A stretch of DNA of 64,000 bases from a virus, in IMG/VR virus record IMGVR_UViG_3300012000_000001, positions 133,027 through 197,026 of that record; one strand, given 5' to 3'. Made by a program: the position numbers and the translations under genes. Shown here piece after piece: positions 1 through 64,000 of the stretch (positions are counted from its first letter, which is position 1; each line of letters opens with the position of its first letter). The notes below the pieces were generated by a model. The model saw nothing but the letters and a program-made list of their open reading frames with translations, was not told where the DNA came from and searched no databases.

Positions 1-415
1 TGCGATTAACATCTCTCATAACAGACGAATCATCAAATGCTTTACCTATAGCAATTCGGAATCTATATCTGGTAAAAATATCTAAAGTTTCAACACCGTC
101 AGTGGTCTCAATCACATCCGCTACTTTCTGCGTGATATCAAAATTAGTATGACCAATCCAAAAATTAAAAATTTTACCACTCATGGTATTGTCTGTGACA
201 GGTATCATGCCCATAGGAGTGGCTATAACTCTTACACGGTGTGCTTTATGTAATTCTTCTTTCTCTGAATCTGTTTCTTCATGACTATCGTTGTATTTAG
301 ACTTATCCGATTCCGAGTCCTCGTAGTCTCCCAAATATGGGTCATGATCAACATCTTCAATATCATCAGATCCGAATGGATCGAACCATTTTTGCCAGGA
401 TATAAGGTTGGTCAT
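1..415 (-). CDS. Hypothetical protein, 3' end runs off the window (MTNLISWQKWFDPFG...RYRFRIAIGKAF)
   Basis: Manual translation from ATG at 415 is open to the window edge; absent from the ORF track because it has no stop. Confidence 0.8.
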   Translation of the reverse strand, partial: MTNLISWQKWFDPFGSDDIEDVDHDPYLGDYEDSESDKSKYNDSHEETDSEKEELHKAHRVRVIATPMGMIPVTDNTMSGKIFNFWIGHTNFDITQKVADVIETTDGVETLDIFTRYRFRIAIGKAFDDSSVMRDVNR

Positions 416-506
416 AGTTGATACTTATTTCTTAGGTAAGAACAGACAGATATACTATACTATACACCCACAATATAGTAAGGAAAACTTGGCCAATAAA
501 CAAGAG

Positions 507-947
507 CTATTTCAGACTAAACGCTGCTCTTGGCCTGACTACGGGACCATTATCACCTAGGTTTTTTTCGAATTCGGCTTTTACTAAGCGATAGTAGGTA
601 ATTACATTATCGTAGAATAAATGCTCTTTGGTGGTCGTATCTTTTTTCTTTGTTTTATTTGTTATAGTCGTCAATAATTTCGGTTCTACTAAAGGATTGG
701 TTATATAAACTAATAACTCAGCAAATTTTTCTGCCTCAAAAGCAATTTCTGTTAATGACAAGTTCTCTAAATTTGGATGCATCATAATAATATCTACGTT
801 ATCATTTGGATGCAGGACTATGCTAAGAGTGTGGATATTATTTATTATGACATTATTATTTATTGATAGTTCCCCATCTTCTTTATGATTTGACGAGGAG
901 CGAAATAATTTTTTTAGCATTCGATGGAAATATGTTTGTATTGACAT
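507..947 (-). CDS. Hypothetical protein
   Basis: ORF track; tiles with neighbours in the minus-strand operon. Confidence 0.7.
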   Translation of the reverse strand: MSIQTYFHRMLKKLFRSSSNHKEDGELSINNNVIINNIHTLSIVLHPNDNVDIIMMHPNLENLSLTEIAFEAEKFAELLVYITNPLVEPKLLTTITNKTKKKDTTTKEHLFYDNVITYYRLVKAEFEKNLGDNGPVVRPRAAFSLK

Positions 948-1236
948 CTATATTTTTTAGCACTCCGTTGATAGTTTTTATTTCATAGTTAACAAAACAT
1001 AAATAATAAATAGTTAATATGTCATCTATTTTAACATCAGTTAATTTGGGCGTAACCCCATCAGATTCTTTCAAATACCTACTCAGTAATACTGGTATAG
1101 TCTCGTCTATGTTTTGATTCACAGATATTTCAATAGACGGAAAATTGATATCATAGTCTATTGTTGAAAGTATCTGATATGTATTAAGTGATGGTATAAA
1201 TATTGGTACAATGAGACTAAGCTGTGCATTTATCAT
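883..1236 (-). CDS. Hypothetical protein (likely start MINAQ at 1236)
   Basis: ORF track 883..1311; ATG at 1236 overlaps the 3' end of the upstream gene. Confidence 0.65.
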   Translation of the reverse strand: MINAQLSLIVPIFIPSLNTYQILSTIDYDINFPSIEISVNQNIDETIPVLLSRYLKESDGVTPKLTDVKIDDILTIYYLCFVNYEIKTINGVLKNIDVNTNIFPSNAKKIISLLVKS

Positions 1237-1816
1237 AAGATCTAATAATATCCAGTGCTCGTTTAATGTTTTGTCGAATAGCTTCTCTAGACACTCCAAA
1301 CTTTTTACCAATATAAGACAACGTATGATTTTCTAGATAATACATTTTAATTTGTATTTTTTGTTTTTCGGACAAGATACTATTATTCAGCAATTGATCT
1401 ATGTTTGTACTCAAGCACTCTGATTCTTCCTTAGCAATCAGCACATCTACTGGGTCTGCTGCCTTATTATCGGGTATAGAGGAATAAAAAGAAGAGTCAG
1501 CACCATCTTCGCTGAAGTTTAAGCTAATATTTGTATCAATATGCTTTTTATATTTATTAGTTACATAGGTTTTAATAGCCCATATAGCACATTGATTACG
1601 ATAAGAATATAGAGTTTTCTTTTGTCCGCTTTTACCAGACCTATTAGGATCAAAGCGCCAATCTGCATACATGATAGCGGTAGCAACATCTGATACCGCA
1701 TCTGTATTTTTTAACATTTCTGCCGACAGACCATTATAAAATCTTGGTCCAAATTTCGCAATCGTTTTTTTAGCTAAATTTATATACGAGTCCAAACTGT
1801 CATATGTTCTTTGCAT
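1217..1816 (-). CDS. Phage RNA polymerase sigma factor (sigma70 region-4 HTH)
   Basis: C-terminal LSEKQKIQIKMYYLENHTLSYIGKKFGVSREAIRQNIKRAL matches region 4; region-2-like WRFDPNRSG...YSYRNQCAIWAI. Confidence 0.8.
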   Translation of the reverse strand: MQRTYDSLDSYINLAKKTIAKFGPRFYNGLSAEMLKNTDAVSDVATAIMYADWRFDPNRSGKSGQKKTLYSYRNQCAIWAIKTYVTNKYKKHIDTNISLNFSEDGADSSFYSSIPDNKAADPVDVLIAKEESECLSTNIDQLLNNSILSEKQKIQIKMYYLENHTLSYIGKKFGVSREAIRQNIKRALDIIRSYDKCTA

Positions 1817-1850
1817 TATGTGTCCTTTTTAGAATCCTAAAACTTGAAAA

Positions 1851-2456
1851 TTACTTAGTTAACTTTTTCCACTGATCAGAATCTGGACGGTCCTTATCTC
1901 CAGGTTTTGCTGGTCGATATTTCTTGCCCATGCGTTCTTTCTTTTTACGAATATTTTCCCATAATCCAGGTCGCTCCGCAGACTTAGTATCGGCAGCGTC
2001 TGAGACAAACATGACAAAATCGTGAATAGTACGCATGTAATCCTCAGTAATGGCGATTTTACCCTGTAACCAGCTCTCTGTCAAGTTCTCTGATACCGAT
2101 GGGTTTTCCAATGCTGCTAAAATCTCTTGAGCATGAGTCATGATGGCTCTGATAGAGCCGACGCTCATCTCATAAAAGTCTTTCTTATACTCCATCATTT
2201 CTTGCTCAATGGTTTCGACTTCCATGTCTTCTACTTCGAGAAAATCTCCGTCTTCTGCTTTAGTTTTTCGGAGTTCTTTGAGCTTTCTCTTAATCATTTC
2301 TAGTTCTAATTCATCTTCTAAATCTTCTTTGCGCTGTTCAGTAGAAGAATCCTCTGTTTCCATATCGTGTTCATATTCTCCACAGTTACCTCCACAGCCC
2401 ATGCTTGCTTTAATGCTTTCATTAAGTGAATTTAAAAGATCATGAAATCTGCTCAT
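1851..2456 (-). CDS. Hypothetical acidic protein with basic C-terminal GLWENIRKKKER motif
   Basis: ORF track; the motif resembles modules common in large-phage proteins. Confidence 0.7.
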   Translation of the reverse strand: MSRFHDLLNSLNESIKASMGCGGNCGEYEHDMETEDSSTEQRKEDLEDELELEMIKRKLKELRKTKAEDGDFLEVEDMEVETIEQEMMEYKKDFYEMSVGSIRAIMTHAQEILAALENPSVSENLTESWLQGKIAITEDYMRTIHDFVMFVSDAADTKSAERPGLWENIRKKKERMGKKYRPAKPGDKDRPDSDQWKKLTK

Positions 2457-2479
2457 TGGTAAAACTCCTTATTCTTTAT

Positions 2480-3043
2480 TTATACTAAAATGCTTAAAAA
2501 GTTTTGTAGACTCATTTGTTCTGCTTGTTTCAGATATGCTTGCATCTCTATGATGCCTTTCTCAGACCCCTGTAGCAAAGGTATCGTTATATTAGCCGTA
2601 AGTTCATCTCCAGCATTTCTAGCAGACGTTATGAGTGCTCTTTCGTTTACAGCAGCTTTAACCACCGAAGCTAATATTGCATTTAATATACCTAACATAT
2701 CATGTCTGGGCCACACTACTTGAGGAGCATTGTAGACCACTGTAGTGTCAAAAAACTCTAGCCTATTTAAAACTATTCTGGCATGGTCATGCTCTTCTTC
2801 TGCATCTTTCTTGATAATATCTGCTATTTTTTTATAGCCCCACCTATCAAGATGCTCACCTATTGCAGTAAGCATTTGTGTTTGTTCCCAGTGAATAACA
2901 AGAGCTTCTTTCAGTAATTCAATAACTGAATCTTGAGCCATATTCTTAAAGGTTTCATCTGCTACATATTCAGCAGCTTTTGTTTTTTCATGATTCATGT
3001 TCTGTTGTTCCTTAATTAATTCTTCTAAACTTTTTAAAGACAT
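2480..3043 (-). CDS. Bacterioferritin-fold protein with degenerate ferroxidase centre
   Basis: RWGYKKIAD...EEEHDHARIVLNRLEFFD aligns by eye with Bfr NWGLKRLND...DEMKHADRYIERILFLE. Confidence 0.7.
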   Translation of the reverse strand: MSLKSLEELIKEQQNMNHEKTKAAEYVADETFKNMAQDSVIELLKEALVIHWEQTQMLTAIGEHLDRWGYKKIADIIKKDAEEEHDHARIVLNRLEFFDTTVVYNAPQVVWPRHDMLGILNAILASVVKAAVNERALITSARNAGDELTANITIPLLQGSEKGIIEMQAYLKQAEQMSLQNFLSILV

Positions 3044-3059
3044 CGTATAATTACTCCTA

Positions 3060-3596
3060 TCACCATGCTCTGCAAGACCAATATCTTGCTTTCCACTTTG
3101 GTCCCGGATTATCGCAGTTGTGTCTGGCTCTAAAACTTTTTCGTCGTTCTGGGATATTCTTCTTAATTTTCATGTTTGGATCACCAAAATTAACTTTTAC
3201 AACATTACCCTTTTCGTTTTTAACATATACGCTAAATTTTTTAGGCCCACCCGGAGTTCTAAAGGGTTTATTTAAAGTTACTTTACGACCTTGATATTCG
3301 GATGATATTGCATATAGATCGAATTCCTCTGTCAGCTCGGCAATATCTACATAATCATTATCATTTGGTATTACTAAATTTGATTTTGTTAATTCTTCGC
3401 CGTCTTCATCTTGGGTCGCATCAGAGTAATTTAAAATTTCACAGACCTGCTCTATAAGGGATGACTTTGTTTGACCAAGACAGATAGCCACTCTTTGTCC
3501 TGAGTCTGGATATTCTTTTTGCATTGTTTCATTACTCATGCAACGAGCAACAAAATCTTTAGATTTTTCATCTGAATTTGGCTTAGGAATTGGCAT
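3060..3596 (-). CDS. Conserved phage protein (N-terminal PIPKP..E...FVARCM module; C-terminal FGDPNMKIK..RRKSFRARH.C...YWSC module, DUF6321-like)
   Basis: Recognisable motifs in the translation. Confidence 0.7.
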   Translation of the reverse strand: MPIPKPNSDEKSKDFVARCMSNETMQKEYPDSGQRVAICLGQTKSSLIEQVCEILNYSDATQDEDGEELTKSNLVIPNDNDYVDIAELTEEFDLYAISSEYQGRKVTLNKPFRTPGGPKKFSVYVKNEKGNVVKVNFGDPNMKIKKNIPERRKSFRARHNCDNPGPKWKARYWSCRAW

Positions 3597-3598
3597 AA

Positions 3599-4666
3599 TT
3601 AATTACCGTTAATATGATTTAAAATGGTTTGTGCTGTATTAGTCCAGGAAAGTTGTCTAGCTGTATTTACACCAGCATTATTATTAACTATGTTATTATT
3701 GACCATATATCGCATGTGGTCTATAAACTGGTCTTTTTCTGAAGCTCCAATTTTAGCCCAATTACCTTGGCCAACAAAAGCCTTACCATCATTAGCCTTT
3801 TCAGTATTTAGGATATCTACTAAATATGAGTTGTCCGTATTACAAAATTCAGTATGGGCAGAGTAATTAGTCGCGATAACCGGCTTGTTCATAGCCATAC
3901 ACTCTAATAGCTCCATATTCCAACCCTCTGCTCTAGAAGGAAAAATTCCACAATTAGCTTGAGAAATTAATTTTGCAATATCTGCGTGATTATTAAAACC
4001 TGAAAATATTTTTATATTATCGTGTTTATACATATTTTTCCATTGCTGTATTTCTGTCGGTGAAGAATAGGAATTTGTTGTTTCTGAAGCTAAAATCCAT
4101 AATTCTACATTATTATTATTTGGAAAAGCATTCGTAAATAATTCTAATAAAATATCATGACCTTTACGAACTTCCCATTTTCCTATGTTGATAAACACAT
4201 ATTTATCTGATGATGGTGAAACATTGTTATATTTGACCGGATCGAATAAAGACAAGTCCACCCCTAGCGGAGCCACAAATGTAGGAGTATTAACGTGATT
4301 GGATATTATATTTGCTGCCCATTTACTGGTAGCGAAAATTCCATTGGGGACTCTAAGACTATTGATTTCTATATCATTAAAAGTGTCTAATTCAAAAAAA
4401 GGAAAAGCAAAATATTTTCCACGACCAACGTGTTCTAATAAATCAAATTGGTGCCAAATTTTAAGAAAGGGCGCATTGATATCACATAAATATCTTTGCT
4501 TTAATATTTGTATTACATAGTCATGATCTGATTGAGACTCGACTGAAGGTTGTCCTATAGGAAAATAAGATATTGTATTTCCCGATGCGTTTAAAGCCTT
4601 AATTATATTAAATGAAGCAATACCGTAGCCGGTACTGTTTATGGGCGCTGCTAAGTTAATATTCAT
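3599..4666 (-). CDS. Glycosyltransferase family 4 (GT-B)
   Basis: RKGHDILL, FPSRAEGWNMELLECMAMNKPVIATNYSAHTEF. Confidence 0.9.
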   Translation of the reverse strand: MNINLAAPINSTGYGIASFNIIKALNASGNTISYFPIGQPSVESQSDHDYVIQILKQRYLCDINAPFLKIWHQFDLLEHVGRGKYFAFPFFELDTFNDIEINSLRVPNGIFATSKWAANIISNHVNTPTFVAPLGVDLSLFDPVKYNNVSPSSDKYVFINIGKWEVRKGHDILLELFTNAFPNNNNVELWILASETTNSYSSPTEIQQWKNMYKHDNIKIFSGFNNHADIAKLISQANCGIFPSRAEGWNMELLECMAMNKPVIATNYSAHTEFCNTDNSYLVDILNTEKANDGKAFVGQGNWAKIGASEKDQFIDHMRYMVNNNIVNNNAGVNTARQLSWTNTAQTILNHINGN

Positions 4667-5766
4667 TAAACACCTAAAATTGGATTGTTGTTATTATGTA
4701 TTTTATTGACTTTACAGAATTGGCTGCATTTAGCCATGTATTTGATATGAGAGGCTCCTACATAGCAACAACATGAGCGGATTCCTCCCAATAACTCTTG
4801 CGTAACTTCACCGATTGTTCCTTTGTAATTAACTGTTATTTTTGTTCCTTCGGATGCTCTGTAGTCTTTTGTTCCATCTTCAAATGTGTCTTGTGAATGA
4901 TGCGTGCTCATCCCATAATACGTAAATCTGCCCTTGGTTTTTTTATCAGTTCCAACTATTGTTGAATAATCTCCGCCTAATTCCCACTCTCCTTCGCACG
5001 GCTCGCTACCAGCAAAATATCCTCCGAGCATCACAAAGTCACTACCAGCACATAAAGCCTTACATACATCTCCAACAGTTCTATGTCCTCCATCAGAACA
5101 TATTAATCCAAGCTTTTTAGCTCCGTTTTGAAGACCGTGGGCTACATAGGCATTTTCTAAACAACAGGACAATTGAGGCACTCCGCAGCCTGTCAAGAAC
5201 CTTGTAGTACAAGCTGACCCTCCTCCTATTCCGGTTTTTACAATATCAACACCACCATATATCAATAATTCCTGAGTAGATGAGGTATTCGTAACATTAC
5301 CAGCTATGATAATAGACTCAGAGAATTGATCCCTAACTTTTTTGCAATATTTTACAAACACATCCATGTGTCCATTAGGAACATCTATGCAAATATTAGG
5401 TTGTTTTCCAAGTTTGTCCTTGAGTTCTAGCAGGTGATTGAGGTCGCTTTTCTTGTATCCAATAGAGACAAAAGTATAGTCAAGATTATTAGGATGGTCG
5501 GTAAAATACTGCAACAAACTATCAACCGAATGATACTTGTGTAAACAGGCTATCATTTTTAGTTTTGCCAGTTCTTGAGCTAATCCAAATGAGCAGAAAC
5601 TCATATTCGCACACATAATGGGTATTCCCGTCCATTGTCTGGGAGAATGATAAAAATTAAATGTGCGTTCCAAATGAATTTCTGAACGACTAGTCAGTGT
5701 TGATCTTTGAGGTACTATTAAAACATCATCAAAATCAAGCTTAAGTTCATCAATAATTTTTTGCAT
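4666..5766 (-). CDS. guaC: GMP reductase
   Basis: LDFDDVLIVPQRS, IDVPNGH, IAGNV, KTGIGGGSACTTR, SDGG, VMLGGYFAG, YGMS, YRASEG, GGIRSCCCYVGA. Confidence 0.93.
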   Translation of the reverse strand: MQKIIDELKLDFDDVLIVPQRSTLTSRSEIHLERTFNFYHSPRQWTGIPIMCANMSFCSFGLAQELAKLKMIACLHKYHSVDSLLQYFTDHPNNLDYTFVSIGYKKSDLNHLLELKDKLGKQPNICIDVPNGHMDVFVKYCKKVRDQFSESIIIAGNVTNTSSTQELLIYGGVDIVKTGIGGGSACTTRFLTGCGVPQLSCCLENAYVAHGLQNGAKKLGLICSDGGHRTVGDVCKALCAGSDFVMLGGYFAGSEPCEGEWELGGDYSTIVGTDKKTKGRFTYYGMSTHHSQDTFEDGTKDYRASEGTKITVNYKGTIGEVTQELLGGIRSCCCYVGASHIKYMAKCSQFCKVNKIHNNNNPILGV

Positions 5767-5768
5767 AG

Positions 5769-5972
5769 TTATATTTTCTTTAAAAACTCGTCTGTATTAT
5801 AACACTTCCATGTTTGATGGCTATCAAATCCACATTCGCTAACACAAATTTTGGGTCCGGTGATCATACCCCGGCCTTTAAAATGATAAAGAGCGGATAA
5901 GATTGCAGATATTGGGTCATTACAATCTATAATATATTTTATCTGACCAGATTTAACATAGTATTTGGGCAT
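5769..5972 (-). CDS. Hypothetical protein
   Basis: ORF track, tightly packed in operon. Confidence 0.65.
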   Translation of the reverse strand: MPKYYVKSGQIKYIIDCNDPISAILSALYHFKGRGMITGPKICVSECGFDSHQTWKCYNTDEFLKKI

Positions 5973-5973
5973 A

Positions 5974-6504
5974 TTAAACCGAAAAAAAATACCATCGTTT
6001 GTATGTGTCTATATTTTCGGAAGTATTAATATGAGACAGATAGTCCTTTATATCACCCCATGAAGAAAAAATGGTTTGATGAGGAATGGTGCCGAACAAC
6101 CAGTCTGGGGCATTGATTTTGCCTTGCTCCATATGAATGATTATTGGTTTTTTTTGTCGATTAGCCCAAAAAATTTCTTCATATGTGCCGCAAGGATGAA
6201 TATCTAGATTTAGATTAACTATTAAAAAATCACTAATGTCTACGAGTCTTAAATCCACCCTACGAATAACTTTCATCATTTCTGATAATTCGTCATATCG
6301 TTCTTTTTGCTTTAGTTTAGTTTTAACAACATGAGAATCTCTATCTTCCATCCCTGTGTTAGTGGGTTTTGTTATAGGATTGAAAACTACAACACCCATT
6401 TCTTCCAAAAACGGCGTAATATTATCTCTCCAAGTCGCACCCCTGTCAGCAACCCTATCCATCGCACCGGCCAAATAAACTCTTTGATTTTGGAGTCTGT
6501 TCAT
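5974..6504 (-). CDS. Nucleoside 2-deoxyribosyltransferase / dNMP N-glycosidase-like protein (likely start MNRLQ at 6504)
   Basis: VYLAGAMD, VFNP, D..LVDISDFLIV, GTYEE motifs. Confidence 0.75.
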   Translation of the reverse strand: MNRLQNQRVYLAGAMDRVADRGATWRDNITPFLEEMGVVVFNPITKPTNTGMEDRDSHVVKTKLKQKERYDELSEMMKVIRRVDLRLVDISDFLIVNLNLDIHPCGTYEEIFWANRQKKPIIIHMEQGKINAPDWLFGTIPHQTIFSSWGDIKDYLSHINTSENIDTYKRWYFFSV

Positions 6505-6653
6505 AAGTTTAGTAAAATTAATTATCGGTAAATAAAAAAGTAAATAAATTTTTTGATGAATATAGCCTACTACAACTAGACCTATCACTAAGCCTATATT
6601 GACCATCGACCATACCAAATACAATTGCCAAAGCCAAGAACATTAATATAATT

Positions 6654-7388
6654 TCAACCATTTTTAAAATATCCAATATATTTTTGTCTCATACTATTTA
6701 CTTCATCAATCATTTGCTGTAGATGCTCTGGATTTGTTGACCTACCAGTAGGATTGTGATAGTAAAGGCCAACCGGGTGGTTGACCATCTTTATTCTAGC
6801 ACCTCCGACCGCACAACGCAACCACATATCTCCATCGGAAGCCGTCTTATAGTTTTCATCGAACCAACCAAATCTATCATGCAAATTCTTTTTCCATAGA
6901 GGCATACAGTGAGGACTATTGTTTAGGAATAGATTATTAAATGAGTGTGGCAAACAAGGATAGATCGAATCATATGTATTGTCTTCATATTTTTCATTAG
7001 CAATATTAGATATATAAGTGATTCCATATGCAATATCCAGTAAATCATCTCTTTCAAAAGCTTTAAGTAAAATTTCTGTACTGTGTATGTTTTTTCGATC
7101 ATCTATATTCCAGTTGCCAATTATAGGAGCTGTACATAATTGAATAGCTTTATTCCAACCAGCATACAGTCCAGGATCTGAATCTAGTCTATAATATTTG
7201 ATATTCTCATATCTTTTTACTAATGGTTCGATATATCTGTGTTCTGATTCTGGAGAATTACAATCTAAAAAAATAAATTCAATATTTTCAAAAATAGACT
7301 GTCTGAGAACATCGTATAGGTAGCCGTCAATAAATTTTTCTCCTTTATAGAGAGAACAAAATAATGAACACTTATAATTATCGGTCAT
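6654..7388 (-). CDS. Glycosyltransferase family 2
   Basis: SLYKGEKFI, LDCNSPE, GLYAGWN, NIDD, GWFDENYKTASDGDMWLR. Confidence 0.9.
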   Translation of the reverse strand: MTDNYKCSLFCSLYKGEKFIDGYLYDVLRQSIFENIEFIFLDCNSPESEHRYIEPLVKRYENIKYYRLDSDPGLYAGWNKAIQLCTAPIIGNWNIDDRKNIHSTEILLKAFERDDLLDIAYGITYISNIANEKYEDNTYDSIYPCLPHSFNNLFLNNSPHCMPLWKKNLHDRFGWFDENYKTASDGDMWLRCAVGGARIKMVNHPVGLYYHNPTGRSTNPEHLQQMIDEVNSMRQKYIGYFKNG

Positions 7389-8031
7389 GCTTTCTTCCTT
7401 GCCAGTGGGTGCCTATTAAACCACAATGTACAGCATATACATCTGGTAGATAAATTTTTTTGTTTGGTTTATTTTGCCAGTATTTTGATACAAACATCAT
7501 ATCATGCTGTGAAACATCAATATTCTCTGGCAAAGGATATATTTTGTTTTGTAATTCGGGCATTATGATATTCTTATGAAAGAATTGAAAATACCCAAAA
7601 AAACCAATATTTTCTACGGTATTATCCCCATTAGGATAGTCCGTATGGTTATTGTAAATTTTACGCGGACAAGAGACTATGTTGCTTTCGTTAATTAACT
7701 TATCATCTAACAAAGACTTTATACGATTAATAGGATCTGTAAAAATAATATCTGCATCTGTAAATAAAATCCAATCATCATCTTGAAATCTTTCTGGATG
7801 GGTTAATAAAAATTCATTGGTTGCTGCGGCTCTATTAAGAGGGTTGTTATTTTTAAAAAATGTATCTGTTTGGTATAAAAAGATATTATTGTTTAAACAA
7901 AATTTTTCTGTATCTTTATCTGAGGTTGATGATAAAATACTTAAATTATGAATAATATCTTTATTGTAGGAGTAGACAAATTCTAGGTAATCTACAAAAT
8001 TAATACAAGTAATTATTGTATGATATTTCAT
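7378..8031 (-). CDS. Putative GT-A glycosyltransferase
   Basis: DxD motif (FTDADIIF), GYFQFF; located in GT cluster. Confidence 0.65.
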   Translation of the reverse strand: MKYHTIITCINFVDYLEFVYSYNKDIIHNLSILSSTSDKDTEKFCLNNNIFLYQTDTFFKNNNPLNRAAATNEFLLTHPERFQDDDWILFTDADIIFTDPINRIKSLLDDKLINESNIVSCPRKIYNNHTDYPNGDNTVENIGFFGYFQFFHKNIIMPELQNKIYPLPENIDVSQHDMMFVSKYWQNKPNKKIYLPDVYAVHCGLIGTHWQGRKHDR

Positions 8032-8606
8032 TATTTCACCTCATAGATCCAACAATATTCTTGAGTTTTAATATTGTGAACACCTAGTATTTCGTTAACA
8101 GCAGTATTAACTCCAGGCCATCCGTGATTATAGTCATGTCCAGCCAATATTCCACCCTTCTTAACTTTAGGTAGCCATGCTAATATATCTTCATGAACAC
8201 AGCTATATTCGTGACAAGCATCTATAAAAACTATATCAACAGATTCGTTCTCAAATAATTTTGATGCTTCTATTGAGTTAGATTTTATATTACGAATATA
8301 TTGGCTTACGCTTGATGTATTATTAAGATAAGTAGAGTATAGCTCACTAATATTAGTGTTAAAATGCGGGGATGATTTATCAATGTTTTCAGCTGATCCT
8401 TCCCAAGTATCTATGGCATAGAATTCTATGGTTTTATTAGAATTAGCTATCTCTACTGCCATATATGCTGTACTTTGTCCTTTATAACTGCCTATTTCTA
8501 CTATTGATCCGCCATCATTTAGTCTATGAACAAAAGATGTGTATAGCATAGGAAACGTGAACCAGTTCTCTGGAAATTTATTGCGATCATAATAAAAATG
8601 ATTTAT
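8031..8606 (-). CDS. Class I SAM-dependent methyltransferase (Methyltransf_24-like); probable 5' extension to an ATA at 8606
   Basis: VEIGSYKGQS, IDTW, VFIDACHEY, LPKVKKGGILAGHDY; frame open upstream of the track ATG (8549). Confidence 0.85.
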   Translation of the reverse strand: MNHFYYDRNKFPENWFTFPMLYTSFVHRLNDGGSIVEIGSYKGQSTAYMAVEIANSNKTIEFYAIDTWEGSAENIDKSSPHFNTNISELYSTYLNNTSSVSQYIRNIKSNSIEASKLFENESVDIVFIDACHEYSCVHEDILAWLPKVKKGGILAGHDYNHGWPGVNTAVNEILGVHNIKTQEYCWIYEVK

Positions 8607-9376
8607 ATTATGGTCTCCTTAAATACGTTTGCGTCTAATTGATTAGAGTCAAAATTATGCCATAAAGAGTTATACAGTTCTGGCGTGAAGTGTATATTTT
8701 TAATATCACTCCAATGCTCTATAGTATAAATAGGTAATTGGTGTTTCTCTTTGAGATATCTAATATTATATGTGTTTTCTGCAATCGGTATTGCTTTTAA
8801 ATATAAGGATTCCCAAATTCTATGGGAGTCTATTCCGTTCCCGAGTGGACATACATTAAAATAAGTCTTAGCTAGTTTTGTTGTATATTCATGAAAAGAT
8901 ATATTGTTTTCAAAATATTGTGAATCTATATTTTGTAAACACAAACTTCGCTGTTTTAGATTTGTGTGTACATTAAAGTTAGCATATAATATAAACTCTT
9001 TATTATAATTAATATTGAAGGTGTTTTGTAATATATCTACATCACCGTGTGGCCATTCGATATTGGCTATACCTATTGGTATGGGAACTAATTTAGAATG
9101 AGCATAGTCAACGTTTTGAGCATACCACGTTTTTAGATAAGAATACTCTAAATAGTGTTTATGATTATGGTTGATACCATGATCACTATTGTGAGTAATT
9201 AAATTAAATTCATAATTAGGTAATTGATTACTATTAAAAAATAAATGAATATAGTCTGTTTTAACAAAAAATGTTGGACAATTATTACTTTTTACAGATT
9301 GGTTTTCTCGAAAGCCATGTTCATCTAAGACATAGTCACAGATCGATTTGAAAAAATGCCCAGTAATAAAATTCAT
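8603..9376 (-). CDS. Exostosin-like glycosyltransferase-related protein
   Basis: THNSD, WYAQN, PIPIGIAN, CPLGNGIDSHRIWESLYLKAIPI. Confidence 0.7.
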   Translation of the reverse strand: MNFITGHFFKSICDYVLDEHGFRENQSVKSNNCPTFFVKTDYIHLFFNSNQLPNYEFNLITHNSDHGINHNHKHYLEYSYLKTWYAQNVDYAHSKLVPIPIGIANIEWPHGDVDILQNTFNINYNKEFILYANFNVHTNLKQRSLCLQNIDSQYFENNISFHEYTTKLAKTYFNVCPLGNGIDSHRIWESLYLKAIPIAENTYNIRYLKEKHQLPIYTIEHWSDIKNIHFTPELYNSLWHNFDSNQLDANVFKETII

Positions 9377-10224
9377 AGAATCTCTGCAAAATTTTTGGAA
9401 TGTATGTGGGCATTGTAAATGGGTACAAATTGATTGTTATAATGAATAAATAATTTTTTATTAATTAAATGAATATTAAATTGTGAAAAATTCACTACAC
9501 AAGTTTCATTAATAAAGCCTTTTGTATTATTGGGCTGAGTAGAGTCTAGAATATCTATTCCATATAAATATTGGCCTATGGCAGCACCGTCGAATACCCC
9601 AGCAAAGTCCTGATGCATATTTCCAAAATTGATATTTAATTGAGGATCAACCAAATCGAATGTAATAATAGGTAGATTAGTAACAACATCTCTATGTTTC
9701 TGAAAATATAATGCCAAATTTCTCATATCGTCTAGATTGTTATTTGTATAAACAAAATTTGCTATTCTATTCGAAGCAATAGTGTTTCTATACCATATGA
9801 TAGAGGGCACGCATCTAAACGAATGATCCAATACTATTGCCGTATCATATTGAGATTTTTCTAATATATCGGTAGAATTTTGCAGGTTAGAGAGGGTGGC
9901 GATGTCGTTTTCTATATGCCAAAAAGAATACAGTTTTTCTTTTCTAGCATAGTTATCTATTAAAATAAATCTGGAAGAGGTTCTGGGAAAAAATCCATCT
10001 CTAAAAGATGTATCATAATTATTAATACTATATGTTGCATATCGTTCGTCTGTTATAGAATCTAAATCTATTAAAATTACGTCGGGACTGAGTATTAGAT
10101 GATGAAACTTTGTTTCTAAGATCAGATGAACACGAAAGCCTTCTCTGTGGGCTAGGGCTATACAGTCGTTTATATGGAAAGGAAACTGTGATCCACTATG
10201 AACCAAAATTAAATCTGTAGCCAT
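9373..10224 (-). CDS. Putative glycosyltransferase-like protein
   Basis: HIENDI (ExD), FDGAAIGQYLYG, GFINET, terminal HIHSK; GT cluster context. Confidence 0.6.
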   Translation of the reverse strand: MATDLILVHSGSQFPFHINDCIALAHREGFRVHLILETKFHHLILSPDVILIDLDSITDERYATYSINNYDTSFRDGFFPRTSSRFILIDNYARKEKLYSFWHIENDIATLSNLQNSTDILEKSQYDTAIVLDHSFRCVPSIIWYRNTIASNRIANFVYTNNNLDDMRNLALYFQKHRDVVTNLPIITFDLVDPQLNINFGNMHQDFAGVFDGAAIGQYLYGIDILDSTQPNNTKGFINETCVVNFSQFNIHLINKKLFIHYNNQFVPIYNAHIHSKNFAEIL

Positions 10225-11061
10225 TTAAAACGTATCCGTTATTCGGTTGTTGAGATATAGCTTTTGATGAAAGTATTTGATATCATTAAAAAAATACAGA
10301 TTACTAGAAGACAATAAAGAATTTAATCCTATATAACGAATACTGGCATCGCCCCATCGATACATATATATGCCACCAGAATTATCAATAAAATTATAAA
10401 AGTTTTGATAATCTTCTCCTCTAAACCAATCCATATCAAAAATTTCAAAATTAGTATAAAAAACTCTGTTTTTATGAAATTGTAGGTTTTGAGATTTAAA
10501 TATGTCGTCTTTATGAATATTTTTAAAATACTGTTCACTTAGTTCCCAGAGATTACAGACTACCCCAGGATGATCATGTTGAATATTAATATAACCATAT
10601 ATAGCTTTTTCATTGTTCATTCTATCAAAAACATTATATGGTATTTCGTCTAATATAAATGAATCTGTATCTAGTCTCCATATGTATCTATATTGCATAA
10701 GTCTTGATTGCTTAAAAATTTCTCCAGCAAAAAATCTACACATATGCCTATAGCCAAGAGAAAACCCTTGAGCCGCTGGGAAGTCTGGGTGGGGAAAATA
10801 CTCTGGGATTTGTGCAATTATTTCTGATGAATAATTTGGAGTACTAAAAGTAATTGGCTCAAAATATATAGAAATATTTTGTAAACTATTCTTTAATAAA
10901 GCTAATTCTGAAAAGGGAAAATCTGGCTCATAGAAACAAATAATATCACATGAATGTTTAAGATAATAATTATTTATTAATAATGGAATAGATTTTCTAA
11001 AATTAAGAATATCTTTGCTATTATTATTAAGCAAGTAGACTATTGCTGAGGGGCATCCCAT
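10225..11061 (-). CDS. GT15 (KRE2/MNT1-type) alpha-1,2-mannosyltransferase-like protein
   Basis: GYRHMCRFF, YRYIWRLD, FYTNFEI, FYNFIDNSGGIYMYRWGDA are hallmark GT15 motifs. Confidence 0.88.
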   Translation of the reverse strand: MGCPSAIVYLLNNNSKDILNFRKSIPLLINNYYLKHSCDIICFYEPDFPFSELALLKNSLQNISIYFEPITFSTPNYSSEIIAQIPEYFPHPDFPAAQGFSLGYRHMCRFFAGEIFKQSRLMQYRYIWRLDTDSFILDEIPYNVFDRMNNEKAIYGYINIQHDHPGVVCNLWELSEQYFKNIHKDDIFKSQNLQFHKNRVFYTNFEIFDMDWFRGEDYQNFYNFIDNSGGIYMYRWGDASIRYIGLNSLLSSSNLYFFNDIKYFHQKLYLNNRITDTF

Positions 11062-11062
11062 A

Positions 11063-11632
11063 TTATTCTCTATGTTTAGGTGGATAATTATATACTATGA
11101 CGTTGAACTGTCCCCATATGTCATTAATGAGATCAGACACGAATGGCCAATTACCACCAGCTAGTCCGCTACCAAATTTTGGACAATGTATTTCAATTTT
11201 CTCTGTTTTATTTACATAACCGGTTTTAGTAGCTATATACTGAGATAACGAATTCATAGACTTAACTAGAGCTAGATAGTTTAAAGGTCTCATGTTATTT
11301 TGACTCTTAATACCATTTTGGGCTATCATATTAACAAAAAATAACTTATGTCTAAATTTATTGTCTTCATATACTTTTAGTATTTGACTATAGCCCAAAT
11401 TATTTTTTAGAAAATGCTTACCAAGTAAATGATAGTCTTGCTTGACTGTTGGGTATTTTTCGGCGATTTGAGCTGCAAATCCTGCACCAAATAAGTCTAT
11501 ATTGTTACATACATGCGGCACAAAGACTGTACAGCCATTATTTCCGCAGGTTACGCGGTCTCTAATAACATCAAATAAGTTGTGATTTGAAGAAATATAA
11601 TTGGGTAAGGTTTTATTAATTTTGGTTGACAT
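11063..11632 (-). CDS. Macrodomain (ADP-ribose processing) protein
   Basis: HVCNNIDLFGAGFAAQIAEKYP and PKFGSGLAGGNW. Confidence 0.85.
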   Translation of the reverse strand: MSTKINKTLPNYISSNHNLFDVIRDRVTCGNNGCTVFVPHVCNNIDLFGAGFAAQIAEKYPTVKQDYHLLGKHFLKNNLGYSQILKVYEDNKFRHKLFFVNMIAQNGIKSQNNMRPLNYLALVKSMNSLSQYIATKTGYVNKTEKIEIHCPKFGSGLAGGNWPFVSDLINDIWGQFNVIVYNYPPKHRE

Positions 11633-11636
11633 TATA

Positions 11637-11888
11637 TTACCTTTGAATTTTTGGCCATTTGCCCATAGGACACTCTTGATCGGCCCAGGCTAATTTATTT
11701 AAAAACTTTTTTTGTTGACTGATAAAACACCCACAAATATTACATTGACTTTTAATTTTATTAAATTCTTCGCAACCTAAGCATATATTGTGTCTATAAA
11801 GAATTTCCTGTTTGGTGCTTTTAGGAAAACCACCATAAATATGAAATAATAAAGACTTAATAAATGTTTTTAGTCTAATTAACCACAT
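11637..11888 (-). CDS. Small Cys-rich protein (DUF6171-like)
   Basis: R..IC..C...QCNICGCFI..K...QECPMGKW. Confidence 0.7.
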   Translation of the reverse strand: MWLIRLKTFIKSLLFHIYGGFPKSTKQEILYRHNICLGCEEFNKIKSQCNICGCFISQQKKFLNKLAWADQECPMGKWPKIQR

Positions 11889-12117
11889 CTTTTTTTCTTT
11901 CTTTTATGGCAACAATATTAGATTCTTTATCTACGGTAAAAATATCTATAGGGTCTATCATCGTATCCGGAGCCACCCAATGAGTAGTGCCGTCTATTAA
12001 CGAGACACATAAGCGAGAACCATTCTGCTTATAGTCTGTGGTGACTATGTATTGTTTACCATTATATTGATAACAATCACCAATTAATAATTCTTCTATA
12101 TATTTCATATTAATCAA
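11875..12117 (-). CDS. Hypothetical protein
   Basis: ORF track. Confidence 0.65.
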   Translation of the reverse strand: MINMKYIEELLIGDCYQYNGKQYIVTTDYKQNGSRLCVSLIDGTTHWVAPDTMIDPIDIFTVDKESNIVAIKERKKDVVN

Positions 12118-12308
12118 TGATTGTAATATCTATCCCAGTCTTCCCACTCTTCGTCTTGGTAGTTCGCTTTTTTTCTTTTGATTTGATTATTAATATCTTT
12201 TGCAGAAAAATCGGAATCCTCGTAACTTTTTTTGTTACGCTTATTCTTATTTTTTTCTCTCTTAGAGCTTTTTCTGTCGTTATCGAAAAATTCGTTGTTG
12301 TGTTTCAT
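12114..12308 (-). CDS. Small basic/acidic hypothetical protein
   Basis: ORF track; follows a promoter. Confidence 0.65.
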   Translation of the reverse strand: MKHNNEFFDNDRKSSKREKNKNKRNKKSYEDSDFSAKDINNQIKRKKANYQDEEWEDWDRYYNH

Positions 12309-12340
12309 TTAAGTGATAGTCGCCAAAAGTATCTGATGGT

Positions 12341-12368
12341 ATAGTAATGCACCAAGTGGACGTGTCAA
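12341..12368 (-). promoter_or_regulatory. Sigma70-type promoter
   Basis: TTGACA-N16-TACTAT. Confidence 0.55.
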
Positions 12369-12477
12369 CTCTTTTTTTAGCATGGTACGCAACTTGACCA
12401 ACCCTCCAGACTGGATTAATATTATGCAGGCCGGTGGACAATATCTATTATTCTTACTTACACCTCCTCTCTACCAC

Positions 12478-14139
12478 ATGCTTAAAACAACTATCGTTAC
12501 TGGAATATGGGATCTTGGTAGAGATTCTCTAGGTGAGGGCTGGAGTAGGTCTTTCGAACACTACAAAGATAAGTTCTCACAACTGCTACAATCTTTAAAA
12601 GATGTTCAGCTAATAGTATTTATAGACCCGAAGCATGAAGATATAGTCTGGAAATATAGATCTCCAACTAATACTGTTGTTTATCATCATTCAGCAGATA
12701 ATTTTGATAACAATTTTTTCCCATTCAGGCCACAAATAGAAAAAATAAGAACAAATGAGCAGTGGTTGTCTCAAGCTGGATGGTTAAAGGATAGTACGCA
12801 AGCTAAATTACCACTTTACAATCCGATGGTAATGAGTAAAATGTTCCTTCTGCATAATGCGAAAATATTCAATCCATTTAATAGTGAATATATGTATTGG
12901 CTAGATGGTGGAATATGCAATACTGTTCACCCTGGATATTTTAGCCATGACAACGTAATAGAAAAAATACAAAATTTAACTAAAAAGTTTCTATTTATAT
13001 GTTTCCCATATGAAACTAATAGCGAGATACATGGATTCGATATCTCTAAAATGAGAGAATATTCGAAAAATGATAATGTTAATCGGGTTGCTCGCGGTGG
13101 GTTTTTCGGTGGGCATATAGATTATATTTCTGAAGCCAATAATTTATACTACTCTCTTTTAGCGGATACCCTATCTAATGGACTAATGGGTACTGAAGAA
13201 AGTATTTTTACTATTATGACCTATTTACAACCAGAAGTATATCAATACGAAAGCATTAATGGTGATGGGTTAATTTCTACATTTTTTGAAAAAGTCAAAA
13301 ATCGTGAAACAACAATAGAGCAGGCTCAGCAAAGTAATCCTAGAAAAAAGCATACCAATAGCGATACTGTGCTCTACATTAATGCTTTTAATTCACCAGA
13401 ACAATTGCAAATGGTTTTGGATAGTTTTGAAAAATATGACAATTCATTTATTGCCCAAACTAAAAAGATATTAATTAACAATACAACAAATAATGAATTA
13501 TTTCCGCAATACGACGCTATATGCTCAAAATATTCATTTGCAGAACATATAAAAAAGGGAAATCTTGGAGTATGTAGGGCAAGACAATTTGCAGCCGAGC
13601 ATTTCGCCGATTTGGGTTCCAAATATATGATATTTTTTGAAGACGATATGTTGCTGGATTATTCTAGGGCTAAATGTGATTTTGGTTTCTGCAAACCAGC
13701 CCAAAATCTACTGCACTCTTTAATTCGTATAATGGATAATGAAGAATATGATTTTCTTAAATTTAGCTTTAGTGAGTTTTATGGACACAACGGAGAACAG
13801 TGGAGTTGGCATAATGTTCCATCTGATTTGAGGGTTAAATATTTTGGTGGAACGACTAAAAGACCTCTAACCAAGTTCACAGTGATAAAATCTTATAATG
13901 GTCTTCCATATGCTGAAGGAGAGATTTACTATTCTAACTGGCCCCATATTATAGATCAAGAAGGTAATCAAAAGCTGTTTTTAGACACTAAATGGGATAG
14001 ACCATTTGAACAAACTTGGATGAGTCACATATATACCCTAACAGTTAATGGTGTTGTTAAGCCCGCTATATTACTAGCTAGTCCAATTACACATAATAGA
14101 GTACATTTTTATGAAGCGACAGAACGTAAAGAAAACTAA
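12478..14139 (+). CDS. HtrL/YibB(WlaTC)-family glycosyltransferase fused to a GT-A domain (likely start MLKTT at 12478)
   Basis: YNPMVMSKMFLL, YWLDGG, VARGGFFGG, MGTEESIF; C-terminal NLGVCRARQ...FFEDD. Confidence 0.8.
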   Translation: MLKTTIVTGIWDLGRDSLGEGWSRSFEHYKDKFSQLLQSLKDVQLIVFIDPKHEDIVWKYRSPTNTVVYHHSADNFDNNFFPFRPQIEKIRTNEQWLSQAGWLKDSTQAKLPLYNPMVMSKMFLLHNAKIFNPFNSEYMYWLDGGICNTVHPGYFSHDNVIEKIQNLTKKFLFICFPYETNSEIHGFDISKMREYSKNDNVNRVARGGFFGGHIDYISEANNLYYSLLADTLSNGLMGTEESIFTIMTYLQPEVYQYESINGDGLISTFFEKVKNRETTIEQAQQSNPRKKHTNSDTVLYINAFNSPEQLQMVLDSFEKYDNSFIAQTKKILINNTTNNELFPQYDAICSKYSFAEHIKKGNLGVCRARQFAAEHFADLGSKYMIFFEDDMLLDYSRAKCDFGFCKPAQNLLHSLIRIMDNEEYDFLKFSFSEFYGHNGEQWSWHNVPSDLRVKYFGGTTKRPLTKFTVIKSYNGLPYAEGEIYYSNWPHIIDQEGNQKLFLDTKWDRPFEQTWMSHIYTLTVNGVVKPAILLASPITHNRVHFYEATERKEN

Positions 14140-15424
14140 GGTTATCAAACCGAAGTCCAAATTAAATAACCAAGAAACTATATTTGTGCAAATAGCGGCT
14201 TATAGAGACCCTCAACTATTACCGACTCTAAGGGATTTATTTAACAAAGCCAAATATCCACAAAATATTACCGTGGGCATATGCTGGCAACATTGTTCTT
14301 CCGATGAGTGGGACACACTTGAAGAGTTTCGTGATGATCCAAGAGTTAAAATTATTGATATAGATTATAAAACTAGCCAAGGAGTATGTTGGGCTAGAAA
14401 TTTAGTTCAGTCTTTATACAATAATGAAACATATACATTACAATTAGACAGCCATCATAGGTTTGTACAAAATTGGGATGCCACACTTATAGATATGCTA
14501 AAATATCTACAAAATAAGGGTCACCAAAAACCATTAATCACAGCCTATATACCAAGTTTTGATCCAGATAATGACCCAGCAAGCAGGGTACAAGAACCAT
14601 GGAAAATGAACTTTGATAGGTTCATACCAGAAGGAGCGGTTTTCTTTCTTCCTGCATCATTTGATGAGTGGGATGATAAAACGCAACCTCTACCAGCTAG
14701 ATTTTATAGTGCCCATTTTGCCTTTAGTGTTGGCGCTTTTTGTACAGAAGTTCCACATGATCCAGAATATTACTTTCATGGAGAGGAAATAAGCATAGCT
14801 GCTAGAGCATATACTCATGGATATGATCTTTTTCATCCTCATAAAGTGGTGTGTTGGCACGAATATACGCGAAAAGGTAGAACAAAACAATGGGATGATG
14901 ATAAGAAATGGTTTGAGAAAAATAATCTTTGTCATCTTAAAAATCGTAAATTGTTTGAAATGGATGGAGAAAAAAGAGATATAGATTTTGGAAAATATGG
15001 ATTCGGTTCAGTGAGAACTTTAAGAGACTATGAAAAATATAGCGGCTTATCCTTTGGAAAAAGAGCAATCCAAAAAAGAGTTCAGGAACATAAAGCTCCC
15101 CCAGATCCAGAAACCTCAAATTTATCAGACGAAGAATTTGATAAAAAATTAATGAAAATTTTCAAACATTGTATAGATATTCAGTACGGACAAGTTCCAG
15201 AAAATGATTATGATTTTTGGGCCGTTGCTTTTAAAGATCAAAACGGAGTAGATATTTATCGGCAAGATGCTGATAAAGATGAAATATTGCGAATGAAGAA
15301 TGATCCCGATGGTTATTGTAAAGTATGGAGAGAATTTCAAACAGAAATTAAGCCATCTAGCTGGATTGTTTGGCCACATAGTATTAGTAAAGGATGGGCT
15401 GATCCAATTATTGGTGGCCTATAA
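14111..15424 (+). CDS. GT60 polypeptide/hydroxyproline alpha-GlcNAc transferase-like protein
   Basis: IFVQIAAYRDP, VGICWQ, GVCWARNLVQSLY, LQLDSHHRF..WD, HGEE..IAARAYTHGYD. Confidence 0.88.
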   Translation: MKRQNVKKTKVIKPKSKLNNQETIFVQIAAYRDPQLLPTLRDLFNKAKYPQNITVGICWQHCSSDEWDTLEEFRDDPRVKIIDIDYKTSQGVCWARNLVQSLYNNETYTLQLDSHHRFVQNWDATLIDMLKYLQNKGHQKPLITAYIPSFDPDNDPASRVQEPWKMNFDRFIPEGAVFFLPASFDEWDDKTQPLPARFYSAHFAFSVGAFCTEVPHDPEYYFHGEEISIAARAYTHGYDLFHPHKVVCWHEYTRKGRTKQWDDDKKWFEKNNLCHLKNRKLFEMDGEKRDIDFGKYGFGSVRTLRDYEKYSGLSFGKRAIQKRVQEHKAPPDPETSNLSDEEFDKKLMKIFKHCIDIQYGQVPENDYDFWAVAFKDQNGVDIYRQDADKDEILRMKNDPDGYCKVWREFQTEIKPSSWIVWPHSISKGWADPIIGGL

Positions 15425-15430
15425 TAGACT

Positions 15431-16210
15431 ATGATACTATGGCATAACAAGCCTCTGTGCTCGGCTGGTTTTGTTATTAATTTAGCTTCAAGACCAGACA
15501 GAAAAGCATCAGCCATTAAGGAACTAGAACAATCTGGTATTAGTGGATTTGAATTCTATAATGCTACAACCTTATCGGATCCAGACTGGCAAGCGTATGG
15601 ATGTACTCAAAGTCATCTAGATTTGTTTAAAATACAAATAGAAAATAATATTGATTATTTATTAATATTAGAAGATGATATACATACATCTTATACTTAT
15701 AGCACGCTTAATAAGATTACAAAAATAGATAAACAAATTAAGTATGCTCATAATTGTATTGATAGCTTTCATCATCTGAAACCCGATTTGCTATGGCTTG
15801 GCTCCAGAGTGGAACAAGATGTAGATTATTATGATGACTATATATCTTTTTCTAATAAAACTTTAACAGCCCATGCGTATATCAGTTCTTTGTCGTTGGC
15901 AAAGTTCTGTGTTGAAAACTTTAAATATAACGAGCATGGTCACCTGTCTTATAGATATCCTATAGACTTTTTCTTATCACAACTTAAAATTAAAACAGAT
16001 CATCAAATTATCAACAATATAAATAATAAAGCATTTGTCACCAATAATCTAGTTACTTCAGTTAGCAACTGTTTAATTTTTAATCAAAAACCCGGCTATT
16101 CTAATATTATTCATAAAGATATTGATTATGGGATATGGATAGCTGGTTGCCATGAACACTATTGTTTTAATCCGTTAAAAAATAAGATTAATTACCATGA
16201 ATACATTTGA
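15431..16210 (+). CDS. GT25-like glycosyltransferase
   Basis: FVINLASRPDRK, GCTQSH, LILEDD, TAHAYI. Confidence 0.8.
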   Translation: MILWHNKPLCSAGFVINLASRPDRKASAIKELEQSGISGFEFYNATTLSDPDWQAYGCTQSHLDLFKIQIENNIDYLLILEDDIHTSYTYSTLNKITKIDKQIKYAHNCIDSFHHLKPDLLWLGSRVEQDVDYYDDYISFSNKTLTAHAYISSLSLAKFCVENFKYNEHGHLSYRYPIDFFLSQLKIKTDHQIINNINNKAFVTNNLVTSVSNCLIFNQKPGYSNIIHKDIDYGIWIAGCHEHYCFNPLKNKINYHEYI

Positions 16211-16892
16211 TATTATTAAACATTGGGATGATAATTTAGTACAGTCTCATATTATGTCTGAATTAAATTATCTTATAAATTACTTTAAAAAGAGAAGCAC
16301 GACTAACATCAGATATTTGGATATTGGAGCCAATTGTGGAAGATATTGGAATGTTTTATCTCAGCATTTTACCGTTGATTATGCTATAATGGTCGAACCC
16401 TCAACAGAACTCCACAAGTATTTGTTGCATAAATTTAGAGATACTAATTTTTCTATATATAATTTTGTACTATCTGATCACGATAGTATGGTTAGTCTAG
16501 CAGATATTGATTTTAGTTTTTATACACAATTAGACAATAATATTAATTTAGGATTATCTAAATCTTACTTATCAGATAATAATAATAAAACACAATTATC
16601 AGCTGAAAATTTCTTTAATGACTATATATATTTTAATAATATTTATAAATTAGATCTCATTAAAATAGACACAGAAAATCGTGACTACCACATATTGAAA
16701 TCAATGACAAATGTACTCTCTAAATTAGAATCTAAACCTATAATTTGTTTTGAAAACAATTATCATAACGACATGACACAAGACGAGGCTCAGGCTATAT
16801 TAAACAATTTTACTAGTATCAATTTATATGAGCCAATTAATATTGCAGATATCAACTGGAGTAGTGTATTTTTATGCCCAATTCAAGCTTAA
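16197..16892 (+). CDS. FkbM-family methyltransferase
   Basis: YLDIGANCG, VEP, LIKIDTE. Confidence 0.85.
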   Translation: MNTFDIIKHWDDNLVQSHIMSELNYLINYFKKRSTTNIRYLDIGANCGRYWNVLSQHFTVDYAIMVEPSTELHKYLLHKFRDTNFSIYNFVLSDHDSMVSLADIDFSFYTQLDNNINLGLSKSYLSDNNNKTQLSAENFFNDYIYFNNIYKLDLIKIDTENRDYHILKSMTNVLSKLESKPIICFENNYHNDMTQDEAQAILNNFTSINLYEPINIADINWSSVFLCPIQA

Positions 16893-17578
16893 TATTACTT
16901 AATAGTATTTTATACAATTTTAAAATTAATAAAAAATATTGGACTTATGATAACTTAACTGGAGAAGACTATGATACTAGACGATCTAAGCCAGCTCCAT
17001 ACATAAGAACAGCAATAAATATAGCTAAATTATTAAATATGACAACAGTAGTCGAAATAGGCTCAACTAGATTTGCTGTAACTCAACCATGCGTTGATTA
17101 TTTTGATGATACTAATTCAGACCCATATATTTCGCCACCTTGTTGCTGCGATGGTCATGCTACTTATTTTTGGGCTAGGGCAGGCTTTATAACTCATACG
17201 GTGGACATAGACACCAACTGTTTAAATGGTGTGCAGTGGTCATACGGAAATTTAAACCAACCACAACCATCAAATCTAAAATTACATATTCCAGAGGACG
17301 GTATATCGTTTTTGAATAATTTTTCAGATAAAATAGATGTATTATATCTAGACGGATGGGATAAAGGAACTATGAATTATGCAGAAAAGCATTTGGAGGC
17401 TTTCCAAGCAGCTAAAAATAAATTATCTAATATTCATTTAATTCTTATAGATGATACAGATTATCTTACTAAAGAGGGGGGGAAAGACCAGCTGTTATCT
17501 CCATTTTTAATTGAACAAAATTATTATTTATTGTTTAATGGCAGACAAACTCTTTTTATCAATAGGTTTCCAACATGA
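16874..17578 (+). CDS. SAM-dependent methyltransferase-like protein
   Basis: VVEIGSTR, TVDID, IDVLYLDGWD, ILIDD. Confidence 0.7.
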   Translation: MPNSSLILLNSILYNFKINKKYWTYDNLTGEDYDTRRSKPAPYIRTAINIAKLLNMTTVVEIGSTRFAVTQPCVDYFDDTNSDPYISPPCCCDGHATYFWARAGFITHTVDIDTNCLNGVQWSYGNLNQPQPSNLKLHIPEDGISFLNNFSDKIDVLYLDGWDKGTMNYAEKHLEAFQAAKNKLSNIHLILIDDTDYLTKEGGKDQLLSPFLIEQNYYLLFNGRQTLFINRFPT

Positions 17579-18345
17579 ATATTATTGTAACTTTAACAAC
17601 CGTACCCAATAGACTACTAGAGCATCATGGTTCTTGTTCAGCCAGATTAGCCATAACCACATTATTGGAACAGTCTTATCAGTCGTATGAGGTCCACTTT
17701 AATATTCCACTATATTATCGTAATAACCCAATTATTTTACCCGAATGGATCGATGAGTATGCTAAAAAATATAATCATCTAAAAGTTTTTAGAACCGATG
17801 ACTATGGTCCCATTACTAAAATATTCCCAACCCTAGAGAGGGTTACTGATCTAGAAACCATGATTATTGTTGCCGACGATGATTTGTATTATATGGACGG
17901 TATGATATCCTCCCATGTAGAAGCCAGATCTAGATATCCTGAAGCCGCTTTGGGTTTTGCTGGATTATCCTCAATAGACGGATCGTGCCATTTCTGTACA
18001 ACTATACAAAAGGACACAAGAGTTAAAATTTTAGAAGGATACAAAACAGTATCGTATTTAAGAAAATTTTTCGACACAGAAGAACTTAAGAGTCAGTTTA
18101 TGGACAAGTCTTGGAGAGATGACGAGACATTATCTGCTTACATGGGATATAAGAATATTCCAAAAATAGTTCTTGCTTACTCAGGAGATACGGACTATAA
18201 TCCTAGAGTAGAGTCTTTTCCTGTGATTGGTCATGTTCCTACACAACAGGGTGGTTGCCATGTATTTAGAAATTGTGATGAAGCACAAAAGAGATCAGAT
18301 GATAATATACAAAAATTTTATAAGCTTGGTTATCTAGAAAGATAA
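17575..18345 (+). CDS. GT-A glycosyltransferase
   Basis: IVTLTTVPNRL, DYGPITK, ADDDLYY, DDETLS. Confidence 0.75.
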   Translation: MNIIVTLTTVPNRLLEHHGSCSARLAITTLLEQSYQSYEVHFNIPLYYRNNPIILPEWIDEYAKKYNHLKVFRTDDYGPITKIFPTLERVTDLETMIIVADDDLYYMDGMISSHVEARSRYPEAALGFAGLSSIDGSCHFCTTIQKDTRVKILEGYKTVSYLRKFFDTEELKSQFMDKSWRDDETLSAYMGYKNIPKIVLAYSGDTDYNPRVESFPVIGHVPTQQGGCHVFRNCDEAQKRSDDNIQKFYKLGYLER

Positions 18346-18349
18346 TATC

Positions 18350-18733
18350 ATGAAGTATGTAGCCGTAATACTAGTATTGGGATTATTTGTTTGTAAAAAT
18401 TCTGCTAATGCCCAGCAGTGGCCTAATCCAGAAAATGCCAGACTAACTAATACCATGACAAATTTTATGAACCAGTTTGGCGGAGGAGGACTCCCGATTC
18501 CTGTTCCAGTGCCTGTGGACTATAATTATTACTCTGACTATCAAAATGGATACCAACAGCATCTTCAAAATAGCGTGACACAAGTTGAAGTATATTTTAG
18601 ACGCAGACAATTTAATATGTATTATCGACAATTAGAAGAGTTGCAGAAACAAGAGATCAAAGATCTAAAAAGATCTAAGCAACTAACTATTCCGGAACTT
18701 AATCGTATTTTTAATAGAGAGTCATCATTTTAG
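18350..18733 (+). CDS. Secreted hypothetical protein
   Basis: Hydrophobic signal ending ANA-Q; YFRRRQFNMYYR motif reminiscent of planctomycete secreted proteins. Confidence 0.65.
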   Translation: MKYVAVILVLGLFVCKNSANAQQWPNPENARLTNTMTNFMNQFGGGGLPIPVPVPVDYNYYSDYQNGYQQHLQNSVTQVEVYFRRRQFNMYYRQLEELQKQEIKDLKRSKQLTIPELNRIFNRESSF

Positions 18734-19662
18734 AATACGGGATTGATAATACCATAGCCCTCAAATTTTCTAATTCCTTTATATCTAGAATCTTTTAGAG
18801 ATATAGTATTTTGCTTGAAAGCATCAATATAGTCTTCAAATGTATTTAGTTTATATTTTTTGTGTTTAAGATTATAACTTAGTAATAATGCAGCACAACC
18901 AACAGCAAACGGATTGCTCATACTTGTGCCGCTCATGCTTGCATATCTATTTCCTGGCACACATCCGATAATATCATGACCCGGAGCCAGAAAGTCCAGA
19001 TCTTCACCACTGCAAGTAAAAGATGTGCGATTTAAATTTTCGTCTATAGCCCCAATAGATATAGTATTTTTATATTTAGCAGGGTACATTATCTCAGAGT
19101 TTTCTCCACTGTTCCCAGCCGCACAAAAAACTATACAACCTTTACTATTAGCATAGCTAATTGCGTTTTCTATAGACTTGGCTGGATTTGGAGAACCTAA
19201 ACTCATAGTAATAAAATTTACTCCATCATAGTCAGCCGCCCAATAAATTGCATCAGCTACGGCACTCATAGATCCAGATCCATCATCTCCCAGAGCTTTT
19301 ACTGGTACGATTTTTGCAGCGGGTGCCACACCAACCATTCCGAATCCATTATCTGATGCTGCTATTGTGGATGATACGTGAGTACCGTGACCCGCACCGT
19401 CTATTGGGTCTCTTCCACTATTAACAAAGTTTTTACCGGGTAATAAATTATCTACCAAGTCTTTGTGCTTAAGGTCGCAGCCAGTGTCTATTACTGCCAC
19501 GATAACCCCATCACCCTTACTTTTACTCCATAATTTTGGAATATTAAATTTCTTTAATTCCCATCCTTCTGATTGAGAATCGTCAACAGATAAACCATAT
19601 ACATCTTCTTTAATATATGGTAATAAGCTAATATTGTCTTTATTAAATCTTTTTCTTATCAT
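18730..19662 (-). CDS. Subtilisin-family (S8) serine protease
   Basis: Catalytic triad motifs VIDTG, HGTH, SGTSMS; oxyanion AAGN. Confidence 0.93.
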   Translation of the reverse strand: MIRKRFNKDNISLLPYIKEDVYGLSVDDSQSEGWELKKFNIPKLWSKSKGDGVIVAVIDTGCDLKHKDLVDNLLPGKNFVNSGRDPIDGAGHGTHVSSTIAASDNGFGMVGVAPAAKIVPVKALGDDGSGSMSAVADAIYWAADYDGVNFITMSLGSPNPAKSIENAISYANSKGCIVFCAAGNSGENSEIMYPAKYKNTISIGAIDENLNRTSFTCSGEDLDFLAPGHDIIGCVPGNRYASMSGTSMSNPFAVGCAALLLSYNLKHKKYKLNTFEDYIDAFKQNTISLKDSRYKGIRKFEGYGIINPVF

Positions 19663-20414
19663 TTTGATTCCTTGATAGTAGAAATGGTGTTTGTAATCCA
19701 TTCAACATGATCACTAATTCTGGTATGGCCACTAAATGTTCCATAGGCCGATTTTATCATCCCCTTGTCATGTATAACACAAGAGTTTATGCCTGCTAGT
19801 TTATTTCCGATAAATAAGCCGCCCCCGCTATCACCACTAGCAATACAATATTCTAATTCTGTTCTGTTTGTTCTAGAAGGGGAACACACCAACAATCCCC
19901 TATCTATAGAGTCTATAGTATTAGAACCGGCTCTTAGTTTATCGTCCAGTTTATTAACGCCCACCAAAAAATTTCCAGTAGCGCCATATCCAGCTATGGA
20001 ACATATTTTTCCTACCTCGTTTTTATTGGTATATAATTCAGGATACCATTCCAAACCTATATCGTCTTCTAAAATGCATATAGCAATATCATAATATCCA
20101 AATTGGTCCATTTTATAATTAGGATGGACTATGATTTTTGATACATTAATTGTTTTGCTATTGATAGTCGCTCTACAGGTTCCCACATCTTGCACAATAT
20201 GCGCGGCTGTTATTATAACATTAGATTGGTGTGCTATTCCAGAACCAAAATAAGGCTTGGTATCAGGAGTGGTACCATGCACTTTAGCAATATATACAAA
20301 TTTTGATCCGTACTCTATATGCTTAGAGTCTGGGGTATTGGGGTCTATCGTGCCCGAAAAACCTACGACACAAGCCAACGACAACGCTATAAATATAACT
20401 ACTTTTTGTATCAT
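19659..20414 (-). CDS. Trypsin-like (S1) serine protease with signal peptide
   Basis: ITAAH, YDIAI, GDSGGG. Confidence 0.92.
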   Translation of the reverse strand: MIQKVVIFIALSLACVVGFSGTIDPNTPDSKHIEYGSKFVYIAKVHGTTPDTKPYFGSGIAHQSNVIITAAHIVQDVGTCRATINSKTINVSKIIVHPNYKMDQFGYYDIAICILEDDIGLEWYPELYTNKNEVGKICSIAGYGATGNFLVGVNKLDDKLRAGSNTIDSIDRGLLVCSPSRTNRTELEYCIASGDSGGGLFIGNKLAGINSCVIHDKGMIKSAYGTFSGHTRISDHVEWITNTISTIKESK

Positions 20415-20718
20415 TTTGAACTTTTAAGTTATATGGTCTATTTCGTACCTTAGTATAATACACCCTTGCATCATCAACAACTGTTGTATTCCAACTAGTA
20501 TAGTCCATCAAGTGACCAAATACTAAATGACACTTGGTACACAAAGTAATTAAATTTGCGGGATCTAATTCTCTTTCTGGATTTATATGAAACGGCTCTA
20601 TATGATGAACCTCTAGTTTTTGTGACGTTCCGCACGCAGCGCACAGTGGTTGTTGTTCAAGATGTTTTTTTCTACACGATGACCATTGAGATGATCTATC
20701 AGATAATATTTGCCACAT
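20323..20718 (-). CDS. Small HNH endonuclease
   Basis: CAACG...EVHHIEP...NLITLCTKCH. Confidence 0.85.
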   Translation of the reverse strand: MWQILSDRSSQWSSCRKKHLEQQPLCAACGTSQKLEVHHIEPFHINPERELDPANLITLCTKCHLVFGHLMDYTSWNTTVVDDARVYYTKVRNRPYNLKVQNDTKSSYIYSVVVGLCRRFFGHDRPQYPRL

Positions 20719-20724
20719 ATGACC

Positions 20725-20868
20725 TTAACCACCCCCTCCGCCGCCTCCGCTCAGTATGGTTCTGCTTGGTGTTATAGTAACAGTTGGAGTAACTGTTGGT
20801 GTTGGGGTCACACTAGTAAGGGGTTTTTGAGTAGGTACTGGACAGCAATTAATATTAATTATAGTCAT
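20725..20868 (-). CDS. 47-aa Thr/Pro-rich peptide with CC motif and poly-Gly tail
   Basis: Manual translation MTIININCCPVPTQKPLTSVTPTPTVTPTVTITPSRTILSGGGGGGG*; below ORF-track cut-off. Confidence 0.6.
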   Translation of the reverse strand: MTIININCCPVPTQKPLTSVTPTPTVTPTVTITPSRTILSGGGGGGG

Positions 20869-20892
20869 TATAATACCTTTTATTTATAAATT

Positions 20893-22389
20893 TCAAATGA
20901 TTGAAGGGATAGGTGTTGGCGTGGGAGTTGGTGTAGGTGTTGGTGATGGCGAAATTGCAGTAGCATTATTATTACATAATTTTACAACCACATTATCTAT
21001 AGCCGCCCCAACAACGCCACAATCCGTACAGGTGCTTTCAAATTTTACAAGTGTAATCGTACTATCTGCTGTAAAAACAAGAGTTTTAGTAACCCAGCCC
21101 ATAGACTCATATGTTCCAAATGTAGTAGACGATGGATCGAAAGAATAATCTTTTGTAATTGTTGACGAACCAATAATCGATAATCTGCATGTTTTTACGA
21201 TATTTTTTTCTGTAATATTATGTGCAGCCAAATTAAAAGTTACTGAATATGTGCTTCCAATAATTGTATTAATACTTTGTTGAATATATCCTGCACTTAA
21301 AGCATTCAAATCTATCCATTTATTAACAGGCTGAGTATCATCATATTGTGAAAGTGAATGAATATCCACATTAGATATAGTCCAATAATCTAATGCCCCA
21401 ACTGGGGATGTTCCAACATCTGGAGCAGATCCTGGCGTTCCAGACTCAAAATCTCCATTTAAAACCAAATTGGTTGAACCCTCATCATCAATACAAACAC
21501 AAACATTAAAATGTCCAGTATTATCTTGAGGCTGCGGATCATAAAAGAATAAATATAGTTTGCCTGTTTCGTTTGCTATAGCACTATAAGATGATCCAAC
21601 AAAAAATACCGTACCAGATTCACCAATACGGCCAAGCAAACTAACATAAGGAAATCCAGAAAGTGGATCATTGCCTGTTCCTGGTATTCCATCAGGACCA
21701 TATGCTCCAGGATGATCTGACCATCCTACATTAATATTGCCATCAGCCGATATTGTTAATAGAGATCCAGCATTTACTTGTATATTTGTATTTAGTGCAT
21801 TGGCTGAACTATTATGAGTAGGTCCTAAAACTTTGGGAGAAGGACATATAAAACCACCAACGACAATATCGTTAGGCATACAAAGGGCTAACACTATATT
21901 ATTAGCTGGATCTTTGATCGTAACTCTTCCGATGCCGTTATGGCAATCTGATAAATTACATTCTAGTCGTAATGTAGTAGACTGACTGCTAAGAATATGT
22001 TCATTAATTGTAAATACTGTTTCTCTATACCTCCCATCAGGAAAATTATTTAAATTTGCTTCGCCTATCAAATTGTTGTCAATATAAAAATTAAAAATAG
22101 CCCTATTACATGAGTGACCAGCAGAACAATTGACCGGATCATATGATACAATTGCGGTGTATCCATACAGATCAACACCTTCCCCTAAACAAATATCTGG
22201 CACTGGCGTAGGAGGTGGTGGGGGTGGGGGCGGTAATGGAATATCTATGATATTAGATTTGTCACAACAGCCGCTGCCTCCAATACGCAACTGAATACTA
22301 GAAGCCCTAGATCCTCCTGGAGACAATATACTACCAGGAACATATAATTTAATTATTTTTTTGTCGCAATTAATTAGGGGAGTTGTCAT
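20893..22389 (-). CDS. Cys/Pro-rich putative surface protein with LecA/PA-IL-like and DUF642-like carbohydrate-binding domains
   Basis: [36 protein letters not shown]; [24 protein letters not shown]. Confidence 0.65.
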
Positions 22390-24416
22390 GGTATTATATC
22401 TCCAAAACACGTTGAATTAATAGAATATGAATATCCCGGATTAACTGTGTCGCAATCTATAGCAGATACTGGTAGTGGGTTCCATGAATTACTATTATTT
22501 AATGAATATTCAATAGAACAACAACATTCGCTATTCTTCTCTACCTGCAATTCTACAATTATACCATTATTAATAAGAGCGCCGTCAATAAATCCATCAC
22601 AAATTATAATTTCATTACACGACTCCCAGCAGTACTCCTCCGTAAAACTAGACCAAGCACTATCTAATGCAGACTCTTGGCAATAGTTTAAAGAAATAGT
22701 TTTGATTCTAAATTTAACATAGCCGTTGGAACATTCTTGAGAGGCTGCTATATTGTCTGGTCTAGGTCCCAATAGACTTGTTAAAGAAAAATTGTATGAA
22801 TTAATAAGAGTATTGAATATACAAACCTGATCTAATAATTGTCCATTATGGTCTACCGCTTGAATCATATAGCCTGTAGCGCAGCTTTGATTATTTGGAG
22901 AAGATAATCCTGACCATGACCAATTCAAAGAGACTAATGTATCATTTGCGCCAGCCACCCCATCATCAAAACACGCACAACCAGATTCTACAATAGTAGG
23001 AGGAGATAACTGACAATTCACAGACGGTGTTGGTGTTGGTGTGCTTGAAGGTGACGGTGTGCAACAATTACAATTATTGGTATCTCCATCAAATACCCAT
23101 ACTGGAGGCACATCACACTGACAAGCAGTAGATGTTCCTGAAATATTTAGACCATTAACACAAGATATATTGGCGGTAGCTGTCCATTTATTAGCGCATG
23201 ATGATGATCCCGTATATGGTACGCTGGGATCACATGTTACTGCCATAAAATATGTGTCGCCACATGATAATGTTCCACTACTAGTCCAATAATTAGGCAT
23301 GACTTTAGTGAAGAATAAATCTAATGTTATCGTTCTACTCATATTACTACAGTTTAATACAAATGTAGTCAAACCATTCCAATCACAACATGTTCTGGGC
23401 GAAATAGATGGTGTTGGAGTACTAGTGGCAGTTGGTGTTGGTTTAGGAGTTTGGGTTTTAGTTACTGTGGGTGTTGGACTAGATGTTGGTGTTGGAGTAC
23501 AGCAACTACAATTAGAAAAATCTGCAATAAAACTCCAAATAGGAGGAGCATTACACTGACATACTTCTCTAACCCCTGTAATTATTAAGCCAGTAGCGCA
23601 TGACATTGTGAGTGAAAAAGACCACTTATTGATACACGAGTTTGCTCCAGCGTATCTAATATCTGGATTACAAGTTATTGTAGACGTAAAAGTGTCTCCA
23701 CAATTTAATGTCCCGTTTGCAGTCCATGTAGATGGTCCCGTCTTTGTATACTGCACTGGTAATATTAAATTATTACAGGTTTCTCCAAACTGAATAAATG
23801 TATTACCATCCCATTCACAACAAGTTTGTCTCGACGGGGTAGGTGTTATAGTTGCTGTTGGCGTTGCTGTTGGAGTTATTGTATTTGTCGGAGTGGTTGT
23901 TGGTGTGGATGTTTTGGTTGGGGTGATAGTATTTGTTGGAGTAACAGTAATAGTTGGTGTTACTGTTGGTGTTTTTGTTTGTGTAGGAGTTACAGTTGGT
24001 GTTTGAGTCTTAGTAGCAGTTATGCTTGGTGTTGGAGTTGGTGTTCTTGTACTAGTAACTGTCATTGTTGGAGTGACAGTAGGAGTACTAGTTATGGTCG
24101 GTGTGACAGTAGGAGTTCTAGTTACTGTTGGGGTTTGTGTTTTTGTAGGTGTTCTAGTTGGTGTTCTTGTAGGGGTTTTTGTAGGGGTTTTAGTTATAGT
24201 CGGAGTTATTGATGGAGTGATTGTAGGAGTAGGTGTAGGTGTTTTTTTAGGAGTTTTAGTAGGTGTAGGCGTTTTGGTTAAAGTTCTAGTTGGTGTAGGA
24301 GTGACCAAAGAACGATCAATTATAATACATGTTTCATCCGACCTAATTTTAGGCGGTTTAGGCGTAGGACTTGGTGTTCTTGTGGGTGTTGGAGATGGAG
24401 GTATTATCTTTGACAT
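22386..24416 (-). CDS. Mucin-like Thr/Pro-rich protein with two Cys-rich repeats
   Basis: About 150-aa (TP/TxT)n tract; two ~110-aa repeats TCC.W.G.T...CGDT...TC.P...C.NKW...C..G...CQC..PP.W...C.CC. Confidence 0.85.
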
Positions 24417-24434
24417 ATTATAATCTGTTCTAAC

Positions 24435-25436
24435 TTAAAGCACTTTAGCGGCAATAAGACATCCTTTAGATACAGCGTGCAATGGATCCGCAGCATGTTT
24501 AAATTCTTTAATTGGTAATGGAAACTCATTATCAATTAATTTTTGTTTAAAATATTCAATATATCCTTTGGCTTGAGATGTTCCTCCCGCCACAACAATC
24601 GTCAATGGTTCTTTAAATTTGGGAAGAGACTTATGATTACTTAATGCTGATGATAACTGTTTAGTAGTATAGTCTATTAATCTATCATAATAAGAAGCAA
24701 CTGCTGCTAATATAGGGTTGTCATTATGTTCACCCACAGAAAAGTTTCCGCCCTCTTTTTCTGCTTGTACAACACTGTCCGGCTCTCCTGTAGCAACTGC
24801 ACTCATTCTATCAACCCAGTCTCCAGATTTAGTTGTTGAAAATACAACAGTTGGCTCACCGTTTAACATAACGCACACATTAGTCATTCCCGCCCCACAA
24901 CTGATGCCTATGCCAGTATAATCGTTATCATCTAATTCAGCATAACACAGAGCCTCTGCTTCATTAACAGACCTAGCAGAATACCCACAACTATTTAAAA
25001 TGGTTTTTACAACATCTTCATGATAGCTGACATCAAAGTCTTCATCTTCTTGGTCTACTGGTTGTGCAGGTACGCAGAATACTATTTTTTCATTAGGCTC
25101 AGATGCTTGTCCGACTACTTCCTTTAAAATAAAAGCGAGCACTCTTTTTGCATCTTTTTCTTTGGCAGAAACTACGCCCTTAAACATTGGTCTTTTTGCC
25201 GTGTCATTTCTTTCGATGGCTTTTTCTATGGCGTCTTGACCTAAAATAATAAATGAACCGTCTGTGTCTTTTATAAAAGTTTTACCAGTCAATCCTTTTT
25301 CTATCATCTTTGTTGCAACTGGTGTTGAGGGCTTAATAATATAAAAAGCGTCTCTGAAATCTTTATATTGCACTTTATCATTATTGTCTTCTGATAATAC
25401 TATAAAGCTTGTTCCTACGTCAAGACCCTTTGCCAT
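24435..25436 (-). CDS. Actin-fold ATPase (actin-like protein)
   Basis: Phosphate1 GLDVGTS, connect1 NEAEAL, phosphate2 SCGAGMTNV, adenosine VAGGTS, connect2 AVSKG. Confidence 0.85.
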   Translation of the reverse strand: MAKGLDVGTSFIVLSEDNNDKVQYKDFRDAFYIIKPSTPVATKMIEKGLTGKTFIKDTDGSFIILGQDAIEKAIERNDTAKRPMFKGVVSAKEKDAKRVLAFILKEVVGQASEPNEKIVFCVPAQPVDQEDEDFDVSYHEDVVKTILNSCGYSARSVNEAEALCYAELDDNDYTGIGISCGAGMTNVCVMLNGEPTVVFSTTKSGDWVDRMSAVATGEPDSVVQAEKEGGNFSVGEHNDNPILAAVASYYDRLIDYTTKQLSSALSNHKSLPKFKEPLTIVVAGGTSQAKGYIEYFKQKLIDNEFPLPIKEFKHAADPLHAVSKGCLIAAKVL

Positions 25437-25439
25437 AAT

Positions 25440-25757
25440 TTACCTCTTTAAATTTTGTAATTTATTAACAGACAAAGAAATATTCTCATCTGTTTGCTGA
25501 ACTTTTCCAAATTCTTGGTATTTTTTTTCGATCCCATCTGTGTTAATATCCGTAACAAATTTTCTATCGTCTATAATAATTTTATTTTGTGGTTGTTCAT
25601 TATTAGTATGGTTCTTATTATTTTTAATAACTGACTGGGCCCCAAAAATAGTCTGACTATTACTAGTATGCAGTCTGCCAATGATATAGCCAATACCACA
25701 ACTAATAATATTTAATACGGTCAAAATTATGATCAAAATATATATCATTTCAGACAT
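25440..25757 (-). CDS. Small N-terminally membrane-anchored protein
   Basis: Hydrophobic N-terminal helix; 3 nt upstream of the actin-like gene. Confidence 0.7.
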   Translation of the reverse strand: MSEMIYILIIILTVLNIISCGIGYIIGRLHTSNSQTIFGAQSVIKNNKNHTNNEQPQNKIIIDDRKFVTDINTDGIEKKYQEFGKVQQTDENISLSVNKLQNLKR

Positions 25758-25794
25758 AAGCCTACAGCCTCCTACCAGATTTACACCATAGACT

Positions 25795-25825
25795 AAAAGA
25801 AAAAAGGAGCGATTACTCGCTCCTT
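25795..25825 (-). terminator. Intrinsic terminator after ruvB
   Basis: AAGGAGCGA-GTAA-TCGCTCCTT followed by T-run. Confidence 0.8.
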
Positions 25826-25863
25826 AGCTTAAATAAATGTCGTGTAATGAAGAAAGAAATGGT

Positions 25864-26754
25864 CTAGATAGAGCCTATAACCCTGCCCTTTTGGGTTCTT
25901 ACAACATACCCTTTACGCACTAGAAATGGCTCAATACTATTTTCAATAGTGTCTAAAGCAATCCCGGTCATTGCCGAAATAGACTTTAGACCCAAAGGAT
26001 TGCCCTTGCTCCGCTTTAGTGCATCAATATACATTCTATCATATAGATCAAGACCCTTACCGTCGATACCTTGGATCGTAAAAATCTCATCAACAGTAGC
26101 ATCTGCCGTATGACAAGCCATATAGTTTTTGTACCAGGCCAGTCTAGCATTTAAGATTCTTGGTGTGCCTTTGCTTCTTTTAGCAATCTCCAACAGATCA
26201 TCGTCTGTAATATCAATACCTAGCTTAGTGGCGATCAATCTTGCTACTTTAGCTAGATCATCATCACTATAAAAAGACAAATGCTCCTTAATTGTAAAAC
26301 GATCATAAAATGGCTGACTTAAACTACCACCGCTTGTTGTTGCGCCAATGAGCGTAAACATTGGTAGATCAATATGTTCTGGTTCATCTTCCATAGTAAT
26401 ATGCAGAACAAAGTCTTCCATAATCGGATATAGAAATTCTTCAACAATTTTTGGAAGTCTATGAATTTCATCAATAAACAATACCGACCGTGCAGTAACA
26501 CCCATAATATATGGTAGAATACTTTTTACATTACGAATGTTTGCAGCATTGAGCGTTCGCAGATCAACACCCATTTCATTCGCTATAGCACTGGCTATGG
26601 TTGTTTTACCAAGCCCAGGAGGCCCATCAATTAAAACATGCGGCAATACACCACCAGACATTTTACAGCCTGTGGCTGAAATTCGCAGCCTATCGATAAC
26701 GTCTTTTTGTCCGATAATTTCATCAAAAGTGGTTGGTCGTGAAATATTAGCCAT
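25864..26754 (-). CDS. ruvB: Holliday junction branch-migration ATPase RuvB
   Basis: RPTTFDEIIGQ, GPPGLGKTT, FIDEIHRL, EEFLYPIMED, FTLIGATT, SKGTPRI. Confidence 0.93.
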   Translation of the reverse strand: MANISRPTTFDEIIGQKDVIDRLRISATGCKMSGGVLPHVLIDGPPGLGKTTIASAIANEMGVDLRTLNAANIRNVKSILPYIMGVTARSVLFIDEIHRLPKIVEEFLYPIMEDFVLHITMEDEPEHIDLPMFTLIGATTSGGSLSQPFYDRFTIKEHLSFYSDDDLAKVARLIATKLGIDITDDDLLEIAKRSKGTPRILNARLAWYKNYMACHTADATVDEIFTIQGIDGKGLDLYDRMYIDALKRSKGNPLGLKSISAMTGIALDTIENSIEPFLVRKGYVVRTQKGRVIGSI

Positions 26755-26757
26755 GAT

Positions 26758-27159
26758 TTACATTCCTCCAAAAATTTTCATTGCGTCTTTTACCAAAATT
26801 ACAGGATCATTACATTCCGTTATGTTATGAACCTTGTTTATAAGATCAACTGCTTCTTGTTTTGAGAAGCCATAATGTTCTAATATTTTGTATGCCCTAT
26901 TTAAGTATTGTGGACTAGAATCTGATTGTTTTTCTGTTGTCGGTATGGCAATTGGTTGGCTTTTTTTAGCGTAAATAGATTTAATATTTTCTATACGACG
27001 TATTCTATATATATTACCACAATCGCATACCCATTTAAAGTTCTTAACCTGTACTTGATTCAAGAAGAGCCAATGCTCTGCTTCGCACTCTGTGTTAGTG
27101 CATTTATATTTAAACTGTGCATCTAGACTAATCGGTTTCAGGCTTTTCTGTTTTGTCAT
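26758..27159 (-). CDS. Zn-ribbon protein with C-terminal RuvA domain III-like module
   Basis: C-x4-C...C-x-C; C-terminal AYKILEHYGFSKQEAVDLINKV...LVKDAMK resembles RuvA-C. Confidence 0.6.
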   Translation of the reverse strand: MTKQKSLKPISLDAQFKYKCTNTECEAEHWLFLNQVQVKNFKWVCDCGNIYRIRRIENIKSIYAKKSQPIAIPTTEKQSDSSPQYLNRAYKILEHYGFSKQEAVDLINKVHNITECNDPVILVKDAMKIFGGM

Positions 27160-27559
27160 TTTGTTCCTTTAACCAAAAAATAAAATCGCCAACCTCGGCA
27201 TCATACCCACTCTCCAGTATACCCTTGTTGACCAGATGATGCAAGATGTTGCTAACCATTCTAGAATTTAATGCCTCAATTATAGTATACAAGATTTCAT
27301 CATTAATATAGTATTTAACCATTTCATTTGGTTTGCGTTTTTGTTTTGTGTGTTCCTGTACTATTAGTAATGATTCATTGTATGGTAATGCTTGTTCCAT
27401 TTCTTCTAATTCTTCGTTAGATATATTGTATAATGTAGAATCTAATAGGTGAGCTGGTTTAACATCAGTATTTTCCTCTCCAAAAAAACGAAATACTAGT
27501 TTTCTAGCACTATTTACAAAATCTTCTATATTATTAATTTCATACCATGATTTGCTCAT
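27128..27559 (-). CDS. Hypothetical protein (winged-helix-like C-terminus)
   Basis: ORF track. Confidence 0.65.
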   Translation of the reverse strand: MSKSWYEINNIEDFVNSARKLVFRFFGEENTDVKPAHLLDSTLYNISNEELEEMEQALPYNESLLIVQEHTKQKRKPNEMVKYYINDEILYTIIEALNSRMVSNILHHLVNKGILESGYDAEVGDFIFWLKEQNDKTEKPETD

Positions 27560-27569
27560 TTTTATACTA

Positions 27570-28001
27570 TTAATTCAATATGTCGAATAGCCCCTTATAG
27601 TATGTTGGTTGTCTTAAAAAGTGTGTAGCATGAGTTTGAATATGCTTTTTATACATTTGATCTATCGGATTAGAAACAAAATATTTATATTTCCAAACTT
27701 CAGAACCTTGATAGTTATTCCCCAAATACTGGAAAGCATTACCTTTACCAGTACTGGAGAAGTAACTATTCACAGGAAACGACATATCTTTATTTGAACC
27801 AAAAAACCCAGTCTTTGGTGAAATATACCATACATTTGAGGTATATTCAACTATATCATTTAGAGCATCTTGTAGCCATTTACCCCAAGTATCCCAAGCA
27901 TTAGGATCAAACTTGAAGTAATGTTTATACTTGTTCTCTAAATCATCCTGACTATCATCATAGTCATGATCATCATCATAGTTGTCATATTCTTCGTGCA
28001 T
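27570..28001 (-). CDS. Hypothetical protein
   Basis: ORF track. Confidence 0.65.
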   Translation of the reverse strand: MHEEYDNYDDDHDYDDSQDDLENKYKHYFKFDPNAWDTWGKWLQDALNDIVEYTSNVWYISPKTGFFGSNKDMSFPVNSYFSSTGKGNAFQYLGNNYQGSEVWKYKYFVSNPIDQMYKKHIQTHATHFLRQPTYYKGLFDILN

Positions 28002-28006
28002 AGAAT

Positions 28007-28258
28007 TTACCTATAAAATCTATTTTGAGGAACTCCATTACGGGGACGACCTCTATTACCTTTAAATCCTAGTCTCCTTATTATATTTCTAATAGTCTGC
28101 CCACTAAGGTAATACTTTTTACCATAGAAGGAGTTTTCTTCAAAATAATAGTAAAGACTTTTTGCCGACCCTAATTCACCCATTAGTTCAATAAACTTTT
28201 TCTTTGCTTCTTCATTAGTCAATAAAAACTGCAAAAGAGGATTAGTGTGTCTACCCAT
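28007..28258 (-). CDS. Small basic putative DNA-binding protein
   Basis: SGQTIRNIIRRLG, RGRPR; AGGAG RBS upstream. Confidence 0.6.
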   Translation of the reverse strand: MGRHTNPLLQFLLTNEEAKKKFIELMGELGSAKSLYYYFEENSFYGKKYYLSGQTIRNIIRRLGFKGNRGRPRNGVPQNRFYR

Positions 28259-28280
28259 TTGTTTTCTCCTTATATGGTTG

Positions 28281-28316
28281 TGTCAAAGGGTATAGATGAT
28301 TCCATACCCCTGACAC
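28281..28316 (-). terminator. Stem-loop downstream of primase-like gene
   Basis: TGTCAGGGGTAT-N10-ATACCCTTTGACA inverted repeat. Confidence 0.5.
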
Positions 28317-28323
28317 AGAACCC

Positions 28324-29505
28324 TCATCCAATACAAAACTTATCACTAATTTGAGAAGCAAGGTCTTTAGCAGCATTAGAGAGGAATCTGTTGTTACTAA
28401 AGTAGAGCGGTGTTGAGACTTGATTAAGGAACTCCACGACCGTCTTTAAAAGTTTGGTCTGCTGACCATCAAGGCTCATATCCTCGTCAGGCAGAGCATC
28501 CTGTACATCCATAGACCCATCCCCATCGTCTACGAGCGTATCATCGTCAACCGGATGAACTGGCATAGGATCACCATAAGCCTTTTGACCATAGCGACCA
28601 GAAGCATATCCATATACAGCTTTAGTAGCTAGATCTTCCGTACTATTGGTATATGTTTCAGGATTTAAAGCCCTCATCTGATTCAGAATGTTCGTTGCAA
28701 CATTAACTGATACTGGAACTCCGGTGGTATCAGACTGCTTATAAGCCTTAGCATAACCCTTATACCATTCATCACTGCACTTCTCAGGAATAATCTGGAG
28801 AGTAGCAGGTTGACCAGTAAGAGCAGACTTTAGATCAGCAACATTAATTGGTTGACCAGTGCTACCGGGAAGCAGACTCGTAAAATAAGGAGCCTTCTTC
28901 TCCCACTCCTTACGCCACCAAGTATAAGGAACACGATAAATCTGATTTGGCTTGATAGCTCGCGGATCACCACCAAAGTAGTTTACCAGTTTTTTCTGTA
29001 AGCCATTCCAGAAAGTCTTGTTCGATCCAACAATATTTCTTGAAGCATCATCGAAAATCCAGTAACACTGATAACCATTACGAGTATCAACTACCCAGCT
29101 AGGCTTAACAGGAAACTCATTGATCTTCTTAAGAAACTTTTTCTTGTGCTGCATAACAACGCTGGGCTTAAAATAAGTACCATCAGCATTTCTGCCAGCA
29201 TCCATATCACAGAAACAGCAAGTAAATTGCTTGATAGCATAAAGCTTGCGACCACCATTTACATAGAAGTAAGCATCAGAATGATTATTTACATTAGCAT
29301 CAAGCGTCTCATTAAGATCATTAGTATGATTCATACTACTAATCTTCTTACGAGGATTACCATTATAAACGAAAATGTTGCTTTGATTAAAAGAACCAAG
29401 AAATGCAGACCTCTCATGTGCATACTTATTTGCATAGACATTATTGTTCTTATCAAACGGGTTGAAACCAAGATTATCGTTAAACATATTTTTTCCTTTT
29501 CCCAC
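28324..29505 (-). CDS. RepB-like / AEP-superfamily primase-related protein
   Basis: FCDMD, PSWVVDTRNGYQCYW, GDPRAIKPNQIYRVP. Confidence 0.75.
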   Translation of the reverse strand: MGKGKNMFNDNLGFNPFDKNNNVYANKYAHERSAFLGSFNQSNIFVYNGNPRKKISSMNHTNDLNETLDANVNNHSDAYFYVNGGRKLYAIKQFTCCFCDMDAGRNADGTYFKPSVVMQHKKKFLKKINEFPVKPSWVVDTRNGYQCYWIFDDASRNIVGSNKTFWNGLQKKLVNYFGGDPRAIKPNQIYRVPYTWWRKEWEKKAPYFTSLLPGSTGQPINVADLKSALTGQPATLQIIPEKCSDEWYKGYAKAYKQSDTTGVPVSVNVATNILNQMRALNPETYTNSTEDLATKAVYGYASGRYGQKAYGDPMPVHPVDDDTLVDDGDGSMDVQDALPDEDMSLDGQQTKLLKTVVEFLNQVSTPLYFSNNRFLSNAAKDLASQISDKFCIG

Positions 29506-29568
29506 TACTTACTACCTACACAAATGATATTGGGACAGTAAACACTACCATCAAAAGCAATATCTAAA

Positions 29569-29650
29569 AGATGGTGTTGGAATCGAACCAACCTATAACT
29601 AGTATCCGCCCAGCGGCCCACCTTCATCCTAGTGCCTATTGCTAGGCACA
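29569..29650 (-). ncRNA. tRNA-like structured element (T-arm plus GNRA hairpin)
   Basis: GTTGG-TTCGATT-CCAAC T-arm; GTGCCTA-GCAA-TAGGCAC hairpin; no full cloverleaf. Confidence 0.35.
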
Positions 29651-29659
29651 AATCCTCAA

Positions 29660-30508
29660 TCAATAATCTTGATCTGGATCGTATTCCTCATCTTCATCTT
29701 CATATTGATCCCAGTAAGCATCGTCATACTCATCATAAAGATCTTCTTCCTCATCATAGTATTCATCTTCATTGAATTCACTCTTATAAAGAGGCTTAAG
29801 CAATTCTCCTTGATATTCACCAACTACCTCATACTTACAAGTACGAAGTTTTTCATGGTTACAATCGCTTGGAACACTAACAACATCTTTTGGATGAATC
29901 TTAACAATCACAATACGATCACCAGCATCAGCATTGCCATAACCAGCAACGTAGTTCAATGCACCAGCATGAAGTCCTTGTGAACAACCGACCGAACGAT
30001 TGTCATCCACTTTTGCCCTTTGCATTTCGCAAATCTTGCCAACATGATTGTCAAACTTACCAGCATACTTATCCATATAGTCTGACCTAACAGCCTTATA
30101 CGCAAGGAAACAACCATCCTCAGTAATCGGAAGCAGTTCATGCTCCAAGAAATCATACAGTTCCTTTTGACTCTGCATACTTGGATTTTCCATAAGATTA
30201 TTCAGGAAATTAACAAGAGGCTGAAACGGCAGTCCCTTGCTCATAAACTCCAGAATACGCTTACTGATACTACCATGAACTTCTTCATTTTGATAATAAA
30301 CCTTACCATTCTTAACCTCTACCAGACCATCACTAAAATTAGAAACAGCCTTCTCAATATCAACCAGTTCTGCCAATTCATCATTTGTGGCAGTTGGAAG
30401 AGCCTCAAGAATCAGTCTGTAATTAATATGATCTGGAAGAACCTGATGCGCCTTATTATTAATAATCAGCGTCAAGTTACCATCAACCCACATAAAAGGA
30501 ACACTCAT
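29660..30508 (-). CDS. rIIB: rIIB-like lysis inhibition protein
   Basis: NPS...ELYDFL...ITEDGCFLAYKAV, VDDNRSVGCSQGLH, VKIHPKDVVSVP, LRTCKYEVV. Confidence 0.9.
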   Translation of the reverse strand: MSVPFMWVDGNLTLIINNKAHQVLPDHINYRLILEALPTATNDELAELVDIEKAVSNFSDGLVEVKNGKVYYQNEEVHGSISKRILEFMSKGLPFQPLVNFLNNLMENPSMQSQKELYDFLEHELLPITEDGCFLAYKAVRSDYMDKYAGKFDNHVGKICEMQRAKVDDNRSVGCSQGLHAGALNYVAGYGNADAGDRIVIVKIHPKDVVSVPSDCNHEKLRTCKYEVVGEYQGELLKPLYKSEFNEDEYYDEEEDLYDEYDDAYWDQYEDEDEEYDPDQDY

Positions 30509-30533
30509 TTTAAATCTCCTATATCCTGTGAAA

Positions 30534-33203
30534 TTAAATCAAATTACCCAAAGTTTGTCTAAACGTAACCACACCTGCCTCACCACCCAAATTTGTATAC
30601 CAATCACCCTTGCTTCGATAAGAATCATCAAAAGTCTTCAAAGGATTACTACTAGAGATTCTTCTGATGTTCCCGTCGTTTGCGTTGCTACCAACAATAT
30701 ACTTGAGTATCGGACTCTTGTCAACCTCGACTTTAAGAGTTTTTCTGATATCGGACATTTTTGGCAAATTGTCTACGACAGAACCTACTGTACTAGTCTT
30801 ATTAAGACTTTCGGTAATTGGATTAGTATTCTGTTCATCATCATAAAGATTATTTAGCGTTGAGTTCATAGAATTTAGAGAAATATGACTTTCTCTAATC
30901 TTGTCTGGATCGATACCATTAAGATTATATCTCGCAAGAATAGTCGCTATTTTTGCAAAATACTCGTCTTTATTCAGTCTTGGAATATCGAAAGTTACTC
31001 TATGAATTGTTACGGCAAAAAACTCAATGAGTAGCCATTGATCTATTGTTTCACACATAACCTTATTAGAGATATACTTATCGTAATCCAAGCCGAACAA
31101 ATTAATAATATGATACATAATCTGACTATCTGATGATGCTGTACTGTAGTAGTAGTTGTCCGACCTGCCTTCCTTACTACCATATTGTGTACCACAGTAC
31201 TCTATAATATTCTTATAGATAGATACTTGGTCATTAAGCTTATTTAGCATTTTTGTAGCACACTTTTGAAACCAGTCATTGAAAGATACCAGATTGACCC
31301 CATCCTTTTTGAGTTTTTCAACAGCATTTTGCTTGATTGCAAAAATCTTTTGATCATTAAAAAGTTTAGTTCCAAGAACCGTCTTATCGTTTTGAGCCAA
31401 GGAAACAATTTTATTAATCTTAGGATATCCTGCAACAGAGCCGTATCTAAGAATCGGGACATAAATGATTTCATTCTCTTCGTCTTCAATATAGGACATT
31501 AGATCGTCTGACAACTCATTAAGCAAATAGGAGTCATTGATATCATTACCACCAAGTGCTTTGCACTCTTTGTCGGCACCAAGATTCTTGATGGCAAAGA
31601 TTTCATCCTTACTAATGGTTCCAGAAGAACCCCTACTCTTACGAGTACCAGTAGAGAGCAGACTACGATAGGTAGAAACATTAACTACGTTAGTTTCTCC
31701 ACCAATATGCTTGATAAGATTTTCAAAACCTTCAGTAGAATCCTCTGGAGTATCGCTATCAATCATTAGATATGCAAAACAATCATTTTGATTGCAATAC
31801 TTTGTGACAATCTTTTTTGCTGTTTCTGCACCCTTAACATCACATCTGAAAAATACCATTTTACCGGACTTCTTTTCTGAAGACCAATAATATGCTGGTT
31901 TACCCTGTAGTGTTTCATGATGAATCTTATCGGTAAGATAAATCATTCTGCGAGAACGATATCCTGCGGTTCTCCAGTTAAAGACATACAACTGCTTATT
32001 TTTCTTGAACTTATATTCAAGATCCTTACCACTACTCAATTCATGGACAATACCATCTGGATCGGTCCACGATGCACCGGCAGTCCATCCTCCAGCAAGA
32101 TCACTCAGATTATAATATGTGGTATATGCATCAACAAGATTTGTGCAAGACTCAAGTTTCTTACTCATGTCTTCCTTAAGAGAAAGATAAATATGCTGAG
32201 TTTTTTCCTTGAGAGTCTTTATGACTTGCTTAGTATATTGCAAACCTTCTCTTGAAACATCCATTTCCAATTCACCAATACCGAAATGAATTTCAAGATA
32301 TAGGCCGGACCCCAAAATCTCTCTGACTAGATGCTTCCAGTTATCAACATCGGCTTTCTTAAATGCACGATTCCATCTCTGGATATTATCATTATCGATA
32401 TCTTTTTCTTCTCCAACAATCTTATTAGCATCGATGGGATATGCAATATTACCCATGATAGCCACAAGTCCGCTACCGGGGCCATTATAAGCACTTGGGT
32501 ACTGATTATTATTACTAGATACTCTACCAATACGCCAACCCTCACCATCAATAACAACATTGGTATGAGAGTAGGAGTGATCAGAAATACTATCGTCAGT
32601 ACCACCATCAATAATCGGCTTCATCTTAAAATAGTGGAAAATGCGCTTACTCTTGATGGTAAACTCATGAAAATCATGTTGCTTAACAGCGAAACTAATC
32701 TCCAAACCGTTTGGTTCAGACGTATCGGTAATACCAAACAGATTCAGACTAGGCACACCACTTTCATCCATAGCAGCAATATAAGAATACTTTTTGCCAT
32801 TATGATACGATGTCGTACTAAAACTCTTTGTATAAGCAAATGGACTCTTGCTCCCCAAGCCCAAACATCCGACAAAATCATTGCTATCATTTTTATTGGA
32901 TGCACCATACGTTGTATACAGTTCTTCCATATCTTTTTGGCTAAGACCGGTGCCATAATCACGCACAGTAAAAGACGGGGAAGCCTGAGTAGGCAGACTA
33001 ATCTTAAAAGGATTTTTGTTACCGGCAGCGATATGAGCATCATAAGCATTAGTAGAAAGCTCACGAATAACTGCCATTACCTTATCAGAGTACAAAGAAT
33101 CTGAAAGGATCTTAAACATTTTGCTTGTTTGAGCAATAGTAAACTGATTTGTGCTATCCAAACCGCGACTGTGAATCTCAACCGTTCTATCTGCCAACTT
33201 CAT
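30534..33203 (-). CDS. rIIA: rIIA-like protein (GHKL ATPase N-terminus)
   Basis: AVIRELSTNAYD, VRDYGTGLS, GLGSKSPFAY, FGIGELEMDVSREGL; adjacent to rIIB. Confidence 0.9.
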   Translation of the reverse strand: MKLADRTVEIHSRGLDSTNQFTIAQTSKMFKILSDSLYSDKVMAVIRELSTNAYDAHIAAGNKNPFKISLPTQASPSFTVRDYGTGLSQKDMEELYTTYGASNKNDSNDFVGCLGLGSKSPFAYTKSFSTTSYHNGKKYSYIAAMDESGVPSLNLFGITDTSEPNGLEISFAVKQHDFHEFTIKSKRIFHYFKMKPIIDGGTDDSISDHSYSHTNVVIDGEGWRIGRVSSNNNQYPSAYNGPGSGLVAIMGNIAYPIDANKIVGEEKDIDNDNIQRWNRAFKKADVDNWKHLVREILGSGLYLEIHFGIGELEMDVSREGLQYTKQVIKTLKEKTQHIYLSLKEDMSKKLESCTNLVDAYTTYYNLSDLAGGWTAGASWTDPDGIVHELSSGKDLEYKFKKNKQLYVFNWRTAGYRSRRMIYLTDKIHHETLQGKPAYYWSSEKKSGKMVFFRCDVKGAETAKKIVTKYCNQNDCFAYLMIDSDTPEDSTEGFENLIKHIGGETNVVNVSTYRSLLSTGTRKSRGSSGTISKDEIFAIKNLGADKECKALGGNDINDSYLLNELSDDLMSYIEDEENEIIYVPILRYGSVAGYPKINKIVSLAQNDKTVLGTKLFNDQKIFAIKQNAVEKLKKDGVNLVSFNDWFQKCATKMLNKLNDQVSIYKNIIEYCGTQYGSKEGRSDNYYYSTASSDSQIMYHIINLFGLDYDKYISNKVMCETIDQWLLIEFFAVTIHRVTFDIPRLNKDEYFAKIATILARYNLNGIDPDKIRESHISLNSMNSTLNNLYDDEQNTNPITESLNKTSTVGSVVDNLPKMSDIRKTLKVEVDKSPILKYIVGSNANDGNIRRISSSNPLKTFDDSYRSKGDWYTNLGGEAGVVTFRQTLGNLI

Positions 33204-33246
33204 TATTCTTCTCCAAAAGTGTCGTTATCGAACCTGTGATGTTCGT

Positions 33247-33275
33247 ATTATAACATCGGCAATCAGTGCTGTCAA
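33247..33275 (-). promoter_or_regulatory. Perfect consensus sigma70 promoter for rIIA
   Basis: TTGACA-N17-TATAAT. Confidence 0.9.
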
Positions 33276-33278
33276 GCC

Positions 33279-33515
33279 TTAATTATTTTTCTCAACTGTC
33301 GTTATGGCAACATAGCCACAATAGATGGGTATCAATCCTATATACCATACCGGAATTCCTATTGAACAAAACCAGATACCCGAAATAAAAGATATAGTAG
33401 ATAATATATAAACTATAATTTTTGGAAATTTTATTTTTGCTAGTATAATTGTTATCGGACCAATCAAAATAATAAATATCAGAATGATAGATACTAATAA
33501 AGCTAAACTAGCCAT
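33279..33515 (-). CDS. Small membrane protein
   Basis: Hydrophobic helices. Confidence 0.7.
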   Translation of the reverse strand: MASLALLVSIILIFIILIGPITIILAKIKFPKIIVYILSTISFISGIWFCSIGIPVWYIGLIPIYCGYVAITTVEKNN

Positions 33516-33814
33516 TATTCATCATCCGAGTCATAATTATCATATTCTTCCGGCTCGTAATCTTCGTCGTAAGGACTCCATTCTGTATTATATTTTTCTT
33601 GTTCTTCATCCTGATATTCTTCTAGTATTTCGGCAGCATCCATGATAACTTCTAGTTGTTGAATCTTTTCTATCAATAGACTCATTTTAGCGTCTAAACT
33701 TTTTATTGCTTTTTTGATATCTCCAATATCTTTTGATAGATGACTGTCTACTCTATGAATTTCTTGATTGGATTTTGCGATTTGCTTTAGAATATTATCA
33801 AAATCTTTTGACAT
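33515..33814 (-). CDS. Coiled-coil hypothetical protein with acidic tail
   Basis: ORF track. Confidence 0.7.
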   Translation of the reverse strand: MSKDFDNILKQIAKSNQEIHRVDSHLSKDIGDIKKAIKSLDAKMSLLIEKIQQLEVIMDAAEILEEYQDEEQEKYNTEWSPYDEDYEPEEYDNYDSDDE

Positions 33815-33826
33815 CCATTGTACCCA

Positions 33827-34147
33827 TTATAATTTTTTGTATTCTTTGATATCTCCGTTTTCAGCAATTTTCTTATCTTCATACTGACTACCAACACGAC
33901 GATAAAATTCTTGCTTTATATTCTCTAATACACCAGTTATCATAGCAATTTTACTGTATGATACCGGCATCATTAACTGCCCTAAAATACGACTAAAAGT
34001 ATAGTTAATATCCCCTACTATTTGTAGGAATTCTTCATTTGAGAGAGTAGATGTTGAGTCCTTATTCAAGTTAGACTTTAAGCATACCACCATATCCTCT
34101 ATACAGTTGTCTAAATTTTGTCGATTATCTTCACTAATATATGGCAT
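33827..34147 (-). CDS. Conserved phage protein (DUF6899-like)
   Basis: MPYI, GDINY, GVLE..KQEFYRRV...YEDKKIAENGD. Confidence 0.7.
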   Translation of the reverse strand: MPYISEDNRQNLDNCIEDMVVCLKSNLNKDSTSTLSNEEFLQIVGDINYTFSRILGQLMMPVSYSKIAMITGVLENIKQEFYRRVGSQYEDKKIAENGDIKEYKKL

Positions 34148-34148
34148 T

Positions 34149-34676
34149 TTAATCCTCGCATTTACATAGGTATTTGTTACAGTAGGTACATTTTGGGCCT
34201 GGGTCTGGATTACCCCACGCATTACTATAACCGTTAAAACTCTCTTTGCCAGTGTCTATACATACCAATTTTTTAGATCGCCCCCTCTTGACAAAGCCGA
34301 TATTATACCAATGACAATCCCAAAATTTTAACTTTGTTTTTGCTGTTATGTTCTCTACTAAGTCTTGTAGTAGTATCATTGTTTTTCTGGTATGATTAAC
34401 TGGCAGTGCTTTTTCTGTAACATATCCCCATGAGCTTTTTTCATTAGTGAAAGATAACCATGAAACTGGAGAATAATCTAATTTACAAATCTTCCCATAT
34501 ACATTGGGGGCAAAACCATATTTAGCCAATACTTGTTGGTATTCTAATGCTTCTTTTGCTTTCTTTTTTGAACAAAACTGCTTGAATACTATATTATCAT
34601 AACCAACTAAACTGGCTACGTTACAATATCCCCCTTCATAGTAGTCTTTAGATATGTCTATTAATAGATTATCCAT
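34149..34676 (-). CDS. Protein kinase-like fold protein
   Basis: GGYCNV, VFKQF, DCHWYNIG, LVCIDTG. Confidence 0.6.
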   Translation of the reverse strand: MDNLLIDISKDYYEGGYCNVASLVGYDNIVFKQFCSKKKAKEALEYQQVLAKYGFAPNVYGKICKLDYSPVSWLSFTNEKSSWGYVTEKALPVNHTRKTMILLQDLVENITAKTKLKFWDCHWYNIGFVKRGRSKKLVCIDTGKESFNGYSNAWGNPDPGPKCTYCNKYLCKCED

Positions 34677-34678
34677 GA

Positions 34679-34996
34679 TTAATATGATATAATTTGAGGG
34701 ATTTCCCCGGTAATATTATACAAGAATTCTTTGGCCTTATCTAAGGAGTAGAACTCTCCTAAAAAGATAACTGAATATCTATCATCGTATTCATATCTCT
34801 TGCCATATATTTGGTAGAATGGCTCATCAAGAGCCTCTTCTTCTGTATCTAGAAATTGTTCGGCACTTTTAATTTGGTCTATAAATGTACCGCCTTCGTA
34901 ATCTGGAAATTCTCTTACAGTTACTAGTTCAAAATATTCTATCGGAGATTTTGGATTAGTATTTCTAATCAAACCATTACACAGAGTATTAGTCAT
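34679..34996 (-). CDS. Hypothetical protein
   Basis: ORF track. Confidence 0.65.
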   Translation of the reverse strand: MTNTLCNGLIRNTNPKSPIEYFELVTVREFPDYEGGTFIDQIKSAEQFLDTEEEALDEPFYQIYGKRYEYDDRYSVIFLGEFYSLDKAKEFLYNITGEIPQIISY

Positions 34997-35297
34997 TGGT
35001 TTTCCTATATAGTGGAACTACTGTAGTTTGATCAACATAAGGATTATTTTGAATTCTAAGATCGAATAAATCCCCACGATCATTTATCCTAGCCCAAGCG
35101 ACAGGACTAGCAAAATTTTGCCCTCTCAGTTTTTTGAGTTCATCCTTTGCATTATTTACCCAAAACAGATCAGCACCGGATGCCCAAGCAAAATCAATGA
35201 TAGACTCAAGAGGATCAGCATTTTTATCCATATAGCCTGCCAGTTCTATAAAAGTCTTTCGTATACTATCTTCCCAATTTTCATATTCTTCGATCAT
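34989..35297 (-). CDS. Hypothetical protein
   Basis: ORF track. Confidence 0.65.
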   Translation of the reverse strand: MIEEYENWEDSIRKTFIELAGYMDKNADPLESIIDFAWASGADLFWVNNAKDELKKLRGQNFASPVAWARINDRGDLFDLRIQNNPYVDQTTVVPLYRKTND

Positions 35298-35520
35298 TTT
35301 GTAGTTTCGCTACTTTTTCTTCCAGAATCCTGACTCGCTCATAGATATCATAATTAGCTAATGGTAGTAAATCTTTTGCTGGGGTTTTACCATCGCCAAT
35401 TCTAGTGTCCCATATTTGTTGGATAGGATCTTTTTCGTATAGAAATACTTCTCCCGGTCTAGGAATATATTCAGAGCCGTGTTTAGCTTTTCCAATACCA
35501 AAATATGCGGTCATGCTCAA
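35281..35520 (-). CDS. Small protein with Mtd_N/hyaluronidase-N-like motif
   Basis: PRPGEV...DTRIGDGKTPAKDL. Confidence 0.55.
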   Translation of the reverse strand: MSMTAYFGIGKAKHGSEYIPRPGEVFLYEKDPIQQIWDTRIGDGKTPAKDLLPLANYDIYERVRILEEKVAKLQNDRRI

Positions 35521-35732
35521 ACAAATCCTATGCGAGTCTTTTCGCTCATAGTAACTTCAATTTCATTTTCATGAAACCGTTTACTGTCGTGAGAGCGACC
35601 GTTCCACCAAGAACATTCATAGGTTACATGATTGTTTCCGCGAATACATACAGCAGAAATCACACCATAAACATCTTCTGCCAACTTAACCTTACTTCCA
35701 ATCTTAAATGTTTCCAGAGAATTTTTAGTCAT
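35517..35732 (-). CDS. Hypothetical protein (SH3-like)
   Basis: FKIGSKVKL...YECSWW. Confidence 0.6.
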   Translation of the reverse strand: MTKNSLETFKIGSKVKLAEDVYGVISAVCIRGNNHVTYECSWWNGRSHDSKRFHENEIEVTMSEKTRIGFV

Positions 35733-35743
35733 ATATTTCCTTA

Positions 35744-35977
35744 TTAAGTTAATCCAGCTTCTTCTGAAGCATCATAATATCCAGTATCGTATCCTTGACC
35801 ATGACCAACAGTATAAGCTGCCATGAGCCACTTTATAATCTCGTCAGTTGTGTTTTCTGCAACATCAAGCTTTATATCACCTATAATTCGATCTATTCTT
35901 GGACCGAATTTTTCATCTTGATATAACCATTTGTCGAATGTCATAAGATTTCTTTTCTGTGAAGTTTCATATGGCAA
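35744..35977 (-). CDS. Hypothetical protein
   Basis: ORF track. Confidence 0.6.
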   Translation of the reverse strand: MPYETSQKRNLMTFDKWLYQDEKFGPRIDRIIGDIKLDVAENTTDEIIKWLMAAYTVGHGQGYDTGYYDASEEAGLT

Positions 35978-36411
35978 TTAGCACACAATAGTATACATTT
36001 CTTGATTTCTTTTAATATTGTTATCCAAGCTTTATGCCAATTACTACATAAGTTGAATTTTTTTGTATTTGGGTTTTTATGATGAAAAGTTAAAACATCA
36101 TGGTCACAATTTCCACAATTATTGCATTTACCCCCAAGAATATTTATAGCTTTCGCTCTTTGATTGCCTCTTCTTTTAAAGGTTCTACAAGTAGGACAAA
36201 CATTATTTTTTGTCCATTTGAAATCTCTACTACATTCAGTGCAATGTTTTTTACTATTTTTATTTCTTTGTGGAAGATGCAGTCTTTTTGTATTGCGTTT
36301 ACCAAATGGCGAACATCCTAGACAATATATTCTTTTATTTATGTTTCTTTCTATTCCATCAATTACAACACGATTTTTAAATTTTTTTGAACACTTTAAG
36401 CATTTTTTCAT
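35941..36411 (-). CDS. HNH homing endonuclease with Zn-finger
   Basis: LGGKCNNCG...LTFHHKNP..K...EIKKCILLCANCH. Confidence 0.85.
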   Translation of the reverse strand: MKKCLKCSKKFKNRVVIDGIERNINKRIYCLGCSPFGKRNTKRLHLPQRNKNSKKHCTECSRDFKWTKNNVCPTCRTFKRRGNQRAKAINILGGKCNNCGNCDHDVLTFHHKNPNTKKFNLCSNWHKAWITILKEIKKCILLCANCHMKLHRKEIL

Positions 36412-36485
36412 CTTTCCATCTCCTGAATGTAGTCTAATTATGATTTACACCGAAAATGAAAATATCTACCATTTATCCTACATAG

Positions 36486-36570
36486 TGCCGGGGGCGGGAT
36501 TCGAACCCGCAGCGTTTCTAATGTGGGGGATTTTAAGTCCCCTGTGTTTCGCCAATTTCACCACCCCGGC
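36486..36570 (-). tRNA. trnL: tRNA-Leu (anticodon TAA)
   Basis: GCCGGGGTGGTGAAATTGG...GGGGA-CTTAAAA-TCCCC, long variable arm, GCGGGTTCGAATCCCGC, CCCCGGCA; CCA not encoded. Confidence 0.95.
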
Positions 36571-36572
36571 AT

Positions 36573-36657
36573 GATACCCCTGATTACCCAAACTAGTGAC
36601 TTGAGGTTGATTATTGAATGTTGTAGCCTCATAGTTTAGTTTGAGTAGCAGGGATAC
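36573..36657 (-). ncRNA. Long rod-like hairpin directly 5' of tRNA-Leu
   Basis: Stems of 9, 11 and 5 bp with G-U pairs on the minus strand. Confidence 0.45.
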
Positions 36658-36669
36658 TTTGGATTTAAA

Positions 36670-36954
36670 TCAGCCGTTGCTATGAGCAGCCCTGAGTTTC
36701 TGTACGATCTCAGCCATAGCCTCAACATTATCCACGGTCTTAGTAGGCTTCTTTCGCTCCATCTCAGGAAGCGTAATGCCCTTTTCGGCAAGAGCCTTCT
36801 TTGTACGCGAATAACGAGCCATCGTACTCGCAACCTTCTGACCAGTCTTTGACGCAATTTCAGCATAAGTCTTGCTGGAAAAAACAGCCTCAAGGAACTG
36901 CTCATCACTGCAACGAACTCTAGTCTGCTTATCTGTAGTAGAAACTTCAGCCAT
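36670..36954 (-). CDS. Small HTH DNA-binding protein (start MAEV at 36954)
   Basis: SKTYAEIASKTGQKVASTMARYSR; GGAGG RBS. Confidence 0.7.
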   Translation of the reverse strand: MAEVSTTDKQTRVRCSDEQFLEAVFSSKTYAEIASKTGQKVASTMARYSRTKKALAEKGITLPEMERKKPTKTVDNVEAMAEIVQKLRAAHSNG

Positions 36955-37031
36955 AATCAACCTCCAAATCATATCCAAGTTAGTGTCACTGTCGAACCCC
37001 ACGCGGGATTCATGTCACAGTTGACTCTTTC

Positions 37032-37060
37032 ATTCTACAACACTGTATCGGCTATGTCAA
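37032..37060 (-). promoter_or_regulatory. Sigma70-type promoter
   Basis: TTGACA-N17-TAGAAT. Confidence 0.85.
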
Positions 37061-37112
37061 CTAGCGTCCTTGAAATTTTTTTTGATTCCTGTTCTGGTGC
37101 TGAACCTTGCAA

Positions 37113-37958
37113 CTAGTCAACAAATATTCCTTGAAATTCCTTTAACAAAAATTCGCGGAGTTCCTTAGCATCTTTGTGGTTTCTTAAATGTTCTAGCAAC
37201 TTATCCTGTTCTGCAAACGGGAATTTTTCCTGTCCTTTAAAAAAAATTCTTTCTGATTTAATCAAATAATATTGAATAGCATTTTTAAATTGTATATTTT
37301 TATCCCAATACTCAGTATCGTTATTTTTAACGGCCAATGCTAATGCTGTGCAGTAAATGCCAAACTCTAATGCTCCAGATACGCAGTCTGATTTTTCAGT
37401 TCCTATCCCCATCTCGCTATCATCCACAGCACTTTCAGCGCCAGCAATATATGCTGACCATTCATCTATGGGATATGTAGGAACATCATCCCAATGTCCC
37501 AGTTGTTTTACAAAATAAAGATTATATCTATAGCCCCTTAAAATAGTTGGAATATATGGAACAATGTCTCTCATATGAATAGATGGATTGAGGACAACTA
37601 TCCCCTTGCCGTCACCCGCATAAAAACCATTAACATTTTTTTTGAGCAATTTTTTATAAGAATTTCTTAATTCACTATTGATACCATGTACAGTCTCATG
37701 GGCAGATGTACTTCGTCCATGAATATCTTCAAAAGATTTTTCTTTAGAATAAGATAATATTTGATTATATGTCAAGGTATCAGGCAGTATCTCTCTATAT
37801 TTTTCTAAATCCACTAGAACTAAACCAACAGAGATAACTCTTGTGCTAGATTTTACAGTGTAAGATACGTTAAAAGTATGGAAACGGCCCTCTGCCATAG
37901 ATACACACGGCATTAAACATAAAAACAACACCACGATTTTAATTAATTGGTTGATCAT
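37113..37958 (-). CDS. Secreted protein with HExxH motif (putative metallopeptidase)
   Basis: Signal peptide; AHETVH and downstream DEWSAY. Confidence 0.55.
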   Translation of the reverse strand: MINQLIKIVVLFLCLMPCVSMAEGRFHTFNVSYTVKSSTRVISVGLVLVDLEKYREILPDTLTYNQILSYSKEKSFEDIHGRSTSAHETVHGINSELRNSYKKLLKKNVNGFYAGDGKGIVVLNPSIHMRDIVPYIPTILRGYRYNLYFVKQLGHWDDVPTYPIDEWSAYIAGAESAVDDSEMGIGTEKSDCVSGALEFGIYCTALALAVKNNDTEYWDKNIQFKNAIQYYLIKSERIFFKGQEKFPFAEQDKLLEHLRNHKDAKELREFLLKEFQGIFVD

Positions 37959-38419
37959 GGTAAATTACCATTCAACCAAGTTTCGTAGTCTGGGCGTTTG
38001 TATCCGCTTTTTCGTGCGGACTCAGCTCCATCTGTCAAAATTACAGAAGTAGGCAATCCTTTAATTTTATATTTATTTACCAGTTCTTTTTGTTTATCAG
38101 TATCTAAAAAACAAACAATATATTGTTTTAAAAGATCAATGTTCTTTGAATCTTTTTTAAGGTCTTTGCAATAAGGACACCACGAAGCACCAAAAATTAA
38201 AACTATTGGTTTTTTAACTTTTTTACTTAATGCTATGGCTTTGTCATATTCATCGTATAGCACATAGTCGATAACCACAGGAACTTCTGGCTGCGGTTTC
38301 GGAATAATATTTGGTACAACTACTGGAACTGTTGGTGCTGGTATTGGCTTTGTATTATTGATATAATATGCAACTAAAGACATACCAACCATTAGTATCA
38401 ATTGATCTATTTTTTTCAT
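37955..38419 (-). CDS. Membrane-anchored thioredoxin-like protein
   Basis: GASWCPYC, GLPT. Confidence 0.88.
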   Translation of the reverse strand: MKKIDQLILMVGMSLVAYYINNTKPIPAPTVPVVVPNIIPKPQPEVPVVIDYVLYDEYDKAIALSKKVKKPIVLIFGASWCPYCKDLKKDSKNIDLLKQYIVCFLDTDKQKELVNKYKIKGLPTSVILTDGAESARKSGYKRPDYETWLNGNLP

Positions 38420-38489
38420 TGATACTTTTCCTTTGATGAAGAGGAGAAAATAATTTAGTCATTATATTTTACACCAAGTTGGTAATAAT

Positions 38490-38675
38490 TTATTGATCCT
38501 CTGATGGTAAGATAATGGCTAATAATATATATATCCACAGCAATAAGCTGCCAGTAAAAATAGCCCCTAAAATAAACAATAATCTGACTATAACAACATC
38601 TAGGCCCAATGCTTTAGAAAGGCCACAGCAAACTCCAAATAATTTACCCTTAGAGGACTTTATTAATTTAGACAT
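38490..38675 (-). CDS. PspC domain protein
   Basis: GKLFGVCCGLSKALGLDVVIVRLLF...YILLAIILP. Confidence 0.85.
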   Translation of the reverse strand: MSKLIKSSKGKLFGVCCGLSKALGLDVVIVRLLFILGAIFTGSLLLWIYILLAIILPSEDQ

Positions 38676-38818
38676 TCTAGTTTCTCTCTTGCGTGAGTAT
38701 TGTTATGTTGGATATAAGATTCTCAATAGTGGACGGATTGTATCCAGATACTAGATAGGAGTTATATAGTCCTAAAACCGGAATAAGTTCATTGATCATA
38801 TGGAGTCCTTTTGGTAGA

Positions 38819-39085
38819 TTAAGACACTGTTACCTTTAATATAATACAGTCATCCTGATCACAAGCAATATTTTGAATGCTTACTATCCTCCCTTTGCCC
38901 AAGAAAGAATCACCAACAACCAGAAAAGGTCCGCCTTGCATATTGGCGGAGGTAATACAAGACTCATCAAACTGACAACCAAATCTCACCCAATCGCACT
39001 GACCCTCTAAAAAATATTCTTTTTCGCTAATTTGTGTAATTATTATTTGATTTTTACCCTTAACAGATCGGGAACACTGGCTCAT
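38819..39085 (-). CDS. Hypothetical protein
   Basis: ORF track. Confidence 0.6.
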   Translation of the reverse strand: MSQCSRSVKGKNQIIITQISEKEYFLEGQCDWVRFGCQFDESCITSANMQGGPFLVVGDSFLGKGRIVSIQNIACDQDDCIILKVTVS

Positions 39086-39278
39086 TCACAGCCTCGCTAT
39101 CAATCGCATAACCTTCTTTATTTTCTGACGCTAGGCTATTAAAAACGTCTTTTAGTCTTGTGTTTTCTTCTTCAAGCTTACGCATTATTAACTCTGCTTC
39201 ATTTAAAGCCTTTTGCAGATATCTGATTCGATTAATAAACTCTCCGGCCATATATTCGTTAGCAGTTTTTACTACCAT
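39060..39278 (-). CDS. Coiled-coil hypothetical protein
   Basis: ORF track. Confidence 0.6.
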   Translation of the reverse strand: MVVKTANEYMAGEFINRIRYLQKALNEAELIMRKLEEENTRLKDVFNSLASENKEGYAIDSEAVNEPVFPIC

Positions 39279-39331
39279 AGGTTGGCCTCCATATTACTGG
39301 CGAAGGTTGAGAATAGAATATTTATACACCT

Positions 39332-39616
39332 TTAGCGGTCTAAATTTATCATATTCAAAAAACTTTTAAGATCTTTTAGTTGTTTATGGTCCATCATTAT
39401 CTGATCAGCATAAGGTTTTTTATGCCACAAAACCTGCCAGCAATATCGCAGTCTCTGCCATAATGACATCTTGTATCTAAATGCTACGTCTGTTTGATAA
39501 ATGGCAACGTCAGCCATTTTCCATTCATGGTCATATTCAATCATTAAAATCTCACTACGACAACCACAAGGCATAAATAATGTTTTATTATTGTTTAGGT
39601 CGCTTACAATTCCCAT
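39332..39616 (-). CDS. Hypothetical protein
   Basis: ORF track. Confidence 0.65.
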   Translation of the reverse strand: MGIVSDLNNNKTLFMPCGCRSEILMIEYDHEWKMADVAIYQTDVAFRYKMSLWQRLRYCWQVLWHKKPYADQIMMDHKQLKDLKSFLNMINLDR

Positions 39617-39681
39617 GTTTAAAAATCCTGTCGTAATTTTTAGCCCAGGTTTTATTGTCTACCGATTTTGATCTTGGCTTA

Positions 39682-39879
39682 TCACCCTTCCCATTCTGAC
39701 TCATCTTCTACCTCATCAGTACCATAATGAAATTCATTTTTTTTTAAAATATAAGTTCTACCGGAATCACCAAAGATTTCATATAAATAAGTGTCATCAC
39801 CTTGTGTCATCATTTTATTGAGCCAACCTTTTTCTTGTGTTTCCAACACGGTGACTCTATGAAATCTCATTGGACTCAT
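39682..39879 (-). CDS. Hypothetical protein
   Basis: ORF track. Confidence 0.5.
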   Translation of the reverse strand: MSPMRFHRVTVLETQEKGWLNKMMTQGDDTYLYEIFGDSGRTYILKKNEFHYGTDEVEDESEWEG

Positions 39880-40501
39880 GATTATATCTGCCAGATTTTT
39901 TCAAATTATCTATTGCCCATAGCGGTTGTAAATTGGTATAGTGAAAGCAAATTTTTTGTTGTTTTATATCAGTTAAATCAAAACTACAGCATGGCTTGAT
40001 ATGATCTATATGCCACTGCCCATAATTGTCCCAATTCATACCGTCTGAAAACTGTCTCTCTAAGTATAGTTTCAAGTCCTCCCAAGAGCAACCCAATAAA
40101 TTATACGAAATGCTATTTTTCGATCCTCTAGACAAAGCCATTCTGATACGATTACTAATGACAGTTCTTAATCTGAAATTAATATTTCCTTTACGTTTTT
40201 CTCTTCGTTTTTTATTAATTTTGTCTCTATATTTTTCTCGATATTTTTTAGCATTTATAGCAACTTTGTCTAGATTGTCTTGTCCCCATTGTTTTCTGTT
40301 TTCGTTTAATCGTTCTTTATATTTAGATCTATATTCTTGTTGTTGTTTTTGAATTTTCCTTTTATTCTTTTGTCTCCTTATAGCATTATATTCTTTTTGA
40401 CAAGATTTGCAATAAGGAGATTTTCCATCTTTTGATGCTTTCTGATTATGAAAATTAATAGGATCTTGTTTTTTGTTACATTTTATACATTGTTTTTTCA
40501 T
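39857..40501 (-). mobile_element. HNH homing endonuclease, paralog 1
   Basis: Zn-finger N-terminus; LLGCS..DL..YLE..F..GM.W.NYG.WHIDHIKPC.SFDL...CFHYTNLQPLWA.DN. Confidence 0.88.
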
Positions 40502-40543
40502 AGTGTATACCTTTTCGCTTATTGTATACACCAGAAAGTAGAA

Positions 40544-41239
40544 TTAATCTTCAAAAACGTATGACCAGTATCTACTGTCAGACTTACCTTGTAAAGCATC
40601 CCAATAAATACATCTGGCTATATAGCAAGGAACGCCAATCTTTCCGCAGTTAATACTCCAGTGTTGTTCAGCCTTTCTGTATTGACCAAAGCCTTTGTTG
40701 CTACCATAGGTCAAATGCTCCATACCATATAGTCGCAACATATGGACATCCAAACAAACTGCCTTACATTCTAGAGGATGAATTTGCTCCAAAGTAAATG
40801 CCACTTTGGCGGAACCTAGTCCCGTGATTTTATTGACAATCTCATTCCTCTTTTTAATATGATATTTCTTAGTAGTCAAATAAAAGTCCGTAGGCTTTGC
40901 CCAAAACTGGTCTTTGAAAGCCCACAGATATTTGGTACGATTGTTGTACAATCCTACTCCAGAGTTTTTAAGTTTTTCTCTCAGAAGTTCTTTGTCATTG
41001 ACCCACTCTTCATAATTTTTAATTGCTTCGTAGCCACGAACATTACCTTTCCAACTAGTATGCACAGACATGAAACTAAAGAGATACCTTCTAAAGATAT
41101 CGGCAGTATTTTGCGGTCGCACACTCTCCCAATAGTCTTTATAAGCAACTACCTTATCTTTTGGAAAGTTTCTAAAAAACTCGTCGGCCTTGCTGGTACT
41201 CATAACAATCGGCTTTTTCTCAATAACTATGTCTGTCAT
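40544..41239 (-). CDS. HhH-GPD family DNA glycosylase
   Basis: SGVGLYNNRTKY, ITGLGSAKVAF, CLDVHMLR. Confidence 0.8.
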   Translation of the reverse strand: MTDIVIEKKPIVMSTSKADEFFRNFPKDKVVAYKDYWESVRPQNTADIFRRYLFSFMSVHTSWKGNVRGYEAIKNYEEWVNDKELLREKLKNSGVGLYNNRTKYLWAFKDQFWAKPTDFYLTTKKYHIKKRNEIVNKITGLGSAKVAFTLEQIHPLECKAVCLDVHMLRLYGMEHLTYGSNKGFGQYRKAEQHWSINCGKIGVPCYIARCIYWDALQGKSDSRYWSYVFED

Positions 41240-41277
41240 AGTGTCCTCAAAAGGTTTGTTTCAAAGTGTATGCTGCG

Positions 41278-41306
41278 ATTCTACACTAGAGGTATCGACT
41301 TGTCAA
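41278..41306 (-). promoter_or_regulatory. Sigma70-type promoter
   Basis: TTGACA-N17-TAGAAT. Confidence 0.85.
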
Positions 41307-41374
41307 GACCTGTATCTTTAAACCGTTCCAGCAGCCCCATGTAAAACTTAACAATATTTCCAATAATCTACTTT

Positions 41375-42136
41375 TTATTCTAGTTGAAATTTTATCATCA
41401 AGTCTCTTTGTTCTTTTGTATTTTTCCAATCCCCAGGCTTAATATATTTTTCTAAATCTAACTTGATTTCATCTATATAAACCGATGCTGAAAGTTTTTT
41501 AATCATTTTCATATGAGACACAAGATTAGTCACATGAAGTTTTTTTATTTTATTGGAAAGCACAGAACAAACCGGACCCAAAGTACCCACCCCACTCAAA
41601 CATAAATTACTAGCACCTAAAATAATACCCAAATCAGTTGCAAAATCATTTGATTCTATTTTAATATTTCTATTTTTTATAAGCTCATCTATAATAGGAT
41701 TATTATTATTTTCATAAATAACAATTGTTTCTTTATATTGATCTATTATTTTTAAAAAATAATTCAAAGGATTTTGAATATAATAACTATTAATTCTTGC
41801 TGTATCAAATATATCTCCAGATCTTATATGAACTACTAAAGTTTCTTCATTAATATTTTTTATATTAATTTGTTTAAGATTTAATTTTATAATATTTTGT
41901 ATAATATCAAATTTTTCTTCTGGGGTAGCTGTAGCAGGACCATAAAAAAAATTATGATTTTGAATAATTTCAGAATATTTTATATGATTATTAAATATAA
42001 ACCTATTTATAAGTGGGTGATCTGATGATTCAAAAACAAAATTGTTTTTTTTACAATACTGTATAGCATTACATAATTGAAATACATTATTTCCAAATCT
42101 TCCGCACCATTTTGATAACATTATTTTTTTACTCAT
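41375..42136 (-). CDS. GT11-like (alpha-1,2-fucosyltransferase-like) protein
   Basis: GRFGNNVFQL, VHIRSGD, PLNYF. Confidence 0.7.
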   Translation of the reverse strand: MSKKIMLSKWCGRFGNNVFQLCNAIQYCKKNNFVFESSDHPLINRFIFNNHIKYSEIIQNHNFFYGPATATPEEKFDIIQNIIKLNLKQINIKNINEETLVVHIRSGDIFDTARINSYYIQNPLNYFLKIIDQYKETIVIYENNNNPIIDELIKNRNIKIESNDFATDLGIILGASNLCLSGVGTLGPVCSVLSNKIKKLHVTNLVSHMKMIKKLSASVYIDEIKLDLEKYIKPGDWKNTKEQRDLMIKFQLE

Positions 42137-42149
42137 AATGTATTTAATT

Positions 42150-43451
42150 TTATATGTCTCTAATATTAGAGTATAAATATTTAAATGTAGGAAAACGTAA
42201 ACTTATACCACCATCTTGGTTTTCACTCTCGCTAAAATACTGTACAGTTATGATTTTACCAAGAATCTTTTTAGGGTGTTTATAAAAGTCTTTTCTTTGG
42301 TCTATTGTAAAACCACTACCTACTCTAACATCATAACCTTTATGTTTAATTGTTACGCAACTTAGCATAGTTTCTTCTGTCTCTTGACCATCCTTAACAT
42401 ATCTAAATGGTCCCATTTCAACATCGACTACTTCATATTCATCGTCGTTGAAACTCTTATATTTCAATAGGTCTTTGCTACGCTTACCTTTATACGGTTC
42501 ATCTGCACGGAGCATCAATCCTTCCCAATTATATTCTTTAGCCTTGCCCGTCCATTCAGCAAAGTGGTCATCATTTTTAATCAATTCTTGACCAAGAACG
42601 CTAAGACAAACACAAGAATTGTTCTGCATAACAGTTCTGAGATTATTATATCTATGGGTATATGTCTTTGCAGAATCCCCCTTTTTGCTATAAAATTCAT
42701 CGTGGCTAATCATATCAAAAATTTTAAATGAAGGATTAGGAATGGTATGATCCTTCTTTTTAAGTTGCTTCATAATGCCTTGAAAATCTTCATTGCCATC
42801 ATCATCAAGCAAACAAAGTTCACCATCAAATACTACATTAGTAATGTTAAGAGCCTTAATACCATCCCTAACGACGCCAAGAGTATCAAATTCCTTTCCC
42901 GTGCGGGAATAGAAGGTAGTATTGCCATGACCATCAATAATCCCAATACATCTAGCACCATCAATCTTTCTGCTAACATACCAACCATCCTCCCAGTTTA
43001 CAATGCTTGGATTATATTTATCAGCCAGAGCAACGCTAAACTCTGGAATATGGTCGGGAATAGCCTTATTGATCAGCTTATCTCCAGCACGGGTTTTCAA
43101 ATCTTTATCAATAATGCAGTGGATAAGCTCTTCAAATTCTGGGTGACTGTCAATAAAAGTATTGACTGCTCCAATAGCATCATGCCCTGTAATTTCTCGA
43201 TTCTTCAAAGCGTCTAGCAAATCAAAAATAGTCTTATAAAACTTTCCTCTCAAAGTAAACTTCTTTTTAAGGTTGTCACTGGTTACATTATACTGCCAGA
43301 GAGGATGATAGGTGTAAAGTAGAATCTTTTTAATAAAATTAGCTCCACTATCATTAGAAGAAACATAGTCCTCAATAATGTTAACCTTATCAATTGTACT
43401 ACTAGTAGCTTTCAGATCACGAACAAAATTAGACAGATGCTCAAACGACAT
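42150..43451 (-). CDS. lig: ATP-dependent DNA ligase
   Basis: RKIDGAR (motif I), FDGEL, FDMI, EGLMLR, LLKYK, OB domain VGSGF...SLRFPTF. Confidence 0.95.
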   Translation of the reverse strand: MSFEHLSNFVRDLKATSSTIDKVNIIEDYVSSNDSGANFIKKILLYTYHPLWQYNVTSDNLKKKFTLRGKFYKTIFDLLDALKNREITGHDAIGAVNTFIDSHPEFEELIHCIIDKDLKTRAGDKLINKAIPDHIPEFSVALADKYNPSIVNWEDGWYVSRKIDGARCIGIIDGHGNTTFYSRTGKEFDTLGVVRDGIKALNITNVVFDGELCLLDDDGNEDFQGIMKQLKKKDHTIPNPSFKIFDMISHDEFYSKKGDSAKTYTHRYNNLRTVMQNNSCVCLSVLGQELIKNDDHFAEWTGKAKEYNWEGLMLRADEPYKGKRSKDLLKYKSFNDDEYEVVDVEMGPFRYVKDGQETEETMLSCVTIKHKGYDVRVGSGFTIDQRKDFYKHPKKILGKIITVQYFSESENQDGGISLRFPTFKYLYSNIRDI

Positions 43452-43501
43452 TTTTAATTTCTCCTGTGTTTGTCCAAGTATAGCGTAGAAGGATCGCTTT
43501 G

Positions 43502-43717
43502 TCAAGTATCGTCTGTTCGTTTTTGTTTCTTGAATACGATTGCTAAAAGAGCTACTAAATCACTGCCAGTAGTTTGAAACCAACAAGGAAACACAGCATG
43601 AACTATTAAACATAATCCAGCTACTAAACATACTGCCCCATGCATCCAAGCGAAATGAAAATGCTGCCAATATGTCATATTGTTTTCTATTAGATGTTCT
43701 TTAATCTTGTTTTTCAT
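43502..43717 (-). CDS. Small membrane protein (DUF6356-like)
   Basis: HLIENNMTYWQHF..A...LIVHAVFP. Confidence 0.7.
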   Translation of the reverse strand: MKNKIKEHLIENNMTYWQHFHFAWMHGAVCLVAGLCLIVHAVFPCWFQTTGSDLVALLAIVFKKQKRTDDT

Positions 43718-43798
43718 ATTGTTTTTACCTTTGCCTTGAAAGAAAATAATTTTATTATATTACAGGTATAGGACATCTTTTTTTTATAAGGAATTAAT

Positions 43799-44413
43799 AT
43801 GGCTAAAAAGTATTGCTGGTATTGTGATAAAAATCTAGACACTTCTTTATACCATAGGTCTAAAAGTAGTTCAGACGGTTTTCAAGGTATGTGTAAAGAC
43901 TGTCATAAATCATATAGGAAAAATTGGTTGTCTAAAAATAAAATAGAGTATACAAAAAAATGTAAAGAGTGGGCAACAAAAAATAAACAGAAAAAATATT
44001 TAACTCAAAAAGAATGGAGAACCAATAATAGAGAATATTTTCGTGAGCATCAAAGAAAATACAAGGCATTGAAGCGAAAAAATGATCCTATTTTTAGAAT
44101 AACAGGAAATTTAAGAGTTAGGTTAAGAAAGACAGTTAAAGGTATAAATAAAAGTAAAAAAACAATGGAATTATTAGGATGTAGCATAGAGGAATTTAAA
44201 GAGCATATTAAGAAAAAATTTAAAAAGGGAATGACTTGGAATAATTATGGTAAATGGGAACTGGATCATATTAAACCTTGTTATAGTTTTAATTTAATAG
44301 ATTTAGAACAACAGAAAATCTGTTTTCATTATACTAATATTCAACCCTTGTGGAAAAAAGAACATAGAGAAAAGACTACGAATGATACTAGAAAATATCT
44401 TTACGATTTCTAG
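43799..44413 (+). mobile_element. HNH homing endonuclease, paralog 2 (antisense insertion)
   Basis: LLGCSIEEF...WELDHIKPCYSFNL...CFHYTNIQPLW. Confidence 0.85.
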
Positions 44414-44741
44414 ACATAATTAAATAGTTAACCGCTTTAATTATAGAGCTTAAATCATCTCCTAATTTACCTAAGCCGGTATTACATCTGGTACAAAGCC
44501 ATCCTCTAAAAGAATCATCACTATGGTCATGGTCTAATGCCCATTGGAAAGGAATTTTACCGCAACATTCACAAACTTCTGGTTTAGGAGGAGCCTTTTT
44601 ATGTAATTTGCTTCTAATTTTAGAATGTTTTTTAACACATTTCCTACATCTACTATCTAGATTGTCTTTGTACATACTGTGCTTGGGAAAACTTGCTAGG
44701 TTTTTACGTTTCCCACAATATGAACAGACTTTACGGCCCAT
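44388..44741 (-). CDS. Endonuclease VII family protein
   Basis: CECCGK...LDHDH....RGWLCTRCNTGLGKLGD. Confidence 0.88.
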   Translation of the reverse strand: MGRKVCSYCGKRKNLASFPKHSMYKDNLDSRCRKCVKKHSKIRSKLHKKAPPKPEVCECCGKIPFQWALDHDHSDDSFRGWLCTRCNTGLGKLGDDLSSIIKAVNYLIMSRNRKDIF

Positions 44742-45985
44742 TAGAATAATTCTTTGATAGTCTTACCGCTATTTGCAATTTTCATTGGGCGACCATTTTT
44801 AGCAGTAAATGTTGTTTCTAGTGAGATACCCATAGACTTTAAAACGCTTGCCATTAAATCTTGAGAAGTATATGGTTCTGTGATAACTTCTTTTCCGTCA
44901 CTACTAGTTTCTCCAACAACCAGTCCTTTATTAAAAGAACCTCCACCAACCACAACACTCCAACTTCTAGCCCAATGATCTCTCCCACCATTACCATTAA
45001 TGTTTGGAGTACGACCAAATTCTCCCATCCAAATAATAGTAGTATCTTCCAAGCGACCACGATCATGTAAGTCACTAATCAAGGCACTCATTGCCTTATC
45101 CAATTCTGGCAGTTTTTGGTTTTGTAGAGTGGGGAATATATCCTGATGATTATCCCAACCACCAAGATCAACCTCAATAAATGGAACACCCATCTCTACT
45201 AATCGTCTTGCCATTAAACATCCTCGACCAAATCCAGTATTACCATATCTGTCTTGAACTTCTTTCGGTTCTTTAGACACTTTAAATACTTCCATCTGAG
45301 AACTAGTCATGAGTTTGACTGTTTTAGTCAAAAGCTTAGAGTGGTCAGAAGCATAGTCTCCACGCTTTTCGTTCACAAATTTATCTTCAATAGTTTTAAG
45401 CATACGCAATCTTTGATCTAGTCTAGTTTGGTCTATACCCATATCAAGATCACGAACAGTTCCGTTTGAATTAACGACAAATGGTGAATAAGCCGTACCT
45501 AAAAATCCAGCACCAACACTAGGTCCGCCAATACTAACAAACGGAGGAATATCTAGTTGAGGAATAGTTGAAATCAATTCATGAGAAATAACAGAACCAT
45601 AACTAGGATATTCAATATTAGGATTAGGAACATATCCTGTATGCATATAATATCGACCTCTCATGTGGTCTGCTTCTCTTGTACTCATTGATCGTACAAT
45701 ATTCATGTGGTGCATTTGTTGTGCCATGAGAGGTAAGTGTTCACATATTTGAACTCCATCAGCACTAGTAGATATTGGTTTAAAAACTCCACCAGTAGCA
45801 GTACCGGGCTTTAAATCCCACAAATCAATAGTGCTTGGGCCTCCACCCATCCATAAAAGAATAGAACTCTTATTTTTCTTTTTTAAGTCAATAGCATTTG
45901 CCAGAATACTATCTGTAAAGAATAAAGAAGATGCTGACAATGATGAAATTGCAGCACAGTGGTTTAAAAAATGTCTACGGTTCAT
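44741..45985 (-). CDS. DUF1501 family protein with TAT signal
   Basis: MNRRHFL; LLWMGGGPS..D.WD.KP; GGWDNH; MGEFGRTP.IN..GGRDHW. Confidence 0.9.
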   Translation of the reverse strand: MNRRHFLNHCAAISSLSASSLFFTDSILANAIDLKKKNKSSILLWMGGGPSTIDLWDLKPGTATGGVFKPISTSADGVQICEHLPLMAQQMHHMNIVRSMSTREADHMRGRYYMHTGYVPNPNIEYPSYGSVISHELISTIPQLDIPPFVSIGGPSVGAGFLGTAYSPFVVNSNGTVRDLDMGIDQTRLDQRLRMLKTIEDKFVNEKRGDYASDHSKLLTKTVKLMTSSQMEVFKVSKEPKEVQDRYGNTGFGRGCLMARRLVEMGVPFIEVDLGGWDNHQDIFPTLQNQKLPELDKAMSALISDLHDRGRLEDTTIIWMGEFGRTPNINGNGGRDHWARSWSVVVGGGSFNKGLVVGETSSDGKEVITEPYTSQDLMASVLKSMGISLETTFTAKNGRPMKIANSGKTIKELF

Positions 45986-46006
45986 ATTAAATCTCTTTAA
46001 AGTTAG

Positions 46007-46356
46007 TGGAGGCGAGGGAAGTCGAATCCCTGTCCTATCGTTAGATCATTATATCTTCTACAAGTTTAGGATATTCATAAATTTTAAGAAAGACTAAAGA
46101 ACAAACAACATTCATCTTTCCGTACCAACTAATCTCAGACTAGAACCCGTTGGCAATCCTAGCAGCCGAAGGATTTTACGTCGATTTTTCGGGCGCTACC
46201 TTCATCGCTCCCTAAAACCGTCACTGCTTAATTAAGCAGCGAGAGCTAACTGTGTTTCGCCAGTTAAAGCGTTTAATCGACTTTTAAAGTGGCCGGTCGA
46301 TCAACCACTACTTGCAAATATAAATCACTTAGCGTAGTCGATACCATTACGCCCCC
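46007..46356 (-). ncRNA. ssrA: tmRNA; tag peptide (A)GETQLALAA
   Basis: 5' GGGGGCGTAATGGTATCGAC; TTTAACT-GGC GAA ACA CAG TTA GCT CTC GCT GCT TAA; 3' GGACAGGGATTCGACTTCCCTCGCCTCCA. Confidence 0.92.
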
Positions 46357-46371
46357 ATATTTTATATACTC

Positions 46372-46614
46372 CTAAGTCATTCTTTCACGAGCCATTTTTC
46401 TAAGCATTTCTTTCAAAAGATCATTTATTTCTTTATCCGATAATGGTGGTTTCACTATTTCATCTGGTTTGATAAATAAGCCTCTAGCGGGACCAGCTTC
46501 TAATTTTTGAATTTGATATACTAGTTTCTTGTTACTTTCTATTAGGCATATATTGAATCCGATAGAACACAATAAAAGACCTATAATTATAGCTGTTAAA
46601 GGATGAATTTTCAT
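46372..46614 (-). CDS. Membrane-anchored hypothetical protein
   Basis: N-terminal hydrophobic helix. Confidence 0.65.
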   Translation of the reverse strand: MKIHPLTAIIIGLLLCSIGFNICLIESNKKLVYQIQKLEAGPARGLFIKPDEIVKPPLSDKEINDLLKEMLRKMARERMT

Positions 46615-47150
46615 TTTTGATTTCTTTTGTTGATGTAGTTTCTGTATACACTCATAACTACACCACTAGTTGTTCCAACATTGAGAGAACGAACGCTACC
46701 GTGATTAGGGATAGTGAGGATAATATCACACCCATCCAGAATGGTATTTGATAATCCATTATTTTCTTCTCCAAAAAGAAATATAGGTTCAACAATATTG
46801 TCAAATCTATAATCAAACAAATCAACTGTTTTGTAACTATACTCGGGAATATTGTTTTCAATACCAATAATAGTCCTACCAGAGCATTGTGAAATAAAAG
46901 ATGATTCATCATGATAATGTATCATAGGAGTATAATGATATGTTCCTACGCTTCCTCTTTTATCCCATCTCTTCTTACCGACATAGTGTACGTCTCTGAA
47001 TCCAAAAAAATTAGCATTACGAACCATTGTAGACAGATTAAAATCCCCACCAATATTAATCATACCAACACTAGCATCAATAGTATTAGCAACACAATAC
47101 TGTCTGATATCTGGAACGCTCAAATTCTTCAGATTGTCCAAAACATTCAT
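46611..47150 (-). CDS. TrmH/SpoU family RNA 2'-O-methyltransferase
   Basis: NLSTMVRNA, LFGEENNGLS, IPNHGSVRSLNV. Confidence 0.88.
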   Translation of the reverse strand: MNVLDNLKNLSVPDIRQYCVANTIDASVGMINIGGDFNLSTMVRNANFFGFRDVHYVGKKRWDKRGSVGTYHYTPMIHYHDESSFISQCSGRTIIGIENNIPEYSYKTVDLFDYRFDNIVEPIFLFGEENNGLSNTILDGCDIILTIPNHGSVRSLNVGTTSGVVMSVYRNYINKRNQK

Positions 47151-47668
47151 AATTTCTTCATTATCTCCTTAGAGACCAATTCTGCACTATCAAAATTTCT
47201 TGGAATGGTTGTGTAATCGATGTAAAATTCATCAAGAAAATTCAGAATTCTTTCATCGATATTTTTAGCAACATTAACGCTAGATAGTCTACCGACCTCA
47301 TCATATTCATCTTCTTGTCTAGCAATGTAGTAATTTATGTTCTTAAATCTATTGAAAATGTCTATCACTGCTTGAGAAAAAGAAGAAGGATACTTATCTG
47401 CCTTATAAAATAAGCTCAAACAAATAGGAGAATCAGTTACTATAACATCTACTTGGTCTACTAGCATTTCTAGACTATACAATTGTTTCCCAAAAACATA
47501 AGGCTGGCATTGTAGAGTAGAATGTCTATTTTCCCATGTTAGTGTTTTGGCATATTCGGTAACAAGTTCACAGTTCACCCTATTTTGTTTCAGATGAAAG
47601 AATGTTCCTGATGCCAATGTGCTTTTACCAACACCGGGACCGCCAAAAAAATTAACTATTAGTGTCAT
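47147..47668 (-). CDS. P-loop nucleotide kinase / AAA_28-like ATPase
   Basis: GGPGVGKST, EYAK, VTDSPI. Confidence 0.8.
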   Translation of the reverse strand: MTLIVNFFGGPGVGKSTLASGTFFHLKQNRVNCELVTEYAKTLTWENRHSTLQCQPYVFGKQLYSLEMLVDQVDVIVTDSPICLSLFYKADKYPSSFSQAVIDIFNRFKNINYYIARQEDEYDEVGRLSSVNVAKNIDERILNFLDEFYIDYTTIPRNFDSAELVSKEIMKKL

Positions 47669-47827
47669 TTTGATTTAGTAGTATTGATAATTCCTTAATA
47701 TATCCTTCAAGCTTTAATGCAATTTCCCCACAACTTCTACAAACATCAGAGTGTAGGTATTCTTTAAGATCGTCTATTTGTTCTTTGATGTAAATAATTT
47801 TTTCTTTATGAAGTTCTACCATTATTT

Positions 47828-48232
47828 CTAAAACGAAGGTTTATTTGGAACTGATGTTTGACTCTTATCTGACAGCCAAAACACCATTTCATTTTGATCG
47901 TTGTCCCATGCACACTCAACATAGCCTTTTGCTGCTAATTTTGCCAGACCAACACCATACAACCATTCACTAAGATCATTAAAAATATCGTTAAAAACTT
48001 CTTCATTGATTATATGATACCCATCATCATCTTGACCAAGACTATGTTGTTCTATCAACTCAATAACCTGATTCAAACTAATAAATTCATCAAGGTTTTC
48101 AGAATAATCTTCTGCAAAAGAGGATGCCACATTTTCTCTGATTGTCGTAGCAAATCCTGTCATATCCAAAACACTATAATTTTCCACGATATTGCTCCAA
48201 TTAGAAATACTTTTTAACCCCACTGCCATCAT
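47828..48232 (-). CDS. Hypothetical protein
   Basis: ORF track. Confidence 0.6.
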   Translation of the reverse strand: MMAVGLKSISNWSNIVENYSVLDMTGFATTIRENVASSFAEDYSENLDEFISLNQVIELIEQHSLGQDDDGYHIINEEVFNDIFNDLSEWLYGVGLAKLAAKGYVECAWDNDQNEMVFWLSDKSQTSVPNKPSF

Positions 48233-48482
48233 CTTTATTTTTACACCGTTCTGTCAATTTGTCAATAGTGTCCTGTAAACTGTATTCTCCTCTACTTAGC
48301 CACTTTTGATGCTCATAAAGAGCTGTGGTGATCTGTGGAATATAAAACTGAATAGCTATTTCAAATTCCTCTGGAAAATAGGTTTTAAGAACACGCTCTA
48401 TATGAAACAGAGAATCTACGATTTGATCTCTGTAGTCTGTCAGTTTGTTTAGCTGATGTTTTTGTTCATCTGTTAGGGACAT
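48201..48482 (-). CDS. Hypothetical protein
   Basis: ORF track. Confidence 0.65.
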   Translation of the reverse strand: MSLTDEQKHQLNKLTDYRDQIVDSLFHIERVLKTYFPEEFEIAIQFYIPQITTALYEHQKWLSRGEYSLQDTIDKLTERCKNKDDGSGVKKYF

Positions 48483-48889
48483 TAAACGGTCTCCGTTTTT
48501 GGCTTGAGTTTCATAAGCTTATGTTTAATCTTCCAAACCCCAGTTTCCTTATTCTGGATATCCGCACCCATATAAATGTGTGCAAATCCACTATGCTTGT
48601 CCAGACCCCAGGCTTTAATACCATCCTTGTCAATACTCTCAACAATAAAACGACCCCTGTATCCCATAGGAATAAACTCTCCGCGAGAAACAAAATACGG
48701 ACCACCAGCTACGCGGATTCTGTCACCCCTGACAAGTTCCTTCCAATTAACATCACGAATAATCTTAGTATTTTTAGCCTCTTTGCTTTTAGCTTTAAAA
48801 ACAAAAGGAGTATTGCACTTCTTACACATATAAGCACGCGGCCCAGTTGTAGTGCCGCACTTTTCACAAGTCTTTTGACCCTTAGCCAT
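48482..48889 (-). CDS. Zn-ribbon + SH3-like hypothetical protein
   Basis: CEKCG..GPRAYMCKKC. Confidence 0.7.
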   Translation of the reverse strand: MAKGQKTCEKCGTTTGPRAYMCKKCNTPFVFKAKSKEAKNTKIIRDVNWKELVRGDRIRVAGGPYFVSRGEFIPMGYRGRFIVESIDKDGIKAWGLDKHSGFAHIYMGADIQNKETGVWKIKHKLMKLKPKTETV

Positions 48890-48925
48890 TGTTCTTCTCC
48901 TCTGATTGGTAGTTGATACTCTCTA

Positions 48926-48953
48926 AGTATAGCACACTAATCGGCATTGTCAA
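48926..48953 (-). promoter_or_regulatory. Sigma70-type promoter
   Basis: TTGACA-N16-TATACT. Confidence 0.75.
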
Positions 48954-48973
48954 GCGGGACTCTTTAAGAATTT

Positions 48974-49378
48974 TCAGAGATAACCGTCCTTTTCTGCCTC
49001 TTTATCCGAGAGTGTTTTGATCCAAGCCGGAATAATTTCACCATTATCTAGCTTTCTTTGTTTACGCAGAGTTCCTTTTTCTCCACTATATTCGCATATA
49101 GAGTAGCTCATAGTTTCTGCCATATCTATAGCCCCCCTCATATACTCATCTGCACCATAACAATATGCTCTTAATCCTCCAAATTTTTCTTTAATTTGTG
49201 ACCACCAGAAAAAATCAATATCTTTTCCTTGTCTAAGATTATAGTCTAATCTATTCTGAATAGTATTACATAGTTTATCTAAAAGATCATACCAACCATC
49301 ACCACACTCAATATATTTGAGGTTTTTAAATTGGATTGAATATTTTTCTATTAACTTATTGCTTAGTTCTTGATTCAT
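48974..49378 (-). CDS. Conserved phage protein
   Basis: CGDGWYDLL...QIKEKFGGLRAY...ICE.SG. Confidence 0.75.
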   Translation of the reverse strand: MNQELSNKLIEKYSIQFKNLKYIECGDGWYDLLDKLCNTIQNRLDYNLRQGKDIDFFWWSQIKEKFGGLRAYCYGADEYMRGAIDMAETMSYSICEYSGEKGTLRKQRKLDNGEIIPAWIKTLSDKEAEKDGYL

Positions 49379-49604
49379 TGTCTTTACCCAGTGCCTTACT
49401 AGACCAGTCAAGAGTATTTTTTGTAGGATTAGTATATAAGGAATTCCATTCACTTATTAGTTCTACTTCAATTTCTTCGCAATTAATATCATAATCTACA
49501 AACTCGCCATCGTTTTTATAAACCCTAAAAAAATAACGCTTTGTAAATGGACTATAAAGAATAAATCCTTTAGTTCCTTTTGCTGTTTTTTCGTTGGTTT
49601 TCAT
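49356..49604 (-). CDS. Hypothetical protein
   Basis: ORF track. Confidence 0.6.
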   Translation of the reverse strand: MKTNEKTAKGTKGFILYSPFTKRYFFRVYKNDGEFVDYDINCEEIEVELISEWNSLYTNPTKNTLDWSSKALGKDNESRTKQ

Positions 49605-49827
49605 CTTTTTGATCTATATCTGGTATAATTTCTAGTTTACCGGGAGAATAGTGACAAAAATAGCTAGAACTAATACGTTTCTTAATCAAAGTCTCTTCTT
49701 CAACTTGAACATAGATATTTATACGATATCTGTTTTCGTACACATTAATAATTCGTGTCATCAAATAGTGTTTTGGCTTCTCAATCTGCTTAAAAAGGAG
49801 ACTCTCTATCTCTATTTCATTCATCAA
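49570..49827 (-). CDS. Hypothetical protein
   Basis: ORF track. Confidence 0.65.
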   Translation of the reverse strand: MMNEIEIESLLFKQIEKPKHYLMTRIINVYENRYRINIYVQVEEETLIKKRISSSYFCHYSPGKLEIIPDIDQKDENQRKNSKRN

Positions 49828-50057
49828 GAGTTACCTCCATCATTTTCTGCAAAAATACTTTCAATGTTTGTAGCCAACACTGTCCTATCATTACCTATGT
49901 GATTTGAAATTACCCAAGTATCACAACTCAATTCTTCTCCTGTTGAAGCATCGTGAATCATTACTGGACTATTCCAGTCAAATTTACCAAAATTATCAAG
50001 GCCATTAGCTTGGGCATGAAGATAATTATAAAGATCAAGCCATGTCATTTTATTCAT
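49824..50057 (-). CDS. Hypothetical protein
   Basis: ORF track; GGAGG RBS. Confidence 0.65.
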   Translation of the reverse strand: MNKMTWLDLYNYLHAQANGLDNFGKFDWNSPVMIHDASTGEELSCDTWVISNHIGNDRTVLATNIESIFAENDGGNS

Positions 50058-50105
50058 CTAGCCTCCTTAAAATGTCGGTTTTGTGGGTATAGTCGGTGTA
50101 TGGTA

Positions 50106-50133
50106 AGTATACAGGATAGTTTGTTAAAGTCAA
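50106..50133 (-). promoter_or_regulatory. Sigma70-type promoter
   Basis: TTGACT-N16-TATACT. Confidence 0.6.
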
Positions 50134-50141
50134 GGTGCTGC

Positions 50142-50804
50142 ATGAAAATATGCGTTAAATGTAAGATTAAAAAAGAACTCAATGAGTTTAGTAACAATAA
50201 GACCAAAAAAGATGGCAAGTGTGTTTATTGTCGTAGTTGCTATGCTTCGGTAAATAAAGAATGGAGACAAAATAATCCAGATAAAGATCGAAAAATTCAT
50301 AAAAAATGGGGAAAAAATAATATACATAAAATAAGAAAATCTAGATTAAAATCATATTATAAACACAAAGAAAAAATGAATAAATACGCTAGAGAATATA
50401 AACAAAAAAATAAAGATAAATTAAGAATTAAAGCTAGAGAATATTCAAAAAATAAATATGTCATAGATATAAATTATCGTTTAAGAGTTATACTTCGTGG
50501 TAGATTATGGAAAGCTATTTCAAGGGAAAGTAAAAAATCCAGTGCTTTAGATTTACTTGGTTGTAGTATCGACGAACTTAAAATGTATTTAGAGCAAAAA
50601 TTTATTGATGGTATGAATTGGGAAAATTACGGACAATGGCATATTGATCATATCAAACCATGTTGTAGTTTCGATTTAACTGATTTTGAACAGCAGAAAG
50701 AATGTTTTCATTATAGTAATCTACAGCCATTATGGGCCAAAGATAATATTACTAAAAATGGAAAATTTATCTTGCCCGACGATTTACCCGATCACACCTT
50801 CTAA
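50142..50804 (+). mobile_element. HNH homing endonuclease, paralog 3 (antisense insertion)
   Basis: LLGCSIDEL...WHIDHIKPCCSFDLTD..QKECFHYSNLQPLWAKDN. Confidence 0.88.
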
Positions 50805-50985
50805 TTGATTCTTTATTATTTGCTGGAACCATAACAAGTTCTGGTGCTGTTTTGTGAGAATACGATAAAAATCCAACCGCTCTTTGTTCAGTAGAACAAT
50901 CAATACAAACAATAGGACGATTATATTCAGTCAAAAATTCCACTCGTCCTTCTGGAATCATACTTTTGCAATAATTGCAGACCAT
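50767..50985 (-). CDS. DksA/TraR-like C4 zinc-finger protein
   Basis: CNYCKSMIPEGRVE...CIDCS. Confidence 0.6.
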   Translation of the reverse strand: MVCNYCKSMIPEGRVEFLTEYNRPIVCIDCSTEQRAVGFLSYSHKTAPELVMVPANNKESIRRCDRVNRRAR

Positions 50986-51021
50986 ATCAAACTCCGATGG
51001 GTGAGGATGCCAAGAGTCCTC

Positions 51022-51050
51022 TTTATAACACACTATCGGCGTTCTGTCAA
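51022..51050 (-). promoter_or_regulatory. Sigma70-type promoter
   Basis: TTGACA-N17-TATAAA. Confidence 0.75.
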
Positions 51051-51065
51051 CTGTTCTTTAAAGTT

Positions 51066-51809
51066 TTACGTCCATAGGTGGCGACGAATTTTAATCAGTT
51101 CCACCATCATATCCTCATCCTCTTGATCATAAGCTTCTTCTATCTTGACAAGTTTCATATAGTATTTATGTCCATTCTTGGGGGCTTTAAAGTCATTTAG
51201 TTCCATATTATCGTATATTGGTCCCCAACCACTTTTTTCCATTGGGCTAAGTCTATTAGGTCTTTTATATTTCCACCACTCATATAGCATTTGAACTTTA
51301 CGAGCAGATTTTGCCTGTTCGCTCAAAACCCTTTTACCGTTTTCATTTTTTGTTTTCAGATTTTTTGCCCACTTAAAATAATCATAAGCAGCCTCAACAC
51401 ATCGACCATTCTTAAATTTGTATTTTTCTTTATCTTTCCATGTCATTTGATCTGCTAATTCAATTTCTACAAAATCAACAAGCTCATTAAATAATCCATG
51501 CATTAGTCGATAGTCAAATTCATACCAGTGTCCTGGTTTTAATCCTGTTTTTAGATAATGAGTTTTATCTATCCATCTATTACGAACATAGATCTTAATT
51601 TCTCTATAAACATCATACGGAAAATATATTGTGTTTTGTAGCCATTTTAGAAATTTTTCTGTAAACCAATACCTAATAGGTTTTCTTTTCTTCAGATCAT
51701 TATAATAGTCATCCCATGCATCCCATTCTAAAGCAAGGGGTTTCTGTTCTCCTCTAATCCAGTCAGCAAATTTACTAGATGACCAATAATGAATTCTTGT
51801 TCTTAGCAT
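51066..51809 (-). CDS. Hypothetical phage protein
   Basis: ORF track. Confidence 0.75.
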   Translation of the reverse strand: MLRTRIHYWSSSKFADWIRGEQKPLALEWDAWDDYYNDLKKRKPIRYWFTEKFLKWLQNTIYFPYDVYREIKIYVRNRWIDKTHYLKTGLKPGHWYEFDYRLMHGLFNELVDFVEIELADQMTWKDKEKYKFKNGRCVEAAYDYFKWAKNLKTKNENGKRVLSEQAKSARKVQMLYEWWKYKRPNRLSPMEKSGWGPIYDNMELNDFKAPKNGHKYYMKLVKIEEAYDQEDEDMMVELIKIRRHLWT

Positions 51810-52275
51810 AAAACTTTCCTTTGGCATACTTAAAAAAATAATCACTATCTATTGTTATTTGATCACCGTCACTATCTTCAAAATTATTGTCGCCCACACT
51901 CCAGTAAATATCATTCAAACCAACTGCATTTAAAATTTTAGCACAATTAACGCAAGGCTTACTAAGCCTCATTCTTCCATCTCTTCCAATTCGTACAACA
52001 ACAATGCTCCAATCAACACCAATGGTATTATAGCGATCAAGTAATTGAGAAATAAGATGAGACTCAGCATGATTATATGGAAATTCCTTATAGGTTTGTA
52101 TATTAAATCTTTGACCCATTCTAAATGCCTTAGCATTAACCTTAATCGGGTTGTTTTGGCTGAGACAAATTGGTCTGTTGCCATCAAATGCTATTGCAAA
52201 ATGATACCTTCTTTGATACAGATTAGGAATAAAGCGCTCGTAAGAAAGTTTAATCGCTGTTTTTAGAATCTTCAT
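51775..52275 (-). CDS. Zinc-dependent cytidine/dCMP deaminase-like protein
   Basis: HAE and SKPCVNC motifs. Confidence 0.8.
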   Translation of the reverse strand: MKILKTAIKLSYERFIPNLYQRRYHFAIAFDGNRPICLSQNNPIKVNAKAFRMGQRFNIQTYKEFPYNHAESHLISQLLDRYNTIGVDWSIVVVRIGRDGRMRLSKPCVNCAKILNAVGLNDIYWSVGDNNFEDSDGDQITIDSDYFFKYAKGKFYAKNKNSLLVI

Positions 52276-52462
52276 TTGCGGCTTTATCCAAAGTTTCGTT
52301 TATTTTGTCCAAATCAATAGGCTTGTATACTGAATCGTTGTCTGGTCTAATATAGACATCATCATGCATCGCTTCTGGATACAATCCTCTTAATGGTAGT
52401 TGTTTAACCTGTTTTGCTTTTGGTGTTGATGGATCTAGTGGAATTTTTTGTGGTTCTTTCAT
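52250..52462 (-). CDS. Hypothetical protein
   Basis: ORF track. Confidence 0.55.
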   Translation of the reverse strand: MKEPQKIPLDPSTPKAKQVKQLPLRGLYPEAMHDDVYIRPDNDSVYKPIDLDKINETLDKAANEDSKNSD

Positions 52463-52474
52463 AGAATAAATCCT

Positions 52475-52621
52475 TTATTTAGATGCTAACATATACAATC
52501 CAATATTAGCAAAAGCATATCCTAAATATGCTATAAGCATACCAGTATTCCCTTTGTATCCTTGTTCAAATGCTACATAGGCATATACGCAGCCAGTAAA
52601 AGCAATTAACCATGCACTCAT
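52475..52621 (-). CDS. 48-aa membrane protein
   Basis: Manual translation MSAWLIAFTGCVYAYVAFEQGYKGNTGMLIAYLGYAFANIGLYMLASK. Confidence 0.65.
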   Translation of the reverse strand: MSAWLIAFTGCVYAYVAFEQGYKGNTGMLIAYLGYAFANIGLYMLASK

Positions 52622-52622
52622 A

Positions 52623-52769
52623 TTAGTTTTTCTCTATTGGAATATATCGAACCCCATCCTCAGTAACCTGTTCCTTACCAATAGTAATCTTTTTATCTTC
52701 TTTAAGCAAGTTGATTACCGCTTGAGTATTTACATTATCATCGATTACAATAGATCCAATTTGGCCCAT
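52623..52769 (-). CDS. 48-aa hypothetical protein
   Basis: Manual translation MGQIGSIVIDD...; GGAG RBS. Confidence 0.55.
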   Translation of the reverse strand: MGQIGSIVIDDNVNTQAVINLLKEDKKITIGKEQVTEDGVRYIPIEKN

Positions 52770-52780
52770 AATTAATCTCC

Positions 52781-53698
52781 TTACTTAGTTGAAAGTGTAG
52801 TTAAAAGTTTATTGTATTCAGCGATTGCTAAGTCTTTAGCCTTAAGTTCCATATCTATATCAAATTCTAGACCATAATTATCGAAAGTTTGTTCAGGATA
52901 ATCTGCATGGGCGCGTGGATTATTTCCGGGGCGACTTTCACTATAATGAAAAAGTGGTCTTGTTTGCCAAGTATCATAGCACATATTAATTGCTTCTACC
53001 TCAGTAGTATTATTTGAATGACACTTATGATGCAAATAGTCGAAGCAAATTGGTATGCGGGTAATTGGATGAAAAATATCTACAAGTTCTCGTACACTCC
53101 AGCAATTAAGCTTATCATCATTTTCAATAGTGAGTCTAGCCTGACAATTTGTATCAAGTCTTTTAAAGTTTTGATAAAATCGGTGTGAAATTTCTTCTCT
53201 TGTTCCATTGTTGTTATGAACATGAAGATTCATTGGTGATCTAGTATCTGCTGGAAGTCCAATTCTGTCAAAGAAACTACTGTAGAAGTTGAGTTCTGTG
53301 ATGGTTTTTTCAACAACTTTTTCGGAGAGACTAGCCAAACTGTTAAATTCACTTGGATGAGCAGAAACACGAACGCTAGTAGAGGAAATAGTTTCCGCAA
53401 TATTATCAAACTCATCTTGTATTTCATCGTGATTAGGTAAATCCTCTAAACTAACATTCGCTTCATCGTAAGTAATAAGCGGAAATATATCGCTACTAAC
53501 GCGATAAACATAGTTGTTATCTGCACAAAACTGTATAGTCTTATTGGTAACAACAAGATTATTGAGAATACGAGATCCAAGAATATCGAGTGCTTCTTCT
53601 CTAGGCAAAGAACTAAAACGCTTATAGGTCATAGTTTGATGACCAAAACCTTGATCTTTCAAGGTGAGAGAAATACAACACAATCCAAGTTTATTCAT
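52781..53698 (-). CDS. uvsE: UV-damage endonuclease (start MNKLG at 53698)
   Basis: LGLCCIS, YRVSSDIFP, RVSAHP, LTIENDD, ICFDYLHH, PLFHYSE, AHADY, ELKAKDLA. Confidence 0.93.
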   Translation of the reverse strand: MNKLGLCCISLTLKDQGFGHQTMTYKRFSSLPREEALDILGSRILNNLVVTNKTIQFCADNNYVYRVSSDIFPLITYDEANVSLEDLPNHDEIQDEFDNIAETISSTSVRVSAHPSEFNSLASLSEKVVEKTITELNFYSSFFDRIGLPADTRSPMNLHVHNNNGTREEISHRFYQNFKRLDTNCQARLTIENDDKLNCWSVRELVDIFHPITRIPICFDYLHHKCHSNNTTEVEAINMCYDTWQTRPLFHYSESRPGNNPRAHADYPEQTFDNYGLEFDIDMELKAKDLAIAEYNKLLTTLSTK

Positions 53699-53716
53699 AA
53701 AGCCTCCGTTGGTTCG

Positions 53717-53745
53717 ATTATATCCTAGTATCGTCAGATTGTCAA
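53717..53745 (-). promoter_or_regulatory. Perfect consensus sigma70 promoter for uvsE
   Basis: TTGACA-N17-TATAAT. Confidence 0.9.
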
Positions 53746-53759
53746 CCGGCACTTTAGAA

Positions 53760-54365
53760 TTATTCGTACTCAACCAACAATGCTTGTCTAATTGAATCGG
53801 TAAGATTACTACGATCCAAATAAAAAGACAGATCAGAATTAAAAACATTAGGCATATGATCGAGAACTCTTTCTGAGTAAATTGGTCTTTTTGGCCTTAA
53901 TCTTAATTCTCTATTAAGATGATAACTCCATAAGTAGGCATTAACAGCTCTCATATATTTATCTGTATCGAATTCTTCTATGGGACAGTTTTTAACAATT
54001 TTCAAAACCCTTTTTTCGCAATCATGTTCTATTTCCAATATATCGTGTAGACTCCTATCAAGTTGTTCATCTGAGAATACAGAGTCTTTATTAGAAATCC
54101 AATCAAATAATATATCGTATGTTTCAGTACTTTTATCCCATAATTTACGATCAGTTTTCCATTGTAAGAAATGACAATATTCATGAATTAATATTTCAAA
54201 TCCCATGTGATGTTTCATGGCAACAACAAATTCTTCTTGCCCTTCATCTGTACCAAACCATCCACCATACCCGTCGATATGTTCTTTTTGATGTAAATGT
54301 ACAGAGAAACCATAAGATAAAAGTTCTCTTACAACTTTGATTGTGAAATTTTGTTTAGTTTCCAT
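53760..54365 (-). CDS. Hypothetical protein with HExxH motif
   Basis: LIHEYCHFLQW. Confidence 0.65.
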   Translation of the reverse strand: METKQNFTIKVVRELLSYGFSVHLHQKEHIDGYGGWFGTDEGQEEFVVAMKHHMGFEILIHEYCHFLQWKTDRKLWDKSTETYDILFDWISNKDSVFSDEQLDRSLHDILEIEHDCEKRVLKIVKNCPIEEFDTDKYMRAVNAYLWSYHLNRELRLRPKRPIYSERVLDHMPNVFNSDLSFYLDRSNLTDSIRQALLVEYE

Positions 54366-54539
54366 AACTATATTTGTTCTATTGAATAGATTTTAACAAC
54401 TTTTCTATTTGGATTAGGATGTTCATGCTGATATTTATGGGCAGCTTCTTCTTTAGATAATGCCGATATTGTTTCATTTACAAGTAGAGTTTGTTTATGG
54501 TCATCAAATGTATTATATACTTGTGCGGATATGCTATAT

Positions 54540-55181
54540 TTATTCATGGTTCCACCCTAAAGCCTCAGATGTAGTAGGAAATTGTTCAGCAAAAATACTC
54601 TTGCATTGATTAGCGATATTCATATGTTCTTTTTGTGTACCATGACCTGAACGTAATTCTATATAATGAATCCAACTACGAACAGTTCCACTCATATAAA
54701 GTCTGGTAGGAGTGGCTAGAGGTAATACAAATCTAGCACATTCTTTAGCGATACCGTCCGCTATCATACCGTCATAAATAGCCTTAGACTTTGCAAAATG
54801 TTCACGAATTTTACTATTCCATTTGACTTTAATCTCATCAGATATATTATCAATACTATTTTGACGATTTTTAGTATCTTGTCTCCTAAGTTCAAATAAT
54901 GGAATATCTTCTGCCAATAATGTTGTATCGGCATATCTTTGTGAGAACTCTTGAAAATTAAAACTTCTATGTCTAAGAATTTGAGCGGCTATTCCTCTTG
55001 TTGTATTTACTTCAAGACTCATGTTAGCCATTTCAAATATTGACCAGTGTTTATTTTTAATGCAATAAGCCAATAACTTGGCATAATTATCTGAATCTTG
55101 GTTATTAGGATTGCTTACTCTCGCACAATAACTCATTAGTTTTTCAGCATCTGGAGTAACGCTTATTAATTTTACACTCAT
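54540..55181 (-). CDS. thyX: Flavin-dependent thymidylate synthase
   Basis: RHRSFNFQEFSQRY, KECARFVLP, SWIHYIELR. Confidence 0.96.
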   Translation of the reverse strand: MSVKLISVTPDAEKLMSYCARVSNPNNQDSDNYAKLLAYCIKNKHWSIFEMANMSLEVNTTRGIAAQILRHRSFNFQEFSQRYADTTLLAEDIPLFELRRQDTKNRQNSIDNISDEIKVKWNSKIREHFAKSKAIYDGMIADGIAKECARFVLPLATPTRLYMSGTVRSWIHYIELRSGHGTQKEHMNIANQCKSIFAEQFPTTSEALGWNHE

Positions 55182-55423
55182 ATTTGATCCTCTGTATATG
55201 ATATTTCAAACTCTTCTATTGGGCAAAGTTCAGTACGCCAAGAACCATTTCTTAATCCAAAACCTAAAATTTTGCCTGATTTTTCCCAAATTTTATATTC
55301 GTCTACAGACATTCTTTTGAACGGCTTATTTTTAGCATTGTATCCATCCATATACGCCTCAAAAACTTCTGTACCAGCATCAAACCATTCATTTGGTTTT
55401 GATATCAACTTGACATATATCAT
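55178..55423 (-). CDS. Hypothetical protein
   Basis: ORF track. Confidence 0.6.
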   Translation of the reverse strand: MIYVKLISKPNEWFDAGTEVFEAYMDGYNAKNKPFKRMSVDEYKIWEKSGKILGFGLRNGSWRTELCPIEEFEISYTEDQI

Positions 55424-55920
55424 CGTTCAAACCTATTGGTTTTTGTTTCCCACCAAAACGATACCATGTGTTCATCCCCATTAAAGTATATTGGACAAAA
55501 GTCTGGTTTAAAAATACTATTAAGATCACATGCTACACAAGTGAAGAAGGTATCTCTTCTTTTAATAAAGCCGTAGTCTGATATTTTCTTTTCTATTCTT
55601 TTGAAGTTATTGCCACTTAAACAACCGCTGTCAACAACAATAAATTTAGTATACGGGTCTAGTTGATCTGGATGAATGATGGGTTCAAACTCATTTTTGT
55701 ATGGAATATTTACTGGCTCTATATCTATAGGTTCATTTTTGACAGATAATTTATGAGCCATTAATTGTGCCATCAAGCCAGAATATTCATAGCTTAATTG
55801 TAGAATAGCTATTTTATCAAGCTCAAAATCAAATAAGCCATTTTCTCTGATATGGTCGCATATTTTGTCTATACATTTGGTTTCCCATTCTCTATCAATA
55901 TAAAGACTTTTAAGAGCCAT
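55420..55920 (-). CDS. Divergent phosphoribosyltransferase-fold protein
   Basis: VVDSGCLSG PRPP-loop-like motif; C-terminal FWWE. Confidence 0.55.
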   Translation of the reverse strand: MALKSLYIDREWETKCIDKICDHIRENGLFDFELDKIAILQLSYEYSGLMAQLMAHKLSVKNEPIDIEPVNIPYKNEFEPIIHPDQLDPYTKFIVVDSGCLSGNNFKRIEKKISDYGFIKRRDTFFTCVACDLNSIFKPDFCPIYFNGDEHMVSFWWETKTNRFER

Positions 55921-56176
55921 AATCGGTTACCGTAAATTTAGTATACTCTTTTTCTTCTTTAAATTTTGTCTGATGTTCAACCCACTTGTTATCTGTCATA
56001 TGATTAAATATGGCTGTGGCGACTTTGCTCACGCTTGGAGCAACTCCAGTAGCATGAATATCGCTTTCTTTACTCCAATAATATTGTGTAGGTTGTTCTT
56101 TTTCTTCGTCGCCTTTATCCTTAATAATAGAGTACCCGTGAGCCTTTGCCCACTTCTTAATTTCACTGATTGTCAC
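55910..56176 (-). CDS. Hypothetical protein
   Basis: ORF track. Confidence 0.65.
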   Translation of the reverse strand: MTISEIKKWAKAHGYSIIKDKGDEEKEQPTQYYWSKESDIHATGVAPSVSKVATAIFNHMTDNKWVEHQTKFKEEKEYTKFTVTDYGS

Positions 56177-56458
56177 TTAGCAACTCCTGTTATCGGATGA
56201 TTTGAGTGGTTTATTAGAATATTGTCTGGTTTTAGGATCATAAAACTGATCTGATTTTTCATAGCGCTTCCATGCTTCACTATGTTTTAGGGCTATTATC
56301 TGTTTTTCTTGCTGATTAATTCTTTCTTGTTGATATTCTATAAGCCTATACAGCTCTATAATATAGTCTAAAACTGGCTGACCCTTATACTCAGACAGCA
56401 CCTTATTAACTTTATTTATGTTAACCGGATCATACTTAAAGGTTCCATCCCAACTCAT
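56177..56458 (-). CDS. Hypothetical protein
   Basis: ORF track. Confidence 0.65.
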   Translation of the reverse strand: MSWDGTFKYDPVNINKVNKVLSEYKGQPVLDYIIELYRLIEYQQERINQQEKQIIALKHSEAWKRYEKSDQFYDPKTRQYSNKPLKSSDNRSC

Positions 56459-56814
56459 TTTTGCATCATCTCCTCAAAGGATATATGTTTTTTGTATTCA
56501 AACCCGTGACAAAAAGCTGTTTTGTATATTTCTTTCATGGTCTCTATATGGTCAAATGTATCAACAAAATCTTTATTTTCTTTGGCCCAATTTACCCAGG
56601 CTTTTTCATCATCGCTTTCGCCATATAAGTCCTCCAGATACAAATCTTTATAGTCATATTCTGCTTTGTGTGACGAGGTATTGGTTGTGGTAAAAATAAT
56701 TTTATAAGTATTATGAGCGGCTGTTTTATTAATAGATATTATTGTCAATGGCTCCATAAAGCAATTATATACCTTATCTCCAACTTTGAGATGGTCAGCT
56801 AAATCTAGTCTCAT
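56455..56814 (-). CDS. Hypothetical protein
   Basis: ORF track; likely start MRLDL. Confidence 0.6.
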   Translation of the reverse strand: MRLDLADHLKVGDKVYNCFMEPLTIISINKTAAHNTYKIIFTTTNTSSHKAEYDYKDLYLEDLYGESDDEKAWVNWAKENKDFVDTFDHIETMKEIYKTAFCHGFEYKKHISFEEMMQK

Positions 56815-57496
56815 AATGATGCTCCGAATATTTATTATAGTAATCAAATGTTTTATCAAGAATCTTTTTAGGCACAGTTTGTGTAACTTCCTCATCACCA
56901 TCTAAAATATAAGATTGTAGTTCATCATAAAGCATATATCTACAATATCCTTTTGATAGGAGCGTTGACAAACTATGTTTGATTTTTTCTAAATTTTGAT
57001 CGAATAGGGCATTAATTGATTTTTTATAGTCTTCAGAATAATAATATAGTGCATGATTTAATTCGTGATTCAGCACACCATCATCATTAGCCCCTATAAT
57101 ATAGAACGGCTTAGAGTTGTTCTTATAAGAAAAGAACGATAAGAGAGCTTTTTCTTCATCTATTAGAGGGTCAAACACCCCCTGTTTAAACGGCTCTAGA
57201 ACGATGCTAGGAAAGTTAAATCCACGCCAATCGGACTCATATGTAAACGCTCCGTACATTTCTGAATACCAGTGTTTATACGAGCCAAGGGTAAAAATCT
57301 TTCCACGAAATTGATCGTTTGGACTTTCATAATACTCTTGAAATCTAAGAAATGATCTAGCCAATTCCTCATTAGAGTCGGCACTAATACAAAAAGAGTT
57401 ATACTGTGTTTTGTTAATAGATAACACTATGAAAATCCTAGATAGAACATTAGATAGACAATCATGCAGAGAAGAATCTCTATAATCCAAGACCAA
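56795..57496 (-). CDS. Conserved viral protein with HExxH motif (true start probably the GTG near 57430)
   Basis: RFQEYYESP..FRGKIFTL...GFNFP, HELNHALY. Confidence 0.7.
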   Translation of the reverse strand: MVLDYRDSSLHDCLSNVLSRIFIVLSINKTQYNSFCISADSNEELARSFLRFQEYYESPNDQFRGKIFTLGSYKHWYSEMYGAFTYESDWRGFNFPSIVLEPFKQGVFDPLIDEEKALLSFFSYKNNSKPFYIIGANDDGVLNHELNHALYYYSEDYKKSINALFDQNLEKIKHSLSTLLSKGYCRYMLYDELQSYILDGDEEVTQTVPKKILDKTFDYYNKYSEHHYETRFS

Positions 57497-57536
57497 TCAA
57501 ACCTATTGTCTGCCATCCAAACCCTATTTTTACTGC

Positions 57537-57565
57537 ATTATACTCAACGAGACCTGTTGAGTCAA
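57537..57565 (-). promoter_or_regulatory. Sigma70-type promoter with palindromic spacer
   Basis: TTGACT-N17-TATAAT; CTCAAC-N7-GTTGAG. Confidence 0.75.
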
Positions 57566-57575
57566 TAGGGCAACG

Positions 57576-57962
57576 CTATTCTTCGTCCTCGCACTCTAAT
57601 TGTCCTACCGGCTTATTGGGGTGAGCAAACAAAGAAATCCTACCATCTTTAAATGTAATCTTATATAAATAAATAGTAACAACACTAGGATCTTGTTCTA
57701 GTTTTTTAACCAACTGCTCTGCTTCATATTCGCTCAGTCTGGTTTTATATTTTGGTAGATATTCTTTATACTTTTTACCCATGCTATAGTATGTATAGTA
57801 CATTCTACCATTACATTCACTATCTATTGTAGTTCTTATAATCATTGTGGGTTTTAATGTATCTAATATTGTCCTTTGATAGTTACTATAAATATAATAC
57901 CCCTCAAACCTCTTATAGTGTAAATGACTTATTTTTTCTATATTATCAAGCTTGTTTTTCAT
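57576..57962 (-). CDS. Hypothetical protein
   Basis: ORF track. Confidence 0.6.
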   Translation of the reverse strand: MKNKLDNIEKISHLHYKRFEGYYIYSNYQRTILDTLKPTMIIRTTIDSECNGRMYYTYYSMGKKYKEYLPKYKTRLSEYEAEQLVKKLEQDPSVVTIYLYKITFKDGRISLFAHPNKPVGQLECEDEE

Positions 57963-58237
57963 TGATTCCCCAGAAATGGATCAGCATTATCTGGATAAGA
58001 ACAAGACCCCAAATATTCCTCTCTTTTTTGTCTCATCCATCCAAGAGTATCTCCAAAACAATTTTCACAGAGATGAATCTCAAATTTTTGACCATCTCTA
58101 CCGCTATTATAGCCCCACATTGCTTCTAGTGTAGCGTTCTCATGATTATGGTAAAAATCGTCTGTGCAAATTTTGTGGCAAATATCACAAATAGTTTGGT
58201 CAAGAACTTTTACGGTTTTCTTTTTTTATGTTCTCAT
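57959..58237 (-). pseudogene. Zn-finger phage protein with in-frame TAA at codon 4
   Basis: ATG AGA ACA TAA then an 88-codon frame KKKTVKVLDQTICDIC...WGYNS.RDG...LCENCF. Confidence 0.55.
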
Positions 58238-58626
58238 CACCATTCATTCCTATATGTTCCTGGTTCCAATATTGGTTCATATGGCTTATATGTCCAATCT
58301 AAATTGAGTAGATCATTGGATATTTCAGATGTTACGAAACCTTCTGAAACATAACCAGCAATCGCACCAGCACCTATACCAGAACAATACCAATCCATAT
58401 AATCTCCGGTACGATGCTCATAGAGGTCATGTCTTGTATCATCTTTAATTAGATCAGATACTATGCCACCAGCATATCTCCAAGAACAAGTCCATTCTTG
58501 GTCATCTTTCATAAAAATATTATTACATAATGCCGCGTATAAATTTTGGGCATATACATTGTTGACTGTACATTTATAACTAATCCAATCAGTCTTTAAC
58601 AAATCTCCTTCTAAATTAGCTTTCAT
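58237..58626 (-). CDS. Conserved phage protein
   Basis: YAQNLYAALCNN, WTCSWRYAGGIV, YMDWYCSG. Confidence 0.75.
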   Translation of the reverse strand: MKANLEGDLLKTDWISYKCTVNNVYAQNLYAALCNNIFMKDDQEWTCSWRYAGGIVSDLIKDDTRHDLYEHRTGDYMDWYCSGIGAGAIAGYVSEGFVTSEISNDLLNLDWTYKPYEPILEPGTYRNEW

Positions 58627-58811
58627 GATTTAATGATGTTCCTAATAATTTTTCTAATTACCAAATCAATATCGTTATTGTGTTCTTCTTCTTTAAGAAT
58701 TTGAGATAACAAGGTACTATTCTGAGGTAGCTGAATAACTTTCAATACATTTCTGCCATAATCAGTAATGATTTTCTCAAATATCTTTTCTTTTTGGTTT
58801 TCGGTTTCCAT
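58623..58811 (-). CDS. Hypothetical protein
   Basis: ORF track. Confidence 0.55.
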   Translation of the reverse strand: METENQKEKIFEKIITDYGRNVLKVIQLPQNSTLLSQILKEEEHNNDIDLVIRKIIRNIIKS

Positions 58812-59019
58812 ATTTACTCCTTAATAGGTCAACTATTTGTCCAGCAGTAAATGGTACAGTATTTCCACCAAGATAGTATTCTCCAGTCAAGTATATCATA
58901 TCATCCAGAAGTTTTTCGCTGTTGTAAAGTCTGGCCCACTTCGGTTTATACTCATTTTGCATATAACTCCAAACATCATTATAGAATACAGCAATCAGTT
59001 TTTGAGCTTTTTTATTCAT
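58777..59019 (-). CDS. Hypothetical protein
   Basis: ORF track. Confidence 0.6.
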   Translation of the reverse strand: MNKKAQKLIAVFYNDVWSYMQNEYKPKWARLYNSEKLLDDMIYLTGEYYLGGNTVPFTAGQIVDLLRSKYGNRKPKRKDI

Positions 59020-59249
59020 GCTTCAAGCTCCTTACTAGGAGCAGAATATCCATCAAGCTGAAAGACCTGTATAAAAGTATCAAATAATGCTCTTTCATGA
59101 GCTTCTATAAGAATAGCTAATCCTTCTATAGCACCAACAATTTCATCTGTGGTCAAATCATGCTCCAGAATACTGGAAGACAAATCTCTCAGATGATCTG
59201 CAAAAATAGATGTTTTAATGATTTTATTTTCAAGGTCAAAACGATCCAT
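59016..59249 (-). CDS. Hypothetical protein (start MDRFDLE)
   Basis: GGAG RBS; promoter upstream. Confidence 0.65.
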   Translation of the reverse strand: MDRFDLENKIIKTSIFADHLRDLSSSILEHDLTTDEIVGAIEGLAILIEAHERALFDTFIQVFQLDGYSAPSKELEA

Positions 59250-59284
59250 AGTTACTGCTCCTGTTTGGGATGAAGTCAACCAAT

Positions 59285-59313
59285 AGCATATCATAGCATC
59301 GTCGTTTTGTCAA
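59285..59313 (-). promoter_or_regulatory. Sigma70-type promoter
   Basis: TTGACA-N17-TATGCT. Confidence 0.7.
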
Positions 59314-59323
59314 CACACTCTTT

Positions 59324-59360
59324 AAAAAATAAACAGCCCCGACAGTCGCCGGGGCTATTT
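59324..59360 (-). terminator. Intrinsic terminator after Hsp20 gene
   Basis: AGCCCCGGC-GACT-GTCGGGGCT followed by T-rich run. Confidence 0.85.
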
Positions 59361-59382
59361 ACTTAGTGATTTTTAACTTATA

Positions 59383-59874
59383 TTACTCAGTAATTTTTAA
59401 TTTTCTGGTTTTACTATCGGGTTTTTCTGTTTTGTTTAACAACTGAAAAGAAATAGTTAAGATACCATCTTTCAATGAAGAAACAGGATCTTTATCGCTT
59501 AAATCTGATGGAAGTCTTATAATTCGTCTAAATTCTTGACCGCTCAATTCTTTAATCTGATACTGTTCATTTTTTGCCATATAACTTTCATGCAAAAAAC
59601 CTCCGACAGTCAATAATTTCCCCTGATCATCTTCGCTCAATTCAACAATCAAATCATCCAATTTAACACCCGGAACAGTATACTGTAATATCAAATGAGT
59701 ATCTGTTCTTATAGCATCCATCAAAGGATAGCCTCGTCCTTTTTTACTTAATCCTGCAAAAAAATCATGACCAAAAATACTATTCATTGCTTGATCTAGT
59801 TCTTTGCTAACCTCAGAAAATAAATCAACTCTACGAGGAGCTAAATAACCGTTTCTAGAAATAGAAAGATTCAT
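59383..59874 (-). CDS. Hsp20/alpha-crystallin small heat shock protein
   Basis: YPLMD, VPGVK, FRRIIRLP, LKDGILTI. Confidence 0.88.
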   Translation of the reverse strand: MNLSISRNGYLAPRRVDLFSEVSKELDQAMNSIFGHDFFAGLSKKGRGYPLMDAIRTDTHLILQYTVPGVKLDDLIVELSEDDQGKLLTVGGFLHESYMAKNEQYQIKELSGQEFRRIIRLPSDLSDKDPVSSLKDGILTISFQLLNKTEKPDSKTRKLKITE

Positions 59875-59963
59875 GATAACCTCCGTTACAAACTATAGAC
59901 ATAGCTTAACTGTTAAAATTGGCCCATTATTATGGCACCAATAGATTCACGCGAATCTAGTAT

Positions 59964-59991
59964 ATCTTAGATTGTATCTTTGTTGTGTCAA
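59964..59991 (-). promoter_or_regulatory. Sigma70-type promoter for Hsp20 gene
   Basis: TTGACA-N16-TAAGAT. Confidence 0.6.
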
Positions 59992-60167
59992 GTCCAAAAA
60001 TCTCTGCGATTGATCTCTTTATTCTCACCAGATTTTACTGAAAGATTATTGCCCCATAACAATAGAAAAATTCCAAAAACAACATAGTAATTTGAATGGT
60101 AGCCAACAATAGCGGCTCCCACAAAACCTAAAAGTAATCCCAATATACTAGATATTAGTTTGCTCAT
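59988..60167 (-). CDS. 59-aa membrane protein
   Basis: Manual translation MSKLISSILGLLLGFVGAAIVG...; two hydrophobic segments. Confidence 0.55.
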   Translation of the reverse strand: MSKLISSILGLLLGFVGAAIVGYHSNYYVVFGIFLLLWGNNLSVKSGENKEINRRDFWT

Positions 60168-60364
60168 ACCACTTCCTCATTGATATGTTTTTGTAGCATA
60201 ATTGTTTCCATCATAGATGATAAAGATGATATTTCAGCAGTGCTTAGTTCTAGATTTAATGACTCTCCATTTGGTTTTACGATTGTAAAAAATACAATAT
60301 CTTTGTTCAGATTATCTGACCGTATAGATATTTTATGGTTATCTGTTGTTAGTATAGATGGCAT
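60164..60364 (-). CDS. Hypothetical protein
   Basis: ORF track. Confidence 0.6.
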   Translation of the reverse strand: MPSILTTDNHKISIRSDNLNKDIVFFTIVKPNGESLNLELSTAEISSLSSMMETIMLQKHINEEVV

Positions 60365-60510
60365 ATAACTCCTCTAATCTTTTTTCTAGATGCTTTATGT
60401 TTTGTTTGATCAGAATTATTTCTTTCATAATGGCTGATGATCCATAATATAATTCTTTGTTTGATTCCATAATTTTGTCGTATATATTTGCTATGTTTTT
60501 GCTGATTAAT

Positions 60511-60708
60511 TTACCAGTGACGAATTGTGTTAGCTATAATAAATCCGCATGTGATGAAGTTTACCAAAATAATAGTAAGTTTAACCCAAAATGCCGTCCA
60601 TGCTTCAATTTGAGTTAGTATAGGAATGTTTGGAGCATCATAGTCATCTTGTCCTACTCTATGATCTATTGCTCTAGCTAGTATAAGTATTGGACGATAT
60701 AGTTTCAT
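60511..60708 (-). CDS. Small membrane protein
   Basis: ORF track. Confidence 0.65.
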   Translation of the reverse strand: MKLYRPILILARAIDHRVGQDDYDAPNIPILTQIEAWTAFWVKLTIILVNFITCGFIIANTIRHW

Positions 60709-61223
60709 TTAGTTTCCCATGGAAAAAGTATCCATCTTTGGTCTTTGTTTCTATCTATAGTAATACTTTTATAATGAACACGAAAATCCTGAGATCTATT
60801 AAAAATTAGTGCGCATGTACGAGCATGTTTAAATCCATAAATCCTTAATTCATCTAGAATACTATGAAAAGTTTTTCCACTATCGCAAATATCATCGACA
60901 ATCAGAATATTACTATCTCTATTTAGTTCATTAACTTCATATAGTCTCACTTTATTGTCATCACTATCTCGTAACTGACAACTCATCATAATTAAGGGTT
61001 TATTGAATCGATGACTCAGAGCTATTGCGGGGATTAAACCCCCTCGTTTTACTCCAACTATATAGTCTGGAATCCAATTATCGGTAAGAAGCTGATGTTC
61101 CAAATTGTTTACATGAATATCAAAATCTTGCCATGAACATACTATTTTTTCTTGAGTTAGTGTTTTCATTTTAATTACGATATTTTCTGATTGAATAGTT
61201 TTTGTAGTTCTGTAAAACTCCAC
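60705..61223 (-). CDS. Purine phosphoribosyltransferase (Gpt-like)
   Basis: GVKRGGLIPA, LIVDDICDSGKT, WILFPWE. Confidence 0.88.
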   Translation of the reverse strand: MEFYRTTKTIQSENIVIKMKTLTQEKIVCSWQDFDIHVNNLEHQLLTDNWIPDYIVGVKRGGLIPAIALSHRFNKPLIMMSCQLRDSDDNKVRLYEVNELNRDSNILIVDDICDSGKTFHSILDELRIYGFKHARTCALIFNRSQDFRVHYKSITIDRNKDQRWILFPWETK

Positions 61224-61754
61224 GGTTGTCCGAATGGTTTATTATAGTTGATAGTGTTATCCACACCAACATCTAAAGTTAATCTATTTGACGATCTATC
61301 TTCATGATCTAGTCTGGAATGTACATGACCATATAAATGATAGCTACCTTTATGGCTTGACGGCCAAGAACGATGAGGATAATGGCTTAAAAAGATTTTT
61401 TTGTTACAATATGTGATTTCTTTAACGTCATATAATGAGGTAAAGCCATTCATATCAGTAGTAATTTCATTTATGTAATAATCTGTACGTTTGTCATGAT
61501 TACCAAAAATTAAATGCACATTTCTACAATTTATATGAACCCTATAATCTAGTGGTTTTTTGCCCTTGAAACAAAAATCTCCAAGTATGTATAGAGTATC
61601 ATCATGCTTTACAACTGTGTTTATGTTGTCAAATATGGTTTTATTCATATGATGAGCATCAGTAAACGGACGATTACAATGTTTAATTATATTATAATGA
61701 CCTTAGTTAGCCCGAAGGCTAACCAAAGTGAGTATCAGATATAAAATATATCAT
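61175..61754 (-). CDS. Calcineurin-like metallophosphoesterase, predicted to need a 19-nt translational bypass at 61721-61703
   Basis: MIYFISDTHFG (61754-61722) + HYNIIKHCNRPF...LGDF...GNHD...SH...LYGHVH...DVGVD in a different frame. Confidence 0.85.
61700..61726 (-). other. Putative programmed ribosomal bypass (hop) element
   Basis: GGT TAG CCTTCGGG CTAACTAA GGT: matched take-off/landing GGU, stop codon after take-off, 10-bp stem with C(UUCG)G loop. Confidence 0.75.
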
Positions 61755-61758
61755 AATA

Positions 61759-62610
61759 TCACTTATTATTTTTCCTTTCGTATCTTTGTCCATCTTTATA
61801 TGCTGAAATTAGATTTCTGCAAAGTTCTTGCTCTGCCCAGTTTCCTGTATAAGATTCAATCTTATCAAACAACTCGTCTATTGTCAAGTGGTCAGCATCA
61901 ACGTATCTTGTTTTCTTTTTGCTTATATTCTGTCTAGCAGTTAATATTTGACAGTTTGATGGGTGTCTAAGTATTTCTGGAAAAATACCAAGATCAAATC
62001 CAGTTTTTCTGGATAGCATATGATCTCGTACTACTCCAGAAATATTATTTACATTATGAAACACACCATGCTTTGCAAGCAATTTGATTTGTTTTTTATC
62101 TGTTATTAAATCAAACATTCTTTCTATCCAATCAGCTTCTTTATAATAGATTTCAAAATCACTTTTATCTTGCAAAGGAATCCAGTATCCTGAAGATTCC
62201 ATTTTTTGTCTGTGTTTAATTCTGTATTCTTCTGTCCATTTTGCTCTAGATTTTTCTCCAATAATTTTCTTTGATTGTGCTGAATGAGGTCTAGAATATG
62301 ATTCTGAGCTTCTGTGTCCATGACAAGCTTTTATTCTTTCTGGACTGAATTTTTTCCCCCTATTTGCTGTTCCAGCTTTGTATCTAAATTCATCTGTGAT
62401 TTTTGATTTTATTAATTTGGATTGTTTATTTTTTCGTTGTTTGGACCATCTTTTATCAAAGTTAGGATTATTTACTCCAATCATTGAAGATTTCATATTT
62501 ATTGCATGACATTTTTTGCTACAACAAGTCGATTTGCCCTTGGTCTGTGAAACATATCTAGTAAAAATTTTATGACATACTGGACATTCAAATGTGAGAT
62601 TTTTAGACAT
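61759..62610 (-). mobile_element. NUMOD3/HNH-type homing endonuclease (start MSKNL at 62610)
   Basis: Zn-finger, NUMOD3-like NNPNF.K / RGKKFS.E / HS..SKKII; C-terminal VRDH...HPSNCQIL...N; AAAGGAG RBS. Confidence 0.8.
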
Positions 62611-62650
62611 ATTATGTAACTCCTTTAAAATACAATACACCAAAACTGAT

Positions 62651-62689
62651 TTAATGCCCAAAATGAGTATCGCTAGTAAAGTATATCAT
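62651..62689 (-). pseudogene. Stranded original 5' end of the metallophosphoesterase gene (MIYFTSDTHFGH*)
   Basis: 12 codons then TAA; ATGA-coupled to the upstream gene; duplicate of 61754-61722. Confidence 0.8.
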
Positions 62690-63060
62690 GATTTATAGTC
62701 AGGATTATGTAATCCATGCGGTATGTAATCTCCTGATTCTTCATAATATTTATATGTTGTATTCATTTCTTCTTTATGCCATTTGGATACAGTTTCTAAA
62801 GCTTCATCTAGCGTATTAAAACAATGTGTTCTATGAGGTCCAAATACATATGAACCTATACATACTGCTGTGATAGGAAGCTCGCAATTAGGATCTTCCC
62901 AATAATTACCAAACTCTAAACTAATATGACCTTCTCCACTTTTACATCCGCAATCTTTGCAGTTGTCAAAATAATGGTCATACGCCTCTTTTAAAAGACG
63001 ACGAATCTTGAGAAGCTTTTCTTTATTTGTCATTTGATCTGGCTTTTTCTTTTGTTTCAT
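62686..63060 (-). CDS. Hypothetical protein
   Basis: ORF track. Confidence 0.65.
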   Translation of the reverse strand: MKQKKKPDQMTNKEKLLKIRRLLKEAYDHYFDNCKDCGCKSGEGHISLEFGNYWEDPNCELPITAVCIGSYVFGPHRTHCFNTLDEALETVSKWHKEEMNTTYKYYEESGDYIPHGLHNPDYKS

Positions 63061-63532
63061 ACTCTTCCTGAGTTAAGTATTTCTGTTTTTCCATATCAAA
63101 ACTTGAGAATGTTCCCATACCCATACAATGTCCACAAACTACTTTTCCCATTTTCGGGCCAGCAGCGCCATATTCTTGGAGCAAAATTTTATAGTGATTA
63201 TTAACGCTTTCACAATAGTCATAATGCTCACCGTATGGTAGTTTAACACACTTTGGGCATCTGTCAACCTTTAGATGTTTGTTAAGGTATAATGCCATTT
63301 TAGCATCAAACATAATTTTATTAACATCTTCTTCTCTTTCTCCAGTACCTTTGCAATACAAACATTTGATGAAGATTTCTTTGTGTTTCTCATTATAAGA
63401 TTGTAGTCTTTGTGCTTTAAGATAGTCATATAGGTTATACTTATCCCAAGGTAGTAGTGGAGAGAACACTACTATTATAAGCGCTAAAGAGAATAATACT
63501 ATAAGAGTATCTACAATTTCTTTTTTATTCAT
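63023..63532 (-). CDS. Membrane-anchored protein with DnaJ-type CxxCxGxG zinc motifs
   Basis: CLYCKGTG and CGHCMGMG. Confidence 0.65.
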   Translation of the reverse strand: MNKKEIVDTLIVLFSLALIIVVFSPLLPWDKYNLYDYLKAQRLQSYNEKHKEIFIKCLYCKGTGEREEDVNKIMFDAKMALYLNKHLKVDRCPKCVKLPYGEHYDYCESVNNHYKILLQEYGAAGPKMGKVVCGHCMGMGTFSSFDMEKQKYLTQEEYETKEKARSNDK

Positions 63533-63685
63533 GAAAGTAACTCTATTAGTTTACAAATTCCTAAACCCAATAATCCTACTGTAGTAATTAATCCTACAAC
63601 AGTAAGTATAAGGAAAAAATTAACAGTAAATTTAACAAACTTTTTAACCATTGGATCATTTTCTATGATTTTTTTTAGATCAGGT

Positions 63686-63931
63686 TCAGACATAATCAAA
63701 GCACTCTACTTTCTTTATTTGACTTGTTCTATTAACTACTTCTACATCTTGAATATATTCCTTAGCTTTTTCTATAGTATAGAACTTTAATATGGTTTTA
63801 GGTGGAGAAAATTCTGGAGCGCCGCCTCTATAAGCCCACATATAACTCCAGAATAACCAGCCTTTCTTTAGTATCTGATACCATTCATGTCCATTACCAT
63901 CTACAAATTTACAGATTTTGTATTTACTCAT
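63686..63931 (-). CDS. Hypothetical protein
   Basis: ORF track. Confidence 0.6.
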   Translation of the reverse strand: MSKYKICKFVDGNGHEWYQILKKGWLFWSYMWAYRGGAPEFSPPKTILKFYTIEKAKEYIQDVEVVNRTSQIKKVECFDYV

Positions 63932-64000
63932 AGTCCTTGCAACCTATTAATTGAATCTCTTTAGATTTTTCTTCTTCTATAAGTCTTTTAATAGTAGCCT

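Follow-up and report, generated by a model that had tools for sequence, protein, structure and literature searches.

The phage studied here appears to encode a cytoplasmic mucin-type O-glycosylation pathway for its own Thr/Pro-repeat (TP-repeat) stalks, a reading to which we assign a probability of roughly 0.55. The evidence comes from a 64,000-nucleotide stretch of the 197-kb genome, hereafter the window, and from comparisons with related records. The source record is indeed that of a phage, large and uncultured, as terminase, portal, RIIA and DNA ligase genes were found. If the reading is correct, dense glycans would stiffen the TP stalks and shield them from proteases.

A GT60 enzyme and its conserved partner

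The ORF at 14111–15424 matched Pfam profile PF11397 (GlcNAc/GT60) with E = 7.8e-77 and a score of 259.5 bits (cut-off, 21 bits), and the GT60 gene was single-copy in the whole genome. This confirmed the family call made in the preliminary description. No transmembrane segment was found in the protein. The best PDB fold for its AF2 model (pLDDT 93) was mGalNAc-T1 (Z 21.5, 280 aa aligned, rmsd 3.4); TgGalNAc-T3 scored Z 20.3, and the next generic GT-A fold only 17.5. All of the best ~50 Foldseek matches to the model were ppGalNAc-Ts. The metal site comprises a DxH motif (D113/H115) and H250, and these residues were invariant across 39 GT60 homologues with identity down to 35%. A conserved, beta-rich C-terminal extension of ~120 aa lies outside the Pfam model.

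The claimed relationship to polypeptide GalNAc-transferases was upheld by the fold comparison and by the literature, which describes GT60 enzymes as polypeptide alpha-GlcNAc-transferases that initiate mucin-type glycans in protists (PMC8724618). In distant multi-GT60 proteins, fusion to domains of the prolyl-hydroxylase type suggests that the family as a whole acts on proteins. The textbook acceptor for GT27 and GT60 enzymes is a Thr with neighbouring Pro residues.

The upstream gene, whose last 29 nt overlap the beginning of the GT60 gene, encodes a two-domain glycosyltransferase (Table 1). Its N-terminal half is an HtrL_YibB/GT6-GT8-like GT-A domain, and its C-terminal half is a second GT-A domain, which is GnT-I/POMGnT1/B4GALNT1-like and carries an EDD motif. 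The AF2 model had a pLDDT of 82, and VIA gave Z 15.1/14.2 for the C-domain and Z 12.9 for the N-domain. This transferase stood alongside GT60 in 72 of 80 GT60 loci, against just 0–16 of 80 for the other transferases. Both members of the pair showed 65–89% identity and were far more conserved than the TP proteins.

The surrounding transferase island

At least ten soluble glycosyl- and methyltransferases surround GT60. About 13 further enzymes of these kinds had been claimed, which is too many: Pfam supported nine (GT4, GT2, a weak GT2_4, Methyltransf_24, RXYLT1_C-like, GT15, the HtrL_YibB two-domain transferase, GT25 and FkbM), and two more genes were weak look-alikes. The ORF at 9373–10224 had no family match, and that at 11063–11632 had a chance-level match alone (Abhydrolase_5, E 0.05). 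Two nucleotide-metabolism genes, encoding an IMPDH/GMP reductase and a nucleoside deoxyribosyltransferase-like protein, also lie inside the island. No transmembrane segment was found in any glycosyl- or methyltransferase of the cluster.

Occurrence of these enzymes varied among the 80 related loci. The GT25 protein had homologues at 15 loci (~25% identity), the FkbM protein and the ORF at 16874–17578 were each present at seven, and the ORF at 17575–18345 at 14. A homologue of the GT15 protein occurred at none of the 80, and 233 short environmental homologues were found. The HtrL, GT25, GT2, GT4 and RfbT-like families flanking GT60 are typical of LPS or polysaccharide loci, which counts against a protein-directed pathway.

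Table 1. Features of the transferase island and neighbouring TP genes (window coordinates).
Feature	Position	Strand	Details
GT4 (GT-B) glycosyltransferase, far edge of island	3599–4666	−	PF13692 and PF00534, E ~1e-15
Two GT2-type glycosyltransferases	6654–8031	−	6654–7388 clear (PF00535, E 7.6e-12); 7378–8031 weak (PF13704, E 5e-4)
Class I SAM methyltransferase (Methyltransf_24)	8031–8549	−	PF13578, E 1.3e-22
RXYLT1 C-terminal-domain-like transferase	8603–9376	−	PF24785, E 6.5e-7
GT15-family (Kre2/Mnt1-type alpha-1,2-mannosyltransferase)	10225–11061	−	PF01793, E 2.9e-35; no membrane anchor
Two-domain glycosyltransferase	12382–14139	+	585 aa; PF09612, E 2e-14
GT60, candidate initiating polypeptide HexNAc-transferase	14111–15424	+	437 aa, soluble; PF11397
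GT25-family glycosyltransferase	15431–16210	+	PF01755, E 1.3e-12; variable island downstream of GT60
FkbM-family methyltransferase, candidate sugar O-methyltransferase	16197–16892	+	PF05050, E 1e-6; RfbT-like, E 4e-4
Protein weakly resembling methyltransferase fold	16874–17578	+	sole match Spermine_synth, E 0.22
Probable GT-A glycosyltransferase (weak match)	17575–18345	+	Glycos_transf_2, E 0.046; ADDD motif in translation
Truncated remnant	20725–20868	−	47 aa; MTIININCC N-terminus and TP linker kept, then Gly-run end
Lectin-type protein	20893–22389	−	498 aa; DUF642, E 7e-12; PA-IL, E 3e-4
Candidate acceptor	22386–24416	−	676 aa; mucin-like TP domain, Cys-rich modules

Thr/Pro-rich proteins

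The three reported Thr/Pro-rich Cys-Cys ORFs proved real; they lie 5–9 kb from GT60, and each has TPT(V/P)TPT repeats as well as CC motifs. Residues 36–200 of the 676-aa protein, 165 in all, include 77 Thr and 34 Pro. The protein also has two Cys-rich modules of ~110 aa with 44% mutual identity (E 3e-36); CC motifs bracket the modules, TP linkers connect them, and the protein ends in a Cys-rich domain. It matched no Pfam family, and an Atlas search yielded no more than weak beta-sandwich matches. The 498-aa protein (505 aa from an alternative start, 20893–22410, minus strand) runs from an MTxxxINC N-terminus through a poly-Pro/TP linker to PA-IL-like and DUF642 carbohydrate-binding domains and a (TP)n C-terminal tail. 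The 47-aa ORF does have the repeats and CC motif attributed to it, but it is a truncated remnant of lectin-headed proteins: it has no lectin head, and its N-terminus is 93–94% identical to the full-length 179–196-aa versions in two relatives (L005 and L007).

Three further TP-linker proteins are encoded in a distant structural block (genome positions 19608–21347, 70869–75410 and 75856–77295), so the candidate substrate set is wider than first claimed. No signal peptide or transmembrane segment was found in the TP proteins. They look like modular fibres in which a TP stalk joins a short anchor at the N-terminus to lectin-like, FGE-sulfatase-like or repeat-domain heads, and gene position together with weak PHROG matches suggests that they are located on the virion. 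DNA coding for TPTxTPT occurred 28 times in the genome, against 0–1 for the reversed control pattern.

Co-distribution of GT60 and TP repeats

The preliminary description had argued from the proximity of GT60 and the TP genes within about 10 kb, and this argument failed. Homologues of the neighbouring TP genes occurred at only 5–7 of the 80 related loci (five for the 676-aa protein, seven for the 498-aa protein), against 80 of 80 for GT60 itself. A TP ORF lay within 10 kb of GT60 in 33 of 80 loci (~41%), which equals the expectation from genome-wide density. In many close relatives no TP genes separate the HNH gene from the actin-like gene, which comes directly after it. The meaningful association is at the level of the whole genome, not of neighbouring genes.

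There, the proposed co-distribution test was strongly positive. TPTxTPT repeats were present in all 30 GT60-positive phage records tested, with 3–135 matches each (reversed control, 0–1), and GT60 was present in 20 of 37 virus contigs chosen solely by TP repeats, many of them fragmentary. Among 25 random virus contigs of at least 43 kb, GT60 occurred once and TP repeats once, both in one record (Fisher p = 2.6e-5). The GT60-positive groups include terminases with no or weak mutual similarity, and one GT60-positive phage is 60 kb in size. Four cultured GT60-positive jumbo phages, XacN1, Xoo-sp13, CM1 and RAS14, had 22–51 TPTxTPT matches each. By comparison, none was found in seven of seven GT60-negative jumbo relatives of XacN1 by DNA polymerase, two of which infect Xanthomonas. 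TP linkers do not need GT60, since two GT60-negative phages were TP-rich (G019, 76 matches; G013, 11 matches). The records compared lack phylogenetic independence, and habitat is a possible confounder, because GT60 and TP repeats may both mark large environmental phages. Across dozens of phages, GT60 was seen only alongside TP-repeat fibre-like proteins, which suggests that this phage probably decorates proteins of its own with sugars.

Phage XacN1 offers the closest cultured comparison. Schiff staining of its virions reveals at least two unassigned glycoprotein bands. The GT60 homologue ORF334, for which the authors gave no family, acceptors or repeat link, is one of just two glycosyltransferases that XacN1 encodes (PMC5852040). 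ORF334 is 46–49% identical to the GT60 described here over its full length, including the C-terminal domain. The XacN1 genome is likewise rich in TPTxTPT linkers, which lie in large proteins immediately downstream of the tail-sheath genes. It differs in its small transferase set and in its GT60 neighbourhood of DNA polymerase, RNase H and carbamoyltransferase.

Proposed pathway and alternatives

In the pathway that we favour, the soluble GT60 would take a first sugar, most likely alpha-GlcNAc to judge from characterised GT60 enzymes, from the UDP-sugars of the host and attach it to the hydroxyls of Pro-flanked Thr (or Ser). It would do so before virion assembly, on the TPTxTPT linkers of six phage proteins, the three neighbouring TP proteins and the three from the structural block. 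The translationally coupled two-domain transferase may then add the next one or two sugars, and the variable flanking transferases and methyltransferases would finish the glycan. Since these finishing enzymes vary from phage to phage, the glycan is probably strain-variable. Transfer to hydroxyproline, which had also been raised, is not supported because no prolyl hydroxylase was found in the phage. A coat had been proposed on virion fibres or on the infected-cell surface; the former is retained, and the latter is less likely given soluble transferases and TP proteins free of signal peptides and membrane segments.

It is possible, but in our view doubtful, that GT60 targets another protein, whether one of the host or, as in mycobacteriophages, one of the capsid or tail, and that TP repeats co-occur because large environmental phages have ancestry or habitat in common. 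The stronger conservation of GT60 and its partner relative to the TP proteins, the TP-rich phages that have no GT60 and the unassigned XacN1 bands are all consistent with such a target, and the relatives fused to prolyl hydroxylases suggest that Hyp is the target of other family members. However, this phage has no such hydroxylase, the link between GT60 and TP repeats reappears both among cultured Xanthomonadaceae phages and among groups whose terminases are unrelated, GT60-negative phages of the same host have no TP repeats, and Pro-flanked Thr is what GT27 and GT60 enzymes classically modify.

Remodelling of a host envelope glycan during infection (LPS, O-antigen, capsule or a lipid-linked intermediate), for instance as a barrier to superinfection, would make the GT60 acceptor a sugar or lipid and the TP repeats plain unglycosylated linkers. 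The polysaccharide-locus families and a transferase turnover like that of an O-antigen locus would fit. We consider it unlikely, because the cluster contains no membrane protein, flippase, polymerase, ABC transporter or polyprenyl-phosphate transferase, its enzymes are all soluble, and the nearest structures to GT60 are polypeptide transferases. It also leaves unexplained why each of the 30 GT60-positive phages had TP repeats when random and related controls had neither trait. Glycosylation of phage DNA against restriction, as by the T4 alpha- and beta-glucosyltransferases, is highly improbable. The DNA polymerase, RNase H and carbamoyltransferase genes adjoining GT60 in XacN1, the nucleotide-metabolism genes in the island and a very weak TET-associated glycosyltransferase match (E 0.03) on the C-domain of the 585-aa protein could be read in its favour, but a dCMP/dUMP hydroxymethylase of the thymidylate-synthase type is missing from the genome, the GT60 fold again lies nearest to polypeptide transferases, and a dozen transferases and methyltransferases far exceed known DNA sugar modifications.

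Relation to known systems

Virus-encoded virion glycosylation is established for chloroviruses and mimiviruses, and mycobacteriophage capsids and tails are reportedly glycosylated as well (Freeman et al. 2023). There too, soluble glycosyltransferases supplied by the virus modify structural proteins without an ER or Golgi, but the transferase families and acceptor sites differ. To our knowledge, neither GT60 nor TP-repeat stalks have been linked to any of these systems.

Metazoan GT27 polypeptide GalNAc-transferases initiate mucin-type O-glycosylation and prefer Thr beside Pro. They belong to another CAZy family and share only 11–16% sequence identity with the phage enzyme, in which no ricin-type lectin domain was recognised; even so, they are its best structural match and share the DxH and His site.

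Among protist GT60 enzymes, Dictyostelium GntB acts on PsA-type PTVT repeats, and its T. cruzi counterpart is pp-alphaGlcNAcT. The phage enzyme shares their Pfam and CAZy family, a GT-A fold closest to GT27 and the DxH metal site, and its candidate acceptors are also Thr/Pro tandem repeats of the TPTVT type. The protist enzymes, however, are Golgi type-II membrane proteins that act on secreted proteins, whereas the phage enzyme has the additional C-terminal domain, is anchorless and would work in the bacterial cytoplasm on proteins free of signal peptides. In the cytoplasmic Skp1 pathway of Dictyostelium and Toxoplasma, the prolyl hydroxylase PhyA is followed by Gnt1 (GT60) and the bifunctional PgtA. 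That pathway requires its hydroxylase and modifies one hydroxyproline on one protein, unlike the long Thr-rich repeats proposed as acceptors here, but its order of a soluble cytoplasmic GT60 and then a two-domain transferase parallels the phage pair of GT60 and 585-aa protein.

Genome organization and the gene island around GT60

The source of the record is a tailed phage. Its 197,026-bp genome, estimated by CheckV to be 100% complete, ends with the 64-kb window and contains, on the plus strand, a long block of genes for very large proteins, with terminase and portal genes at its head. The window also carries RIIA, DNA ligase, RuvB and an actin-like (Volactin) gene. Megablast searches with 13 kb of sequence found no DNA match among cultured phages. 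Within the structural block, one ORF encodes 5,990 aa, and ORFs of 2,130 and 2,646 aa lie further on.

We confirmed the GT60 gene and the three Thr/Pro- and Cys-rich ORFs named in the preliminary description. The GT60 ORF scored 259.5 bits against profile PF11397 (cut-off 21), and a six-frame search agreed. The same description counted about 13 further glycosyl- and methyltransferases; the surrounding cluster is real, but the true number is somewhat lower. Two more island genes were only weak look-alikes of transferases or methyltransferases.

Features of the GT60 region and associated sequences (window coordinates unless stated)
Feature	Position	Strand	Remarks
IMPDH/GMP-reductase-family gene and nucleoside 2-deoxyribosyltransferase-like gene	4666-6624	-	inside transferase island
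NDT-like ORF	5974-6624	-	one predicted N-terminal TM segment, from upstream TTG start
Island gene	9373-10224		no Pfam family match, even at permissive threshold
GT15-family protein (fungal Kre2/Mnt1-type alpha-1,2-mannosyltransferase)	10225-11061	-	E 2.9e-35; no membrane stem
Island gene	11063-11632		Abhydrolase_5 at E 0.05 only; nothing usable
Two-domain transferase, 585 aa	12382-14139	+	HtrL_YibB domain; upstream of GT60, 29-nt overlap
GT60/PF11397, 437 aa	14111-15424	+	E 7.8e-77; sole copy in genome
GT60 residues 316-437	15056-15424	+	beta-rich C-terminal domain
Families around the GT60 pair			GT4, GT2, weak GT2_4, Methyltransf_24, RXYLT1_C-like, GT15, GT25, FkbM methyltransferase
Secreted protein, 127 aa	18350-18733	+	converges on protease/HNH block
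Subtilase (S8), trypsin-like protease, HNH endonuclease block	18730-20718	-	
TP protein, 47 aa	20725-20868	-	
TP protein, 498/505 aa	20893-22389/22410	-	
TP protein, 676 aa	22386-24416	-	
N-terminal motif of small lectin-headed proteins	20845-20868; 22366-22389; L005:17258-17848; L007:16692-17231		L005 and L007, related GT60 loci
5,990-aa ORF	genome 40435-58407	+	structural block, outside window

The GT15 protein had 233 short environmental homologues and none in 80 related GT60 loci, and the IMPDH/GMP-reductase and nucleoside deoxyribosyltransferase-like genes were kept in 14–16 of those loci. The window's subtilase lacks a signal peptide and the trypsin-like protease has one; these phage proteases adjoin glycosylation genes that are putatively protease-shielding. 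The motif GGTGTAW was considered as a shared promoter of the transferase and TP (Thr-Pro repeat) genes, and was rejected as their common regulator on finding no enrichment in the window (16 matches versus 13.1 expected).

The GT60 enzyme and its two-domain partner

Searches of PDB sequences with GT60, its 39-sequence profile and the 585-aa protein gave no meaningful match, so a fold search was needed. GT60 was modeled with AlphaFold from 39 homologues (pLDDT 93, a confident model), and every one of its best ~50 Foldseek PDB matches was a polypeptide GalNAc-transferase. Exhaustive comparison of the model with 48,161 chains gave mouse mGalNAc-T1 a Z of 21.5 (280 residues, rmsd 3.4) and Toxoplasma TgGalNAc-T3 a Z of 20.3, exceeding generic GT-A enzymes by 3–4 Z units. 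D113 and H115 (the DxH motif) and H250 were invariant in the 39 sequences, down to 35% identity. Judged from the model, the enzyme has the GT-A fold of its family, with a DxH motif and a downstream His, and is closest to GT27. GT60 enzymes have been described as protist polypeptide alpha-GlcNAc-transferases that initiate mucin-type glycans, related to GT27 but without its ricin-like C-terminal lectin domain (PMC8724618).

Beyond the Pfam model, AlphaFold placed a confident beta-rich domain at the C-terminus of the phage enzyme, for which a permissive Pfam search gave no usable match. The alignment with the homologue from XacN1, a cultured Xanthomonas jumbo phage, spans residues 23–433 and so takes in this domain, which is conserved as far as XacN1. 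Like the lectin domain of GalNAc-transferases, it may serve in targeting. Elsewhere in the family, the distant environmental proteins P0122 (2,461 aa) and P0123 (1,641 aa) carry up to four tandem GT60 domains together with 2OG-Fe(II) oxygenase (prolyl-hydroxylase-type) domains, and P0122 additionally has a peroxiredoxin domain; these fusions again tie the family to protein substrates. Three virus records (G025, of 98 kb, G030 and G042) contain several GT60 paralogues (two to four), frequently arranged in tandem.

Fold modeling and comparison showed that the 585-aa partner comprises two GT-A domains. Its N-terminal half is similar to retaining enzymes of GT6/GT8 (Z 12.9), and its C-terminal half to B4GALNT1, POMGnT1 and GnT-I (Z 14–15).

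A hydropathy scan of window 1–33 kb found no TM segment in the cluster's glycosyl- and methyltransferases and no polytopic membrane protein, and the cluster had no flippase, polymerase or transporter in that interval. The membrane components expected of a Wzx/Wzy- or ABC-type polysaccharide (O-antigen/capsule) locus, namely an initiating polyprenyl-P transferase with a flippase/polymerase or a transporter, were not found in window 1–33 kb. No signal peptide was found in the TP proteins. Soluble enzymes, missing membrane parts and TP proteins without signal peptides together argue that the cluster's product is made in the cytoplasm, and that its acceptor is either soluble or at the inner face.

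Thr-Pro-rich proteins

The three TP ORFs in the window lie 5–9 kb downstream of GT60 on the opposite strand. In one stretch of 165 residues of the 676-aa protein, 77 are Thr and 34 are Pro; the protein also contains a pair of Cys-rich modules that share 44% identity. Its C-terminal half gave no usable Pfam match at a permissive threshold, and an Atlas search with residues 195–676 returned weak beta-sandwich leads only. In the 498/505-aa protein, Pro/TP linkers accompany carbohydrate-binding domains of the PA-IL-like and DUF642 types, and the 47-aa ORF is a truncated copy of the 179–196-aa lectin-headed proteins of relatives. The N-terminal motif M-T/S-I-I-x-I-N-C-C-P-V is nearly identical among the small lectin-headed proteins, where it precedes the TP linker, and may be a common attachment peptide.

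Genome-wide there are six TP ORFs, five besides the 676-aa protein. Three of the six are TP-linker proteins inside the structural block: one sits between proteins with tail-fiber or head-decoration matches, and two lie with the giant proteins encoded after a gene that matches minor tail proteins. By sequence, these proteins offer the dense Thr/Ser-Pro tandem repeats that would serve as acceptors in a mucin-type system. Among relatives, the TP-linked proteins upstream of GT60 in loci L069 and L081 pair an N-terminal domain of lectin/ConA-like type with repeated domains reminiscent, by eye, of proprotein-convertase P-domains, and those of L073 and L084 have small Cys-knot-like repeats. The stalks of relatives thus seem to bear a wide range of binding heads.

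Conservation of the locus

At 90% identity, homologues of this GT60 fell into more than 7,500 protein clusters, mostly 73–89% identical to it, and at 50% into 4,927; in IMG/VR at least 564 stretches carried the gene. The two-domain transferase occurred with GT60 in 72 of 80 related loci, whereas each of the remaining transferases was found in only 0–16. We concluded that GT60 and its partner form a fixed core between two flanking islands with transferase turnover. The subtilase, trypsin-like protease and HNH genes were next to the transferase island in 39–48 of the 80 loci.

The preliminary description had taken the proximity of the TP genes to GT60 (~10 kb) as evidence that they are its substrates, and this argument fails. 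Homologues of the 676-, 505- and 47-aa genes were present in only 5–7 of the 80 loci, and many close relatives have the actin-like gene immediately after HNH. Any TP-rich ORF within 10 kb of GT60 was seen in 33/80 loci, a frequency about equal to our own estimate of the chance expectation from six TP ORFs per 197 kb. Local adjacency was rejected as support. In a divergent group of loci (L047, L069–L084), large TP-rich multi-domain proteins are encoded just upstream of GT60, on the strand that carries it.

Co-distribution of GT60 and TP repeats

Across whole genomes, the proposed co-occurrence of GT60 and TP-rich genes was borne out. We scored TPTxTPT as a DNA pattern, with the reversed pattern as control. 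The repeat occurred in 30/30 GT60-positive records (15 first records, 13/13 further large records, and the cultured phages Xoo-sp13 and CM1), with 3–135 hits per record against 0–1 for the control. Complete positives span groups whose terminases have no or ~22–23% similarity to that of this phage, and the positives include a 60-kb phage of 47% GC. In the reverse test, 37 IMG/VR contigs of at least 43 kb, most of them fragments, were picked solely for TPTVTPTxTPT, and 20 contained GT60. Among 25 random control contigs of at least 43 kb, picked by an arbitrary 16-mer, GT60 and TP repeats each occurred once, in the same 310-kb record (Fisher p = 2.6e-5).

We ordered cultured jumbo phages by how similar their DNA polymerases are to that of XacN1. 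Each of the four with GT60 had 22–51 hits, and RsoM2USA, XbC2, XaC1, Phosso, CBB, Vibrio 2.275.O and RaK2 had no GT60 and 0 hits (0/7). Host genus does not explain the repeats, because the GT60-negative XbC2 and XaC1 also infect Xanthomonas. Two records, G019 (76 hits) and G013 (11 hits), were TP-rich without GT60. Two others, G015 and G020, were discarded as exceptions: they belong to the clade of this phage (terminase 75–81% identical) and are uninformative, since their contigs stop short of the expected GT60 position. A one-way relation, in which the enzyme occurs only with the substrate and the substrate also occurs alone, is the pattern expected of an enzyme–substrate pair and is not proof of one. 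Habitat may be a confounder of these counts, which come from non-independent records and carry no phylogenetic correction.

Proposed pathway and alternatives

We propose, with a probability of roughly 0.55, that the phage glycosylates its own TP stalks in the cytoplasm. GT60 would take a host UDP-sugar, most likely UDP-GlcNAc, and modify Thr adjoining Pro in the stalks. The coupled two-domain transferase would then add one or two sugars, and the variable transferases and methyltransferases would complete the glycan, giving strain-to-strain differences. On the virion, the modified stalks would display binding heads, lectin-like or of other types. The analysis shows family, fold, motifs, solubility, conservation and co-distribution; the four steps are our inference, and the mechanism is a hypothesis to which comparison lends good support. 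Giant viruses and mycobacteriophages are known to encode glycosylation of their own virions.

The enzymes might instead act on another protein target, with TP repeats and GT60 traveling together by lineage or habitat; we consider this explanation unlikely. Remodeling of glycans on the host envelope seems a rather poor candidate, because it leaves both the TP association and the missing membrane parts unexplained. Glycosylation of phage DNA is very improbable, as the genome has no hydroxymethylase: PF00303 (thymidylate-synthase-type hydroxymethylase) had no match in it, and the same search was positive in 10 of 14 control genomes. The hydroxymethyl-pyrimidine pathway of T4 alpha/beta-gt-type DNA glucosylation was accordingly not found. 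Within protein glycosylation, a Skp1-type hydroxyproline route is also unlikely, since its partner prolyl 4-hydroxylase (PF13640) had no match in the 197-kb genome.

Cytoplasmic glycosylation of TP stalks can be related to one cultured phage, XacN1, whose virions show at least two Schiff-stained glycoprotein bands (PMC5852040). Sequence comparison identified XacN1 ORF334 as the GT60 homologue, and TP linkers occur in large XacN1 proteins encoded just after the tail-sheath genes, as well as in a series of paralogues of 400–750 aa. Among the XacN1 proteins with TP linkers are ORF369, 370, 372 and 232–237. Literature searches on phage GT60, PF11397 and TP-linker glycosylation returned nothing beyond the remark on XacN1, and the searchable literature held no description of a phage GT60 system acting on TP-repeat stalks.

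GT60-initiated mucin-type glycosylation is known in protists, and the family has been traced to the last eukaryotic common ancestor (PMC8724618). In its broadest form, to which we give slightly less than an even chance, our proposal is that it extends beyond eukaryotes and is widespread in large environmental and Xanthomonadaceae jumbo phages, where the conserved GT60/two-domain pair and fast-changing finishing enzymes would build strain-variable, partly methylated glycans on virion-fiber TP stalks in the bacterial cytoplasm. The outcome would be a phage glycan coat that parallels the glycosylated fibrils seen in giant viruses. If true, the thousands of phage GT60 copies with TP proteins would bring mucin-type O-glycosylation to bacterial viruses and the bacterial cytoplasm, reopen the origin of the GT60/GT27 polypeptide transferases, supply the TP linkers common in large-phage fiber proteins with a testable function, and explain the XacN1 virion bands. 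On this reading the variable transferase islands would diversify a virion glycan coat, and such diversity would bear on host recognition, resistance to proteases and grazing, and the immune visibility of therapeutic phages.

With XacN1, Xoo-sp13, RAS14 and CM1 in culture, the idea is directly testable in XacN1-type phages. In XacN1 (219791–223508, locus L003) and RAS14, GT60 has DNA polymerase and RNase H as neighbors and precedes the gene for a 765-aa carbamoyltransferase, an arrangement that differs from that of the window.

Follow-up and report, generated by a model that had tools for sequence, protein, structure and literature searches.

What does a RuvB motor work with when the gene in front of it no longer encodes a recognizable RuvA? 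RuvAB is the textbook branch-migration machine of bacteria, in which two tasks are ascribed to RuvA, recognition and opening of the junction on the one hand, tethering and stimulation of RuvB through its domain III on the other. The window analyzed here is a stretch of 64,000 nucleotides at the end of a 197,026-bp virus record in IMG/VR (100% complete according to CheckV). It contains a ruvB gene preceded by a gene for a 133-aa protein. In an earlier note, this upstream gene was described as lacking the OB-fold and HhH domains of RuvA, as containing a Cys4 ribbon, and as ending in a stretch that resembles RuvA domain III; the product was proposed to be a novel adaptor that loads RuvB on a non-canonical substrate. 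Our analysis suggests that the RuvA partner is probably being replaced in this phage and that the RuvB motor is thereby aimed in a new way. The interval described in that note corresponds exactly to two minus-strand ORFs, 25864-26754 (296 aa) and 26758-27159 (133 aa), and the features considered below are as follows.

25804..25825, minus strand: intrinsic-terminator-like hairpin with a 9-bp stem and a T tract, 38 nt past the ruvB stop codon
25864..26754, minus strand: phage ruvB, 296 aa, with AAA+ N domain, lid and C-terminal winged helix (Pfam, PDB and NCBIfam matches)
26758..27159, minus strand: 133-aa gene, encoding a putative zinc ribbon, a linker and a predicted RuvA domain III (family alignment, predicted fold)
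26761..26913, minus strand: predicted three-helix homologue of RuvA domain III (RuvA_C), residues 83-133 of the 133-aa protein (Foldseek, VIA-align, hhalign, Pfam)
26764..26769, minus strand: Shine-Dalgarno sequence GGAGGA of ruvB, within the last codons of the 133-aa gene and 9 nt before the ruvB ATG
26914..26973, minus strand: variable linker, residues 63-82, with low pLDDT (53-75)
26974..27132, minus strand: putative Cys4 zinc ribbon, residues 10-62, with four strands and the invariant C20, C25, C45 and C47
27128..27559, minus strand: 143-aa gene, member of a family without assignment, overlapping the start of the 133-aa gene by 32 nt
44388..44741, minus strand: endonuclease VII homologue (PF02945, 4.8e-12)

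The stop codon of the 133-aa gene is followed by the ruvB ATG after 3 nt, as read directly from the sequence. The two genes, last in their operon, would be coupled in translation, and the terminator-like hairpin 3' of ruvB would close the transcription unit. The order of the 133-aa gene and ruvB mirrors that of bacterial ruvA and ruvB and fits descent from a captured ruvAB operon, whose ruvA may have lost or exchanged its 5' two-thirds.

No canonical ruvA was found elsewhere in the complete genome. Profiles of RuvA_N, HHH_5, RuvA_C and TIGR00084 have no match in the 197,026 bp at E-values up to 1-10; the same searches find their targets in 10 to 14 of 14 control genomes, with RuvA_N detected in 10 of the 14. 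The genome-wide RuvA_C search misses the 133-aa protein itself, which indicates that the copy in the window is strongly diverged. Neither the OB-fold domain I (PF01330) nor the HhH domain II (PF14520) is matched in the 133-aa protein or anywhere in the genome. The profile-profile alignment with bacterial RuvA by hhalign, described below, covers domain III only, and the structural model of the 133-aa protein has no helix before residue 84 except one 4-residue turn. The absence of both junction-binding domains from the upstream gene is thus borne out.

The C-terminal part was assigned through relatives of the protein. The window copy alone has no meaningful match in Pfam, PHROGs, NCBIfam or PDB sequences. 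Sub-threshold matches to a T7 capsid-assembly protein, de novo designed proteins and a lysozyme repeat, which came up in these single-sequence searches and a PDB hmmsearch with the close alignment, were rejected as not meaningful. The protein belongs to a family with 24 close clusters and at least 270 clusters at 50% identity, all of about 110-185 aa, and a Pfam scan of 68 relatives gave RuvA_C (PF07499) in 14 of them (best 3.5e-06), which makes it the commonest family among these sequences. In a related viral Atlas cluster, RuvA_C is recorded on 50% of the members, which is taken as a lead only. For comparison, a set of 20 canonical RuvA genes (185-228 aa), each located directly upstream of ruvB in a bacterial locus, was assembled. 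The alignment of the 68-sequence family with these RuvAs by hhalign has a probability of 94.3 and an E-value of 1e-07, and is confined to domain III (family columns 85-136 against RuvA 154-203). Its score is 51.1; reversed RuvA reaches 10.9, and none of 20 column shuffles exceeds 15.2.

The predicted fold leads to the same domain. In a model of the 133-aa protein made by AlphaFold2 with the 68-sequence alignment (mean pLDDT 86), the C-terminus consists of three helices, residues 84-95, 100-114 and 119-130, with pLDDT 87-95. A Foldseek search of 350,542 PDB chains placed RuvA domain III at ranks 1-8, with 1ixs_A (TMt 0.81, rmsd 1.4 Å over 47 columns) and 7pbl_G (TMt 0.82) as the best matches; E-values of 0.3-1 are weak, which is to be expected of a domain of about 50 residues. 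VIA-align, run independently of Foldseek on 48,161 representative chains, placed RuvA at ranks 1-4, namely 2ztc_A (Z 7.8, rmsd 1.4 over 51 residues), 7pbp_G (7.2), 1ixs_A (6.9) and 1ixr_B (6.7), with rmsd 1.4-2.2 and about 50 residues aligned. The next unrelated chain has Z 5.3. Generic UBA and CUE domains score 4-5, about 2 Z below RuvA; note that Z 7-8 falls within the range possible for small helical bundles.

The RuvA positions that matter for RuvB function are also retained in kind. In the alignment, RuvA L167 corresponds to family L/M93, L170 to Y/L/F96, G171 to G97 (invariant in 68/68), Y172 to F/Y98, E176 to E102, R/K196 to K124 and L199 to L/I127. The columns for E. coli L167, L170, Y172 and L199 hold L/M, Y/L/F, F/Y and L/I, respectively, in 66-68 of the 68 members; Y172 and L199 are presumably RuvB-contact residues (Nishino et al.). 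With the RuvA substitutions L167A and L170A, the activity of RuvB in vivo is lost (PMC2628435). Since the window protein alone stays below the sequence thresholds, the assignment of domain III rests on its relatives, on profiles and on the predicted fold; on these grounds, residues 83-133 are a homologue of RuvA domain III. The resemblance pointed out in the earlier note is thus real; the RuvA_C profile detects it directly in relatives and gives no hit with the window protein by itself.

RuvA_C belongs to the UBA-like fold class (a Pfam clan). A generic UBA-like three-helix bundle without a function on RuvB, standing next to ruvB through inherited synteny, would accord with this membership, with the UBA and CUE domains found in the fold list at Z 4-5, with a window protein that lies below every sequence threshold, and with the dispensability of the gene in some relatives. 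We regard this explanation as very improbable. RuvA domain III, and not another UBA-like domain, tops both fold searches and the Pfam tally, the pattern of RuvB-contact residues is conserved, and the gene occupies the position of ruvA in strict linkage to ruvB. The predicted complex with RuvB described below, with a score of 0.54 against 0.00 for the controls, argues weakly in the same direction.

The N-terminal part of the protein is a small domain of a different kind. Six columns are invariant in the 68-sequence family alignment, P9, C20, C25, C45, C47 and G97; four of them are the cysteines of the Cys4 ribbon noticed earlier, which are present in 68/68 relatives and predicted to bind zinc. 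The ribbon is modelled as four strands in residues ~10-60 with pLDDT 92-97, and with pLDDT 92 when modelled alone. The cysteine spacing is C-x4-C-x19-C-x-C in 36 sequences and C-x2-C-x19-C-x-C in 24, and the second knuckle is mostly C-x-C throughout the family. The ribbon is basic, with a median net charge in the family of +7 over about 62 residues; domain III is neutral. The linker between the two, residues 63-82 in the window protein, is 9-64 aa long in the various family members. It may be likened to the flexible tether ahead of RuvA domain III, and the RuvA linker has 15 aa (PMC2628435).

Fold searches by Foldseek and VIA-align on PDB gave only generic matches for the ribbon, the ZitP zinc finger 2nb9 (Z 3.5), LysW and ribosomal S27e, and no informative match to a viral model was found by the BFVD fold search. 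The ribbon shares with these proteins the four-strand, two-knuckle Cys4 topology, but no match exceeds Z 3.5 or falls below a Foldseek E-value of 1, and scores of this order allow no functional inference. Without a specific structural relative, DNA binding by the ribbon is a guess, with which a basic ribbon on a tether would be compatible. For the adaptor proposed in the earlier note, this means that the adaptor part is supported, by domain III and by the linkage to ruvB, and that the non-canonical substrate is not, as the ribbon matches generic folds only.

The ribbon could instead bind a protein. In that case the 133-aa protein would be a coupling factor, whose domain III binds the phage RuvB and whose ribbon binds a component of the replisome, the RecA-like protein, endonuclease VII or the product of the neighbouring 143-aa gene, so that RuvB would be recruited to a protein landmark and not to a DNA structure. 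The domain III evidence applies equally here, and some of the folds nearest to the ribbon, all with low scores, are ribbons that bind proteins (ZitP, LysW, Tim15/DNL type). Moreover, the 143-aa gene accompanies the locus without exception, and its sequence runs over the start of the 133-aa gene. It is conserved upstream in the relatives, and an Atlas search of its product returned nothing above chance level. Against such coupling, the median charge of +7 fits nucleic acid better, and the 143-aa gene stays beside ruvB where the 133-aa gene is missing, which means that the two are not an obligate pair. We therefore think a protein target of the ribbon unlikely.

The RuvB encoded downstream, judged by its motifs, is a genuine and catalytically intact RuvB that has been trimmed. 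It matches RuvB_N (6.8e-45), AAA_lid_4 (6.6e-09) and RuvB_C (2.7e-17) in Pfam, and it passes one of two equivalog models, the NCBIfam model NF000868 with 295 bits (cut-off 282), with TIGR00635 at 275.5 bits being under its cut-off of 299.05. The closest PDB match is E. coli RuvB 9dx4 (7e-65; residues 5-292 against 23-319). The protein retains Walker A, Walker B, the Arg finger and sensor 2, and the corresponding sequences GPPGLGKTT, FIDEIH, YDRF (Arg finger) and GTPRI (sensor 2) are invariant in 44/44 phage RuvBs. The suspicion that the phage protein is shorter than cellular RuvB proved correct: it has 296 aa, and members of the phage clade 294-305 aa, compared with 312-355 aa in solved RuvBs. 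The shortfall consists of about 18 residues at the N-terminus, about 17 at the C-terminus and 4 in the beta-hairpin.

The hairpin is of special concern here, as the protruding beta-hairpin that contacts RuvA is L135-L152 in E. coli RuvB (PMC2628435). It is present in the window protein, 4 residues shorter than in E. coli, and it is dimorphic among the relatives, which have either the short form of the window or a form 5-6 residues longer. The shortening and the dimorphism indicate that the classical RuvA-RuvB interface may be altered. Co-variation of hairpin length with the LG[YF] / YG[FY] motif was considered and set aside, as the two states track clades.

The relation between the two genes was examined from both sides. 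With the phage RuvB as the query, a total of 80 IMG/VR loci were found (69-84% identity), and in 69 of them a homologue of the 133-aa protein is encoded directly upstream, at 28-67% identity and with a gap to ruvB of -32 to +8 nt. Sequence change is much quicker in the 133-aa gene than in ruvB. When the 133-aa alignment served as the query instead, ruvB lay directly downstream in all 78 loci with enough DNA. The remaining 11 of the 80 ruvB loci have lost the 133-aa gene cleanly, in several lineages, and there a homologue of the 143-aa gene precedes ruvB at -8 to +45 nt. Four of the 11 come from genomes with a rating of complete (153-229 kb, terminal repeats in one), and neither a 133-aa homologue nor a RuvA was found in these four, the search for 133-aa homologues having recovered the gene in 4/4 positive-control genomes. 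In a quick RuvB tree, the loci without the gene do not group together, and two well-supported clades mix both states; many forks of this tree are open, and the number of independent losses is accordingly uncertain. No column of the RuvB alignment separates the loci with the 133-aa gene from those without it, and the flanks of the RuvB hairpin are equally conserved in both. The 11 loci show that the adaptor is dispensable for the retention of RuvB. The linkage is therefore one-sided: the 133-aa protein is an accessory that depends on RuvB, and not vice versa.

The 133-aa protein has no match in GenBank phages (tblastn, 50,697 records). RuvB matches in GenBank phage records are all below 42% identity and come mostly from unannotated gut contigs or records with a host-like ruvB, and no cultured relative was found among these records. 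One JGI record of a close homologue carries the name RuvABC DNA-binding subunit.

The losses bear on a further explanation, in which the 133-aa protein is directed against the host: as a decoy or hijacker it would bind host RuvB and block or divert host RuvAB, leaving the phage RuvB to act alone or with host RuvA. An isolated RuvA domain III suffices to bind RuvB, as seen in the solved complexes 1ixs and 7x7p. The retention of the phage RuvB in lineages that lost the 133-aa gene, and the hairpin flanks conserved alike with and without it, would also agree with a role away from the phage motor. However, the 133-aa gene is never found away from the phage ruvB (78/78 loci), translational coupling to ruvB would be needless for a host-directed decoy, and a plain one would have no need of the conserved zinc ribbon and tether. 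These points make the decoy improbable.

Docking on the phage RuvB was assessed by complex prediction. For RuvB with residues 80-133 the score is 0.54 (runs 0.54, 0.62 and 0.51), and the best of three controls reached 0.00. At least 84% of the contacts are common to the runs, and the pLDDT of the partner is at least 83. In the calibration of this score, 58 of 80 solved complexes pass the mark, as do 2 of 110 mismatched pairs, and at scores up to 0.60 there are only 7 of the 80 solved complexes together with both passing mismatches. Note also that a complex of RuvA domain III with RuvB has already been solved, and thus the score may reflect likeness only. The prediction gave a score but no interface listing; the hairpin is the presumed contact site. 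An interaction with RuvB, which the earlier note had proposed to examine in this way, is thus predicted, possibly through likeness to solved RuvA-RuvB structures, and the result weakly supports it.

Taken with the recombination genes of the phage, the pair can be placed in a tentative pathway. The genome has a RecA-family gene (G000:C1:112465-113280) and also encodes an ATP-dependent ligase and an Ogg-type glycosylase; no RuvC was found in it. The endonuclease VII gene that had been named at 44388 as a possible resolvase is a real gene, 17 kb from ruvB. Its product is a candidate junction resolvase that may be tied to RuvB, and a role of the pair in recombination with endonuclease VII as the resolvase would be reasonable.

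We consider it likely that the 133-aa protein is a minimal RuvA substitute, which docks on the phage RuvB and ties it to a basic zinc ribbon. Its C-terminal three-helix domain would descend from RuvA domain III and dock on the beta-hairpin face of the phage RuvB ATPase in the manner of bacterial RuvA domain III. The flexible linker of variable length would join this docking module to the basic Cys4 ribbon, and the ribbon would take the place of the OB-fold and HhH junction-binding domains of RuvA and supply the targeting, most likely via DNA. Together with the RecA-like recombinase and endonuclease VII, the motor could then serve in branch migration or fork remodelling during replication and recombination. 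We infer the binding to RuvB, the binding of the ribbon to DNA and this pathway; what the data show are the domain identities, the lack of a RuvA, the tight linkage in one direction and the intact motifs of RuvB. The host RuvA is presumably present in the infected cell, which counts against a substitute of this kind. A more specific form of the substitute is possible, though we hold it doubtful: a tethered monomeric ribbon would deliver single docking domains, and RuvB rings would assemble off the symmetric four-way junction, at forks, D-loops, DNA ends or a protein landmark.

As a RuvA substitute, the protein would be a natural example in which only the RuvB-tethering job of RuvA is kept, with a zinc ribbon of 50 residues standing in for the junction job; its conservation extends over at least 270 sequence clusters from uncultured phages. 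The data document a phage clade that carries RuvB and offer a simple system for what domain III alone does to the RuvB ring, a way to learn other RuvB targets, and a view of how phages rebuild the repair machines of their hosts. Should RuvB indeed assemble off four-way junctions, these phages would represent a natural experiment that separates RuvB activation from junction recognition.

Bacterial RuvA (TIGR00084) is the closest known system. It is likewise encoded directly upstream of ruvB and likewise has a flexible linker followed by a C-terminal domain III, and the hydrophobic signatures L-x-x-[LY]-G-[YF] and L-[IV]-[KR]-x-A-L are shared. The best structural matches of residues 82-133 are RuvA domains III bound to RuvB (1ixs, 7pbl/7pbp, 7x7p), with TMt 0.78-0.82 and rmsd 1.4-2.0 over 47-50 residues at an identity of just 18-23%, and with a 2-residue insertion between helices 2 and 3 in the phage family. 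Unlike bacterial RuvA, the phage protein has neither domain I nor domain II, the parts responsible for the tetramer and for Holliday junction binding, and a 50-residue Cys4 ribbon is found instead. The protein is 133 aa long compared with 185-228 aa for RuvA, and no whole-family RuvA model matches it. We found no description of this zinc ribbon-domain III architecture in the literature consulted.

The second system for comparison is the recombination set of T4-type phages, which comprises the UvsX recombinase, UvsW or other helicases for branch migration, and the endonuclease VII resolvase. This phage likewise has a RecA-family recombinase and endonuclease VII and no RuvC, and the role in recombination-dependent replication may be analogous. 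In a survey of jumbo phages, resolvases were not coupled to RuvB-like ATPases (PMC7824862). Unlike the T4-type set, the phage described here would use a bacterial-type AAA+ RuvB as its branch-migration motor, and not an SF2 helicase.

In the phage clade of RuvB proteins (loci L007-L079 of the ruvB loci compared), the RuvA-binding beta-hairpin tip, at about RuvB residues 117-130, occurs in two lengths. The RuvB of the window (25864-26754, minus strand) has the short form; the other form exceeds it by 5-6 residues and ends in an acidic/basic tip resembling EEDKDK. The short tip is found in all related loci without the small zinc-ribbon gene, but also in many loci that possess it.

The following genes, all on the minus strand, accompany ruvB in the window or lie elsewhere in the 197,026-bp record:

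24435-25757, actin-fold ATPase of the Volactin family (PF25216, 3.6e-64, whole-length match)
27128-27559, 143-aa protein of no known family
30534-33203, 889-aa protein with an N-terminal GHKL ATPase domain (HATPase_c_3, 3e-06), otherwise unassigned
40544-43505, Ogg-type HhH DNA glycosylase and ATP-dependent DNA ligase
44741-45985, DUF1501 protein (5.5e-103), adjoining endonuclease VII
112465-113280 of the record (G000:C1), outside the window, RecA-family recombinase (PF00154, 9.2e-21; open frame 350 aa)

The 143-aa gene shares 32 nt with the start of the small gene. Relatives keep it upstream as well, and wherever the small gene is absent it adjoins ruvB. The sole lead to its nature is a weak hint of a DsrD-like, winged-helix protein (Pfam E 0.11; Atlas 0.77). 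On the other side, the actin-fold ATPase gene directly follows the ruvB terminator, and a 105-aa single-pass membrane protein precedes this ATPase, whose match to MreB reaches just 1.5e-05, in contrast to that to Volactin.

The glycosylase (5.7e-08) and the ligase (1.1e-15), the latter with an OB domain, are encoded two genes apart within the strand block that also holds endonuclease VII, and together resemble a small module for DNA repair. A search of the genome for RuvC found none.

DUF1501 proteins are greatly expanded in Planctomycetota and Verrucomicrobiota. Together with the closeness of the phage RuvB to Planctomycetota RuvBs, the DUF1501 gene hints weakly at the host: the closest bacterial RuvBs come from Planctomycetota MAGs (loci L081-L083), with 42-46% identity.

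Follow-up and report, generated by a model that had tools for sequence, protein, structure and literature searches.

The window analysed here is a 64,000-nucleotide stretch of a phage record, 197,026 bases in length and from a freshwater source, and on its minus strand a gene for a calcineurin-like metallophosphoesterase is split between two frames (Table 1). The short first frame ends on a Gly codon (the 'take-off'), and the remainder of the enzyme resumes after a second GGT (the 'landing'), in a frame whose first start codon is Met28; joined across the gap, ORF1 and ORF2 make a metallophosphoesterase of 185 amino acids. ORF2 matches PHROG 547 phosphoesterase (E 5e-36), the Pfam match is Metallophos_2, and the gene is present as a single copy in the whole 197-kb genome. 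The AU-rich 3' arm of the gap holds one UAA in each of two frames.

Every base of this minus strand is as an earlier, sequence-only reading described it, including those of the take-off, UAG, C(UUCG)G loop and landing codon, and the matched Gly codons, stop after take-off and T4-like tetraloop stem on which that reading drew all hold. The spacing that it gave stands as 19 nt between the GGU codons, and becomes a gap of 22 nt (19 + 3) by the T4 convention, in which the landing codon is included; the stem, put at 10 bp, is longer by three. It overlooked two things: the gap belongs to a putative homing-nuclease element, whose end it forms, and there is another hairpin 5' of the take-off.

Table 1. 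Features of the split phosphoesterase gene and its element, in window coordinates.
Feature	Position	Strand	Remarks
Stranded original 5' end of phosphoesterase gene	62651..62689	-	12 codons MIYFTSDTHFGH, ending Gly-His, then TAA; marks insertion site
Putative homing endonuclease, 283 aa	61759..62610	-	N-terminal Cys4 zinc finger, NUMOD3 region, C-terminal HNH-like core
5' stem-loop	61726..61764	-	Start-codon region paired with Asp-Thr-His-Phe codons; ends just before take-off
ORF1, element-supplied new start	61722..61754	-	11 codons MIYFISDTHFG with DxH metal-binding motif; last codon GGT = take-off
Start ATG of ORF1	61754-61752	-
Take-off stem-loop	61700..61729	-	13 bp, both Gly codons inside
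Take-off GGT, codon 11	61724-61722	-
Stop TAG right after take-off	61721-61719	-
22-nt coding gap	61700..61721	-	UAG, CC-UUCG-GG tetraloop, AU-rich 3' arm, landing GGT
Landing GGT	61702-61700	-	Frame of 175-codon ORF ending at 61175
ORF2, remainder of metallophosphoesterase	61175..61699	-	LGD, GNHD, SHY, GHVH motifs intact

The AUG at 61754 has no Shine-Dalgarno (SD) sequence at normal spacing, an AGGA lying about 18 nt away. Upstream the frame stays open, and the true start could be an in-frame AUA close to the SD, such that 11 codons, or about 17 if the AUA is used, precede the take-off; an in-frame GUG two codons earlier serves as start in other carriers. The phage also encodes a tmRNA (tag GETQLALAA) and one tRNA-Leu(UAA), at window positions 46006-46356 and 36485-36570 (minus), and the tmRNA could rescue ribosomes failing to land; its tag presumably recalls those of Bacteroidota.

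A putative nuclease element in the active-site codons

The take-off hairpin is the 3' end of a MobA-like element of about 957 bp. Upstream of the nuclease-like gene lies the stranded old start of the phosphoesterase, from which it follows that the element entered the DxHxGH codons and brought with it that gene, a new start and the gap. A stranded start is also found upstream of the nuclease in relatives L005, L091, L098, L372, L374, L376, L381, L384, L385, L387-L390 and L392, and accompanies nearly all full-length nuclease homologues whose DNA was read; each of these (16/16) sits at the 5' end of a phosphoesterase gene, and in one further contig, known by its protein and not its DNA, the nuclease homologue comes after the phosphoesterase gene. 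Most 22-nt carriers have lost the nuclease and kept the cassette, with some retaining the nuclease's last codons. At the L391 nuclease locus it is the old, upstream start that seems to be broken, by a stop after His; the copy downstream is whole, with no obvious start codon. A scan of the window's own phage genome for further hops found only the stranded start.

The 283-residue frame has 237 homologues, NUMOD3 being present in 81/112, and His197, Asn219 and Asn228 of the HNH-like core are invariant. Atlas leads point to HNH clusters (0.88-0.90), and the best structural match of the predicted model (pLDDT 93.6), a weak one, is to an HNH nicking endonuclease (Z 3.8, rmsd 3.9, 70 aligned). Pfam HNH matches neither the frame nor its homologues, a sequence search of solved structures returned nothing, and Foldseek gave no match to the model at E 0.001. 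By its motif and the weak fold match, we regard the protein as a probable homing endonuclease.

Hairpins at and behind the take-off codon

The take-off stem has a folding energy of -18.2 kcal/mol (z -5.9, reached by 0/200 shuffles), and no other C(UUCG)G hairpin of the 197-kb genome exceeds 6 bp. Near-identity to the T4 gene 60 take-off, to which the sequence-only reading had pointed, is borne out by alignment with the T4 record: counting from the take-off, 18/20 bases are identical, the two mismatches forming one compensatory pair, and 14 consecutive bases are common to both counting from the stop codon. Over the 22-nt carriers, 97% of stem cells are paired, against 14-54% in slid controls. 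Compensatory change is seen at two stem pairs, both from one sequence (L383, in which UAG has become UGA, both partners have changed and the gap is of equal length), and one-sided change at three; the loop reads UUCG, UGCG or CUCG, and the two bases opposite the take-off GG are always pyrimidines among carriers. The hairpin is shared with T4 gene 60, presumably by descent or by capture.

Within the gap the only GGN triplets are GGG and GGC, at gap positions 9-12 in the top of the hairpin. The GGG is a candidate mini Shine-Dalgarno, lying 8 nt before the landing in the window, 7 in L092 and 12 in L091, against the usual 5-7 nt. A slippage barrier 3' of the landing is lacking, with only -5.0 kcal/mol across the next 70 nt. 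When the bare hairpin core was scanned in viral contigs and bacterial genomes, mostly terminators and chance matches were returned, with no convincing cassette in a cellular gene from the bacterial genomes. Amongst cultured phages none has the cassette or a full-length nuclease homologue, the sole match being T4 gene 60 itself, and there is therefore no ready model phage.

The second hairpin (-11.3 kcal/mol and z -2.5 in the window) is new here: a 5' stem-loop ending at the take-off marks hop carriers and not controls, being found in 19/20 of the carriers scored and in 0/28 controls. Scored on the 50 nt ending at the take-off, mean z is -2.3 for the hairpin class, -4.3 for short hops and -2.8 for a 4-nt class (both described below), against +0.15 for stranded starts, -0.31 for non-carriers and -0.6 for +1 slips (rank test p 2e-7, with relatives not independent of each other). 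The stranded old starts, which lack the hairpin, code nearly the same peptide as the hop starts, and the hairpin's sequence varies between lineages; it is therefore the pairing that is kept.

Relatives and a graded series of inserts

The insert is real, and an assembly artefact, for which the sequence-only reading had advised a check, is ruled out: it is present in contigs of four runs from three studies (X7 and X3 perhaps being the source sample itself or something like it), including a relative of about 92% identity, with no joint skipping it in the contigs of those runs, and it recurs at this codon in some 20 other contigs. Close homologues (63-82% identity) are of two kinds, those that are uninterrupted and read Gly-His directly, as had been anticipated (L001-4, L006-13, L015, L017), and those in which the 22-nt gap recurs at the codon where it lies in the window. 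Carriers of the 22-nt gap, most of them from pattern searches that demanded part of the motif, comprise L005, L014, L016, L083, L086, L088, L089, L093, L098, L100, L125, L138, L145, L146, L157, L381 and L383; the insert of L091 is 26 nt. On the protein tree carriers interleave with non-carriers, with seven changes; no bootstrap tree (0%) has a single change, and the starred branches force at least two.

Selection is evident on both sides of the gap. Among 14 carriers, dN/dS is 0.06 in the 11-codon ORF1, 0.15 over codons 12-27 (landing to first Met), which are reachable only across the gap, and 0.14 beyond Met28, close to the value for non-carriers. Every metal motif is intact in these carriers, and the downstream decay into a pseudogene that would have told against a hop is not seen. 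At silent sites carriers are more alike in ORF1 (dS 0.40) than downstream (1.6), as homing predicts.

How the DxHxGH motif is interrupted by relatives of the nuclease differs between lineages. One extra base at UUU-C or UUU-U marks L372, L374, L389 and L392, candidate +1 programmed frameshifts with the same nuclease family and no 5' hairpin. Inserts of 6 nt read Tyr-stop-Tyr (TAT-TAG-TAT) in L384 and Leu-stop-Leu (CTT-TGA-CTC) in L388; those of 5, 7 and 9 nt follow Ser or His codons (L387, L390 and L385), and those of 22 and 26 nt have the T4 hairpin. In L376 and L386 the motif is unbroken but changed. A further class, from gut phages (L094, L099, L113, L118, L133, L141, L144, L150, L152, L285, L296 and L310), has exactly four bases between Gly and His of the phosphoesterase, a stop followed by C (UAG + C in nine contigs); it has the 5' hairpin and no nuclease, its genes are highly diverged and otherwise intact, and it is a candidate for either a 4-nt hop or a +1 slip giving Gly-Ser-His. 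In all insert types the motifs of the downstream frame are preserved, and inserts of at least 4 nt are led by a stop in 12/12 types. In the same 12/12 the landing triplet matches the take-off at 2-3 positions (imperfect landings in several relatives being GGA, GAC, AGU and AGC), for which the chance would be about 5e-9 were the types independent and random, a figure that is overstated because some of them share an origin.

The T4-like core is also found at catalytic Gly codons of other genes, namely those for RNase HII (L090), a GT9 glycosyltransferase (L092) and purA (L400 and L421), the purA cases also having the 5' hairpin. In L090, a 388-kb phage, a T4-like cassette of 36 nt with landing AGU cuts the DEVG-RG motif (minus strand, take-off near 11843) and adjoins a DUF7487 gene. 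The GT9 cassette (L092:10231-10254) is 21 nt, in frame, with two stops, a 13-bp stem and GGU to GGC, and no nuclease is seen. Both purA cassettes have the UGA version of the hairpin and a strong 5' hairpin, one being 32 nt with GGU to GGU (L400) and the other 30 nt with landing AGC (L421). Topoisomerase cassettes of the published gene 60 type were met in L396 (at 6721; UGA variant, GGU to GGC) and L199 (GGG take-off). On the minus strand of L185, near 2128, a 97-codon frame ends in GGG-UAG-hairpin and is followed by a start-less 203-codon frame, possibly a further recoding site.

Decoding of the split gene and its relation to known systems

Bringing these observations together, we propose programmed ribosomal bypass of the 22-nt gap as the best reading of the sequence, and one that is very probably correct. 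No other route leads to ORF2, since read-through meets UAA after three codons, the +1 frame is closed by a UAA directly before the landing, and landing on either of the inner GGN triplets would give a wrong frame. We envisage that a homing-nuclease element inserted itself in the DxHxGH codons of the phage gene, stranding the old 12-codon start and restoring the gene by its own copy of that start; by analogy with MobA, we infer that the 22 extra bases at the nuclease target would spare the element's own allele from cutting. With Gly11 (GGU) decoded and UAG in the A site, slow decoding would permit folding into the small tetraloop hairpin, whereupon peptidyl-tRNA-Gly would let go and the ribosome slide 22 nt, re-pair on the second GGU and resume at His, giving the junction peptide ...ISDTHFGHYNIIK (...SDTHFG-HYNIIK). 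During the slide, the 3' arm of the 5' hairpin would exit the ribosome and zip up behind it, pushing it forward, and the closed hairpin may serve to hide the start codon from a trailing ribosome. A peptide signal of the T4 type could not act here because only about 11 residues are in the tunnel, and the 5' hairpin, judging by its distribution, is likely to be its substitute. Saying this, hop efficiency could be low, because the T4-type nascent peptide, which has a 9-fold effect and needs about 21 or more codons (10.1101/2024.12.09.627546), is missing.

Loss of the 22 nt from the RNA, whether as a tiny intron or as a hairpin that an RNA-repair enzyme excises before rejoining the ends, we judge to be very unlikely. 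The two gap ends do meet at the base of a single stem, and a GT..AG register with a CUAAC-like word fits the window, L098, L383, L091 and L092; these five are all hairpin-class inserts, however, and the register suits none of the seven other types, failing for L090, the 4-nt class and all 5-9-nt inserts, with its AG present because the AAG arm pairs with a Phe codon. No spliceosome is to be expected, given that the genome is that of a bacteriophage (tmRNA, coupled genes, SD sites), the window holds no group I-type U..G register, and an Rfam search gave no relevant match. Contigs of two RNA-labelled runs (libraries that may hold DNA) keep the insert with no skipping joint, and RNA removal gives no reason for an in-frame stop to be kept through the UAG-to-UGA change. 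A +1 slip at or before the stop, with the later UAA read through and the loop gaining about seven residues, seems to us extremely unlikely: a UAA closes the +1 frame in the window and most carriers (it is open in L005, L098, L100 and L125), and no homologue has extra residues at the site. The insert sizes 22, 4, 7 and 1 are all 1 mod 3, and the family has what would be true +1 slips (L372, L374, L389, L392), but inserts of 26, 21, 36 and 5 nt need other frames.

We give next to no credence to the idea that the element killed a dispensable gene, leaving the hairpin as a terminator-like relic and frames that survive by recency. The phosphoesterase is probably not essential, and the same tetraloop core is common as an intergenic or terminator hairpin in phages and bacteria; yet no U-tract follows the hairpin here, the cassette persists after nuclease loss, and carriers that are 60-82% identical in protein (dS about 1.5, dN/dS 0.14) have no stops and keep all motifs. 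Hardly more credible than this is a fresh start of ORF2 near the landing, with AGGU as SD and AUA/AUU or Met28 as start, and the 11-12-residue peptide supplying the DxH strand in trans. The landing codon does lie within reach of an SD-like UAAGGU, which overlaps it and is followed by Ile codons 7-10 nt further along, and split proteins complement each other in MobA and MobE elements, but His12 and Asn14 precede the candidate Ile starts and are nonetheless conserved, codons 12-27 are under selection, and take-off and landing codons matched for five different amino acids would be pointless.

To our knowledge, work on programmed bypassing has for 35 years drawn on what is essentially a single sequence, with a long peptide signal thought to be central. 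This locus and its relatives offer a natural series in one gene, with 0, 1, 4, 5, 6, 7, 9, 22 and 26 extra bases and compensatory variants, and the signals needed at each distance are therefore directly testable, as are the origin of the T4 cassette and the question of whether the slide is driven by pairing of mRNA as it exits the ribosome. Gene callers truncate such enzymes, starting them at Met28 so that the DxH motif is lost, and a 60-nt recoding module is on offer for synthetic use. We think it rather likely that a portable, RNA-only bypass module (5' hairpin, take-off, stop, optional T4 tetraloop and loosely matched landing) works without a nascent-peptide signal; that phage homing nucleases use graded recoding (+1 slips, 4-9-nt stop hops and 21-36-nt hairpin hops) as a third means, next to introns and inteins, of residing without harm in the active-site codons of many genes; and that T4 gene 60 is the elaborated end of a common series.

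In literature other than subscription journals, our search found no paper on bypassing in a metallophosphoesterase or on such nuclease cassettes outside topoisomerases, and the natural cases beyond topoisomerases are the terminase of Streptomyces phage Hau3 (PMC10732093) and the yeast byps. In Hau3, 10-nt blocks are bypassed, a 5' stem-loop has been proposed as stimulator, and mass spectrometry detected the junction peptide in E. coli when a stop took the place of UUA (PMC10732093). Like our locus, it has a short gap in a phage gene and a 5' stem-loop; unlike it, Hau3 is triggered by a hungry UUA codon, is thought regulatory, and has neither homing nuclease nor T4-like tetraloop. The byps of Magnusiomyces mitochondria, inserts of 27-55 nt in many genes, are likewise small, mobile and hopped by ribosomes with tolerant codon matching, but belong to a eukaryotic organelle, use an unassigned sense codon in place of a stop and reach up to 81 copies per genome, whereas the cassette here is one per genome and tied to a nuclease.

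The closest likeness is to T4 gene 60, where 50 nt are bypassed (the annotated gap including the landing codon), and to MobA, reported cases of which are all in the topoisomerase Topo2L (10.1101/2022.08.31.505936). Shared with both are matched Gly take-off and landing, UAG next, a near-identical CC-UUCG-GG stem and an AU-rich 3' gap; T4 too has an unused GGG within its gap. As in MobA, an HNH-type element supplies a homologous copy of the target sequence ending at the landing codon, the nuclease gene is followed by that element-encoded copy and the cassette, and the cassette can outlive the nuclease. The sequence-only reading's 'new, much shorter bypass' in an unrelated gene is right as to the gene and to 22 nt against 50; shortness is not itself new, the shortest published being a 20-nt Aeromonas cassette (clade 6, reduced stem; Manning and Atkins, 10.1101/2022.08.31.505936). 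In contrast to T4, take-off is at codon 11 and not 46, the KKYK peptide signal (T4 residues 13-29) is absent and the landing codon lies inside the stem. A forward slippage barrier is absent here and poorly conserved in MobA clades too, whereas the 5' hairpin is conserved here and not across those clades, and the gene is not split into two proteins, its whole start being replaced. On sequence grounds, we conclude that the locus very probably works like T4 gene 60 yet is not a member of the MobA/Topo2L family, since its target gene (a metallophosphoesterase) and its nuclease family (NUMOD3-bearing) are others, and it has neither CTE and NTE tails nor a peptide signal.

Follow-up and report, generated by a model that had tools for sequence, protein, structure and literature searches.

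The stretch of phage DNA analysed here carries the beginning of one phosphoesterase (PE) gene twice, with an endonuclease gene between the two copies and a stop codon directly after the eleventh codon of the second. The question is how such a gene came about and whether it can still yield a complete enzyme. The stretch, called the window below, is 64,000 nt long (positions 133,027 to 197,026 of IMG/VR record IMGVR_UViG_3300012000_000001). The phage comes from freshwater and its host is uncultured. The answer that we consider probable is that an intron-less homing cassette has rebuilt the PE start and shields it with an insert hopped by the ribosome; we infer the cleavage, immunity and hopping in this reading from sequence comparison.

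Layout of the locus and its endonuclease

The features of the locus are collected in Table 1. The duplication of the PE start, with the old copy ATGA-coupled to the upstream gene, was confirmed; the new copy begins 4 nt (TATT) past the endonuclease stop, and the old one ends where the insertion begins, at the junction CAT/TAAATCA. The two copies form the longest direct repeat of the region (35 nt at 77% identity, separated by 935 nt; the copy at the new start spans 61723-61757), and the top inverted repeat is the hairpin. The upstream ORF had no match in Pfam or PHROG; its homologue sits downstream of PE in the related contigs L015 and L010-12.

Table 1. Features of the interrupted phosphoesterase locus (window coordinates)
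Feature	Coordinates	Strand	Details
Upstream ORF, 124 aa	62686..63060	(-)	TGA 62688-62686 overlaps old PE start as ATGA
Old (resident) PE N-terminus, 12 codons	62651..62689	(-)	ATG 62689-62687, MIYFTSDTHFGH, TAA 62653-62651
Cassette left end	62611..62650	(-)	junction ...CAT/TAAATCAG, conserved TTTGGTGTATT, before endonuclease start
GGTGTA	62641-62636	(-)	within cassette left end
AAGGAG	62625-62620	(-)	ahead of endonuclease start
Endonuclease ORF, 283 aa	61759..62610	(-)	ATG 62610 to TGA 61761-61759
New cassette-borne PE N-terminus, MIYFISDTHFG, 11 codons	61722..61754	(-)	ATG 61754-61752, last codon GGT 61724-61722
Take-off/landing hairpin	61700..61729	(-)	13-bp stem ACUUUGGUUAGCC / GGCUAACUAAGGU, UUCG loop
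Putative coding gap, 19 nt	61703..61721	(-)	first triplet TAG 61721-61719, last TAA in landing frame
PE body (GHYNIIKHCNRPF...), 175 codons	61175..61702	(-)	in frame with second GGT 61702-61700

The window sequence was matched letter for letter, with no indel and no joint, in contigs of four public runs (two study codes), two of which may be the source of the window DNA itself. Because these contigs carry the identical sequence, the locus is not an assembly artefact.

The endonuclease gene is present in one copy in the genome, and its product comprises an N-terminal YacG-like Zn ribbon, NUMOD3 repeats and a C-terminal HNH-like beta-beta-alpha domain. The sequence-only reading had called it a NUMOD3/HNH endonuclease. 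The first half of that name held, since 28 of 34 family members match NUMOD3 (PF07460; best E = 1.9e-19), with the protein of the window itself below threshold; the second half is better worded as HNH-like, the assignment being drawn from motifs and weak fold matches (Z ≤ 3.9). Residues R195, H197, N219 and N228, all on the beta-beta-alpha unit, are invariant in the family, and D196, on the same unit, is kept in at least 90%. Searches with the AF2 domain model (pLDDT 90.8) gave 18 PDB chains with Z ≥ 2. At least 14 of these were HNH or related beta-beta-alpha-metal nucleases, the best of them (4h9d) reaching only Z 3.9. Pfam HNH models matched neither the window endonuclease nor its family, and Pfam assigned the window protein alone to no family. 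With an E cut-off of 0.001, Foldseek returned nothing for either the complete model or its C-terminal domain, and a PDB profile search with the latter gave chance matches only.

A single-sequence IMG/VR scan for the endonuclease found nothing; relatives were recovered only with the family alignment, and tblastn against phage records gave only partial, weak matches in Campylobacter and jumbo phages. Upstream of the gene, TTTGGTGTATT is conserved in close relatives. The GGTGTA within the cassette left end had been regarded as promoter-like; this motif occurs 21 times in the window against 22.7 expected, and because it is not enriched, a promoter role is unproven.

The interrupted phosphoesterase gene

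Judged by its profile matches, the PE body is a calcineurin-like metallophosphoesterase (phrog_547, E = 5e-36; Metallophos_2, E = 8e-6 at 26.4 bits, slightly below the Pfam 27-bit cut-off), and the one part it lacks, the first metal-binding motif, appears to be supplied by the 11-codon N-terminus. As had been described, the hairpin breaks the new PE copy at its Gly-His codons, leaving GGT-TAG...GGT followed by the PE body. The putative coding gap is UAGCCUUCGGGCUAACUAA; together with the landing codon it makes 22 nt to be skipped. Its frame 0 holds TAG and TAA, and in the landing frame a TAA stands directly 5' of the second GGT (L006, alone, is without this final stop). Given stops in both frames, a single frameshift cannot join the two parts, and simple +1 frameshifting or readthrough over the gap was therefore ruled out.

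The hairpin is unusually stable (MFE −18.5 kcal/mol, z = −5.2 against shuffled sequences), and its stem takes in the GGU of the take-off as well as that of the landing. In an alignment of 10 alleles, 97.7% of cells were paired, compared with at most 58% in slid controls; L287 carries two compensatory pairs, and opposite the GG of the stem only C/U varies. The 14-nt core TAGCCTTCGGGCTA, which occurs once in the 197-kb genome, is identical to that of T4 gene 60. In the take-off codon, the third base has changed together with its stem partner (GGA:UCU in T4, GGU:ACU in the window). Take-off and landing codons match (GGT/GGT) in the window and in the ten close-clade hairpin alleles, whereas in L287 and L101 the take-off is GGT and the landing codon would be GGA. 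The codon 3' of the take-off is TAG in the window and TGA in L287. Close-clade hairpin alleles use CAC TTT GGT, with CAC CTT GGT (L287) and CAT TTA GGT (L101) as exceptions; empty alleles have CAT where hairpin alleles have CAC.

In gene 60-type bypassing, a Shine-Dalgarno(SD)-like triplet precedes the landing codon by 5-7 nt in an AU-rich gap. The window gap has none at this distance; its nearest GGG is 8 nt from the landing codon and within the stem, and an AAGG overlaps the codon itself. Only 11 residues, all ordinary for a PE, precede the take-off, so a long nascent-peptide signal of the gene 60 type is impossible. Short peptidyl-tRNAs are prone to drop-off. These points, as well as the GGA landing codons of L287 and L101, count against hopping.

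We propose that a ribosome at GGU, with peptidyl-tRNA-Gly in its P site, would meet UAG, and that, as happens in T4 gene 60, the UAG-CC-UUCG-GG-CUA hairpin would re-form in or at the A site. The tRNA would then detach and re-pair with the second GGU 19 nt downstream, brought alongside by the stem base, and translation would resume at His to give the normal ...DTHFGHYNII... enzyme.

The pattern of substitutions is consistent with a PE gene that is still in use. Among hairpin alleles, dN/dS of the PE bodies was 0.10-0.23 with saturated dS, and purifying selection was detected on either side of the gap. The peptide MIYF[I/T]SDTHFG is kept in all hairpin alleles, in frame and with synonymous changes present; the 33 nt of the new start are identical in L006. 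Alleles with other classes of insert were also under purifying selection (pN/pS 0.09-0.44). These values weigh against the view that the PE is dead or dispensable and makes no full-length enzyme, the hairpin being a stabiliser or terminator of the endonuclease mRNA. C(UUCG)G hairpins are indeed common as RNA-end or terminator elements in T4-like phages (10.1101/2022.08.31.505936), many database matches to the hairpin pattern are intergenic hairpins, and the gene calls of the assembly records show, downstream of the endonuclease, nothing but a truncated PE. On the other hand, the gap has matched take-off and landing codons and flanking stops, the hairpin has no T-run behind it, and the stretch from the landing codon to the first internal Met has conserved residues and offers no start codon. 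We regard a dead gene as improbable.

Still harder to sustain is a shortened enzyme, made by re-initiation after the UAG or at an internal Met (MNKTIF..., 61648), or the removal of the 22 nt from the RNA. The ORF from the internal ATG (61648-61175) is open, but its product would miss the D-x-H metal ligands, whose codons upstream of the gap are conserved, and there is no ATG, GTG or TTG from the gap to Met19. As for RNA removal, the 22 nt are uninterrupted and without a joint in contigs of two RNA-library runs, which is weak evidence given possible DNA carry-over; the public runs are kept as contigs, which confirm letters but cannot reveal transcription or processing and so are uninformative on this point either way. 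We know of no splicing system that takes out 22 nt. Both routes appear very improbable to us.

Related alleles and the homing reading

The homing reading expects uninterrupted alleles among relatives, and eight distinct related contigs read ...CAT TTY GGN CAT... unbroken. The old N-terminus of the window aligns at 89-91% to the start of two empty alleles (L013 and L002); an isogenic empty allele carrying the window's own upstream gene was not found. Against 50,697 phage records, megablast of the locus gave no match, and all PE relatives found by tblastn were below 40% identity.

L006, L196 and L286 show the same complete order of old N-terminus, TAAATCA junction, endonuclease, new N-terminus and hairpin, an arrangement of the kind for which a metagenome search had been proposed. 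The cassette occupies four upstream contexts with a different upstream gene in each, and homology between cassettes begins exactly at the old ATG and ends exactly at the PE stop. The old N-terminal copies are lineage-specific, whereas the new copy is near-invariant. The CAT/TAAATCA junction is common to the family down to endonucleases only 48% identical, and 28 of 56 family members have, 15-70 nt ahead of the endonuclease, a remnant with the strict DxHxxH motif. Nearly all endonuclease homologues found (32-80% identity) sit just upstream of a PE gene.

We suggest the following route for the cassette. The NUMOD3/HNH-like endonuclease would recognise the conserved DNA where naive PE alleles encode D-x-H-x-x-H, their first metal-binding motif, and break repair would copy the cassette in, directly after the second His codon. 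With the cassette would come a stop that closes the old 12-codon fragment, expression signals belonging to the element itself, the endonuclease gene and a new copy of the PE start, while the old fragment would persist as the left homology arm. The fresh start would again be a target, hence the 22 nt placed between its Gly and His codons, which would confer immunity.

The association of inserts with the endonuclease agrees with such a route. An insert of 1-22 nt within the six DxHxxH codons was present in 43 of the 60 endonuclease-linked PE alleles that were classified and in 3 of 49 endonuclease-free ones (Fisher's test, p = 8e-13). All 27 inserts of at least 4 nt open with a stop codon, and 20 of them end in a triplet that agrees with the take-off codon at its first two positions (p = 5e-19). 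Both p-values are nominal, since the alleles counted are unique sequences and do not represent independent events. The +5 to +9 inserts of sister cassettes read CTT TGA CTC, CTA TAG CTA, TAT TAG TAT and TCA TGA TCG. The predicted co-occurrence of endonuclease and insert thus stood for inserts in general; for the hairpin itself it was looser, hairpin-only alleles being as frequent as endonuclease-plus-hairpin alleles in the close clade.

Alleles of this kind bring in a different explanation, namely a portable hairpin, independent of the endonuclease, that acts as a bypass or simply insertional mini-element at ...TTT GGN; the endonuclease would have landed beside an allele already carrying it, any protection being incidental or absent. 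Six PE alleles in native context (L015, L017, L095, L161, L290 and L291) carry the hairpin but have no remnant N-terminus and no endonuclease; in all, 6 of about 13 hairpin alleles are without the endonuclease. L287 has the endonuclease and hairpin without the old N-terminus. Moreover, the same 18 nt (TAGCCTTCGGGCTAACTA) breaks an unrelated Glyco_transf_9 (GT9) gene after TTT GGT (L136), where eight distinct relatives are empty and no endonuclease lies within 3.5 kb; the hairpin may therefore not strictly depend on this endonuclease. Against an independent element stand the far more frequent interruption of target codons in linked alleles and the many unrelated kinds of insert, as selection for target disruption predicts. 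Hairpin-only alleles are also expected under the cassette model, because T4 relatives often lose the endonuclease and retain the bypass (10.1101/2022.08.31.505936). We consider the independent element unlikely, though less so than a dead or shortened PE.

Overall, the homing-cassette interpretation of the sequence-only reading is supported by the comparative tests, all of which were in its favour. Immunity as the only or original role of the hairpin may not hold, given the endonuclease-free hairpin alleles and the GT9 copy. A single origin of the hairpin alleles was rejected on the PE tree (AU p = 0.016, at least 4 changes), a tree that is poorly resolved and was rebuilt without L288 and L101, which had very long branches in the first version; the AU test was designed with knowledge of the tree. 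More speculatively, the hairpin could be a portable, self-sufficient bypass module of shared descent with the T4 gene 60 signal, which would need no nascent peptide, act after as few as 11-15 codons and move among PE, GT9 and topoisomerase genes whether an endonuclease is present or not. The hairpin and the sister +1 to +9 inserts would then make up a natural graded series of slips and hops serving endonucleases as anti-cleavage immunity. We put this forward tentatively, as a possibility with the balance against it.

Comparison with known systems

Programmed translational bypassing in bacteria and phages has one well-studied natural model, T4 gene 60. We found no published report of bypassing outside topoisomerase genes in the literature, and if the hopping proposed here is true, it would be a natural ribosome jump outside the only gene with a published case. 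The same take-off hairpin in a different enzyme with a different endonuclease asks which features of gene 60 are truly required, and raises the question whether a hairpin, a stop and a matched codon suffice without room for the nascent-peptide signal thought central to efficiency in T4. The relatives provide a natural series of +1, +4 to +9, 22 and 26 nt in which the scaling of hop length could be followed. The locus would also add a third to the ways in which a homing endonuclease can reside within an essential motif without an intron or intein, by rebuilding the start and breaking its own target with a translation-corrected insert. For annotation, such genes are now called truncated or split.

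In the MobA element of T4 gene 60, a 5' part closed by an insert-borne stop is followed by the endonuclease, a target copy (homR) and the coding gap, according to the account of Bonocora et al. 2011 given in Manning & Atkins (10.1101/2022.08.31.505936). In the latter authors' survey, the only broad one that we found, all homologous gene 60 cases lay in the topoisomerase gene within a MobA element, and the cassette 'remains unique' (10.1101/2022.08.31.505936). The T4 mobA parallel drawn previously holds for the layout: the window shares the stop-closed 5' part, the free-standing endonuclease, the insert-borne target copy and the gap that follows. It does not extend to the endonuclease itself, for which no MobA homology was detectable (family profile against HY01 MobA by hhalign, probability 0.2); the domain order differs, the HNH domain of MobA being N-terminal and the HNH-like domain of the window protein C-terminal, after the Zn ribbon and NUMOD3. 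Also common to both systems are a Gly take-off codon directly 5' of UAG, its position in the stem of a CC-UUCG-GG hairpin, the matching take-off and landing codons and, among MobA element relatives, forms without the endonuclease yet with the bypass.

The differences concern mainly the target and the gap. The T4 target is the topoisomerase II large subunit, and that in the window a metallophosphoesterase without CTE or NTE tails. The window gap of 22 nt has its landing codon in the same stem, and no SD-like triplet at the T4 spacing; the 11 residues before take-off contrast with the leader of about 45 aa in which the T4 signal lies. A gap of only 20 nt is, however, found in the Aeromonas clade of the MobA element (10.1101/2022.08.31.505936). 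Unlike MobA, the window cassette does not split its target into two working subunits; it leaves a full duplicate of the N-terminus, with the old copy surviving as a 12-codon stub. MobE, an HNH endonuclease in nrdA of phage Aeh1, is likewise free-standing and lies, without intron or intein, in a conserved enzyme gene; that gene is split and has added tails, and its function is rescued by element-borne sequence (10.1101/2022.08.31.505936). There the halves work as separate polypeptides with no recoding, whereas the 5' fragment in the window is too short for any function; the PE start was therefore rebuilt, and the gap would have to be hopped.

Two further systems resemble parts of the proposed mechanism. 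Short stop-hops in E. coli, such as CUU-UAG-CUA, were reportedly described by Weiss et al. in 1987 as low-efficiency events in synthetic or mutant contexts. In these the P-site tRNA leaves a stop-flanked codon and re-pairs a few bases on, and the sister +5 to +9 inserts have exactly that form; unlike the E. coli cases, they occur naturally, are conserved and are linked to a mobile element. The mitochondrial byp elements of Magnusiomyces capitatus, attributed to Lang et al. in 2014, are said to be GC-rich, to number dozens of copies per genome and to have no endonuclease link. Like the insert in the window, they are short and hairpin-forming, with matched take-off and landing codons, and they occur in several protein genes and are bypassed in translation. 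Each phage genome here carries one hairpin copy, in contrast to the byp elements, and the second target in the GT9 gene hints at a portability similar to theirs.

Organisation of the interrupted phosphoesterase gene

The sequence-only reading described a duplicated start of a phage metallophosphoesterase (PE) gene, an endonuclease gene between the two copies and a GGT-TAG hairpin, and this layout was borne out position by position on the minus strand. The 175-codon ORF that follows the hairpin encodes a calcineurin-like metallophosphoesterase (phrog_547, 5e-36; Metallophos_2, 8e-6, slightly below the Pfam cut-off). The longest direct repeat in the region is formed by the two PE N-terminal copies (35 nt, 77%), and the best inverted repeat is the hairpin, whose core is present as a single copy in the 197-kb virus record. 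An assembly error at the locus was ruled out, because contigs from four public runs (two study codes) match the window stretch letter for letter; two of these runs are possible sources of the window DNA.

Features of the interrupted PE locus and phage-encoded RNA genes in the window
Feature	Position	Strand	Detail
Upstream ORF, 124 aa		minus	its TGA overlaps the ATG at 62689
Old PE start	ATG 62689; TAA 62653-62651	minus	reads MIYFTSDTHFGH
Left junction TAAATCAG, then conserved TTTGGTGTATT and AAGGAG		minus	between the old PE stub and the endonuclease ORF
Endonuclease ORF, 283 aa	62610 to 61759	minus	
New PE start, MIYFISDTHFG	ATG 61754; GGT-TAG 61724-61719	minus	four bases past the endonuclease ORF; ends at GGT-TAG
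Landing GGT	61702	minus	19 bases on, immediately 3' of TAA; in frame with the 175-codon ORF GHYNIIKHCNRPF...
tmRNA	46006-46356	minus	tag GETQLALAA
tRNA-Leu(UAA)	36485-36570	minus	

The hairpin consists of a 13-bp stem (ACUUUGGUUAGCC / GGCUAACUAAGGU) and a UUCG loop (−18.5 kcal/mol, z = −5.2), and both the take-off GGU and the landing GGU lie inside the stem. Over ten alleles, 97.7% of stem cells were paired, with two covarying pairs, versus at most 58% in slid controls. The gap in the window carries TAG and TAA in frame 0 and a TAA immediately before GGT in the landing frame; no ATG, GTG or TTG start codon occurs between the gap and Met19, and the D-x-H metal ligands are encoded by the 11 codons upstream of the gap. 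Since the frames are closed, no start precedes Met19 and the ligands lie upstream, full-length PE would need ribosome passage from GGT to GGT. We infer that this passage takes place, and its efficiency may be low. Among seven hairpin alleles, dN/dS of the PE bodies was 0.10-0.23 at saturated dS (0.85-2.4), and the 11-residue N-terminus MIYF[I/T]SDTHFG was retained in all seven, with synonymous changes. No tRNA-Gly was found within the window, and one may speculate that stall-prone bypass is linked to ribosome rescue by the phage tmRNA.

The window endonuclease matched no Pfam family and has 65 metagenome homologues. NUMOD3, a DNA-binding motif of homing endonucleases, was detected in 28 of 34 aligned family members (best 1.9e-19), and a YacG-like zinc ribbon forms the N-terminus. 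Within the C-terminal 140 residues, R195, H197, N219 and N228 are invariant and D196 is present in at least 90% of members, on a beta-beta-alpha unit. Modelled by itself (pLDDT 90.8), this domain reached Z ≥ 2 with only 18 of 48,161 PDB chains, of which at least 14 are HNH or related beta-beta-alpha-metal nucleases, all with low Z values (Gme HNH, 3.9; GVE2 HNH, 3.6; T5 SciA, 3.2). From the NUMOD3 matches, the invariant residues and the low-Z nuclease folds, the protein is designated NUMOD3-containing and, weakly, HNH-like.

Related alleles and proposed spread of the cassette

Scanning IMG/VR with the PE body returned 17 loci with 63-82% identity. Empty alleles, anticipated from the window alone, were present as eight distinct sequences with an unbroken ...CAT TTY GGN CAT... 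motif. One related locus, L006, has the full arrangement: its old N-terminus is ATGA-coupled to another upstream gene (51 aa), the CAT/TAAATCAG junction is the same as in the window, the endonuclease is 71% identical and, four bases past it, a 33-nt new N-terminus identical to that of the window is followed by the hairpin and the PE body. Two loci found via endonuclease homologues, L196 and L286, provided third and fourth upstream contexts. In both L006 and L196, DNA homology with the window starts exactly at the old ATG and ends exactly at the PE stop, with unrelated flanks on both sides. Old N-terminal copies are similar to local empty alleles. The new copy hardly varies and, in the close clade, always reads CAC TTT GGT, synonymous choices that form the hairpin stem; empty alleles have CAT.

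Six more distinct alleles (L015, L017, L095, L161, L290 and L291) carry the hairpin but have neither an endonuclease nor an old N-terminal remnant. In L290 and L291, the spacer 5' of the PE start corresponds to the last ~28 nt of the window endonuclease ORF; thus, the end of this ORF is a PE leader elsewhere. Locus L287 (2346-2440) combines a 64% identical endonuclease and a hairpin with no old N-terminal stub upstream, and may represent the ancestral intergenic arrangement. Its hairpin has a UGA stop, a CUCG loop, take-off GGT and landing GGA, and two stem pairs are altered on both sides in a compensatory manner (UGACC/GGUCA). In L101, where the endonuclease is just 43% identical, the hairpin gap takes a 26-nt form.

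On the poorly resolved PE-body tree, a single clade of hairpin alleles was rejected by an AU test framed once the tree had been seen (p = 0.016), and the hairpin state changed at least four times. In one lake metagenome (run X7), a 7.3-kb contig is identical to window positions 61150-62689, and its switch to unrelated DNA falls precisely on the old ATG; a co-occurring phage therefore has the PE-plus-cassette block next to a different upstream gene.

In the mechanism we propose, the endonuclease would recognise the conserved stretch of DNA that encodes the first metal-binding motif. An L287-like ancestor, with the endonuclease directly upstream of an already interrupted PE, would have entered a naive allele in another genomic context; with homology confined to the PE-body side, the left end would have been joined illegitimately past the second His codon, producing the old stub and the TAAATCA junction. 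Thereafter, the stub and the PE body would provide the left and right homology arms, respectively, so that the element could home like an intron with no need for splicing. Repair tracts ending within the new N-terminus would move only the hairpin and yield hairpin-only alleles; these alleles could equally well stem from loss of the endonuclease, which has been reported for relatives of T4 (10.1101/2022.08.31.505936). Cleavage, immunity and hopping are predicted parts of this mechanism.

Inserts across the endonuclease family and in a second gene

An endonuclease alignment used to scan IMG/VR and metagenome contigs yielded 81 further loci. In 24 of 26 IMG/VR loci a PE gene was detectable by tblastn directly downstream, and the other two had a divergent PE. 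Alleles were classified by the smallest insert restoring D-x-H-x-x-H and then a long open frame. Among 64 unique endonuclease-linked alleles, 17 were uninterrupted (0 nt), while inserts were +1 nt (16 alleles), +4 (1), +5 (8), +6 (9), +7 (3), +8 (1), +9 (1) and +22 nt (4), with four alleles unclassified. All 27 inserts of at least 4 nt open with a stop codon right behind the last-read codon (p 1e-36), and in 20 of the 27 the final inserted triplet matches that codon at its first two bases (p 5e-19); both p-values are nominal because the alleles counted are unique sequences, not independent events. Matched-codon inserts include CTT TGA CTC, CTA TAG CTA, TAT TAG TAT, TCA TGA TCG, ACT TGACT, TTC TGAA TTT and GGT...GGT. 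The +1 inserts read TTT-Y in every case, a site where tRNA-Phe could re-pair one base on. Within-class pairs of insert classes other than the hairpin gave pN/pS values of 0.09-0.44.

A control run of the classifier covered 50 unique loci found through PE, 49 of them without the endonuclease. Of these 49, 46 were uninterrupted, two were hairpin-only alleles and one, L064 (3955-4025), had a +6 'stop-hop' with matched Thr codons (CAT ACT TAG ACT AAT) one codon past the DxHxxH motif, with no endonuclease in the locus. The expected co-occurrence of endonuclease and insert held, with interruptions in 43 of 60 endonuclease-linked versus 3 of 49 endonuclease-free PE alleles (Fisher's test, nominal p = 8e-13). 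Of 56 loci whose flanks were long enough, 28 have a strict D-x-H-x-x-H remnant 15-70 nt before the endonuclease, often followed by TAAATCA, as in the window junction.

Several distant cassettes showed other features. At L199 (3822-3900), an eight-T run (CAT TTT TTT T CAT) would have to be crossed by a +1 slip or by slippage during transcription; the neighbourhood (1-1700) is rich in further selfish elements, with a ribonucleotide reductase containing intein/LAGLIDADG domains and a SegE-like GIY-YIG gene. L201 (3882-3960) and L203 (3343-3420) have an 8-9 bp hairpin right behind the start codon together with CTT TGA CTC. A seven-T run throws their ATG out of frame, and decoding would involve either two recoding events or a non-ATG start.

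Glyco_transf_9 is a second target gene of the hairpin. At L136 (10185-10275; IMGVR_UViG_3300009537_000353), the hairpin module recurs as GGT TAGCCTTCGGGCTAACTA GGC (18+3 nt, in frame and with two stops) and splits this gene past codon 15 (...RSGAFG/DNIILTP). Relatives with 63-73% identity are unbroken (...GA(F/Y) GD...; seven distinct sequences, eight loci), and no endonuclease was found within about 3.5 kb of the module.

Comparison with T4 gene 60 and MobA elements

In the T4 record, the take-off region of gene 60 has the sequence GAT GGA TAGCCTTCGGGCTA TCT..., and the 14-mer TAGCCTTCGGGCTA is identical in the window; the take-off codon differs at its third position, and the base paired with it in the stem has switched too (GGA:UCU in T4, GGU:ACU in the window). 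Since the UAG stop and the C(UUCG)G tip dictate most of the 14 bases, the identity could reflect convergence. A scan of viral contigs for GGN-TAG-CCTNCGGG-CTA mostly recovered a conserved intergenic hairpin (...CTCTCACTTTCTCAATT GGGTAGCCTTCGGGCTACCC) that recurs in numerous small phage contigs of marine and freshwater origin; it is unrelated to bypass and probably serves as a terminator or for processing. The pattern scan also surfaced, as a positive control, a T4-like gene 60 homologue (...IMTDADVDG) in the L125:2871-2887 region (IMGVR_UViG_2706795719_000001), with take-off GGG, the same 14-nt core and a gap of ~50 nt.

Dozens of gene 60-type cassettes were described by Manning and Atkins (bioRxiv 10.1101/2022.08.31.505936), 'exclusively' in the topoisomerase II large-subunit gene and every one in a MobA element. 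According to the same report, the insert carries a copy of the target region 5' of the bypass, some elements have lost their endonuclease or exchanged it for another, and in one clade the gap is 20 nt long. Full-text literature searches on bypassing with phosphoesterase or metagenomes returned nothing else relevant. The window endonuclease had no detectable relation to T4 MobA (hhalign probability 0.2); the HNH domain is N-terminal in MobA, whereas the HNH-like domain is C-terminal here. The window PE cassette shares the design of the MobA/gene 60 element but differs in host gene, endonuclease family and gap length, in having the landing codon inside the stem and in lacking a leader peptide. 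We class it as a cassette that would work like the gene 60 bypass but is not a member of the MobA element.
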